The notes: generated by a model not told the origin, from the letters alone. Shown: positions 1 through 24,000, numbered from the stretch's first letter. The stretch is 24,000 bases of DNA from Pontiella sulfatireligans (GCF_900890705.1 NZ_CAAHFH010000002.1:2155458-2179457), one strand, 5' to 3'. Numbers and translations: made by a program.

Positions 1-625
1 GATTGACGGTGAGGTCGACTTTGGTTTTGCCCATGCGCTTGAGGATGCGGTGTTCTTCATCCTTGGTCGGATAGACGACGTCGAGTTTGAACAGGAAGCG
101 GTCCACCTGCGCTTCAGGCAGATGATAGGTGCCTTCCTGCTCGACGGGGTTTTGGGTGGCTAGCACGAGGAAGGGCTCGTCGAGCTTGTAGGTTGTGTCG
201 CCAATGGAAACCTGATGCTCCTGCATGGCTTCGAGCAGCGCACTCTGCACCTTGGCGGGCGAGCGGTTGATTTCGTCGGCGAGAATGATGTTCGCGAAGA
301 TGGGGCCTTGGTGCGGGGTGAACTCATTGGTTCGCGGGTTGTAGATCATCGTTCCGATCAAGTCGCCGGGCAGCAGGTCGGGCGTAAACTGGATGCGGTT
401 GAAGCCGGCGTGCAGCGTTTGGGCGAGCGTCGTGACGGCCAGCGTCTTGGCCAGACCGGGAATGCCTTCGATCAGCACGTGCCCGTTGCAGAGCAACGCG
501 AGCAGCAGCGCCTCGATCAGATCTTCCTGGCCGATAATCACCTTGGCCACTTCGTCGCGCACCTTCTGGAGAATTGCGCTCTCGGCTTGGTAGCGTTCAT
601 TCATTTTCACAATATCTTCATGCAT
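1..625 (-). CDS. MoxR-family AAA+ ATPase (partial; the 3' end runs off the window)
   Basis: It is absent from the ORF track because no stop lies inside the window. My translation from the ATG at 625-623 gives MHEDIVKMNERYQAESAILQKVRDEVAKVIIGQEDLIEALLLALLCNGHVLIEGIPGLAKTLAV...IILADEINRSPAKVQSALLEAMQEHQVSIG...FLVLATQNPVEQEGTYHLPEAQVDRF. This shows a P-loop (GIPGLAKT), a Walker B motif (ILADEINR) and the typical MoxR sensor region. A GAAAGG RBS lies about 9 nt upstream. Confidence 0.85.
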   Translation of the reverse strand, partial: MHEDIVKMNERYQAESAILQKVRDEVAKVIIGQEDLIEALLLALLCNGHVLIEGIPGLAKTLAVTTLAQTLHAGFNRIQFTPDLLPGDLIGTMIYNPRTNEFTPHQGPIFANIILADEINRSPAKVQSALLEAMQEHQVSIGDTTYKLDEPFLVLATQNPVEQEGTYHLPEAQVDRFLFKLDVVYPTKDEEHRILKRMGKTKVDLTVN

Positions 626-680
626 AGGAAAACCTTTCGTTCACAAACGGAGATAATATAGCCCGCTTTTACGAGATAAA

Positions 681-728
681 CAGAAAAAGGGACGCCCAAA
701 TGCGTGCGCATTTGGACAAATTCCCTTT
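681..728 (-). terminator. Rho-independent terminator downstream of the NifX-fold gene at 750-1088
   Basis: The minus-strand RNA reads AAAGGGA-auuugu-CCAAAUGCG-ca-CGCAUUUGG-gcg-UCCCUUU. It forms a nested hairpin (inner 9-bp stem 696-704/707-715, outer stem 686-692/722-728). UUUUUCUGUUUAU follows directly. Confidence 0.55.
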
Positions 729-749
729 GACTATATCGAATGCAAGGGC

Positions 750-1088
750 CTAGTGGTCGCAAGCATTTTGTCCGGGTTCAAGGGCTCCGGCCATGTAGGC
801 CTTCACGAGCGTTTCCGGATCTTCGGCGGGCGCACCGACGATTACTTCAATGTTTTGCGCATTAAACAGCTGCTGCGCGCGTTGGCCCATGCCTCCGGCA
901 ATAATCATATTCACGCCTCGTTCTGCAAGCCAAGGGGGCAGCAGGCCGGGTTCGTGGGGCGGCGCATCCAGCTCGGTTGTGGCCGTGATGGTTTTGCTCT
1001 CAGGGTTAATGTCGAGCAGGGTAAATGCGACGCAGTGACCGAAGTGCATGTTGAGTCTTCCGTTAACTGTTGGAATAGCTATTTTCAT
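750..1088 (-). CDS. NifX/NifB-fold (dinitrogenase FeMo-cofactor-biosynthesis domain) small protein, paralogue 4
   Basis: The 112-aa ORF starts MKIAIPTVNGRLNMHFGHCVAFTLLDI and contains MIIAGGMGQRAQQLF, the typical layout of this family. An AAGGAAA RBS precedes the ATG. Confidence 0.85.
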   Translation of the reverse strand: MKIAIPTVNGRLNMHFGHCVAFTLLDINPESKTITATTELDAPPHEPGLLPPWLAERGVNMIIAGGMGQRAQQLFNAQNIEVIVGAPAEDPETLVKAYMAGALEPGQNACDH

Positions 1089-1376
1089 TTTTCATTTCCT
1101 TTTTTACGTGGTTTATTTTGGGGCGATTGATTTAAAAAGCGGGTGAATCCGGCGGTTTTACGGGCAACCGGACCGCTCATGACTTTCATAATTTTATCTT
1201 TTGTTAATTTTGGTTTCGAATGAAGGAGTGCAAAATAGTTGGCCGATGGGTTATTCGGAGGCTGGCGGGCGAACCCGCCAAGCCTGCGAAAAAAAAAGAC
1301 ATGTACGTGAAGATTTACAACTTATCGAATGAATCAACGGGAAGGAACCTCTTAAAAACGTACATCTGAAAAGAGT

Positions 1377-2732
1377 CTATTTCCTCATTTTCTTAACAAT
1401 GACCTCAGCGGCTTTGATTAGTGGATAACCTGCTGGTGATCCCGTTAACAGCGGTTGGGTGCCGATCTGCATGGTGAGCAGAACCTTTACCGTAACTCGA
1501 TTCTGAATAAGGAATCCGATCGCATTGGTTAGCTCTCCGGTACTAAAGCCTCCGTATACTTCACCGCCGAGAATCATCCCGCAGTCGGTTGCTACGATCA
1601 GTTTGACCGTCTGTTGATGGGAGTGGGCCAGGTTTCCGGGATGCGTATCCATGCCGGTAAAGCTTCCGCTTATAATGTCAAAGTTTTCACTCTTTGCCCG
1701 GGTTTCAGTGATTCCTGCAGTACCAAAAGCATGTTTTCCGATGGCGGTTGAGTAGATGGCAATGGTGCCTGTAAAGGGTTTGCATGGGCTTAAGGTGTAG
1801 AGGTTCATCGCTGCAACACGAGCCTCCGCACAGGCGGTTGAAGCGAGCATCGTTGCATCCAGCTTTCGGGTGATGAAATCTCTCTTTTCCGCGCAGTCAC
1901 CGATGGCTACAATATCCGTGCTGCAAGGCAGAATTCTCATATATTCACAGGTTTTAATAAAACCAAGTTCATTGAGTTCGATGCCGGCTTCCTGTGCAAT
2001 TTTGGTGTTCGGGGCATATCCCATGGAGAGAATGACGGCATCTGCATCCAATTTTTCACCGCTTGTCAGCGTGATGCTTTCCACTTTATCTTTACCGTTG
2101 ATCTCTTTGATTCCCTTGCCGGTGATCAGGTTGACTCCTCGTTCAATGAGATGCTCTTCTGCAATCTTTCCGAACTCAGGATCAAAGGCTCTGTTGAGGA
2201 TGGTCGGTTCCAGCTCAACGAGCGTAACATGATATCCTTTTTTATTCAGTTCGTCTGAGACTTCAACTCCGATAAACCCTGCGCCGACAACAATGATATT
2301 CTTCATCGGTTTAATCGTTTCTATCATTCGATCCAGATAGACTTTGTTCTTGGGGATTGTATATACGTTTTCTAGCTCCCCGCCTTTTAGCCAGCCTGGT
2401 TTTGTTGGGACGGAACCCGTGGCCATGACCAGTTTCTCATAGTAAAATTTTACACCGCTTGCAAAACTACAGGCATGTTCATCGGGGTGCATTGCGGTCA
2501 TCTTGTCAATAATGATCTCCACCCCCAGGCTTGTAAGAGGCGTGTCTGGAATAATATCCTTATCGCTATTTTCAAGAGAGCCGAAGATGTAGGGGATTCC
2601 GCAAGGAATCAACGCTTTATTCTCCTGTCGGACTAATACAACCTCCTTTTCCGGGTAGGTGGACTTTGTAGTTATTGCGGCCTGTAAGCCTGAGGCTCCG
2701 CCACCGATGACTAACACATCAATTTTTCGCAT
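1377..2732 (-). CDS. FAD-dependent pyridine nucleotide-disulfide oxidoreductase, CoA-disulfide reductase/NADH oxidase-like
   Basis: The 451-aa ORF has an N-terminal FAD dinucleotide fold (VLVIGGGASGLQAA) and a second fold for NAD(P)H (IIVVGAGFIGVEV). Its single redox Cys context (LIPCGIPY) matches the Nox/Npx/CoADR SxxxCG(L/I)PY motif. An AAGGAG RBS is present. The gene is visibly AT-richer than its flanks. Confidence 0.85.
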   Translation of the reverse strand: MRKIDVLVIGGGASGLQAAITTKSTYPEKEVVLVRQENKALIPCGIPYIFGSLENSDKDIIPDTPLTSLGVEIIIDKMTAMHPDEHACSFASGVKFYYEKLVMATGSVPTKPGWLKGGELENVYTIPKNKVYLDRMIETIKPMKNIIVVGAGFIGVEVSDELNKKGYHVTLVELEPTILNRAFDPEFGKIAEEHLIERGVNLITGKGIKEINGKDKVESITLTSGEKLDADAVILSMGYAPNTKIAQEAGIELNELGFIKTCEYMRILPCSTDIVAIGDCAEKRDFITRKLDATMLASTACAEARVAAMNLYTLSPCKPFTGTIAIYSTAIGKHAFGTAGITETRAKSENFDIISGSFTGMDTHPGNLAHSHQQTVKLIVATDCGMILGGEVYGGFSTGELTNAIGFLIQNRVTVKVLLTMQIGTQPLLTGSPAGYPLIKAAEVIVKKMRK

Positions 2733-2829
2733 AGGTTACTCCTTTGTTGCTGGTACGGGTTGGTCGCACCAAGTTTTCTGCTGGATACTCGTTTGTTCAA
2801 AATGTTTGCGTGTTGTATTATCTGAAAGT

Positions 2830-3171
2830 TCAAGGAAGTTTTTCTAATGTTTGCTGAGCTACTTTTATTGTTTTATTGAAATGTTTTTTCAGTCGTGCAG
2901 TCAGTTGTTTTTGTTTTTCAGGGTCGTGCGCATAGTATGGATGGGTGTGAAGCTTCGCGACCCATTCCATATTTTTGTTAATTTCGCCGGGAATTAATTC
3001 GCTGTCGTGGCGCACGGCATTCTGAGGACAAACGCTGTGACATATTCCGCAGCGAATGCAGTTTTCTTGGTTCAGTTCTGCTTTTTGCTTATGAACTTCG
3101 ATGGCGCCTGCCGGGCAACTTGGTTCGCAAATTCCACATCCGGCACACGTTGGTGAATGAATCCATGGCAT
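2830..3171 (-). CDS. 2x[4Fe-4S] ferredoxin-domain protein with a helical C-terminal extension
   Basis: The 113-aa ORF carries two CxxCxxCxxxCP motifs (CAGCGICEPSCP and CIRCGICHSVCP). An AGGGAG RBS lies 7 nt upstream. Confidence 0.85.
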   Translation of the reverse strand: MPWIHSPTCAGCGICEPSCPAGAIEVHKQKAELNQENCIRCGICHSVCPQNAVRHDSELIPGEINKNMEWVAKLHTHPYYAHDPEKQKQLTARLKKHFNKTIKVAQQTLEKLP

Positions 3172-3339
3172 GATCTGACTCCCTATAATTTATGTGTTAA
3201 GCGGTTTCGTGCGCGCTAGATTGCTTTATCCAAAGTCGATGCTTCAGACCAGTTGTCGGGTACTACAAAAACCGCATGGCGAGAGCGTTGTGACGAGGCA
3301 GCAAGATTCTTCATAAGAAATTCCTTTTGAATAGGTATT

Positions 3340-3354
3340 GGGGGGGGGGGGGGG
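3340..3354. repeat. Homopolymeric G15 tract (C15 on the coding strand of the flanking genes)
   Basis: Counted directly: G runs from 3340 to 3354. The tract is intergenic and lies 12 nt downstream of the permease stop codon (TAG, 3367-3369). Confidence 0.95.
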
Positions 3355-3366
3355 CTCTCTCAAGAG

Positions 3367-4710
3367 CTATTTTTTAGCCATGTGTCGAATAATTTCTTCC
3401 TGGGTCAAAACATACGAAGGGGCATTCTGTTCGTTTAGCACAATTACCTTGTATTCGTGGGATCTTTTCATGTTGGTGAGAGCCTCTTTCAGCGGGCTTT
3501 TTGCCGAGGCGAAAAGCACCGGTTCCAACGTTAGGTCCGAAAGCGGGGTTTCCTGCGGGGTTTCAGCGGCGAGGGCATCGAGCACATGGGCGGTGGAGAG
3601 CATGCCGATGGCCTTTTCGTGGTCGTCGAGTACGACGAAGGAGTGGATATGCTCTTCCGCCAGCAACTTCAGGGCGCGATTGAGCGAGTCGGAAAGATGC
3701 AGGGAAAAAACGCCCTCGAGCATCAGGTCGCGCACGGTGGTTTCGGGAGCCGGCCCAAAAATGCGGTCGGTGAATTTTACATACCAGGCGGCGGCTTGAA
3801 CTTGAATGATGTAGGCGAGGGCAATGATCAACGCAATATCAGCGCCCTCTTTTCCAAAGGCGGTCATGGCAATGGCCAGTGCGATGGAAAGGTTGCGCAT
3901 GACGGTTCCATAGACCAGCGCAATGCCGTCGGCGCGGTTGAAAAAGTATTTTCCGACGAAGGTGCTGATCAGGAAGTTCAGGCCATACAGCGCCAGCAAC
4001 GGGCCGATCAGCGTAGCCAGCTGTCCGGGGTTGGAGGCGATGGACTGCGCTTTCAACGCCATGGCCACAAACACAATTCCTAAAACGCCCAGCGTCGAGA
4101 AGGGCGGGAAGACCGGCTTGAGGTCTTTTTGATAGTGCGCCATGCCATAGCGCGCAATCAGGAAGCGCTGCGTCAGGTTGCCGAGCACCAGCGGCAGCAC
4201 GACCACCACCATGATCTGCTTGAAGATCTTGGCCATGGGAATCTCGATGACGGTTCCCATCAGTCCCTTGATGTAGATGGGCGTCAGAATTGAGCCAATG
4301 ATGAGCCCAAAGACGGTCATTTTTACGGCGGCGGCCATATTTCCATTCGCCATGCCGGTCCAAGAGATCGTCATTCCTGAGGTCGGAAGCAGGCTCGCCA
4401 GCAACAGGCCCAGCGCGATGTACGGGGAGTCGGGGAAGGCCCATTTGCCCAGCAAGAACGCAAACAGTGGAATGATGGTGAAGTTGAGCAGCTGGGTGAC
4501 CAGCTGGACTTTCCCGTCGCCGCCCTCAATAACCTTCTTCAGCTGCAGGTTCACCATCATGGGGTAAACCATTAGAAAGGTTAGCGGAACAATCCATTGC
4601 TTTAAGGGCGCGGGATTCCATAGAAGCCCCGCTGCAAAGCCCAGAAGCATTATGGCCGGGATCGCGATGATCAAGCGCTTCTGTATATTGCGTAGCAGCG
4701 TCAGCATCAA
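3367..4710 (-). CDS. SBF-like permease (bile acid:Na+ symporter / ACR3 superfamily) fused to a C-terminal CBS-domain pair
   Basis: The 447-aa ORF has about 10 hydrophobic segments. The motif LLPTSGMTISWTGMANGNMAAAV aligns to the BASS [22 protein letters not shown] and ACR3 signature regions, but without the ACR3 Cys. The last ~125 aa (VRDLMLEGVFSLHLSDSLNRALKLL...FVVLDD...YKVIVLNEQN) look like two CBS motifs. An AGGAA RBS is present. Confidence 0.8.
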   Translation of the reverse strand: MMLTLLRNIQKRLIIAIPAIMLLGFAAGLLWNPAPLKQWIVPLTFLMVYPMMVNLQLKKVIEGGDGKVQLVTQLLNFTIIPLFAFLLGKWAFPDSPYIALGLLLASLLPTSGMTISWTGMANGNMAAAVKMTVFGLIIGSILTPIYIKGLMGTVIEIPMAKIFKQIMVVVVLPLVLGNLTQRFLIARYGMAHYQKDLKPVFPPFSTLGVLGIVFVAMALKAQSIASNPGQLATLIGPLLALYGLNFLISTFVGKYFFNRADGIALVYGTVMRNLSIALAIAMTAFGKEGADIALIIALAYIIQVQAAAWYVKFTDRIFGPAPETTVRDLMLEGVFSLHLSDSLNRALKLLAEEHIHSFVVLDDHEKAIGMLSTAHVLDALAAETPQETPLSDLTLEPVLFASAKSPLKEALTNMKRSHEYKVIVLNEQNAPSYVLTQEEIIRHMAKK

Positions 4711-4720
4711 TCGGGTTTCC

Positions 4721-5551
4721 TTAGCCTATGGATCTTGCGAGAAGGGGTTTGATGATTTCGCGCATCATGTGCGCGGTTTCGCTGGCGGCGTAGCTTTGGA
4801 TGAAGGGCCGGCCGGCGTCGCATGCTTTCCCAATGGCAGGATCGATCGGCAGTTTCCCAAGGAATGGAACACTGAAGTCGGAAGCGATTTTCTCGCCGCC
4901 GCCGGACTGGAAGATGTCCACCACTTCGCCGCACTTCGGGCAGGCAAAGCCACTCATGTTTTCCACAATTCCGAGGATCGGAAGTTCCAGCTTTTGGCAA
5001 AAGGTCAGCGATTTGCGTACATCAACCGCCGCCACCTGCTGCGGGGTAGTAACGATCACTGCGCCGTCGGGATTTTCAATCAGTTGGCAGATCGACAATG
5101 GTTCGTCGCCGGTGCCGGGCGGGCAATCGACAATGAGATAGTCGAGTTCGCCCCATTCTACGTCGCCGAGAAATTGTTTGATCACGCCCATTTTCATCGG
5201 GCCGCGCCAGATAAACGCATCGTCTTCGTTCTGGTTCAGGAATCCGACCGACATCACCTTCAGGTTGCCCACCTGAATCGGGTCGACCGAGTCCGCATTG
5301 GAAACCAGCGACATGCGTCCGAGGCCAAGCATGGTCGGGATGCTCGGTCCGTGGATATCGACATCCAGCAGGCCGACTTTTTTGCCGGCATCTGCCAGCG
5401 CGGTCGCGAGGTTTACGGCAACGGTGCTTTTCCCGACGCCGCCTTTGCCGGAGAGCACGCAGATTTTTTGTTTGATCTGCGCCATGCGCGCATTGATTTT
5501 TTTCTGGTCCTCTTCCGGGCTGGCGGGGGGGTGGGCTGCACATTCGCTCAT
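4721..5551 (-). CDS. Mrp/NBP35/ApbC-family Fe-S cluster carrier P-loop ATPase
   Basis: The 276-aa ORF has a deviant Walker A (SGKGGVGKST), DYLIVDCPPGTGD, and the family CPKCG motif (GFACPKCGEVVDIF). Its ATG overlaps the upstream stop codon as ATGA (5548-5551). Confidence 0.9.
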   Translation of the reverse strand: MSECAAHPPASPEEDQKKINARMAQIKQKICVLSGKGGVGKSTVAVNLATALADAGKKVGLLDVDIHGPSIPTMLGLGRMSLVSNADSVDPIQVGNLKVMSVGFLNQNEDDAFIWRGPMKMGVIKQFLGDVEWGELDYLIVDCPPGTGDEPLSICQLIENPDGAVIVTTPQQVAAVDVRKSLTFCQKLELPILGIVENMSGFACPKCGEVVDIFQSGGGEKIASDFSVPFLGKLPIDPAIGKACDAGRPFIQSYAASETAHMMREIIKPLLARSIG

Positions 5552-6423
5552 TGCATATCTCCTGTATTAAGTTCGAATCCGGCAAATCCGGAGGTGATTT
5601 TGGTGGTTAGGTTTTGTTTGAAATAGTCGATGGCGGCATCACCGGTGCAGTGGCACGGCACGATGAATTCTGGATTGAAATCACGCAGTGCGTCCGTGGT
5701 GGCGACGAGCCGGGCGGCGGAGGCGTTTTTTAGATGCAATCCACCCATGATGCCAACGATACGCTCTTCTTTGCTGGCTTGACGGATATAGTTAACGGTG
5801 TTGATCAGTCCCGAATGGCAACAGCCGCAAATGATCAGCAAGCCGCGCGGGGTTTCGATCCACATCGCCATGTCATCCGTGATTGGGTCGGGCTCTTTGC
5901 CTTCAGGGTCAACGAAGAACGGGCCTCCGGTATCCTCCAGGGGGTGGATGCGTGGGATCGGCCCGGTCAGATGGATTCCGGGAGCAATCTGCGTGGGCTT
6001 CCGGATCCAATTAAGATGGGAGTCGAGCAGGTTTTCGATCAACAGCTGCTGTTCTTCCGGCATCGAAATGATCTTGGGATCTTTGTCGGAATAAATGCTG
6101 TAGCGCTGGCTCAGGATGACTGGATGGGCGAAAACTGAAATCTCGGGATTTTGCTGCAACACATAATCGATTGCGCCGGTGTGGTCGTAGTGCCCGTGGC
6201 TCAGCACCAGCAGATCCGCTTTGGCCGGATCGTTTTTCGTGCATTCGGTGTTGGGGCGCAATGCGTTGCCCTGGCCGGTGTCGAACAAAATGCGGCAATT
6301 CTGGGTTTCGACCCAGATTGAGAGGCCGTGTTCCGCAACCAAGCCAACGGCGGCTTGGTTATCGACCACGATTCTTAGGGAAGGAAGGTGCGCGCTCATT
6401 TTTTCAGGATTCTTTTCAGCCAT
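5548..6423 (-). CDS. MBL-fold metallo-hydrolase, COG1237-like
   Basis: The 291-aa ORF has the HxHxDH motif (LSHGHYDHTG) and the family N-terminus (RIVVDNQ...AEHGLSIWVE). The alternative start at 6399 (MSAHLPS...) forms an ATGA overlap with the upstream stop and may be the true start. Confidence 0.8.
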   Translation of the reverse strand: MAEKNPEKMSAHLPSLRIVVDNQAAVGLVAEHGLSIWVETQNCRILFDTGQGNALRPNTECTKNDPAKADLLVLSHGHYDHTGAIDYVLQQNPEISVFAHPVILSQRYSIYSDKDPKIISMPEEQQLLIENLLDSHLNWIRKPTQIAPGIHLTGPIPRIHPLEDTGGPFFVDPEGKEPDPITDDMAMWIETPRGLLIICGCCHSGLINTVNYIRQASKEERIVGIMGGLHLKNASAARLVATTDALRDFNPEFIVPCHCTGDAAIDYFKQNLTTKITSGFAGFELNTGDMQ

Positions 6424-6803
6424 TGGCTTAGGGTTTGTTTTTCCGGAGGGTTGTAGAAGTGTGCGATGGCCAGCTTGATGGTATCGGCGGCGAGCAGGGC
6501 GCAGTGCTGATGGTCTTCCGGAATGGGGCCGGAGGCTTCGAGCACCTGGGCCTGGGTCATGGCCTCCGCCTCCTCGGGGCGCATGCCTTCGGCCAACTCA
6601 ATCGCTTTGTTGCAGCAGTGTTTGGAATAGCCGCAACCGTCGGTCATGAACGAGCCCTTGCGGATTTTGCCGCCATCGATGCGCAACCAGATTTCGGCGG
6701 TGTCATTGCATGCGCCACGCACCTTCGCGTAGGCGTTGGCATCCCGCATGGGGCCGAACCGCTTTGCACGCGATTCGATGGCCTTCATTGCATCGTTGAA
6801 CAT
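6396..6803 (-). CDS. IscU/NifU N-terminal-domain-like Fe-S scaffold protein
   Basis: Three conserved Cys contexts align to IscU: GACNDT, DGCGYS and HCALLAADTIKLAI. I trimmed the 196-aa track ORF to the Met at 6803, because its Arg-rich N-terminal 61 aa overlap the upstream gene. The alternative ATG at 6788 makes an ATGA overlap with the upstream stop. Confidence 0.8.
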   Translation of the reverse strand: MFNDAMKAIESRAKRFGPMRDANAYAKVRGACNDTAEIWLRIDGGKIRKGSFMTDGCGYSKHCCNKAIELAEGMRPEEAEAMTQAQVLEASGPIPEDHQHCALLAADTIKLAIAHFYNPPEKQTLSQWLKRILKK

Positions 6804-7642
6804 ACGGCTTCCCAGGTTTTGCGTACGGATTTGGCGGCGCGGCCGTTGGAATCCTCGACCAGCGCGCGGGCGTTGATCTGGGCAGTCGTAACAGCTGAGT
6901 CGTACGGAATGCGCCCGACGGGGATTGCGCCGAATTCTCTCGCCAGCGTTTCGATGCGCTCGGTCATGATGGGATTGACGTCCCATTTATTGATGCAGAT
7001 CATCGCCGGGATTTTAAAGTGGTCGGTGAGCTGCAGCACGCGCTTGAGGTCGTGCTCGCCGGAGAGCGTTGGTTCAGAAACCACCAGCACGGCATCGGCG
7101 CCTGTAATGGAGGCGATAACCGGGCAGCCGATGCCGGGCGGGCCGTCAACCAGCAGATATTTGCTGTTTTGCTTTTCGGCGATCTTGCGAGCCTCCTGCC
7201 GCACGAGGCTGACGAGCTTGCCGGAGTTTTCTGCGCCGGGATTCATGTGTGCATGCACCATTTCCCCGCAACGCGTGGTGGAGGCAAACCATTCGCCGCA
7301 GTCCTGTTCGGGAAAGTCGATGGCGTTGACCGGGCAAAACTCAACGCAAGCCCCGCAGCCTTCGCAGGCGAGTGGATCCACTTTGAAATCGCTGATGGCA
7401 TCGAACCGGCAGAGCGTTTCGCACAGGCCGCACTGTGTACAGTCGGCCGACCGGATTTCGGCGGCATGGCCGCTGGTGAAGGTTTCGCGCTGTTGAATGG
7501 TCGGGCTTAAAACCAAATGCAGGTCGGCGGCGTCGACGTCGCAGTCGGCCAAAACTGCATATTCCGCCAGCGCCGCAAACGACGCCGTGATGCTGGTTTT
7601 CCCCGTCCCTCCCTTGCCGCTAATGATTACGAGTTCTTTCAT
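6785..7642 (-). CDS. MinD/CooC-type P-loop ATPase with an inserted 2x[4Fe-4S] ferredoxin domain (COG1149-like), copy B
   Basis: The protein has Walker A (SGKGGTGKTS) followed by CTQCGLCETLC and CEGCGACVEFCP, and then DGPPGIGCP. I chose the start at MKELVIIS (7642) because a GGAG RBS lies 8 nt upstream. The track ORF starts at 7663. Confidence 0.85.
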   Translation of the reverse strand: MKELVIISGKGGTGKTSITASFAALAEYAVLADCDVDAADLHLVLSPTIQQRETFTSGHAAEIRSADCTQCGLCETLCRFDAISDFKVDPLACEGCGACVEFCPVNAIDFPEQDCGEWFASTTRCGEMVHAHMNPGAENSGKLVSLVRQEARKIAEKQNSKYLLVDGPPGIGCPVIASITGADAVLVVSEPTLSGEHDLKRVLQLTDHFKIPAMICINKWDVNPIMTERIETLAREFGAIPVGRIPYDSAVTTAQINARALVEDSNGRAAKSVRKTWEAVCSTMQ

Positions 7643-7715
7643 ACTGATGCTCCAGTACCACATGGTTTTGAACAGAAGGACGCAAAGCCCGCAAAGGACT
7701 GCTGGTTAAAATGAA

Positions 7716-8597
7716 TCATAATGCCGCCAGCTTTTCGCGTTCTTTGCGAGTTTCTGTTGAATGATTTGTGAGCGCTCTTAATTTTTCTGGAAGAGCGGCG
7801 AGGGTTTCGCGCAGTTCGGGCAGAACCGTTGTGAGGGTCTGGCCTCGAGAATAGGCTTCGGCGACGCGCCGGTCTTCGGGAATCTGCAGCACCAGCGGAA
7901 TATTTTCTTCGCTGCAGTATTCGCTGATGCGGTTGTTCTCGCCGTTCGCGCGGTTGACCGCCACGGCGAAGGGAAGACCCAGCTCGCGGAGTGTTTCGAC
8001 TGCCAGTTTGAGGTCGTGCAGGCCGAAGGGCGTGGGCTCGGTAACGAGTAGGGCGATGTCGCATCCTTTGACCGCTGTAACAAATGGGCACGAAGTCCCC
8101 GGCGGACAGTCGATGAGGGTCAGGCCCTCTTCAAGTGCATGCTTTTTCACCGCTCGGATAACGGGGGGCGACATTGCGTGGCCGACGTTCATCAAGCCCG
8201 ACACAAATTCAACCTCGCCGTGCCGGCCAATTTCGAGCAGGCCGATTTCCTTCTGCGTTTCTTCGATGGCGCCGGTTGGGCAGATTCGAGCGCAAGCCCC
8301 GCAACTGTGGCAAAGCTCCGGGAACACCAATGTTTTTTTGCCGAGCGAAGCGATCGCGCTAAACTGGCAGACGCGGCTGCACTCGCCGCAACCGGTGCAT
8401 TTTTCTGGATCGACCTGCGGCACGAGGCTGAATACTGTTTCTGTTTGCTCGATTTTGGGCTGAATGAAAAAGTGGCTGTTCGGCTCCTCGACGTCGCAGT
8501 CGAGCAGACGGACGGGCCCGGTTGCTGCAAAGGCCAGCGCGCAAGAGATCGTCGTTTTGCCGGTGCCTCCTTTTCCGGATGCTATAGCTATTTTCAT
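7716..8597 (-). CDS. MinD/CooC-type P-loop ATPase with an inserted 2x[4Fe-4S] ferredoxin domain (COG1149-like), copy A
   Basis: The 293-aa ORF has MKIAIASGKGGTGKTT, CTGCGECSRVC, CHSCGACARICP and DCPPGTSCP. It makes an ATGA overlap with the upstream gene (8594-8597). Confidence 0.85.
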   Translation of the reverse strand: MKIAIASGKGGTGKTTISCALAFAATGPVRLLDCDVEEPNSHFFIQPKIEQTETVFSLVPQVDPEKCTGCGECSRVCQFSAIASLGKKTLVFPELCHSCGACARICPTGAIEETQKEIGLLEIGRHGEVEFVSGLMNVGHAMSPPVIRAVKKHALEEGLTLIDCPPGTSCPFVTAVKGCDIALLVTEPTPFGLHDLKLAVETLRELGLPFAVAVNRANGENNRISEYCSEENIPLVLQIPEDRRVAEAYSRGQTLTTVLPELRETLAALPEKLRALTNHSTETRKEREKLAAL

Positions 8598-9460
8598 TGT
8601 TCAGTTCCTTTATGTTCGCGCACGACCCAGCCGCCGACCGGCTCACCGAGGTCTCTTCCAATCACTGGACATTTAACCTGTGTCAGGAAAAAGAGCGGGC
8701 GCTTGGCTTGGCTGAGGCTTTCGTAGTTGGCCTGCCCTTTAGCGATCACGAGTCCCGCTTCGTTGAAGAGCCAGCGGAAGGGGGCGTTGCAGTCCTCCAA
8801 AATGGTGCCCGGAGCATCGCTGCCGTTTTCTGTCAGTTCGGCTACTTCATGCAGCCCGGCGGCGCGGGCGTCGGCCAGCGTGGCGTCGTTGATGACCGGC
8901 GAGCCCTTTACGGCGTAAAAAACATCCGTATTGGGGAATTGCTCAATCAGCAGGCGGTCGAAGACGGTTTCGCCGGCGTTGTCGCCCAGAAACAGAATCG
9001 ATCCGGCCCGCCGCACCGCTTTGCGGAGCTGCTCCACGGCCGCATCGTTGAGCGGTTGGACGCGGGTGTTTTCGATAAAGTTGGCGAGGTCCAGCTGAGT
9101 CCATTTGGTGGTTAGGGCAAAATCGAGGATGTTTCCGGCAATCGAAAAGCGGAGCGCCATTTTAAACGGATCGATCGATCCGTTAATGATGGCCCGGGCT
9201 TCATCCATTATGCGAAGGGCGAATTCGGTTGAACGACGTTTTATTTTTTCGTAAGGATCCGCGCGACCGGTTTCCTCTCGGATGATCCGGTGCGTGATCT
9301 GTGCCATTTCGGGCGGCGTGCGCGTGGTGGGAAACCGGGCCGCCTCCTGCAGAACGCGTTGCAGCGTTCGGTGCGTCAGCGCTTCATCGCTGTCCACCTG
9401 CTGCAACGCGTCGTAGGCCTGCTGAATAAAACAGGGAATGCATTGATTATATATCTGCAT
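8594..9460 (-). CDS. DUF89 / ARMT1-like (damage-control phosphatase family) protein
   Basis: The 288-aa ORF has the N-terminal CIPC motif (MQIYNQCIPCFIQQ), GDNAGETVFD and AKGQANYESL, all typical of DUF89. Confidence 0.8.
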   Translation of the reverse strand: MQIYNQCIPCFIQQAYDALQQVDSDEALTHRTLQRVLQEAARFPTTRTPPEMAQITHRIIREETGRADPYEKIKRRSTEFALRIMDEARAIINGSIDPFKMALRFSIAGNILDFALTTKWTQLDLANFIENTRVQPLNDAAVEQLRKAVRRAGSILFLGDNAGETVFDRLLIEQFPNTDVFYAVKGSPVINDATLADARAAGLHEVAELTENGSDAPGTILEDCNAPFRWLFNEAGLVIAKGQANYESLSQAKRPLFFLTQVKCPVIGRDLGEPVGGWVVREHKGTEQ

Positions 9461-9461
9461 G

Positions 9462-9827
9462 CTAGGCCCAGTGCCCTTCCACGTTGGCTTCTTCTGATTT
9501 GGTCAGTTGGCCTTGCTTCAACATTTCAATGGCTTCGCTGACGGAGGCGTCGGCGATGCAGGTGTAGACCTTGATGCCGGCGGCATCGAGGGTGGCGTAG
9601 GCCTTGGGGCCGCAGTTTCCGGTGATGACGCAGTCGACCATTTCTTCCTTGATGTGGATGGCCGACTGAATGCCGGCGCCCTGCGCCGCATTAAGGTTCT
9701 GCGAATTTTCCTTCATGTAGAATACGCCGGTTTCGGTGTGGTAGATCAGGAATTGGGGCGCACGGCCGAACCGGCTGTCGACTTTTGATTCGAGGTTGGT
9801 TCCCGCGGTGGTAATTGCTATTTTCAT
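9462..9827 (-). CDS. NifX/NifB-fold small protein, paralogue 2
   Basis: The 121-aa ORF reads MKIAITTAG...VDSRFGRAPQFLIY...VITGNCGPKAYATLDAAGIKVY. An AGGAT RBS is present. Confidence 0.85.
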   Translation of the reverse strand: MKIAITTAGTNLESKVDSRFGRAPQFLIYHTETGVFYMKENSQNLNAAQGAGIQSAIHIKEEMVDCVITGNCGPKAYATLDAAGIKVYTCIADASVSEAIEMLKQGQLTKSEEANVEGHWA

Positions 9828-9836
9828 GGGTTGATC

Positions 9837-10058
9837 CTAATTTGTTAGTTGTTCTGGATTTCGCTTAAATGGACGAGTTGCTTTTGGAGCGACGTGAGCT
9901 GCGTTTGCAGGGCATCGATCTTTCCTTGCAACACGATGGTGTCGGCCGCTGCAACAGCATGCTGCGAGTGGCTGCGGAAGAATCCACGCGCGGATTCCCG
10001 TGCCGCGTCCTGTCATTGGTTCGGCCCGGGTTGGTTCCGTTCCGTTTTGTTGCGGCAT
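9837..10058 (-). CDS. DUF5320-like small protein, apparently frameshifted (the family-like C-terminus is in the +1 frame and ends at 9845)
   Basis: A strong RBS (AAAGGAGG) lies 6 nt before the ATG at 10058. The N-terminus MPQQNGTEPTRAEPMTGRGTG matches the DUF5320 signature MPxxDGTGPxGxGPMTGRGxG. The rest of frame 0 is low-plausibility sequence. The +1 frame instead encodes RGFFRSHSQHAVAAADTIVLQGKIDALQTQLTSLQKQLVHLSEIQNN*, the expected coiled-coil tail. Confidence 0.6.
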   Translation of the reverse strand: MPQQNGTEPTRAEPMTGRGTGIRAWILPQPLAACCCSGRHHRVARKDRCPANAAHVAPKATRPFKRNPEQLTN

Positions 10059-10077
10059 GATATGCCTCCTTTAAATG

Positions 10078-10437
10078 TTAATGGCAACGGCCCTGACGCC
10101 GCTGGCATCGGCGGCACCCCGGCATGGAAAAGCCAGGCTGGTCGAGCTGGTTGGATTTGAATGCTTCCAGCACATCGTGGATTTCGCCGGACACGAAGGC
10201 CTGCACCTGTATCCCGTGCGCTTCCGCCTGCTGTATTAACGGCCGGGAAATGGCACCGCAGATGAGGACATCGACCTGATGGTCTTCAAGAAAGGCAATA
10301 CGGCTTTGCGGACTGTCGGCAGGGCCGCCTAAGTTCGATGTGTTCATTCCGCCATCCGCATCCATCAGAACCACGGTTCCGGCAACGTCGAACAACGGGG
10401 CAACCCGTCCTTGCCACTCTGTAACAGCAACTTTCAT
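10078..10437 (-). CDS. NifX/NifB-fold small protein, paralogue 1, with a Cys/Arg-rich C-terminal tail
   Basis: The 119-aa ORF reads MKVAVTEWQGRVAPLFDVAGTVVLMD...VLICGAISRPLIQQAEAHGIQV. Its tail is SMPGCRRCQRRQGRCH. Confidence 0.8.
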   Translation of the reverse strand: MKVAVTEWQGRVAPLFDVAGTVVLMDADGGMNTSNLGGPADSPQSRIAFLEDHQVDVLICGAISRPLIQQAEAHGIQVQAFVSGEIHDVLEAFKSNQLDQPGFSMPGCRRCQRRQGRCH

Positions 10438-10448
10438 TGCCTGCTTTA

Positions 10449-10465
10449 ATGCACTAGGTGTGCCA
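10449..10465 (-). promoter_or_regulatory. Sigma54 (-24/-12) promoter candidate for the NifX/MinD-Fdx gene train
   Basis: The minus strand reads TGGCAC-ACCTA-GTGCAT, with exact GG-N10-GC spacing. It has the same -12 variant (GTGC) as the promoter at 20676. It sits directly downstream of a sigma54 activator gene. Caveat: the predicted transcription start (~10438-10439) lies only 1-2 nt before the ATG at 10437. Confidence 0.5.
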
Positions 10466-10554
10466 ACGTATGAGCAGGGAAGGAGGGGCTTTTCAACCTG
10501 TACCCGTTAAACGATTAAGAAAAGAGGCGGTTAGGTTTCGACAAAACGAATAGA

Positions 10555-10566
10555 TGCATAAATGCA
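10555..10566. promoter_or_regulatory. Inverted repeat TGCAT-NN-ATGCA: candidate enhancer (UAS) for the 10449 promoter, or alternatively a weak second -24/-12 element
   Basis: The plus strand has TGCAT AA ATGCA at 10555-10566, centred about 120 bp upstream of the predicted transcription start. The same stretch on the minus strand reads TGGTTG-CATTT-ATGCAT (10554-10570), which also has GG-N10-GC spacing but a poor -24 match. Confidence 0.3.
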
Positions 10567-10600
10567 ACCACCAGGCGGCCGAAAGGTAGCGAAACTGCAC

Positions 10601-11944
10601 CTATTGATCTTTGGACGGGTGAAGGCCGAGGGCCTTCATTTTGCGATAGAGCGTGGTTTTATGAATGTTGAGGTCGCGAGCAGTGGCGAGGCGGTTAAAC
10701 CCGTTTTTTTCGAGGGCGGCCAGAATGGTCTGCGATTCGGCGGAGCGCCGTGCAGTTTCCATGTCGGTTGAACCTTCGGACTGAATGGAGCGGCCGCGGA
10801 GTTCGGCGGGAAGATGTTTGATCTCAATCTGCGGGTCGGTGCAGAGCACAAAGGCGCGTTCAATAATGTTTTCGAGCTCGCGGACGTTGCCGGGCCAGTC
10901 GTGCGCCATCAGCAGGGAGCGGGCCCCGTTGGATATGCCGGCAATCGCCTTGCTGTGGATGCGGTTGAAACGCCGGATAAAATGTTCAATCAGCAGCGAC
11001 AGGTCGTCTTTGCGCTGGCGAAGCGGGGGGAGCTCGATGTTGATCACGTTTATGCGATAGAAGAGGTCTTCCCGGAAGGAGCCCTCTTTCACGCGCGCTG
11101 GCAGGTCGCGGTGGGTGGCTGCAATAATCCGGGCTTTGGTGTGTACGGTGGTATTGCTGCCGAGCGGTTCGTAGGTGTGTTCCTGCAGGACGCGCAGCAG
11201 GCGGACCTGAAGTGCAGGGCTGATCTCGCCGATTTCATCGAGGAAAACCGTTCCGTCGGCCGCCTGTGCAAACCGGCCGGGCTTGTCTTGGATGGCCCCG
11301 GTGAAGGCACCCTTTTTATAGCCGAAAAGTTCGGATTCGAGCAGGGTGTCGGGCAGGGCGGCGCAGTTGATGGCGATGAAGGGCTTGACCGCGCGCGTGC
11401 TCATGCCGTGTATGGCGCGGGCGAGCAGTTCTTTTCCGGTTCCGGTTTCGCCTTGAATCAGCAGGGTGATGTCGCTGGCGGCCACGGACGAGGCGAGCTC
11501 GAAGACGGGCTGCATGGCGTGGCTGTGGCTGACCATATCGCCGAGCGAGTAGCGGCCGGAGATTTCTTTGCGGAGTGTTTCGAGTTCGCTGAGATCGCGG
11601 AAGGTTTCGGCGCCGCCGATGACCTTTCCATCTTCGTCGTGCAGCACGGCGGTGGAGACGCTGGCAGGGACGCGCTCGCCGTCGGCGTTGATGATATAAC
11701 AGGCGTGGGCAATGATCGGCTTGCCGGTGGAGAGCGTTTTGCCGAGTGCGCAGGCGCCTTCGCACATGCTGGAGCGGAAGACCTCGGAGCAGCGGCGGCC
11801 GATGGCTTCGTCGCGTGGGACGCCCGTGATCTTTTCGGCGGCGCGGTTGAAGGAGGTGATACACCAGTCGGTGCCGACCGTGAACACGCCGTCGGATATG
11901 CTTTCGAGGATTGCCTCGGTTGTTGCTATGGAATCGGTTCCCAT
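10601..11944 (-). CDS. Sigma54-dependent transcriptional activator (PAS sensor + AAA+ sigma54-interaction domain + Fis-type HTH)
   Basis: The 447-aa ORF has a PAS domain (ILESISDGVFTVGTDWCITSFNRAAEKITG), Walker A (GETGTGKE), the GAFTGA loop (KKGAFTGA), Walker B (GTVFLDEIGE), ELENIIERA, and a C-terminal HTH (ATARDLNIHKTTLYRKMKALG). Confidence 0.92.
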   Translation of the reverse strand: MGTDSIATTEAILESISDGVFTVGTDWCITSFNRAAEKITGVPRDEAIGRRCSEVFRSSMCEGACALGKTLSTGKPIIAHACYIINADGERVPASVSTAVLHDEDGKVIGGAETFRDLSELETLRKEISGRYSLGDMVSHSHAMQPVFELASSVAASDITLLIQGETGTGKELLARAIHGMSTRAVKPFIAINCAALPDTLLESELFGYKKGAFTGAIQDKPGRFAQAADGTVFLDEIGEISPALQVRLLRVLQEHTYEPLGSNTTVHTKARIIAATHRDLPARVKEGSFREDLFYRINVINIELPPLRQRKDDLSLLIEHFIRRFNRIHSKAIAGISNGARSLLMAHDWPGNVRELENIIERAFVLCTDPQIEIKHLPAELRGRSIQSEGSTDMETARRSAESQTILAALEKNGFNRLATARDLNIHKTTLYRKMKALGLHPSKDQ

Positions 11945-12011
11945 AAGAGCAGGAGACTACTCGGTTTCGGGATGTTGTCTAATGATTTATGGAGAAGAGC
12001 CTGCGATGGGC

Positions 12012-12803
12012 TTAGCGGTTGAACAGACGTTTAGCCGACAACAGGCCGATGCCGAATAGTGCAACCAGAGTGAGCACGGCCGGTTCCGGCACCGCTTCAA
12101 TCTTGTCGATTGAATAGTCCATGTTCTTGTTTTCGGAGCAGATGTGTAGCGAGAACGCTTCCACCTTCGTCATATCGATCGATGCACCCAAAGCCGAAAA
12201 ATCGATTTCGAATGCCGCGGCGCGACCAGCAGCCAGCGCGTTGTAGTTTTCATCCATCCAGGCGTTGGCGGCATCATCCATATTGGCTTGGTACAGATTC
12301 TTTTCGCCCTCGATTTTGACCGATAGAAGGACATCGTTGAAAAAATTAGTGGAAGGATCCATTCCGCCTGCACTGGCAAACGTGATGCTGAAGCGGTCGT
12401 TGCCGCCGCCGTCGGTAAAGTCGAGGACCGGACTGATCGTGCCGTTGCCGAAGGGATCGGTGTCCAGATTGCTTCCCCATCCGGCGGTTCCGTCATAAGC
12501 TAAATAGATACTGGGGCTGGCTTTTTTGTTGGTGTAAACCTCGAGTTTTCCATTGGCGAACTTGGCGGTGGTGGTGCCGCCGGAACTTGATGACTCGCAG
12601 CCTACACTTCCGTCGCGAATGCCGCCGATGACGGAGGAAGTGGTATCCTCCCACGCAGTTTGATTCCCTTGGCTCGTCGTAGTTTGGTTGGCAGGATCGC
12701 TGAAATCATCGATCAGAAAGGCATTGGCCGAAACCATTGGAGCGGTCGCAAGCAACAGACCACAAATCGGAAAAACTAGGAAAGATGGTGAATATCGTCT
12801 CAT
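12012..12803 (-). CDS. Secreted PEP-CTERM sorting-domain protein (putative exosortase substrate)
   Basis: The 263-aa ORF has an N-terminal signal peptide (LLLATAPMVSANA) and a Ser/Thr/Gly/Asn-rich body. Its C-terminus, VPEPAVLTLVALFGIGLLSAKRLFNR, shows a PEP motif, a TM helix and a basic tail. Confidence 0.8.
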   Translation of the reverse strand: MRRYSPSFLVFPICGLLLATAPMVSANAFLIDDFSDPANQTTTSQGNQTAWEDTTSSVIGGIRDGSVGCESSSSGGTTTAKFANGKLEVYTNKKASPSIYLAYDGTAGWGSNLDTDPFGNGTISPVLDFTDGGGNDRFSITFASAGGMDPSTNFFNDVLLSVKIEGEKNLYQANMDDAANAWMDENYNALAAGRAAAFEIDFSALGASIDMTKVEAFSLHICSENKNMDYSIDKIEAVPEPAVLTLVALFGIGLLSAKRLFNR

Positions 12804-12939
12804 ATTGAAGGGCTCTCTATATTTATAATGAGTATCTATATCTCAGGGTTGCGGTCAAGTTTTGAATCAAGGCATACGGAGCCAGAAAGAGATCGGGCAA
12901 TGTAAGCAGCAAGGTTGGTTCTAAGGATTCGTTGTTGGT

Positions 12940-13902
12940 TCAGACCTGAGCGATTTCGAGGCCGAGGGTGCGGATCATTTCGAGGTCGGTTTCGTATTGG
13001 GAGCCGGCGATGGTGAGATAGTTGCCGGTCATGAGGCCGTTGGCGCCGGCAGAGAAGAGGTCGGCCTGGCGTTCGCCCAGCACGTGGGTGCGTCCGCCGC
13101 AGATGCGCAGGGTGGTGCCGGGCAGCAGGAAGCGGTAGACCGCGATGATGCGCAGGGCTTCTTCGGCGGCAAGTGGAGGCGTATCCTTCATCGGGGTGCC
13201 TGCGTGGGCATAGAGAAAGTTGATCGGCACGCTGTTGACGCCGAGGCCGCGCAGGGTGAGCGCGAGCTCGATGCGGTCGTCCCAGCTTTCGCCGAGGCCG
13301 AAGAGGCCTCCGCAACAGACGGCGAGGCCGGTGGCCATGGCGGCCTTGACGGTGTCGAGGCGCTGTGACCATTGCTGAGTGGAGCAGACTTCGGGATAAT
13401 AGTTTTCGGAGGTTTCGAGGTTGTGGTGGAAGCGGGTGAGGCCGGCGTCTTTGAGGTTGGCAAGCTCGTCTTCTGTGAGGCGGCCGAGCGAGGCGCAGAC
13501 GGGGCCGGGTTTTCCGTTGGAAACGCTGCGGACGGTGTCAGCCAGCACGTTGAGCTCGTCGCCGGAAAGCTTGCCGCCGCTGGTGACGACGCCGCAGTGG
13601 CGGTCGTTGCCGGAAATGGTTTCTTCAATGCGCCGCTTGAGCTCCCCTTTTTTCATGAAGGGGTAGGCTTCGATTTCGGTGGAGTTGTGCCCGCTTTGGG
13701 AGCAGAAGCGGCAATCCATGTCGCATTGGCCGCTTTTGGCGTTAATGATGGAGCAAAGTTGGATTTGTCTGCCGAAGTGGGCTTCGCGCACCTGCGTTGC
13801 CGCGGTGAAGAGTTCGATTTCGCTGCAGTTGATGAGCGAGCGGGCTTCTTCGGGCGTGCAGCCGTTGCCGGCGAGCGCATTTTTTATGATGGTTTCGAGC
13901 AT
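12940..13902 (-). CDS. bioB: Biotin synthase (radical SAM)
   Basis: The 320-aa ORF has the radical-SAM CxxxCxxC motif (CDMDCRFC), FHHNLETS, and a BioB-like C-terminal half (SVPINFL...GANGLMTGNYLT). Confidence 0.9.
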   Translation of the reverse strand: MLETIIKNALAGNGCTPEEARSLINCSEIELFTAATQVREAHFGRQIQLCSIINAKSGQCDMDCRFCSQSGHNSTEIEAYPFMKKGELKRRIEETISGNDRHCGVVTSGGKLSGDELNVLADTVRSVSNGKPGPVCASLGRLTEDELANLKDAGLTRFHHNLETSENYYPEVCSTQQWSQRLDTVKAAMATGLAVCCGGLFGLGESWDDRIELALTLRGLGVNSVPINFLYAHAGTPMKDTPPLAAEEALRIIAVYRFLLPGTTLRICGGRTHVLGERQADLFSAGANGLMTGNYLTIAGSQYETDLEMIRTLGLEIAQV

Positions 13903-13964
13903 GGTTCCCTGTCTCCGGTGGTTGGGATTGCAACAGGGTACGTGAGTTCCTGCGTTTGGGAAGC

Positions 13965-14465
13965 CTATTTTTCAGCTGAGGGAACCACCGCTGAGGGAAC
14001 CACCATCACATTGCATCGGGCATGGCGAATAATGCTTTCGGAAACACTGCCTAGCAAAGCTTTATGCAGCAGGCCGTGCCCGTGGGAGCCGATGATGATC
14101 ATGTCGGCCTCTAATTCTTCGGCTTTTTCGATGATGAGTTTAGCCGGGTCGCCTTTGATGAGCATGGCTTGCGCTTTGACGCCCTTTTCACGAAGGCAGG
14201 AAGCGATGCCGAGCAGCTGGGCGTGTTCGCGCTTGATTTCTTTTGCGCTGAGGTCGCGAGCGAGCTGCGCGTCGCCGGGCATGCTGGAGAATTCAGGCGA
14301 GTAGGAGTCGAATTGTACGCTGTCGTAGAGTATGGCGCGGGTTTCATCGGAACTGGCGTGGATAATCCAGAGCTTGGACCCGAGCGCTTTGGCGAGTGCG
14401 GCCGCTTGTTCAACGACGGCGGCGGTGGTGGTTGAAAAATCTACGGCAGCGAGTATCGGTTTCAT
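13965..14465 (-). CDS. Universal stress protein (UspA family)
   Basis: The 166-aa ORF reads MKPILAAVDFS...IIGSHGHGLLHKALLGSVSESIIRHARCNVMVVP. A GGAGG RBS lies 8 nt upstream. Confidence 0.85.
   Translation of the reverse strand: MKPILAAVDFSTTTAAVVEQAAALAKALGSKLWIIHASSDETRAILYDSVQFDSYSPEFSSMPGDAQLARDLSAKEIKREHAQLLGIASCLREKGVKAQAMLIKGDPAKLIIEKAEELEADMIIIGSHGHGLLHKALLGSVSESIIRHARCNVMVVPSAVVPSAEK
13975..14004. repeat. Perfect 15-bp tandem duplication (GCTGAGGGAACCACC x2) at the 3' end of the usp gene
   Basis: Read directly from the sequence. It encodes the duplicated C-terminal pentapeptide VVPSA-VVPSA. Confidence 0.9.
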
Positions 14466-14522
14466 ATTATGAGCCTCCGTTTACTGAGGAACATCATATG
14501 CAGAATCATGCGTTTGGCAAGG

Positions 14523-14729
14523 TTAGGATTGCTTGCGCATCGCTTCGATTCCGAGCTTGTCCATGCGGTAGCGCAGGATGCGCCGGGTGGTGCCGAGCCG
14601 TTTCGCGGCGCGCGTTTGAATGCCTTCGCATTTTTCCAGCGCATGGACAATCAGCGTCCGCTCGAACTCGGCGACGGCATTTTCGAGGCAGTGCGGCGTT
14701 TCCGGCTCTATGACGATGAGCTGCCTCAT
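14523..14729 (-). CDS. Stand-alone Fis-type HTH (HTH_8) DNA-binding protein, 68 aa
   Basis: AVAEFERTLIVHALEKCEGIQTRAAKRLGTTRRILRYRMDKLGI aligns to the C-terminal DNA-binding domain of NtrC-type activators and of Fis. Its ATG makes an ATGA overlap with the stop of the upstream kinase gene (14726-14729). Confidence 0.7.
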   Translation of the reverse strand: MRQLIVIEPETPHCLENAVAEFERTLIVHALEKCEGIQTRAAKRLGTTRRILRYRMDKLGIEAMRKQS

Positions 14730-16720
14730 TCCGAGGCCTTCTTCAGCGCCGGAAGCGTCAGGGAAATACTAGTGCCGCCGTCACTGGTTTCGATCTCCAT
14801 TTTCCCGTTGTGGTCGATGACTGCACGCTTGGCGATGGGCAGGCCGAGGCCGAAACCGCGCGCCTTGGTGGTGATGAAGGGGGAGAACACCTTGTCGCGC
14901 ACCGAAGCATCGATGCCTCCGCCGTTGTCTGCCACGATGATGTAGAGGTTTGCGTTGCCGTTTTGCGGATCGCGGCTCTTGACGGTGACGTTGACGCGTG
15001 AGCCTGCCCGGTTGTTCAGGTTTTCAACCGAATTGCGGAGCAGGTGGTAGACGCATTCTTCGAGCGAAGCCGCATCGCCGTTGATTTGCAGTGCGGATTC
15101 ATCGGAGGAGAGATGGATCTTGAGGTTTTCGTGACCGAACGAGTCTTGGATCCGGGTGACGGCATGTTCGATGGGCTTGCGGATATCCAGGGGTTGGAAG
15201 ACAGGAGCCGGCGGGTTGGCGAACTCGTTGATCTTGTCGATGATGTGGTTGAGCTGATCGACCTCGGTGGTAACCTGCTCGCTGAATTCGGATCGGAAGT
15301 CGGGATCTTCGTAACGCGTGGGCAACAATTGGGAGAAGGTTTTGATGGCGACGAGCGGGTTTCGGATTTCGTGGCTCATGCTGGCGGCGAGTTCGTTCCA
15401 GAAGGCGGCGCGTTCGAGTTGCTCTTCTTTTTCCTGGAGCAGGGCCGCTCCAGTTACATCCCGAAGCATCATCATGGCACCAACGCATTCCCCGTCCGAC
15501 ATGAGGCAACGGGTTTCGGCCGAGAGGGTCAGCTTCGTGGCCGGGTCGGTCCATTCGCGGGTGTCGTAGCCTTCCTGTTTCCCGATGGCACGGCGGAGCA
15601 TGTCGGCAATGCGGCTTCCGAGCACTTCGATTTGACTGCCGATCACAGATTTTTCTTCGGTTTGGAGGGTCTCGCGGGCGGCGTTGTTGAACCAGCGTAC
15701 AATGGCGCTCTCATCGCAGGCAATGATGCCGAACGGGATGGAGTGGAGCAGGGTCTCCGCCAGCGCTTTCTGCAGGGCGGTTTTTTCGTATTGAAGTGCT
15801 TTTTCGAGGGTGGTGGAAATATGGTCGGCGAGTCCGGTGAGATCCTCAAGGTCGGCGATGTCGAAAGGAATTCCGGTGGAGCGCTGGCCGACAAAGATCC
15901 AGCCCTTAATGCGGCCGTTGGCATAGAGCGGAATAATGATTTCTGCGCCGAGCGAGTCGAGCATGTGTTTGAGCATGCCCCGCTCTTGGGGGTCGGATAC
16001 GTTTTCGAGTGTTTTTCTGGAAATCAAGTGGGTGTTCATTTCCACCCACCGGATAAATGGATCGCCGGAGCTGATGGAAAGCTTTTCGGTGGCTGCAAGG
16101 CAGCGGGTTCCTGCTTGGAAGAGGTATGCTTCCTCGGCGTCGGGCTTGATGAAAATGCCGGCGCGGGAAACTCGGGCAGTGGCGACGAGCCCCTCGACGA
16201 CGCTGTCGAAGAGTTTCTCGATGTTGTCGAAGTTGCGTTGGGCGCTTGAAAAGTTTTGCAGTGGGGCGGAGAACAAGGTTCGCGGGGCCGGGGCCGGGGC
16301 CGCCTTGCGGGCGTTCAGCGTGGCTAGCTCTTCTTCGAGCAGGCGGTTTTTCTGCCGCAGCTTCAGGCATTCCACGGCTTTTGAAAGCAGTGCTAGAAAT
16401 TCGCGCCGTTCTGGCTCGAAGTTGGTTGTGGCATATGGATCGAGCCATTCGGCGGTGAGCATGGGGTCGGACCGTTCGGCACCTATGGCAATGATGACGG
16501 TCATGGGCCGTTCGGTTCGGATGGAGGCTAGCAGCTCAAGACAGTTGGGGGCGCGGAGGTCGGCCAGCAAGACGGTATCGCCAAACTGGGAAATCCACTG
16601 TTCCAAGTCGGCCTGTTCGTCGATGGGCTGCAGGGCGGCCACGGAGGAGGAGATGCGGATGAGCCGCCCGATGAGCTCTTCGTCGCGACTGTAAAGAATG
16701 CAGGACGGCATGGTCTTCAT
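14726..16720 (-). CDS. Soluble sensor histidine kinase (receiver-like N-terminus, GAF, PAS, HisKA, HATPase_c)
   Basis: The 664-aa ORF has no TM segments. Its H-box is SMSHEIRNPLVAIKTFSQLL, its N-box is LLRNSVENL, and its G-boxes are DNGGGI and GFGLGLPIAK. The N-terminal ~120 aa resemble a receiver domain (TVLLADLRAP) but lack the acidic DD pair. It makes an ATGA overlap with the upstream gene (16717-16720). Confidence 0.85.
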   Translation of the reverse strand: MKTMPSCILYSRDEELIGRLIRISSSVAALQPIDEQADLEQWISQFGDTVLLADLRAPNCLELLASIRTERPMTVIIAIGAERSDPMLTAEWLDPYATTNFEPERREFLALLSKAVECLKLRQKNRLLEEELATLNARKAAPAPAPRTLFSAPLQNFSSAQRNFDNIEKLFDSVVEGLVATARVSRAGIFIKPDAEEAYLFQAGTRCLAATEKLSISSGDPFIRWVEMNTHLISRKTLENVSDPQERGMLKHMLDSLGAEIIIPLYANGRIKGWIFVGQRSTGIPFDIADLEDLTGLADHISTTLEKALQYEKTALQKALAETLLHSIPFGIIACDESAIVRWFNNAARETLQTEEKSVIGSQIEVLGSRIADMLRRAIGKQEGYDTREWTDPATKLTLSAETRCLMSDGECVGAMMMLRDVTGAALLQEKEEQLERAAFWNELAASMSHEIRNPLVAIKTFSQLLPTRYEDPDFRSEFSEQVTTEVDQLNHIIDKINEFANPPAPVFQPLDIRKPIEHAVTRIQDSFGHENLKIHLSSDESALQINGDAASLEECVYHLLRNSVENLNNRAGSRVNVTVKSRDPQNGNANLYIIVADNGGGIDASVRDKVFSPFITTKARGFGLGLPIAKRAVIDHNGKMEIETSDGGTSISLTLPALKKASE

Positions 16721-19257
16721 GCGATTGCTCCTCCTTCTTCAAGCAGGGGAATGTAGATGTAGAAAGTGGAGCCTTTTTCCGGCTCGCTCTCTACTTCGAT
16801 TACACCGTGGTGCTCCCGAATGATGCCATGGGAGACCGACAGCCCCATGCCGGTTCCGTCGCTCTTGCTGGTAAAGAAGGGATCGAATATTTTTTGCAGG
16901 CTTTCTTGCGCAATTCCTGCTCCGGTGTCGCTGACCTGCAGGCGGATGCAGTTTTTAGCGATGGGGTTCCCCGGTTTGGCCCCTGTGGCAAAAAGGTGCA
17001 TGCAGTTGATGCTTCCGACGGTGATGTGCCCGCCGTCATCGATGGCTTCAATGGCGTTCAGAACGAGGTTGACCAATGCCTGGGAGAGCAGTCTGGCATC
17101 GCCAAGAATGGCAGCCTTTCCGGCGCGGCAGGTGTTTTTTAGCGCAATGTTTTTTTGCGACAGCTGCTCGGACATCAACTTCAGTGTTTGTTCAACAGTT
17201 TCATGCAGATTCATGGGAATGAGGTGTGGCTTGGCCGGTTTTGAAAAGCTGAGCAGTTCGTTTACGATGCTGTCGATACGCTCAACCTCATGCGCGACCA
17301 ACGATGCAAAATCTTCCCTGAAGTCTTCGTCCGCATAGCGCTTGGGAAGCAGCTGGGTGAAGGTTTTAATCGTGACCAACGGGTTTTTTATTTCGTGCGC
17401 CATGCCGGCGGCCAAGGTGCCGACGCTCGAAAGCTGGTCGGAGCGGCGGACCTGCTCTTCCAGGCTCTTAAGCTCGGTCATGTCGGTGAACACCAGCAGG
17501 GCGCCCACCGGCTTGCTGTCATGTCCGAACAGGAACGCCGACCCCATCCGTATGCTGGCACTCTCCTCCTCGCTGTCCTGCGTAAATAAAGTGGCATCTA
17601 CATTGCGGACGCCGACCTGCTTTTCCAGCGTAGCGTCCAAGGCGTGGATGATCGGCCTCGGAAGAACGTCGATGCTCTCGCCGATGGCGCCATGTTCGTC
17701 GATGTCGGTGATGCGTTGCGCTTCGTGGTTGAACAAGGCGATTTTTCGCTCCGGACTTGCAACGATTACGCCGCTCACCAGCTGGTCGAGCATAATCTCG
17801 TTGCGGATCTTGCTGTCCTGCATTTCGGTGTAAAGACGCGCGTTTTCAAGCGCAACCGCAAGCTGGTTGCACAAAATCTGCAGGGCGTCCTGTTCGGTTT
17901 TATCGTAGATCCGACCGTCATTTTTTGCCCCCAAAAGCACTATGCCACTCAGATCGCCCTTGGAGAAAACACCTGTTGCAACGCTGATGTCATATTCTAG
18001 CATAATCTGAAGAGAGGCCACCGACTGTGGTGTTTCTCTGACCCGGATCAAACTATCGCGAGAAACGGGTTCTTTTGACGTTTTTATAAGTTTGATCAAG
18101 GGCGTTTCCTGCATCAATTCCATTGTTTCATAGTGTGATCCAAGCTCGTAAGAGAGACGGAAGTTTTTTCCCGTTGCGGATAGCATTCTTACATGCTCTG
18201 CCCCAAGTGCTTTGATTAGCAAGACAGAAAATTGGCTGCAAAGGGCGTCTAGAGTCGTCACGGACTGGAATATGTCGCCAGCCATTTTTATGGTTCCAGG
18301 AATATCTATTAGTTTGGAGGGTATAAGCTTGTCGGCAACTTTTTGCAACCGTCCGTGAACAGGAGCCATGGAAAATGCCACGACCAATGTGGCAACGACG
18401 TGGGCAGGGAGCAAAGATGAAATTGAAAGCCGTTCAGAAATGAAGAAAAGCGCAAACCACACGCATAAATATAAAACAACAAGATATAGGCAGAGTAGGG
18501 TGTAGGCAAAAATTCGCCTGATAATCGTGAGAATACCAAGTATCCGCTGTGTTGCTATGCCATAGCCGATCGTTGAAACCAGCGTGATTATGCTCAATGC
18601 GTTGGAGAATGGAACGAACTGTGACGTGCCGGCAATCAATGGGATGGACAGGCTGAGTGTAGTTCCAACCGAGAGGGCCACAGTTGCGCCAAGAACCACG
18701 AATGCCAATTCAGATTTTTGCGAACCTCGGAGCTGCTGGAGGTCTCGCTTAAACGCAACAATCAATCCTATGCCTGAGAAAAGAAAATAGATGGCATACA
18801 AGGCAAGGCCATTGCCATATTCAGGCTCCACATGTGCACCATTAAATGCAACATCGGCTACTTTCATTGTTGCTGATTTCAGGAAAAAACTTGTGAAACA
18901 GAAAATAGTCGTGATGAGGTTGATTAATAAAAAACCACTCCCCTTTTGCATTACGGCAAGGAAAGACATGTTTTGGTATTTAATGGATAATCTTAAAAGA
19001 TGACAAGATGTTGGTATAAGGGCGGCAAAGACGGATGCAAAACGAATTGCGGTTGCGGCATGTTCGGAGGAAGGGGCTTGCAAAGCATACCATCCTGAAA
19101 GCTGCCAAAGGGCAACCCCCGCAGTGAAGAGCAGGAACTGCTGGTTTACTACGCGTTTCCTATTTGTGAAATAGACAATGAGCCCGAGTATGCTATCGAC
19201 AAATAGTGTTCCAAGAATAGCTATTTCAGCAGCACCCATGTTAGCTGGCACTCCCAA
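16717..19257 (-). CDS. Membrane sensor histidine kinase (polytopic N-terminal domain, GAF, PAS, HisKA, HATPase_c)
   Basis: In the 846-aa ORF, the first ~300 aa are a run of about 8-9 hydrophobic helices. A GAF-like region follows (...IVLLGAKNDGRIYDKTEQDALQILCNQLAVALENARLY), then a PAS domain. The H-box is GMAHEIKNPLVTIKTFTQLL, the N-box is LVLNAIEAI, and the G-boxes are DTGAGI and GTGMGLSVS. The alternative start at 19239 would remove the 17-nt overlap with the ketosynthase gene. Confidence 0.85.
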   Translation of the reverse strand: MGVPANMGAAEIAILGTLFVDSILGLIVYFTNRKRVVNQQFLLFTAGVALWQLSGWYALQAPSSEHAATAIRFASVFAALIPTSCHLLRLSIKYQNMSFLAVMQKGSGFLLINLITTIFCFTSFFLKSATMKVADVAFNGAHVEPEYGNGLALYAIYFLFSGIGLIVAFKRDLQQLRGSQKSELAFVVLGATVALSVGTTLSLSIPLIAGTSQFVPFSNALSIITLVSTIGYGIATQRILGILTIIRRIFAYTLLCLYLVVLYLCVWFALFFISERLSISSLLPAHVVATLVVAFSMAPVHGRLQKVADKLIPSKLIDIPGTIKMAGDIFQSVTTLDALCSQFSVLLIKALGAEHVRMLSATGKNFRLSYELGSHYETMELMQETPLIKLIKTSKEPVSRDSLIRVRETPQSVASLQIMLEYDISVATGVFSKGDLSGIVLLGAKNDGRIYDKTEQDALQILCNQLAVALENARLYTEMQDSKIRNEIMLDQLVSGVIVASPERKIALFNHEAQRITDIDEHGAIGESIDVLPRPIIHALDATLEKQVGVRNVDATLFTQDSEEESASIRMGSAFLFGHDSKPVGALLVFTDMTELKSLEEQVRRSDQLSSVGTLAAGMAHEIKNPLVTIKTFTQLLPKRYADEDFREDFASLVAHEVERIDSIVNELLSFSKPAKPHLIPMNLHETVEQTLKLMSEQLSQKNIALKNTCRAGKAAILGDARLLSQALVNLVLNAIEAIDDGGHITVGSINCMHLFATGAKPGNPIAKNCIRLQVSDTGAGIAQESLQKIFDPFFTSKSDGTGMGLSVSHGIIREHHGVIEVESEPEKGSTFYIYIPLLEEGGAIA

Positions 19258-20479
19258 TTATCAAGGAGCTATTCATTGCTCCGCTGCCATGGGAGTTAAT
19301 CAGGACTTTGTCAACGCATAGGTGCCGAGGCGAGTCCGGTACATAGTCGAGCAAGCAGTCTGGATCTGGAAATTTATGGTTTGCAGTCGGGGGAATGCAA
19401 TTTGCTTTCATTGACAGGGAGCACGCAATTGTCTGGTGTGCCCCTCCGGCGGCCAACGGATTGCCCGTTACCCCTTTTATGGATGTGACCGGAATGCGAT
19501 AGGCATGATCGCCAAAACAATCCGTGATCAGAATAGATTCTGAGACGTCAAGTATCTGGTCGCTTGGCCCATGTGCAAAGATGGCATCAATCTCGCGGGG
19601 CATTAAGCTGGAGTTTGCCAGAGCTTTTCTCATGCTCATTTTTAAGCCGTTTCCAGAGATTCCCACGTTTAGATCGCGAGATGTCCCGTAGCCTAGCACT
19701 TCTGCATATGGGGCCTTGTTTCGACTCATTGCATGGTCTAATGATTCTAGCACAACAATGCCGCTTCCCTCTGCGAGCACTCCGCCGTCGCGACTAATAT
19801 CGAACGGTCTGCTGGCCAGTTTCGGGTTATCATTATTTGTGCTAACCATGCCAGCAGCACAAAATCCGGCCATGGCTGATGGAACAATAGGAGCTTCAGT
19901 GGCTCCGCAAATGCAGATGTCAGCTTTGCCCTCTCTAATTATTTGAGCGCCCCTAGCGATGGAATCCAGTCCTCCCACGCAACTGTTGGAAATAGTGCAA
20001 AGTTCTGTTTCTACATTTAAAATAGCTCCAATGAGGCTGGCTGCCGCTAAGTGAATGCAGCCTTCGACCGCATGAGGAACCAGCTTATTAGGGCCTAGTT
20101 TGGAAACGCGCAGGATTTGGTTTTCGATGTGATCAAAGCCACCCAAGCTTATTCCTATAATAATGGGAAGAGGTTCTGCGCGACGAAGATCTTCAGGATT
20201 CAGCCCCGAATCCTCTACTGCAAGGAGGGCCGCTTTGGCTCCAAGTTGTACGTTTCGGCTGAGCCGTCGCGCCTTAACGCGCCCATTCATAAAGTTCTCG
20301 GGCACAAAATTGGAAACTTCACCCGCTATCCGTGACTTAAAATCTGTTGTCTCGAACTGGGTGATCGGCCCGATGCCGGATTCGCCGGCGAGAAGGGTGC
20401 GCCAGAAGGCGTCTTTGCCGATGCCGTTTGCCGCCAGCACGCCCAGCCCTGTTATGACGACTCGATTTCTTCCGATCAC
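19241..20479 (-). CDS. FabF-like beta-ketoacyl-ACP synthase (KAS I/II fold) with an atypical Cys-His-Asn triad
   Basis: The 412-aa ORF starts at a GTG. It is collinear with E. coli FabF as recalled from memory: ISNSCVGG holds the active-site Cys167, NDNPKLASRPFDISRDGGVLAEGSG is conserved, FAHGPS holds His303, and SIKGVTGNPLAAGG has Asn340 where FabF has His340. Confidence 0.85.
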   Translation of the reverse strand: MIGRNRVVITGLGVLAANGIGKDAFWRTLLAGESGIGPITQFETTDFKSRIAGEVSNFVPENFMNGRVKARRLSRNVQLGAKAALLAVEDSGLNPEDLRRAEPLPIIIGISLGGFDHIENQILRVSKLGPNKLVPHAVEGCIHLAAASLIGAILNVETELCTISNSCVGGLDSIARGAQIIREGKADICICGATEAPIVPSAMAGFCAAGMVSTNNDNPKLASRPFDISRDGGVLAEGSGIVVLESLDHAMSRNKAPYAEVLGYGTSRDLNVGISGNGLKMSMRKALANSSLMPREIDAIFAHGPSDQILDVSESILITDCFGDHAYRIPVTSIKGVTGNPLAAGGAHQTIACSLSMKANCIPPTANHKFPDPDCLLDYVPDSPRHLCVDKVLINSHGSGAMNSSLIIGSAS

Positions 20480-20577
20480 TCTTTCTATTCCCCCGTACCG
20501 CAGGCTTGGGCATCGGCTTTAATCCCGGCCATCAAGGCCAAAACATTAAATGGTGATAAAGCGTCCCATGTATGCCT

Positions 20578-20591
20578 GTACAATTTTGTAC
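20578..20591. promoter_or_regulatory. Inverted repeat GTACAA-TT-TTGTAC: candidate enhancer (UAS) for the sigma54 promoter at 20676
   Basis: It has perfect 6-bp arms with a 2-bp spacer and is centred about 117 bp upstream of the predicted transcription start (~20702). It also reads TGT-N10-ACg, close to the NifA-type TGT-N10-ACA pattern. Confidence 0.3.
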
Positions 20592-20593
20592 GC

Positions 20594-20622
20594 ATTAAAT
20601 ATCAACATATTGTATATATCAA
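20594..20622 (-). promoter_or_regulatory. Sigma70-type promoter candidate for the ketosynthase/kinase operon
   Basis: The minus strand has TTGATA (20622-20617), a 17-nt spacer and TTTAAT (20599-20594), each one mismatch from consensus. The AT-rich context makes chance matches likely. Confidence 0.25.
20600..20612 (+). promoter_or_regulatory. IHF-consensus site between the palindrome and the -24/-12 promoter
   Basis: TATCAACATATTG matches WATCAANNNNTTR at every defined position. A second near-match, TATCAAGAATTAA, lies at 20617-20629. The surrounding DNA is AT-rich, so a chance match is possible. Confidence 0.35.
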
Positions 20623-20637
20623 GAATTAATACACAAC

Positions 20638-20673
20638 CTGTAGTGATAAACTGCAGTGATAAACCAAGTGACA
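20638..20673 (+). repeat. Tandem 13-bp direct repeats CTGYAGTGATAAAC (x2 plus a partial third) abutting the -24 element
   Basis: The two full copies are ctgtAGTGATAAAC (20638-20651) and ctgcAGTGATAAAC (20651-20664). A partial AGTGACA follows at 20667-20673. A related GGTGATAAAG lies at 20562-20571. Confidence 0.6.
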
Positions 20674-20675
20674 TT

Positions 20676-20691
20676 TGGCACGGATGGTGCT
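20676..20691 (+). promoter_or_regulatory. Sigma54 (-24/-12) promoter upstream of the FadL-family gene
   Basis: TGGCACG-GATG-GTGCT has exact GG-N10-GC spacing and differs from the TGGCACG-N4-TTGCW consensus at one position. The predicted transcription start is ~20702, giving a 33-nt leader that contains an AAGGGA RBS before the ATG at 20735. Confidence 0.65.
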
Positions 20692-20734
20692 AGTAGTAGG
20701 CAATTCGATTTTAATGCAGAAAGGGAATAATACT

Positions 20735-22036
20735 ATGAAGCATCTAGTTAAGCAGTTTGGAAGTGGGGTGGCGGTTTTTGCTATGCTGGGGATTTGGGCT
20801 GAGAGTGCGTATGCGGATGGATACCGCAATCCTCCGCCTACGGCCGAAGGGATTGGCCGGTCTGGTGCAAACATGATCTTTGTAGACGATGCATCGGCGG
20901 TTTTCTACAATCCGGCCAATCTGGCGATGCAGGAAGAATCCTCTATTGTGGTCGATGCCACGCTGGCCCGCGTCAAGAACAAGTTTAAGTCGGATTCTTC
21001 TGGAACCAAGACGGCGAAGTCGGATGCCGACTGGCAGCTGCTGCCGAACGTGTTCTTTTCCATGCCTGCCGGCGACACGGGCGTGGTTTTGGGGATGGGA
21101 ATTGGTACGCCGTACGGGCAAGGCATCGATTACAATAAGAAAGATTTAGTGAATATGCCGGCTTTTTCAGGAGCCTTTGGCGAGCCTGAACCCCCGGCCA
21201 TCTACAGCGCCGAAGTTGGCTTAATCAACTTTAACCCGACCATCGCCTTTAAGGTGCACGAACGCGTTGCCATCGGCGTGGGAGCGGACATTTACTACTC
21301 CAAGCTTGAATTTAAGCAGTACTATCCTTGGGGCGAGATTGCTCCGATTTTTGAAAGCGGCAACGTCAAGGCTGACGGTGACGGATTCGGATACGGCGGC
21401 AACGCCGCGGTTACGTGGAACATGACCGACCGCCAGCGTATGGCGTTTTCCTACCGCAGCGAGGTCAAGGTCAAGTATGAGGGCGATTTTAAGATCAACA
21501 CCGTCGGTCCCCCCAACCCCGCAACCGGGGAGCCCGCCTTTAGTTCGAAGCGTAGCGATTTCGACATGGACATCAAATATCCGACCACGCTCGGCCTCGG
21601 ATACGGCATTCAGGTGACCGACGCAATTAACGTTGAAGCCAACCTGGAATGGCTGGGCTGGTCGGTCAACAAAACGCTGGAAGCCGATCTCGGGTCGAAC
21701 GGGTCGATGAAGGTTCCCCAGAAGTGGGACGATACAATAACCTTTTCTATCGGAAGTGATTGGCAGTTTTCCGAGCACTTCACCTTCCGTACGGGCTATG
21801 CCTATATTGAAACGCCTATCCCGGAGAAAACCGTTGCTCCAAGCCTTCCGGATGCCGACCGCCACGTACTTAGCGTGGGACTGGGCTGGACTGCGGGCGG
21901 GCATACGCTCGATGTGGCTTATTCCTTCAGTTTCTACGACGATCTGAATGTTGACAACAATCAGGTCGATTCATTTAACGGTGATTATGACATTGATTCT
22001 AATCTGGTAGGTCTGACATATTCCTATACGTTTTAA
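20735..22036 (+). CDS. FadL/TodX-family outer-membrane transporter for long-chain fatty acids or hydrophobic compounds
   Basis: I trimmed the track ORF (TTG at 20675) to the ATG at 20735, which has an AAGGGA RBS and does not overlap the promoter. The signal peptide is MKHLVKQFGSGVAVFAMLGIWAESAYA. The mature N-terminus DGYRNPPPTAEGIGRSGA and the NPA motif (FYNPANLA) are typical of the family. The protein has beta-barrel character throughout and ends in a terminal Phe (YSYTF). Confidence 0.85.
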   Translation: MKHLVKQFGSGVAVFAMLGIWAESAYADGYRNPPPTAEGIGRSGANMIFVDDASAVFYNPANLAMQEESSIVVDATLARVKNKFKSDSSGTKTAKSDADWQLLPNVFFSMPAGDTGVVLGMGIGTPYGQGIDYNKKDLVNMPAFSGAFGEPEPPAIYSAEVGLINFNPTIAFKVHERVAIGVGADIYYSKLEFKQYYPWGEIAPIFESGNVKADGDGFGYGGNAAVTWNMTDRQRMAFSYRSEVKVKYEGDFKINTVGPPNPATGEPAFSSKRSDFDMDIKYPTTLGLGYGIQVTDAINVEANLEWLGWSVNKTLEADLGSNGSMKVPQKWDDTITFSIGSDWQFSEHFTFRTGYAYIETPIPEKTVAPSLPDADRHVLSVGLGWTAGGHTLDVAYSFSFYDDLNVDNNQVDSFNGDYDIDSNLVGLTYSYTF

Positions 22037-22052
22037 TTATTGGAGAAACAGA

Positions 22053-23237
22053 GTGGAAGCCGAGCAGCTGCAAGGGAAGGTTCTAGTTATCGATGACGAG
22101 CGCGGTCCGCGTGAAAGCTTGCGGATGGTGCTGAAGTATGATTACGAAATTTTTCTCGCTGACCGCGTCGATGCGGGCATTGAGCTTTTGCGCAGCGAGC
22201 AGCCGGATCTTGTGATCATGGATATCCGCATGCCGGAGAAAAGCGGCATCGAAGGCCTGCAGGAAATCCGCGACATCGACCCTAGCGTTTCGATCGTCAT
22301 GCTCACCGGCTACGGTGACCTTGAAACGGCGCAGGCCGCCATCCGCTTCGGCGCGAACGACTATCTGCAAAAGCCCTTCGATACCGACGATATTCAGGCG
22401 GTCGTGAAGAAGTACGTCGAGCGCTCCCAACTCAAGCACCGCAAGCACCAAGCCCAGGAGGAGCTGCAGAAGATGACGCAGTCGCTGGGGCGCGAAGTCG
22501 GCAAAACCAACAAGTTGACTTCGCTCGGGGCGGCTTCGTCCGAATTGGTTCGCGATTTGCGCAACCCGCTCACCATTATTCGTGGCTATTTGGATTTGCT
22601 CAACTATGAGTTGAAGGAAAAGCAGGAATCCACTTCGGATGAAATGAATGAATACCTCGACCAGATTGAAAGCAACGTTGGACGGTGCGCTGAACTGGTT
22701 GAATCTTGGCGCGCCCTTGGCCGTTTCGACTTTTCCCAGTTGCAGCGGCTCAATATCCCCAAACTCTCGAACGACTGTTTTCGGGATGCAGCAACCCACA
22801 CCGACATATCGTTTTCCGTTCAGCTCGAAGGCATTGAAGAGCAGTATGAAATGCTCGGCGAACGGTTGCAGATCAAGCGGGCGTTGCAAAACCTCATCGA
22901 CAACGCGGTCGAAGCGGTTGAGCATCAGCCTAACCCTCAGATCACCGTCTTGCTTTCTATGGACGGCGGCGACCTCGAAATCAAGGTGAAGGACAATGGA
23001 TGCGGGGTTGACACCAAGCGTCTGCGGTGGATTTTCGAGCCGTTCGACAACACGGCAACCATTGAAAAAGGTGCCGGATTAGGGCTGTTCATCACCAAGA
23101 AAGTGATTGAAGAGCACCGTGGCTCGTTGCAGTTTGAGAGCCGGATCAGCGAGGGCACAATGGTTACCGTCCGACTCCCGCAGGCCCAAACGGCGCTGGG
23201 CTATTTTTCCAGTCCAGAATCCCTGATTCCTGCCTGA
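22053..23237 (+). CDS. Response-regulator receiver fused to a histidine-kinase-like DHp + HATPase_c module that lacks the phospho-acceptor His
   Basis: The ORF starts at a GTG with a GGAGA RBS. The receiver domain is intact (DD14-15, D57 in VIMDIRMP, T85, K107). The H-box position reads SSELVRDLRNPL, with Arg167 where HE(I/L)RNPL has His. The N-box (LQNLIDNAVEAV) and G-boxes (DNGCGV, GAGLGLFITK) are intact. Confidence 0.85.
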   Translation: MEAEQLQGKVLVIDDERGPRESLRMVLKYDYEIFLADRVDAGIELLRSEQPDLVIMDIRMPEKSGIEGLQEIRDIDPSVSIVMLTGYGDLETAQAAIRFGANDYLQKPFDTDDIQAVVKKYVERSQLKHRKHQAQEELQKMTQSLGREVGKTNKLTSLGAASSELVRDLRNPLTIIRGYLDLLNYELKEKQESTSDEMNEYLDQIESNVGRCAELVESWRALGRFDFSQLQRLNIPKLSNDCFRDAATHTDISFSVQLEGIEEQYEMLGERLQIKRALQNLIDNAVEAVEHQPNPQITVLLSMDGGDLEIKVKDNGCGVDTKRLRWIFEPFDNTATIEKGAGLGLFITKKVIEEHRGSLQFESRISEGTMVTVRLPQAQTALGYFSSPESLIPA

Positions 23238-23244
23238 CCCCGCC

Positions 23245-24000
23245 ATGTCCGGCAACGCTTCCTCTATATCTGATGCTATCAAATCCTGGAAACAGGATCT
23301 TGGCGCCGATTCGGTTGGTTCCGCTCTGCATGAGCTGGAGAGCTATGCTCAAAGCACCTGCGCCTCGCAGCGCCGGCTGACGGCTGTGCTCCGGCCCCGG
23401 ACGCTCGAAGAGGTGCAGAAGATTGTCGCCACCGCCAACCAGTTCAAGACGCCGCTTTATCCCATCAGCACCGGCAAGCAGTGGGGGATGGGATCGCGTC
23501 TGCCGGTGCAGGACGGCGCGGCCGTTGTAGATCTTGGCCGGATGAACCGGATCATCGAGGTCAACGCGAAATACCACTATGCCATTGTTGAGCCGGGCGT
23601 CACCCAGCGCCAGCTGCTCGATCATATTAAGGTGCACAATCTGCCGCTGATGCTCAATGTGACCGGATCGACATCCGACACCAGCCTGATCGGCAATGCG
23701 ATGGACCGGGGTGTGGGTTATTTCAGCTCGCGTGCTGAGAGCATCGCTAACTTAACCATTGTTCTCGGCAACGGCGAAGTGTTGAAGACCGGCTTCGGCC
23801 ATTTCGAGGGGGCGAAGACCCAGAACCTTTACCACCACGGTGCGGGGCCCGATCTTTCCGGCCTCTTTCCGCAGGGCAATTACGGCATCGTTACCTCCGC
23901 TTGCATCGATCTTATGCCGATGTCCGAAGAGCATATGGCCGTCATTATAAAGATTGATTCGGAGGACAAGCTCCCGCAATTAATCGATGTGCTCGCCCAG
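23245..24000 (+). CDS. FAD-binding oxidoreductase, PCMH/VAO-type FAD-linked oxidase family (partial; the 3' end runs off the window)
   Basis: It is absent from the ORF track because no stop lies inside the window. My translation from the ATG at 23245 gives MSGNASSISDAIKSWKQDLGADSV...VLRPRTLEEVQKIVATANQFKTPLYPISTGKQWGMGSRLP...VDLGRMNRIIEVNAKYHYAIVEPGVTQRQL...GPDLSGLFPQGNYGIVTSACIDL. This is the typical FAD_binding_4 layout. The frame stays open for all 252 codons. Confidence 0.8.
   Translation, partial: MSGNASSISDAIKSWKQDLGADSVGSALHELESYAQSTCASQRRLTAVLRPRTLEEVQKIVATANQFKTPLYPISTGKQWGMGSRLPVQDGAAVVDLGRMNRIIEVNAKYHYAIVEPGVTQRQLLDHIKVHNLPLMLNVTGSTSDTSLIGNAMDRGVGYFSSRAESIANLTIVLGNGEVLKTGFGHFEGAKTQNLYHHGAGPDLSGLFPQGNYGIVTSACIDLMPMSEEHMAVIIKIDSEDKLPQLIDVLAQ

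Follow-up and report, generated by a model that had tools for sequence, protein, structure and literature searches.

The gene row and its control region

The marine anaerobe Pontiella sulfatireligans carries, within the 24,000-nucleotide stretch analysed here (the window), a row of fourteen co-directional open reading frames on the minus strand (750-11944; Table 1), so that ORF calling confirms the one-strand row of fourteen genes described in an earlier note. Profile searches bear out thirteen of the fourteen family calls above the Pfam or NCBIfam cut-offs, the exception being the DUF5320 gene. The tight junctions described earlier are borne out by four ATGA overlaps (DUF89/MinD-a, MinD-b/IscU-like, IscU-like/MBL and MBL/Mrp), a count that follows from corrected starts of the IscU-like gene (6788 rather than 6986) and the MBL gene (6399), and by three further gaps of 1-19 nt; they do not extend to the final three junctions, which measure 195, 97 and 288 nt. 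The ferredoxin and flavoprotein genes have a G+C content of 0.44-0.47, as against 0.55-0.61 elsewhere in the row. Directly 3' of the last gene lies a terminator-like hairpin, the best minus-strand match of the terminator scan and without a comparable match inside the row, although it is weak evidence because the total of matches in that scan was not above chance. An Rfam search returned neither a Moco riboswitch nor any other match.

Table 1. Features of the gene row and its surroundings (positions in the window).
Feature	Position	Strand	Evidence
OrpR orthologue, PAS - sigma54 AAA+ - Fis-type HTH enhancer-binding protein	10601..11944	-	Pfam
Candidate OrpR-binding palindrome 1, GGTGCAGTTTCGCTACC	10585..10601	-	overlaps orpR stop codon; conserved position
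Candidate OrpR-binding palindrome 2, GGTTGCATTTATGCATC	10553..10569	-	conserved position in four Pontiellaceae
Sigma54 -24/-12 promoter element, TGGCACacctaGTGCA	10450..10465	-	strict pattern
NifXcys, NifX fold, MPGC motif, Cys/Arg-rich tail; first gene of operon	10078..10437	-	Nitro_FeMo-Co 34 bits (Pfam)
DUF5320 gene remnant, frameshifted	9837..10058	-	Pfam 17.9 bits, cut-off 27
NifX2, orange protein (Orp8/ORP) homologue	9462..9827	-	Nitro_FeMo-Co 77.5 bits (Pfam)
DUF89/ARMT1 subfamily I metal-dependent phosphatase	8594..9460	-	Pfam 206.7 bits
MinD-a, MinD/CooC-type ATPase, inserted 2x[4Fe-4S] ferredoxin domain, Orp3/Orp4 type	7716..8597	-	Pfam CbiA + Fer4 x2
MinD-b, MinD/CooC-type ATPase, inserted 2x[4Fe-4S] domain	6785..7663	-	Pfam CbiA + Fer4 x2; alignment
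IscU-like U-type scaffold, 130 aa	6396..6788	-	Pfam NifU_N 48.2 bits
COG1237-type metallo-beta-lactamase-fold (MBL) hydrolase	5548..6399	-	Pfam Lactamase_B 32.3 bits
MrpORP N-terminal Mrp/NBP35 ATPase part, split gene	4721..5551	-	NCBIfam MrpORP NF041136 388 bits
Cargo segment (3.6 kb) in former mrpORP linker	1102..4739	-	blastn boundaries
SBF-CBS permease, SBF + 2 CBS	3367-4707	-	Pfam
2x[4Fe-4S] ferredoxin	2830-3171	-	Pfam Fer4
CoADR-like flavoprotein	1377-2732	-	Pfam Pyr_redox_2 + Pyr_redox_dim
DUF302 remnant in cargo segment	1130-1192	-	
nifX3, MrpORP C-terminal NifX-type domain, separate gene	750..1088	-	Nitro_FeMo-Co 71.4 bits
Terminator-like hairpin	693..718	-	11-bp stem + T-rich tail, directly 3' of last gene

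The cognate PAS-AAA+-HTH activator and -24/-12 promoter claimed for the locus were both recovered. The activator matches Pfam Sigma54_activat (231 bits), PAS_9/PAS_4 and HTH_8, and its PAS domain holds C52, E54, C61 and C65, the Fe-S ligand set published for OrpR of Desulfovibrio vulgaris Hildenborough (DvH), in which Cys52, Glu54, Cys61 and Cys65 have been shown to hold a redox-sensing [4Fe-4S] cluster. The motif is kept in 26 activators (52-85% identity) encoded by related loci in several phyla, almost always beside orp genes. The strict sigma54 pattern matches twice in the window, compared with 0.07 expected (two or more matches in 0/100 shuffles), and of the 35 loci listed, the window included, 21 have an equivalent element 5' of their homologue of the first gene; four Pontiellaceae genomes and one Planctomycetia MAG have it at -28/-29 relative to the start codon. 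The promoter is only ~14 nt from the ATG of the first gene, which implies a leaderless mRNA unless the start codon or the promoter has been misplaced. Two GGTWGC-N5/6-GCWACC palindromes, which taken alone show no enrichment in the window, are spaced 32 bp apart, with palindrome 2 ~100 bp 5' of the -24 element; the pair occupies the same position in four Pontiellaceae intergenic regions, and both are putative binding sites of OrpR.

Where four NifX-fold genes had been counted there are three, the Cys-tailed variant being 10078-10437 itself, and the window contains no fourth NifX-fold ORF. In NifXcys, D17, C60, G61, G84 and M105-P-G-C108 are kept in 18-21 of 21 homologues, and the gene is present in 20/21 OrpR-positive loci versus 6/34 OrpR-negative loci (p=1.3e-8). 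NifX2 has its PDB matches in MTH1175 (1EO1, E=3e-15) and the D. gigas orange protein (2WFB, E=1.7e-14). The supposed DUF5320 peptide proved to be a remnant whose below-cut-off match covers residues 1-39 only: relative to three relatives (P. desulfatans, B1224 and L007) it has a 77-nt deletion that throws the coiled-coil C-terminal half out of frame, the N-terminal (10058-9993) and C-terminal (9988-9848) halves matching in different frames. DUF5320 genes are common in orp loci (41/80), and that of P. sulfatireligans is broken.

Both MinD/CooC ATPases contain the 2x[4Fe-4S] insert ascribed to them, with eight invariant ferredoxin cysteines. MinD-a has the deviant Walker A motif, and MinD-b, whose start is probably at 7642, has homologues of 51-65% identity across numerous phyla, archaea included. 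The IscU-like protein falls below the cut-offs of the NCBIfam NifU_clost and IscU models; among orp-associated homologues, C27, D29, C52 and C96 are found in 24/24 and H95 in 23/24. The MBL protein (PDB matches TM1679 3H3E and 2P4Z, E~1e-30) has the HxHxDH motif and conserved C193 and H250-C251, and the DUF89 protein (AF1104 2FFJ, E=3e-41; PH1575 2G8L) keeps the DNxGE and KGxxNxE motifs.

Recurrence of the accessory genes

Gene content was compared across about 90 related loci, including a set of 55 long orp loci that span numerous phyla, archaea among them, and are anchored on the MinD-Fer4 gene (MinD-b). The MinD-a/MinD-b pair and a NifX2-type gene each occur in 54 of these 55. The extra genes that had been proposed as members of the locus divide into two groups: the IscU-like (22/55), COG1237 MBL (18/55) and DUF89 (12/55) genes recur well beyond this genome, whereas the permease, ferredoxin and flavoprotein genes did not hold as members. 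At least one of the first three lies within 8 kb on the same strand in 34 of the long loci, and the same three families rank highest when ORFs are clustered without preset families. Matching gene order is found in Planctomycetota, Acidobacteriota, Verrucomicrobiota and Smithella; archaeal MAGs have these same families, differently ordered, and in Pontiellaceae, L003 and L006 the DUF89 gene immediately precedes the MinD-Fer4 pair. This recurrence makes the three genes part of a widespread extended orp variant, although the variant is modular rather than fixed, since all three occur together in only 1/55 long loci outside the Pontiellaceae. A cysteine desulfurase gene is nearby in only 1/80 orp loci.

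The split mrpORP gene and its cargo

The Mrp/ApbC ATPase described earlier is indeed of this family, matching ParA/NUBPL (Pfam, 343.9 bits) and positions 1-250 of the 365 in the MrpORP model; it has the Walker A motif GKGGVGKS and a CPKC motif, and shares 88.6% identity with the ATPase region of a fused 395-aa protein of P. desulfatans. Model positions 265-365 are matched by nifX3, which has 85% identity with the C-terminal domain of that protein, and the two halves score 388 and 128.5 bits with a model whose cut-off is 450. The mrpORP gene of P. sulfatireligans is split into these halves by the cargo segment, which by blastn comparison with P. desulfatans interrupts it (window 6210-4740 corresponds to L001 13535-15005, and window 1101-3 to L001 15028-16147). 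Other genes occupy the site in L007 and L088. The flavoprotein is closest in the PDB to Pyrococcus/Thermococcus CoADR (E~1e-40), keeps the active-site Cys of PCGIPY and is of a stand-alone type elsewhere; SBF-CBS genes lie beside orp genes only occasionally. CoADR-rhodanese (CoADR-RHD) enzymes are described as reducing persulfides or sulfane sulfur to H2S (PMC7969121, PMC9405070). On gene content, the permease, ferredoxin and CoADR-like genes appear to be a variable thiol/sulfane-sulfur redox cassette rather than core genes, perhaps serving sulfur supply, and the CoADR-rhodanese and DUF302 genes of relatives have probably been replaced here by the ferredoxin and the stand-alone CoADR-like enzyme.

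A competing view, to which we give somewhat less than an even chance, is that these three genes are an unrelated reactive-sulfur/metalloid stress cassette in a tolerant mrpORP linker, contributing nothing to orp function. Comparable genes do occur without orp genes, SBF-CBS, CoADR-RHD and thioredoxin being joined by an ArsR-type regulator in L089, and SBF-CBS, ferredoxin and CoADR-RHD by RND efflux, Usp and peroxiredoxin genes in L091 and L093; a 95% identical flavoprotein lies outside an orp context in L171, a Sphaerochaeta homologue follows an ArsR-type regulator, and 0/55 orp loci have this CoADR-like type or SBF-CBS. The differing cargo, long gaps and lower G+C point the same way. Yet three Pontiellaceae hold a cassette of similar theme at the exact site between mrp and the detached NifX domain, 7/55 orp loci, in other phyla, include CoADR-RHD-type genes, one Spirochaetales contig and one Desulfobulbus MAG have SBF-CBS 3' of orp genes, and in at least four metagenome contigs SBF relatives stand between a NifX-like and a DUF134 gene. 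The same gaps and lower G+C make separate promoters conceivable for the last three or four genes, and the row could comprise two to four transcription units, a sigma54 unit reaching to mrp or SBF-CBS and own promoters for ferredoxin, flavoprotein and nifX3. The mosaic history of the cassette and weak sigma70-like minus-strand matches (2846-2817, 1219-1191) agree with such a division, which we nevertheless regard as rather unlikely: sigma70-like matches are no commoner in the window than in shuffles, no convincing minus-strand terminator precedes 718-693, and nifX3, having once been part of mrpORP, needs co-expression with mrp. A single transcript is the arrangement that we infer.

Proposed working and comparison with known orp systems

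The orp-like character proposed earlier is upheld by the OrpR signature, the sigma54 element, the paired palindromes, the match of NifX2 to 2WFB, the MrpORP match and the MinD-Fer4 pair; as judged by sequence, the row is a genuine orp-type locus in an enlarged one-strand form. The searchable literature, a scope outside which the founding 2011 paper falls, contains no description of the biochemical role of the extended gene set. What the sequence shows (the families and their ligand residues, the synteny, the conserved promoter and palindromes, and the split mrpORP) leads us to favour, with some reserve, an orp operon whose products assemble and deliver Fe-S clusters under redox control, using a U-type scaffold of their own but no cysteine desulfurase. 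OrpR would sense low redox potential through its PAS [4Fe-4S] cluster, bind the two upstream palindromes and activate the sigma54 promoter, so near the first ATG that the transcript would be almost leaderless, and the operon would serve specifically in anaerobic growth, as a line for building and delivering clusters. The IscU-like scaffold, with its complete Cys3-Asp-His ligand set, would build clusters that the Mrp/NBP35-type carrier (CxxC) would take over and hand on to recipients or holders, namely the two MinD-type ATPases and the three proteins of NifX fold (NifX2, NifXcys and the nifX3 product), with the DUF89 phosphatase and MBL hydrolase as presumed recurrent accessory enzymes. A self-contained pathway, as the earlier note envisaged, may be read from these genes, but its uptake and reduction part is not supported in the form proposed: the genes concerned sit in the segment interrupting mrpORP, whose cargo is variable among Pontiellaceae.

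In nitrogenase maturation, proteins of the NifX fold carry cofactors, and this, together with the homology of NifX2 to D. gigas ORP, the non-covalent [S2MoS2CuS2MoS2] cluster bound by Orp8 homologues and the recurrent adjacency of SBF-type permease and NifX-like genes, would suit a module handling a Mo(W)/Cu-sulfide cluster, with SBF-CBS as the importer of an oxyanion or thiometallate that the NifX-fold proteins would carry. We consider this improbable, as neither the row nor its recurrent neighbours include molybdate, tungstate or copper transport or cofactor genes, the Moco riboswitch is absent, most orp loci have no permease, and the characterised D. vulgaris components bind Fe-S clusters. 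Slightly more doubtful still is a role of the MinD-like ATPases mainly in positioning or cell division, with merely regulatory metal centres: orpR inactivation in D. vulgaris causes morphological defects, a septum-positioning role has been proposed and MrpORP is located at the cell pole, but the proposers themselves term the role unclear, and the recurrent neighbours of orp genes are of Fe-S and metal-handling families (IscU-like, NifX-fold, Mrp, radical SAM, Fur, CGGC and DUF364) rather than division genes.

The Fe-S assembly and delivery reading can be set beside work by others on D. vulgaris, which has shown redox sensing by OrpR, sigma54 dependence and the existence of an Orp3/4/5/8/9 complex, whose physiological role its discoverers still call unclear and for which one in cell division has been proposed; MrpORP there carries a [4Fe-4S] cluster that is transferred in vitro to Orp3-4-8. 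The DvH OrpR site GGGCGYRTTTTGCGCCC was not found in the window, and palindrome 2 is analogous to it in layout but different in sequence.

Regulator, promoter and upstream genes

The fourteen ORFs that run from window position 11944 to 750, all on the minus strand, hold at sequence level as an orp (orange protein complex) locus, an identity that follows from the residues of the regulator OrpR, a sigma54 promoter, an orange-protein homologue and the ferredoxin cysteines of the MinD-type proteins. In the OrpR protein of Desulfovibrio vulgaris Hildenborough (DvH), redox sensing by the PAS domain requires C52, C61 and C65, and position 54 is a conserved Asp/Glu (PMC8359166); the window activator carries C52, E54, C61 and C65 at these same positions. 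Together with the MinD-Fer4 pair and the 108-residue match of NifX2 to the D. gigas orange protein 2WFB (E=1.7e-14), these residues bear out the orp-like core proposed in the earlier note. The corresponding motif, G-x-x-C-x-[ED]...C-x3-C, is retained in 26 activators (52-85% identity) from related loci, nearly all of them beside orp-type genes and found in Acidobacteriota, Planctomycetota, Verrucomicrobiota, Desulfobacterota and others; the motif is missing from more distant activators.

The -24/-12 promoter previously suggested ahead of the first gene downstream of orpR is supported by a predicted sigma54 element that is conserved upstream of homologous genes; an equivalent element precedes the homologous first gene in 21 of 35 listed loci (window counted), and four Pontiellaceae genomes and one Planctomycetia MAG agree in its position of -28/-29 relative to the ATG. 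The strict sigma54 pattern has two matches in the window, with 0.07 expected. Within window 10437-10465 (minus strand) the -12 element ends about 14 nt ahead of the ATG, and an element so close to the start codon implies that the transcript of the first gene is almost leaderless. A second perfect sigma54-type element, for which the analysis identified no activator gene, is located at the start of a gene for a FadL/TodX-family outer-membrane protein; a hybrid receiver-histidine kinase gene comes next.

The OrpR-binding palindrome of DvH, GGGCGYRTTTTGCGCCC, has no match in the window with up to 3 mismatches allowed. Two GGTWGC-N5/6-GCWACC palindromes, candidate OrpR sites separated by 32 bp, lie some 100 bp ahead of the promoter, and the pair is conserved in four Pontiellaceae intergenic regions; on their own, these palindromes are not enriched in the window, and no IHF consensus (at most 1 mismatch) occurs between them and the promoter. 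The orpR homologue of P. desulfatans (positions 7323-8659 of its locus) is read as two ORFs of 407 and 38 amino acids with a frameshift ahead of the HTH; either this is an indel from sequencing or the regulator is inactivated.

Upstream of orpR, genes for a FabF-like KAS, two histidine kinases, a Usp and BioB are arranged in an order, ending in orpR, that is identical in P. desulfatans and a Pontiella MAG. The bioB product is a true BioB (361 bits), and the order of the block thus places an Fe-S-cluster-consuming biotin synthase immediately upstream of the orp regulator. A gene for a 263-residue protein, which has no Pfam match and ends in a PEP-CTERM-like sorting signal (VPEP, hydrophobic stretch, basic tail), stands between bioB and orpR in the window and looks inserted, since bioB is immediately upstream of orpR in three other Pontiellaceae genomes.

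Structural genes and their recurrence

Pfam searches back the earlier family calls for the PAS/sigma54/HTH_8 activator, DUF89/ARMT1, two CbiA/MinD ATPases with two Fer4 motifs apiece, NifU_N, Lactamase_B, ParA/NUBPL (Mrp), SBF with two CBS domains, the 2x[4Fe-4S] ferredoxin and the Pyr_redox_2/Pyr_redox_dim flavoprotein. At the protein level, the DUF89, permease and flavoprotein sequences match Pontiella sulfatireligans (Kiritimatiellota) with 100% identity. The four NifX-fold genes of that account reduce to three in the window (Pfam Nitro_FeMo-Co), the Cys-tailed variant being 10078-10437 itself, and the DUF5320 peptide scores 17.9 bits versus a threshold of 27. In comparison with P. desulfatans, Pontiellaceae B1224 and the Pontiella MAG, the DUF5320 gene is missing 77 nt internally, a deletion by which the Gly/Arg/Cys-rich middle is lost and the coiled-coil C-terminal half is shifted to another frame, and the gene is probably a pseudogene in this strain; a programmed frameshift was considered and dropped in favour of the deletion. 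The Cys-tailed NifX protein has a conserved MPGC end followed by an Arg/Gly/Cys-rich tail similar to DUF5320, and a single long ORF holds both NifX and DUF5320 parts in at least one locus (L062); in another (L040) the resemblance is confined to the tail.

The two MinD-type proteins have eight invariant ferredoxin Cys residues and a deviant Walker A motif in common and are 33% identical to one another. The IscU-like ligand set C27, D29, C52, H95 and C96 is complete in the window protein, and among orp-associated homologues C27, D29, C52 and C96 occur in 24 of 24 and H95 in 23 of 24; the window protein scores below the NCBIfam equivalog cut-offs. The DUF89 protein contains the DNxGE and KGxxNxE motifs and resembles AF1104/PH1575 (damage-control phosphatase subfamily I), with an NCBIfam equivalog score of 161 versus a cut-off of 440. 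Its CxxC + C residues were rejected as an orp-specific metal site because AF1104 and PH1575 carry the same motif, which makes it a trait of the entire DUF89 family. Orp-associated COG1237 MBL proteins have Cys residues beside metal-ligand His residues (G-C193-x-H195 and H250-C251) in 19-20 of 20 sequences, and C193 and C251 hint at an unusual metal site or thiol chemistry.

When species-representative genomes were scanned with an alignment of MinD-Fer4 proteins, 80 loci were recovered, spread over many bacterial phyla and including two archaeal MAGs; no Desulfovibrio locus was among them. The comparison with DvH was made by proxy, through the published OrpR residues, PDB 2WFB and the MrpORP model of NCBIfam. 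The family counts by tblastn refer to the 55 loci that are 12 kb or longer.

Features of the locus and neighbouring genes, with the presence of their families among the 55 orp-type loci of at least 12 kb (tblastn)
Feature	Window position	Strand	Loci
KAS to bioB block	12940-20479	-	
263-aa protein gene	12012-12803	-	
orpR (OrpR-like)	10601-11944	-	24/55
sigma54 -24/-12 element, TGGCACacctaGTGCA, pattern TGGCAC-N5-GTGCA	10450-10465	-	
Cys-tailed NifX	10078-10437	-	26/55
DUF5320 gene	9837-10058	-	
NifX2 (ORP-like NifX)	9462-9827	-	54/55
DUF89	8594-9460	-	12/55
MinD-Fer4 pair (count: second MinD-Fer4)	7716-8597, 6785-7663	-	54/55
IscU-like	6396-6788	-	22/55
MBL	5548-6399	-	18/55
Mrp (ATPase part of MrpORP)	4721-5551	-	29/55
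SBF-CBS permease	3367-4707	-	0/55
15-G run (15 C on gene strand)	3340-3354		
Ferredoxin	2830-3171	-	4/55
Flavoprotein (window type)	1377-2732	-	0/55
DUF302 3'-end remnant	1130-1192	-	
Detached MrpORP C-domain (MrpORP-C-like NifX)	750-1088	-	48/55
Terminator-like hairpin	718-693	-	
Second sigma54-type element, TGGCACggatggTGCT	20676-20691	+	
DUF134			13/55
CoADR-rhodanese type			7/55
Hotdog thioesterase			6/55

At least one of the IscU-like, MBL and DUF89 genes is present on the same strand within 8 kb in 34 of the 55 loci, and all three occur together only in Pontiellaceae, one Thermoguttaceae MAG and one Planctomycetaceae MAG (contig below 12 kb). These counts support co-occurrence with the core for these three families and do not support it for the SBF-CBS permease and the window-type flavoprotein. 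DUF5320, which tblastn under-detects (3 loci), was counted with a small HMM instead and found in 41 of the 80 loci. Unbiased clustering of all ORFs placed the same families at the top and added a radical SAM protein (15 loci), a Zn-ribbon protein (13 loci) and Fur, CGGC, TrmO_N, DUF364 and peroxiredoxin (6 loci each). With an E. coli IscS sequence as query, no cysteine desulfurase was found in the window, and one was nearby in 1 of the 80 loci.

The Cys-tailed NifX gene is present in 20 of 21 loci with OrpR versus 6 of 34 without (Fisher p=1.3e-8, a value that ignores phylogeny), and DUF134, which we take to be the Orp7 family, shows the opposite tendency (2 of 21 versus 11 of 34). By this contrast, orp-type clusters may come in two regulatory kinds. 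None of the sampled orp-type loci from archaea gave an OrpR match.

The split mrpORP gene and its cargo

The two parts of MrpORP are encoded in the window by separate genes 3.6 kb apart, with the Mrp gene matching positions 1-250 of the NCBIfam MrpORP model (388 bits) and the last NifX protein positions 265-365 (128.5 bits); each part scores below the 450-bit cut-off, and the summed scores exceed it. In P. desulfatans the row ends in a fused MrpORP of 395 residues (ParA + Nitro_FeMo-Co), followed by MoxR/BatA genes, and the last NifX protein of the window is 85% identical to the C-terminal domain of that MrpORP. By blastn, window 6210-4740 corresponds to positions 13535-15005 of the P. desulfatans locus and window 1101-3 to positions 15028-16147, breakpoints that locate window 1102-4739 inside 22 bp of the P. 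desulfatans mrpORP linker. Among the 80 loci, Mrp and NifX are fused in 10 and separate in 27, and both arrangements are common in other lineages, which agrees with the repeated origin of the fusion proposed in the literature.

At the same site, the Pontiella MAG carries a CoADR-rhodanese fusion and a DUF302 gene, and B1224 carries SBF-CBS and CoADR-rhodanese genes, with an mrp/SBF-CBS junction that is alike in B1224 and the window (79% DNA identity). The DUF302 remnant of the window, 21 residues just upstream of the last NifX gene and 71% identical to the intact gene of the Pontiella MAG, is probably a scar of cassette replacement. Arrival of the entire insert as one recent foreign block was rejected, as the junction is also found in B1224; the strain-specific part is accordingly the ferredoxin and flavoprotein genes only, across which G+C is 0.44-0.47, versus 0.55-0.61 in the remaining row. 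From the differing Pontiellaceae cargo, the B1224-type junction and the DUF302 remnant, we infer a probable order of events in which a cassette first entered the mrpORP linker and later, in this strain, the CoADR-rhodanese gene and most of DUF302 were swapped for the ferredoxin and a rhodanese-less flavoprotein. A search for transposon-type ends around the 3.6-kb insert gave nothing beyond a short AAGGAAA repeat, which was not accepted as a target duplication since it doubles as a ribosome-binding site. The 15-G run within the 195-nt permease/ferredoxin spacer may be prone to slippage or may have arisen in assembly. The locus documents how a two-domain gene was split by cargo that entered at its linker.

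The flavoprotein, of 451 residues, has a single redox-active Cys near its N-terminus, FAD and NAD(P)H folds and a dimerisation domain, and it aligns end to end with the CoADR of Pyrococcus/Thermococcus (closest; E~1e-40), the active-site Cys of PCGIPY being kept. It is 27% identical to the enzyme of the Pontiella MAG and scores 193.5 bits against the CoADR equivalog (cut-off 578.8), and is consequently assigned to the CoA-disulfide/persulfide reductases at family level only.

Function and comparison with known systems

The best-supported reading of the row is a redox-gated line for Fe-S assembly and delivery, in which clusters would pass from the U-type scaffold to the Mrp carrier and on to a complex of MinD-Fer4 and NifX proteins; the DUF89 and MBL proteins may serve as accessory hydrolases, and the cargo cassette as an optional thiol/sulfane-sulfur redox add-on. 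This reading derives from knowledge of DvH, combined with the conserved U-type scaffold, the near-absent desulfurase and the neighbouring families. In DvH, OrpR activates the orp operons at low redox potential only (PMC8359166); Orp3, 4, 5, 8 and 9 are found in one complex, and MrpORP binds a [4Fe-4S] cluster and hands it to Orp3-4-8. The role suggested for the cassette derives from the CoADR-RHD enzymes, which turn persulfides into H2S (PMC7969121, PMC9405070).

Were the row instead several transcription units, the final three intergenic gaps (195, 97 and 288 nt) would be the obvious places for the divisions; ATGA overlaps are found at 4 junctions and spacings of 1-19 nt at 3 more (with the IscU-like and MBL starts corrected to 6788 and 6399), and the one strong minus-strand terminator-like hairpin of the row is situated past the last gene, in a scan that as a whole was at chance level. 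No Rfam family or riboswitch was detected in the window or its long spacers. That the cargo is an unrelated hitchhiking cassette would be in keeping with the occurrence of SBF-CBS mostly away from orp genes in the metagenome sample, with a Lentisphaeria MAG that lacks orp genes and has SBF-CBS paired with CoADR-rhodanese, thioredoxin and an ArsR-type regulator, and with stand-alone copies of the flavoprotein (one 95% identical in a non-orp context, others in Sphaerochaeta and Bacteroidales). SBF-CBS, 57-89% identical across phyla, is also present downstream of orp genes in one Spirochaetales contig and one Desulfobulbus MAG, CBS-less SBF relatives lie between NifX-like and DUF134 genes in at least 4 metagenome contigs, and homologues of the window ferredoxin (75-80% protein, 82% DNA identity) stand beside SBF-CBS or CoADR-rhodanese genes in two Kiritimatiellales-like contigs that also encode RND efflux, Usp and peroxiredoxin. 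These mixed contexts indicate that the link between cassette and orp is recurrent but loose.

A heterometal (Mo/Cu) cluster role of the module would accommodate the orange-protein homologue, and the [4Fe-4S] transfer by DvH MrpORP speaks for the Fe-S line. A role of the module in cell division is a further rival, against which the Fe-S and metal-handling families recurring beside the core speak. Strict anaerobes have the Orp complex as a conserved feature, and its cellular function is described as still unsettled (PMC8359166). It seems unlikely that the extended orp set represents further anaerobe-specific, redox-gated machinery for Fe-S or mixed-metal-sulfide clusters, with a desulfurase-free scaffold, sulfur from sulfide or CoA- or protein-persulfides, a persulfide-supply branch and anion transport by SBF-CBS. 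If it did, the recurrent CoADR-rhodanese, hotdog thioesterase, DUF89 and MBL genes would mark a CoA/pantetheine-persulfide sulfur-supply branch, and the SBF-CBS permease would be the mover of a sulfur anion.

Seen over this locus and about 90 relatives, the OrpR signature and sigma54 control extend far beyond Desulfovibrio, to Kiritimatiellota, Planctomycetota, Acidobacteriota and Verrucomicrobiota. The orp core is accompanied by a dedicated U-type scaffold, a cysteine desulfurase hardly ever accompanies it, and a limited group of hydrolases and persulfide-type reductases joins the core repeatedly. The searchable literature contains nothing on orp loci with IscU-like, COG1237 MBL, DUF89, DUF5320 or CoADR genes, and nothing on orp outside Desulfovibrio-type organisms. 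These observations provide testable leads on Fe-S centre synthesis or repair in anaerobes at low redox potential, with P. sulfatireligans as a cultivable non-Desulfovibrio host for orp work.

The orp system, OrpR and MrpORP are already known. The window locus resembles that of DvH (orp3-4-5 / orpR / orp7-8-9; DVU2103-DVU2109) in its sigma54 promoter and the cognate PAS-AAA+-HTH activator, which bears the Cys triad, and in its confinement to anaerobes. Both loci encode a pair of MinD-type ATPases with 2x[4Fe-4S] motifs (Orp3 and Orp4 in DvH), an orange protein or its homologue (Orp8 in DvH), an Mrp/NBP35 carrier and a NifX-type domain, the last two as separate genes in the window. It differs in that all genes lie on one strand downstream of orpR, whereas DvH has two divergent operons flanking orpR; in the activator motif (GAFTGA versus GAFTDA listed for DVU2106) and palindrome; in the mrpORP gene split by the 3.6-kb insert; in its extra IscU-like, COG1237 MBL, DUF89, Cys-tailed NifX and (broken) DUF5320 genes; and in the absence of a DUF134 gene and a host phylum that is Kiritimatiellota.

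The NifX genes share the Nitro_FeMo-Co family with the NifX/NafY/NifB-C-terminal carriers of nitrogenase maturation, from which the window departs in having no nif genes and a nifX equivalog score of 20.4 (cut-off 112). The IscU-like protein shares three Cys, an Asp and a His with the ISC/NIF scaffolds (IscU/NifU with IscS/NifS), but the window locus has no cysteine desulfurase, chaperone or ISC-type ferredoxin. With Nbp35/Cfd1 of the eukaryotic CIA system and ApbC/Mrp, the carrier shares the P-loop, deviant Walker A and CxxC bridging a [4Fe-4S] cluster, MrpORP being closer to Nbp35/Cfd1 than to ApbC; unlike these, it is tied to a NifX-type domain or gene inside a sigma54 operon. The flavoprotein, finally, has the single PCGIPY Cys of CoADR/NSR (Pyrococcus), Npsr (A. 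fulgidus) and CoAPR (E. faecalis), but lacks a rhodanese domain and is paired with a ferredoxin, and its same-site relatives are CoADR-rhodanese fusions.

Follow-up and report, generated by a model that had tools for sequence, protein, structure and literature searches.

The last gene of the operon considered here, on a 24,000-nucleotide window of the Pontiella sulfatireligans genome (Table 1), is, judging by comparison with its relatives, what is left of an NtrC-type response regulator that belonged to the operon itself. The product of this gene, a protein of 68 residues, would still bind a palindrome lying between the operon and its divergent neighbor, and would act there as a dispensable modulator, a reading that we regard, taken as a whole, as likely.

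Table 1. Coordinates of the features discussed in the text, numbered from the first nucleotide of the window.
Feature	Position	Strand	Basis
Sigma-70-like promoter match, TTGCCA-16-TATGAT (pattern match only)	14493..14520	-	Consensus scan, 10/12 positions
68-residue stand-alone Fis-type HTH (HTH_8) protein	14523..14729	-	Pfam HTH_8 PF02954, 50 bits (cut-off 22), E=2.4e-13
Soluble kinase: degenerate receiver-like N-terminus, GAF, PAS, HisKA, HATPase_c	14726..16720	-	Pfam
Polytopic (about 7TM) sensor histidine kinase	16717..19257	-	HisKA, HATPase_c, weak HisKA_7TM match
FabF-fold ketosynthase-like (KS) gene, first of the operon	19241..20479	-	Pfam ketoacyl-synt N and C domains
Palindrome TGTACAATTTTGTACG (TGTACA-N4-TGTACA), putative HTH-protein binding site and former enhancer	20577..20592		Window and genome scan, co-occurrence
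Two IHF-like sites, TATCAACATATTG and TATCAAGAATTAA, between palindrome and promoter	20600..20629	+	Sequence reading
Sigma-54 type -24/-12 element TGGCACGGATGGTGCT, ahead of the FadL-family gene	20676..20691	+	Sequence reading, relatives
FadL/TodX-family channel of the outer membrane, heading the divergent operon	20736..22036	+	Pfam Toluene_X, E=5.9e-61
Receiver fused to kinase core	22053..23237	+	Pfam Response_reg, HisKA, HATPase_c
VAO/PCMH-type flavoprotein, 539 residues	23245..24000, on to about 24864 past the window end	+	FAD_binding_4

The origin of the gene was traced in 20 loci around KS orthologues, by comparing the gene that overlaps the stop codon of the soluble kinase. Beyond that kinase, seven of the 20 loci encode a complete REC-Sigma54_activat-HTH_8 protein of 452-538 residues (the Sigma54_activat domain scoring 224-231 bits at the orthologous position), four encode a REC-HTH_8 protein of 192-199 residues, this genome and P. 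agarivorans encode HTH_8 only (68-70 residues), and seven have no regulator gene. The 68-residue protein shares 56-65% identity with the C-terminal ends of the full activators found at the same position in relatives, and its N-terminus (MRQLIVI) resembles the start of a receiver (MKxLLIVDD). The initial annotation had seen in this HTH the C-terminus of an NtrC-type regulator, which this homology bears out, and its suggestion of a degenerate activator proves literally right, since relatives carry the full REC-AAA+-HTH_8 protein at exactly that position.

By this comparison, an internal deletion in Pontiellaceae spared only the region of the start codon, a short linker and a Fis-type DNA-binding domain of three helices, and in one clade an internal deletion of REC-AAA+(GAFTGA)-HTH_8 left REC-HTH_8. 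The latter is the locus regulator of genus g2 (G017, G038, G089, G092), whose proteins have their highest scores with AtoC/NtrC models, over two separate stretches, and look like recent AAA+ deletions rather than members of the RegA family. RegA, PrrA and ActR are REC-HTH_8 response regulators; the g2 intermediate likewise has exactly a receiver and a Fis-type HTH, whereas the HTH protein of this locus has no receiver. Within Pontiellaceae, the HTH gene was lost at least three times independently, and it is also missing from several other Kiritimatiellia, with no copy elsewhere in the genome in the lineages that lost it. No full-length orthologue of the locus regulator was found elsewhere in five genomes of the genus, the best match being a separate paralogue, with orthologues of its own (62-67% identity) in genomes where the locus activator is also present. 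As the Chthoniobacterales module has no linked regulator whatsoever, the full activator may represent the ancestral state in the Kiritimatiellia/Lentisphaerota branch of the tree alone.

The gene context of this remnant is conserved. All four minus-strand open reading frames were recovered with the coordinates and domains initially proposed, except for the GAF-PAS region assigned to the membrane kinase, for which Pfam gives no match at E<0.01 and which is deduced solely from similarity to the soluble kinase. The start of the HTH gene overlaps the stop of the soluble kinase as ATGA (14726-14729), and a second ATGA overlap is seen in the sequence at 16717-16720. The 17-nt overlap first described between KS and membrane kinase (19241-19257) requires a TTG start at 19257; the tight coupling stands, but the overlap probably does not. 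Because alignments of membrane-kinase orthologues begin at residue 6-7, and the ATG at 19239, one base past the KS stop, is preceded by GGGAG, this ATG is probably the true start and the junction is more likely stop-N1-ATG. The stop and start codons thus overlap or abut on one strand throughout, an arrangement that indicates translational coupling and is kept in relatives, with 4-nt overlaps in P. desulfatans. The order KS-like enzyme, 7TM kinase, soluble kinase is found in 20/20 sampled Kiritimatiellota loci around KS orthologues, and again in Chthoniobacterales and Lentisphaerota, and is therefore not unique to this genome, the outcome that the initial annotation had named as a refutation; this three-gene core is conserved and the fourth position varies (full activator, REC-HTH_8, HTH_8 or none). 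The context of the HTH gene is unchanged, and its ATGA coupling kept, in P. desulfatans, in strain S94 and on a metagenome contig. The sigma-70-like match directly past the HTH stop, ahead of a Usp gene, likely marks the 3' limit of the operon; no sigma-70 promoter was recognized for the KS operon by consensus scan.

Of the parts of an NtrC-family activator, the 68-residue protein has the C-terminal Fis-type HTH: Pfam detects HTH_8 only, with neither a receiver nor an AAA+ sigma-54 interaction domain bearing a GAFTGA loop. Public records label these short proteins 'AtoC' or 'regulator with GAF, ATPase and Fis domain', which is wrong. Could the 68-codon frame then be a dead, functionless fragment of the deleted activator gene, open by chance? 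The absence of receiver and ATPase would fit, as would the outright losses in at least three Pontiellaceae lineages and several other Kiritimatiellia. However, the median pairwise dN/dS of the HTH gene is 0.20, at a saturated dS of about 1.2, and short homologues form 75 clusters, 67 of which (60-82 residues) were aligned: across these diverged proteins of constant length (at least 67 distinct, of about 70 residues) the recognition helix LGTTRRILRYRMDKLGI is invariant, and the N-terminus is variable. The ATGA coupling has also been kept, and the fate of the palindrome follows that of the gene. At three mismatches or fewer, at least one TGTACA-N4-TGTACA occurs in 22/23 loci with an HTH-bearing regulator and in 2/42 without an HTH; within Pontiellaceae the palindrome is intact at 6/6 HTH-positive loci and decayed at 6/6 HTH-negative ones, across at least three independent losses. 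A dead fragment is thus very improbable; the gene, by these comparative measures, is not junk but retained under selection, and the palindrome is likely the binding site of its product.

The AF2 model of the HTH protein comprises 11 unstructured residues followed by three helices (pLDDT 84.7), and is closest to helices B-D of Fis and to the DNA-binding domains of NtrC4, NtrC1 and ZraR. Against Fis structures 1ETY and 3IV5, the Foldseek probability is 1.00, with a TM of about 0.67 and an rmsd of 0.9-1.1 Å, the E-values being weak because the protein is short; superposition on Fis helices B-D (about 1 Å over 48 residues, 35% identity) recovers the B-C-D core. The best PDB sequence match is 2M8G (E=1.2e-6), an Aquifex NtrC4 entry whose title refers to the DNA-binding domain of sigma-54 activators. 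The isolated domains of NtrC4 (2M8G/3E7L/4FTH), NtrC1 (4L5E), ZraR (1OJL) and NtrC (1NTC) have the same three-helix fold, but these are laboratory fragments, whereas the HTH protein is a natural gene product under selection. One dimerization helix only is present in the 68-residue protein.

Fis of Enterobacteria has itself been proposed to originate from the C-terminal domain of NtrC (Morett and Bork 1998, FEBS Lett 433:108, as cited in PMC11407668). Like Fis, the HTH protein is small and free-standing, is built on a Fis-type HTH_8, and derives from an NtrC-type activator. Unlike Fis, it lacks the N-terminal beta-hairpin arm and helix A, its model opening with the 11 unstructured residues and the N-terminus varying among the 67 homologues, and it scores far below the cut-offs of Fis models NF001659 and NF002517 (24.2 and 23.7 bits, against 99 and 122). 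It also stays in its parental two-component operon with apparently one target, and it arose through an internal deletion in place, the intermediates of which survive today, rather than through horizontal transfer of a gene fragment. A role as a general nucleoid protein of the Fis kind, with many targets across the genome, which the fold and size nearest to Fis and the presumed NtrC ancestry of Fis itself (in the account cited in PMC11407668) might suggest, is hard to reconcile with this missing arm and helix, or with the scarcity of sites: the window holds a single match to the palindrome, and the 7.4 Mb genome just four at one mismatch or fewer, the conserved AT-rich spacer being present in the local one alone. 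Moreover, the HTH gene is never found outside the operon (P. desulfatans, strain S94, metagenome contig), and is lost along with one local site, making such a role exceedingly improbable.

The palindrome is situated upstream of both operons, at about 117 bp from the predicted sigma-54 start and about 98 bp from the KS start codon, and the IHF-like block next to it is nearly invariant in seven Pontiellaceae intergenic regions. The strong divergent sigma-54 promoter initially noted corresponds to a strong element at the position given in Table 1, and rpoN is present in the genome. An equivalent element occurs in relatives both with and without the locus activator, and Pontiellaceae devoid of HTH gene and palindrome have retained the IHF block along with a sigma-54 element of consensus grade (e.g., TGGCACACAAATTGCT in L066). 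Since the promoter outlasts both gene and palindrome, the HTH protein is not required for it. At the g2 loci encoding REC-HTH_8, no sigma-54 element was found; loss of the AAA+ domain in that clade coincides with disappearance of the element, and in Pontiellaceae the element outlived its own activator.

Which protein, then, serves this promoter? The initial annotation had considered a split activator, in which the HTH protein would tether a separate AAA+ protein and/or a receiver domain, either that of the gene at 22053 or the degenerate one of the soluble kinase, and so fire the sigma-54 promoter. The strong element, the palindrome at textbook enhancer distance (about -117) and the IHF-like sites in between would suit such an arrangement, and natural activators without a DNA-binding domain exist in other bacteria, such as FlgR of Helicobacter pylori and CtcC of Chlamydia. 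Six-frame scans, with roughly 5% of the genome outside the assembly, nevertheless retrieved just eight GAFTGA-type activators, each with its own HTH, and no orphan AAA+ activator without one, which leaves the split architecture unsupported; the three REC-type activators each adjoin their own kinase, and the HTH protein is, as seen above, unneeded where gene and palindrome are gone. We therefore hold a split activator to be quite unlikely. No conventional NtrC-type regulator stands immediately outside the window, the nearest other being about 25 kb off.

The operon is indeed free of AAA+ domains, as first reported, but the locus at large is not: a PAS-AAA+-HTH_8 activator is encoded at 10601-11944, on the same strand and 2.6 kb downstream, as part of a neighboring orp cluster. 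As the nearest activator, and with P. desulfatans arranged alike, this orp regulator might have taken over the FadL promoter, the stump being irrelevant to it. Yet the orp cluster is not adjacent to the operon in strain S94, P. agarivorans or the metagenome contig, where the sigma-54 element is kept, and the palindrome that precedes the orp promoter, TGCATTTATGCA, has no counterpart in 20480-20735; a takeover of this kind is accordingly unlikely. An activator encoded elsewhere, the other option initially proposed, is the sole one left for the sigma-54 promoter, and on this genomic inventory that activator must act in trans.

Both kinases of the operon score above the cut-offs for HisKA and HATPase_c, and are thus HisKA-type sensor histidine kinases; their H-boxes are, as initially noted, of the AtoS/ZraS/NtrB kind, and their top scores are against AtoS, ZraS, PnpS and NtrB models, with no family cut-off reached. 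The membrane kinase has at least six strong hydrophobic segments by hydropathy, and its H-box (AHEIKNPL) is invariant in 21 orthologues. That of the soluble kinase (SHEIRNPL) is conserved, with a phospho-acceptor His invariant in 21 orthologues; a search of genome contigs confirmed 568 relatives of this kinase, the best 80 loci of which are spread across PVC phyla at 40-78% identity over nearly full length. In the gene at 22053, Arg occupies the phospho-His position (VRDLRNPL), as in several Pontiellaceae, and His is found in all non-Pontiellaceae orthologues.

The KS, a paralogue separate from the housekeeping FabF (the genome holds another FabF-type match), does not pass the fabF equivalog model TIGR03150 (354 bits, cut-off 493.75). 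Checked in 21 orthologues and against B. subtilis FabF (4LS5), its catalytic triad is Cys-His-Asn (TGNPLAAGG) instead of the Cys-His-His of FabF, Cys and the first His being present and the second His replaced by Asn; among the orthologues, 16 others are Cys-His-Asn, three Cys-Asn-His and one Cys-His-Cys. In the divergent operon, the FadL-family gene occupies the same position in nearly all Kiritimatiellota loci, and the flavoprotein finds its closest solved structures in p-cresol methylhydroxylase and in vanillyl-alcohol/eugenol oxidases (E-values from about 1e-52 to 1e-39).

Relatives of this locus resemble AtoS/AtoC, ZraS/ZraR and NtrB/NtrC in having an NtrC-type regulator, tandem enhancer palindromes and a -24/-12 promoter; unlike these systems, the present one combines two kinases, a REC-kinase hybrid and a ketosynthase-like first gene, with a regulator cut down to its DNA-binding domain. 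A FadL/TodX channel beside multi-kinase sensing, together with a PCMH/VAO-type flavoprotein, recalls TodS/TodT with TodX and the sigma-54 controlled alkylphenol pathways. TodT, however, is NarL-type, as opposed to the NtrC-type remnant found here, and no catabolic pathway genes are present.

Taken together, the stump would still be produced through translational coupling to the kinase gene, dimerize through its long first helix, and probably bind the palindrome, the old enhancer between the divergent operons. Without an ATPase it could not open the sigma-54 promoter, and repeated loss of its gene implies a dispensable role, most likely that of a local modulator, the weakest step of the proposed mechanism. 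Possible effects, whose direction is guessed, include autoregulation of the KS-kinase operon, occupancy of the enhancer position before the FadL promoter, or both. The two kinases would lack a cognate output regulator, leaving the receiver of the REC-(pseudo)kinase at 22053 as their sole signaling target inside the locus.

Two linked readings go further and are, jointly, no better than a tentative possibility. The first is a second, traceable Fis-like birth, independent and from an NtrC-type activator in Pontiellaceae, with all intermediates alive in sister lineages, in which the small protein would regulate at an orphaned enhancer whose sigma-54 promoter was captured by a non-cognate activator. 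The second is an undescribed PVC-wide signaling system with a core of REC-kinase, Cys-His-Asn ketosynthase, 7TM kinase and soluble kinase, the ketosynthase-like enzyme making or sensing a putative acyl/phenolic-lipid ligand for the kinases.

One orthologous regulator can be followed from REC-AAA+-HTH to REC-HTH, to HTH and to nothing, alongside its DNA site and promoter type. This provides a testable analogue of the hypothesis that Fis came from NtrC, in which a bare activator DNA-binding domain can persist under selection. It also calls for caution in annotation, as small 'helix-turn-helix domain-containing' genes behind kinases can be functional stumps, and it draws attention to a ketosynthase-plus-kinases module conserved in Kiritimatiellota, Lentisphaerota and Chthoniobacterales.

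Four open reading frames with almost nil spacing follow one another on the minus strand, headed by the gene of a FabF-like ketosynthase (KS) and closed by that of a 68-residue protein, the HTH stump, that holds a Fis-type helix-turn-helix alone. The four-gene arrangement described in the initial annotation is confirmed with small corrections, and both of the ATGA overlaps claimed there are present in the sequence. The 17-nt overlap proposed between KS and the first kinase gene exists if a TTG start is used, but orthologues start 6-7 residues later and, because an ATG with GGGAG in front of it offers an alternative kinase start one base past the KS stop, the two genes more likely abut. Since a consensus scan places a sigma-70-like match right behind the HTH stop, in front of the Usp gene, the operon probably ends at the HTH gene; for the KS operon itself, the scan, perhaps ill-suited to the promoters of this organism, gave no sigma-70 promoter. 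Between Usp and the MoxR/BatA genes, P. sulfatireligans and P. desulfatans carry BioB and the orp cluster (12012-13902 and 750-11944), a block absent from this place in strain S94, P. agarivorans and one metagenome contig, and therefore an insertion relative to other Pontiellaceae.

Features of the ketosynthase-kinase locus and its surroundings (window numbering)
Feature	Positions	Strand	Remarks
FabF-fold ketosynthase (KS)	19241-20479	minus	
Polytopic (7TM) histidine kinase	16717-19257	minus	
Soluble GAF-PAS histidine kinase	14726-16720	minus	degenerate receiver-like N-terminus
68-residue protein (HTH stump)	14523-14729	minus	Fis-type HTH alone; PF02954, 50 bits
Predicted stump site	20577-20592		palindrome TGTACA-N4-TGTACA
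Sigma-54 element TGGCACGGATGGTGCT	20676-20691	divergent	ahead of FadL/TodX channel, receiver-kinase hybrid and PCMH/VAO-type flavoprotein
Receiver-kinase hybrid	22053-23237	plus	phospho-His position 22551-22553
PAS-AAA+-HTH_8 activator (orp regulator)	10601-11944	minus	

The order KS, 7TM kinase, soluble kinase is not unique to this genome, being found in 20/20 loci fetched out of the 22 phylum-sample genomes with a KS copy; the hybrid gene is divergent and, in nearly all Kiritimatiellota loci, is separated from KS by a FadL-family gene. What differs among loci is the form of the gene downstream of the soluble kinase, whose stop it overlaps: a full REC-Sigma54_activat-HTH_8 regulator of 452-538 residues (G149, G140, G200, G110, G080, G032 and G107), a REC-HTH_8 protein of 192-199 residues (G038, G089, G017 and G092, one clade), or HTH_8 only, with 68-70 residues, in P. 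sulfatireligans and P. agarivorans (G104); seven genomes have no such gene. On a tree of the three shared proteins, the full form occupies three deep branches, REC-HTH a single clade, and the HTH-only form falls inside the Pontiella clade. The stump and the C-termini of the full proteins share 56-65% identity, and the stump's N-terminus, MRQLIVI (MKHLVVI in a close homologue), resembles the receiver start MKxLLIVDD, as expected from an internal in-frame deletion sparing the coupled start codon. Among five genomes of the genus, no orthologue of the full regulator was found elsewhere, the best match being a distinct paralogue.

A short-protein search for stump homologues returned 75 clusters at E <= 0.001, 67 of which are 60-82 residues long, from P. 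desulfatans, P. agarivorans, S94, several Pontiellaceae isolates and many metagenomes. Within these 67, LGTTRRILRYRMDKLGI is invariant, the helix before it keeps the pattern L-E-x-x-V-G-x-F-E-R-x-L-I-x-x-A-L, and the termini vary freely. Three independently retrieved loci show the same 4-nt overlap of stump gene and kinase stop, with Usp next in line. For the eight genes with DNA, median dN/dS is 0.20 (maximum 0.33, dS ~1.2). The AlphaFold model (35-row alignment, pLDDT 84.7) has helices at residues 12-33, 38-45 and 49-59, and structurally it comes closest to Fis helices B-D (rmsd ~1 Å) and to the DNA-binding domains of NtrC4, NtrC1, ZraR and NtrC; the best PDB sequence match is 2M8G, the DNA-binding domain of a sigma-54 activator. 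In public records, stumps of ~70 residues (P0019, P0028, P0032 and others) are named 'two-component system response regulator AtoC' or 'transcriptional regulator with GAF, ATPase, and Fis domain', and have neither receiver nor ATPase.

Does the stump have a target of its own? Where the regulator is full or REC-HTH, the intergenic region holds 2-5 TGTACA-N4-TGTACA-like palindromes, and HTH-only loci have at least one strong copy each, against 0.1-0.45 copies in shuffled sequence. With both locus samples combined and up to three mismatches allowed, at least one site occurs in 22/23 loci whose regulator has the HTH and in 2/42 loci without it, both poor matches. The co-variation is sharp within Pontiellaceae, where all six HTH-positive members (P. 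sulfatireligans, P. agarivorans, P. desulfatans, S94, L067 and L079) have a site with 0-1 mismatch, and in all six HTH-negative ones (G071, G137, G131, L066, L071 and L073) the site has 5-6 mismatches or is unrecognisable; the IHF-like block next to it is nearly invariant in both groups. As the soluble-kinase tree scatters the HTH-negative genomes over three or more positions, gene and site have been lost together repeatedly, and no copy of the stump gene was found elsewhere in these genomes. The 7.4-Mb P. sulfatireligans genome has four palindrome matches with at most one mismatch, of which only the copy between the KS and FadL operons has the conserved AT-rich spacer. The palindrome was located by pattern search; an inverted-repeat finder, at its seed settings, returned nothing from two intergenic regions. 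This comparative evidence, mainly the co-variation of HTH and site, argues that the stump would bind the intergenic palindrome.

Another question is which protein activates the divergent promoter. One proposal was a split activator, made of an AAA+ module and a separate HTH. The whole 7.40-Mb assembly was searched with the PF00158 profile and six-frame GAFTGA/ESELFG scans, giving eight sigma-54 activators and one rpoN; all eight activators carry their own HTH, the six-frame scan adds nothing, and no HTH-less AAA+ activator was found. The three REC-type activators each adjoin a kinase, so none of them is an orphan. The orphan ATPase that a split activator calls for is therefore absent, which leaves this proposal unsupported. 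The earlier statement that the locus has no AAA+ domain is not quite exact, as the orp regulator lies 2.6 kb downstream on the same strand. The latter was rejected as the FadL activator because its palindrome is a different one, TGCATTTATGCA, with no counterpart upstream of FadL, and because it is unlinked to the operon in other species: in S94, P. agarivorans and one metagenome contig, the KS-kinase-HTH-Usp block runs into MoxR/BatA genes instead of orp. In P. desulfatans, the NCBI record (GCA_900890425.1, L062 10932-12268) splits the orp regulator into 407 residues and a 38-residue HTH_8, and a Logan contig of the same sequence has one 446-residue gene; the split more probably reflects a frameshift or misassembly than another natural HTH stump. 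The closest REC-type activator (C2:2748932-2750356, 40-42% identity) was also rejected as a relocated locus regulator, since its orthologues (62-67% identity) coexist with the locus regulator in other genomes. The two other readings offered at the outset, an activator encoded elsewhere and a degenerate activator, are each partly right, and for the second, relatives have the full regulator at the position of the stump.

Upstream of both operons, the palindrome is ~117 bp from the predicted sigma-54 start, two IHF-like sites intervening, and ~98 bp from the KS start codon. Remodelling of the sigma-54 holoenzyme takes an ATPase, so the stump is not the activator. The sigma-54 element is also independent of the stump, since HTH-negative Pontiellaceae retain it (for example TGGCACACAAATTGCT in L066), with decay only in G131. 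Among full-regulator loci, 6/7 have a sigma-54 element scoring at least 9 of 11, the seventh having TGGCAT-N5-ATGCC; none of the four REC-HTH loci has a GG-N10-GC element at this score, a pattern that would fit abandonment of sigma-54 once the AAA+ domain was gone. The stump is perhaps a dispensable local modulator, a role we put forward tentatively and at somewhat less than even chances, its origin and site being far firmer. It could autoregulate the KS-kinase operon, and could damp access to the old enhancer; NtrC-type proteins autoregulate at overlapping sigma-70 promoters.

A comparison of the receiver-kinase hybrid over the window and loci L042-L079 shows Arg at the phospho-His site of P. 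sulfatireligans and His in all non-Pontiellaceae orthologues. Within Pontiellaceae, Arg is found in 6/6 stump-keeping genomes and 2/5 stump-less ones, the other three having His, a weak correlation among related genomes (Fisher p ~0.06).

The KS paralogue is distinct from housekeeping FabF: it falls below the fabF model cut-off, and copies in the 22 phylum-sample genomes are 41-73% identical, against at most ~40% for FabF proper. The 21 orthologues examined keep the active-site Cys and one His; the triad is Cys-His-Asn in P. sulfatireligans and 16 others, Cys-Asn-His in three (G038, G089 and G092), as if the missing His had changed places, and Cys-His-Cys in one (G026). A soluble-kinase profile scan of species-representative genomes confirmed 568 relatives, the best 80 of which (40-78% identity, full length) include Pontiella, other Kiritimatiellia, Lentisphaerota/Victivallales and many Chthoniobacterales. 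Shared by such relatives, the KS-kinase association is ancient and general in the PVC group and not a quirk of one genome. The Chthoniobacterales version of the core comprises REC-kinase / KS, 7TM kinase, soluble kinase, and lacks FadL and a linked regulator; a conserved sigma-54-like CGGCACG-N4-CTAGCT lies upstream of the REC-kinase gene in ~20 of their loci without linked activator (L090-L144), and also occurs in G048.

Some Kiritimatiellia add an O-methyltransferase (Methyltransf_2 and dimerisation domain), placed between FadL and KS or behind the soluble kinase, in loci L049 (7663-8745) and L052 (G149, G200) and in L051 (6946-8037). It hints at a phenolic substrate and, taken with KS, FadL/TodX and the flavoprotein, makes a hydrophobic, possibly phenolic-lipid ligand a reasonable guess. 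In S94 (CP036201.1, L064 1861-3071), the FadL-family gene is annotated as two pieces that overlap, one of 219 and one of 211 residues, and may be frameshifted or broken.

Literature searched for Pontiella regulation and for the loss of domains from activators gave nothing on the KS-kinase-HTH locus. The closest precedent to the HTH stump is the proposed origin of Fis from NtrC (Morett and Bork 1998). What appears to be new here, as read from sequence comparison, is a DNA-binding stump that is natural, under selection and resident in its operon, the intermediates all being visible along with a co-evolving site.
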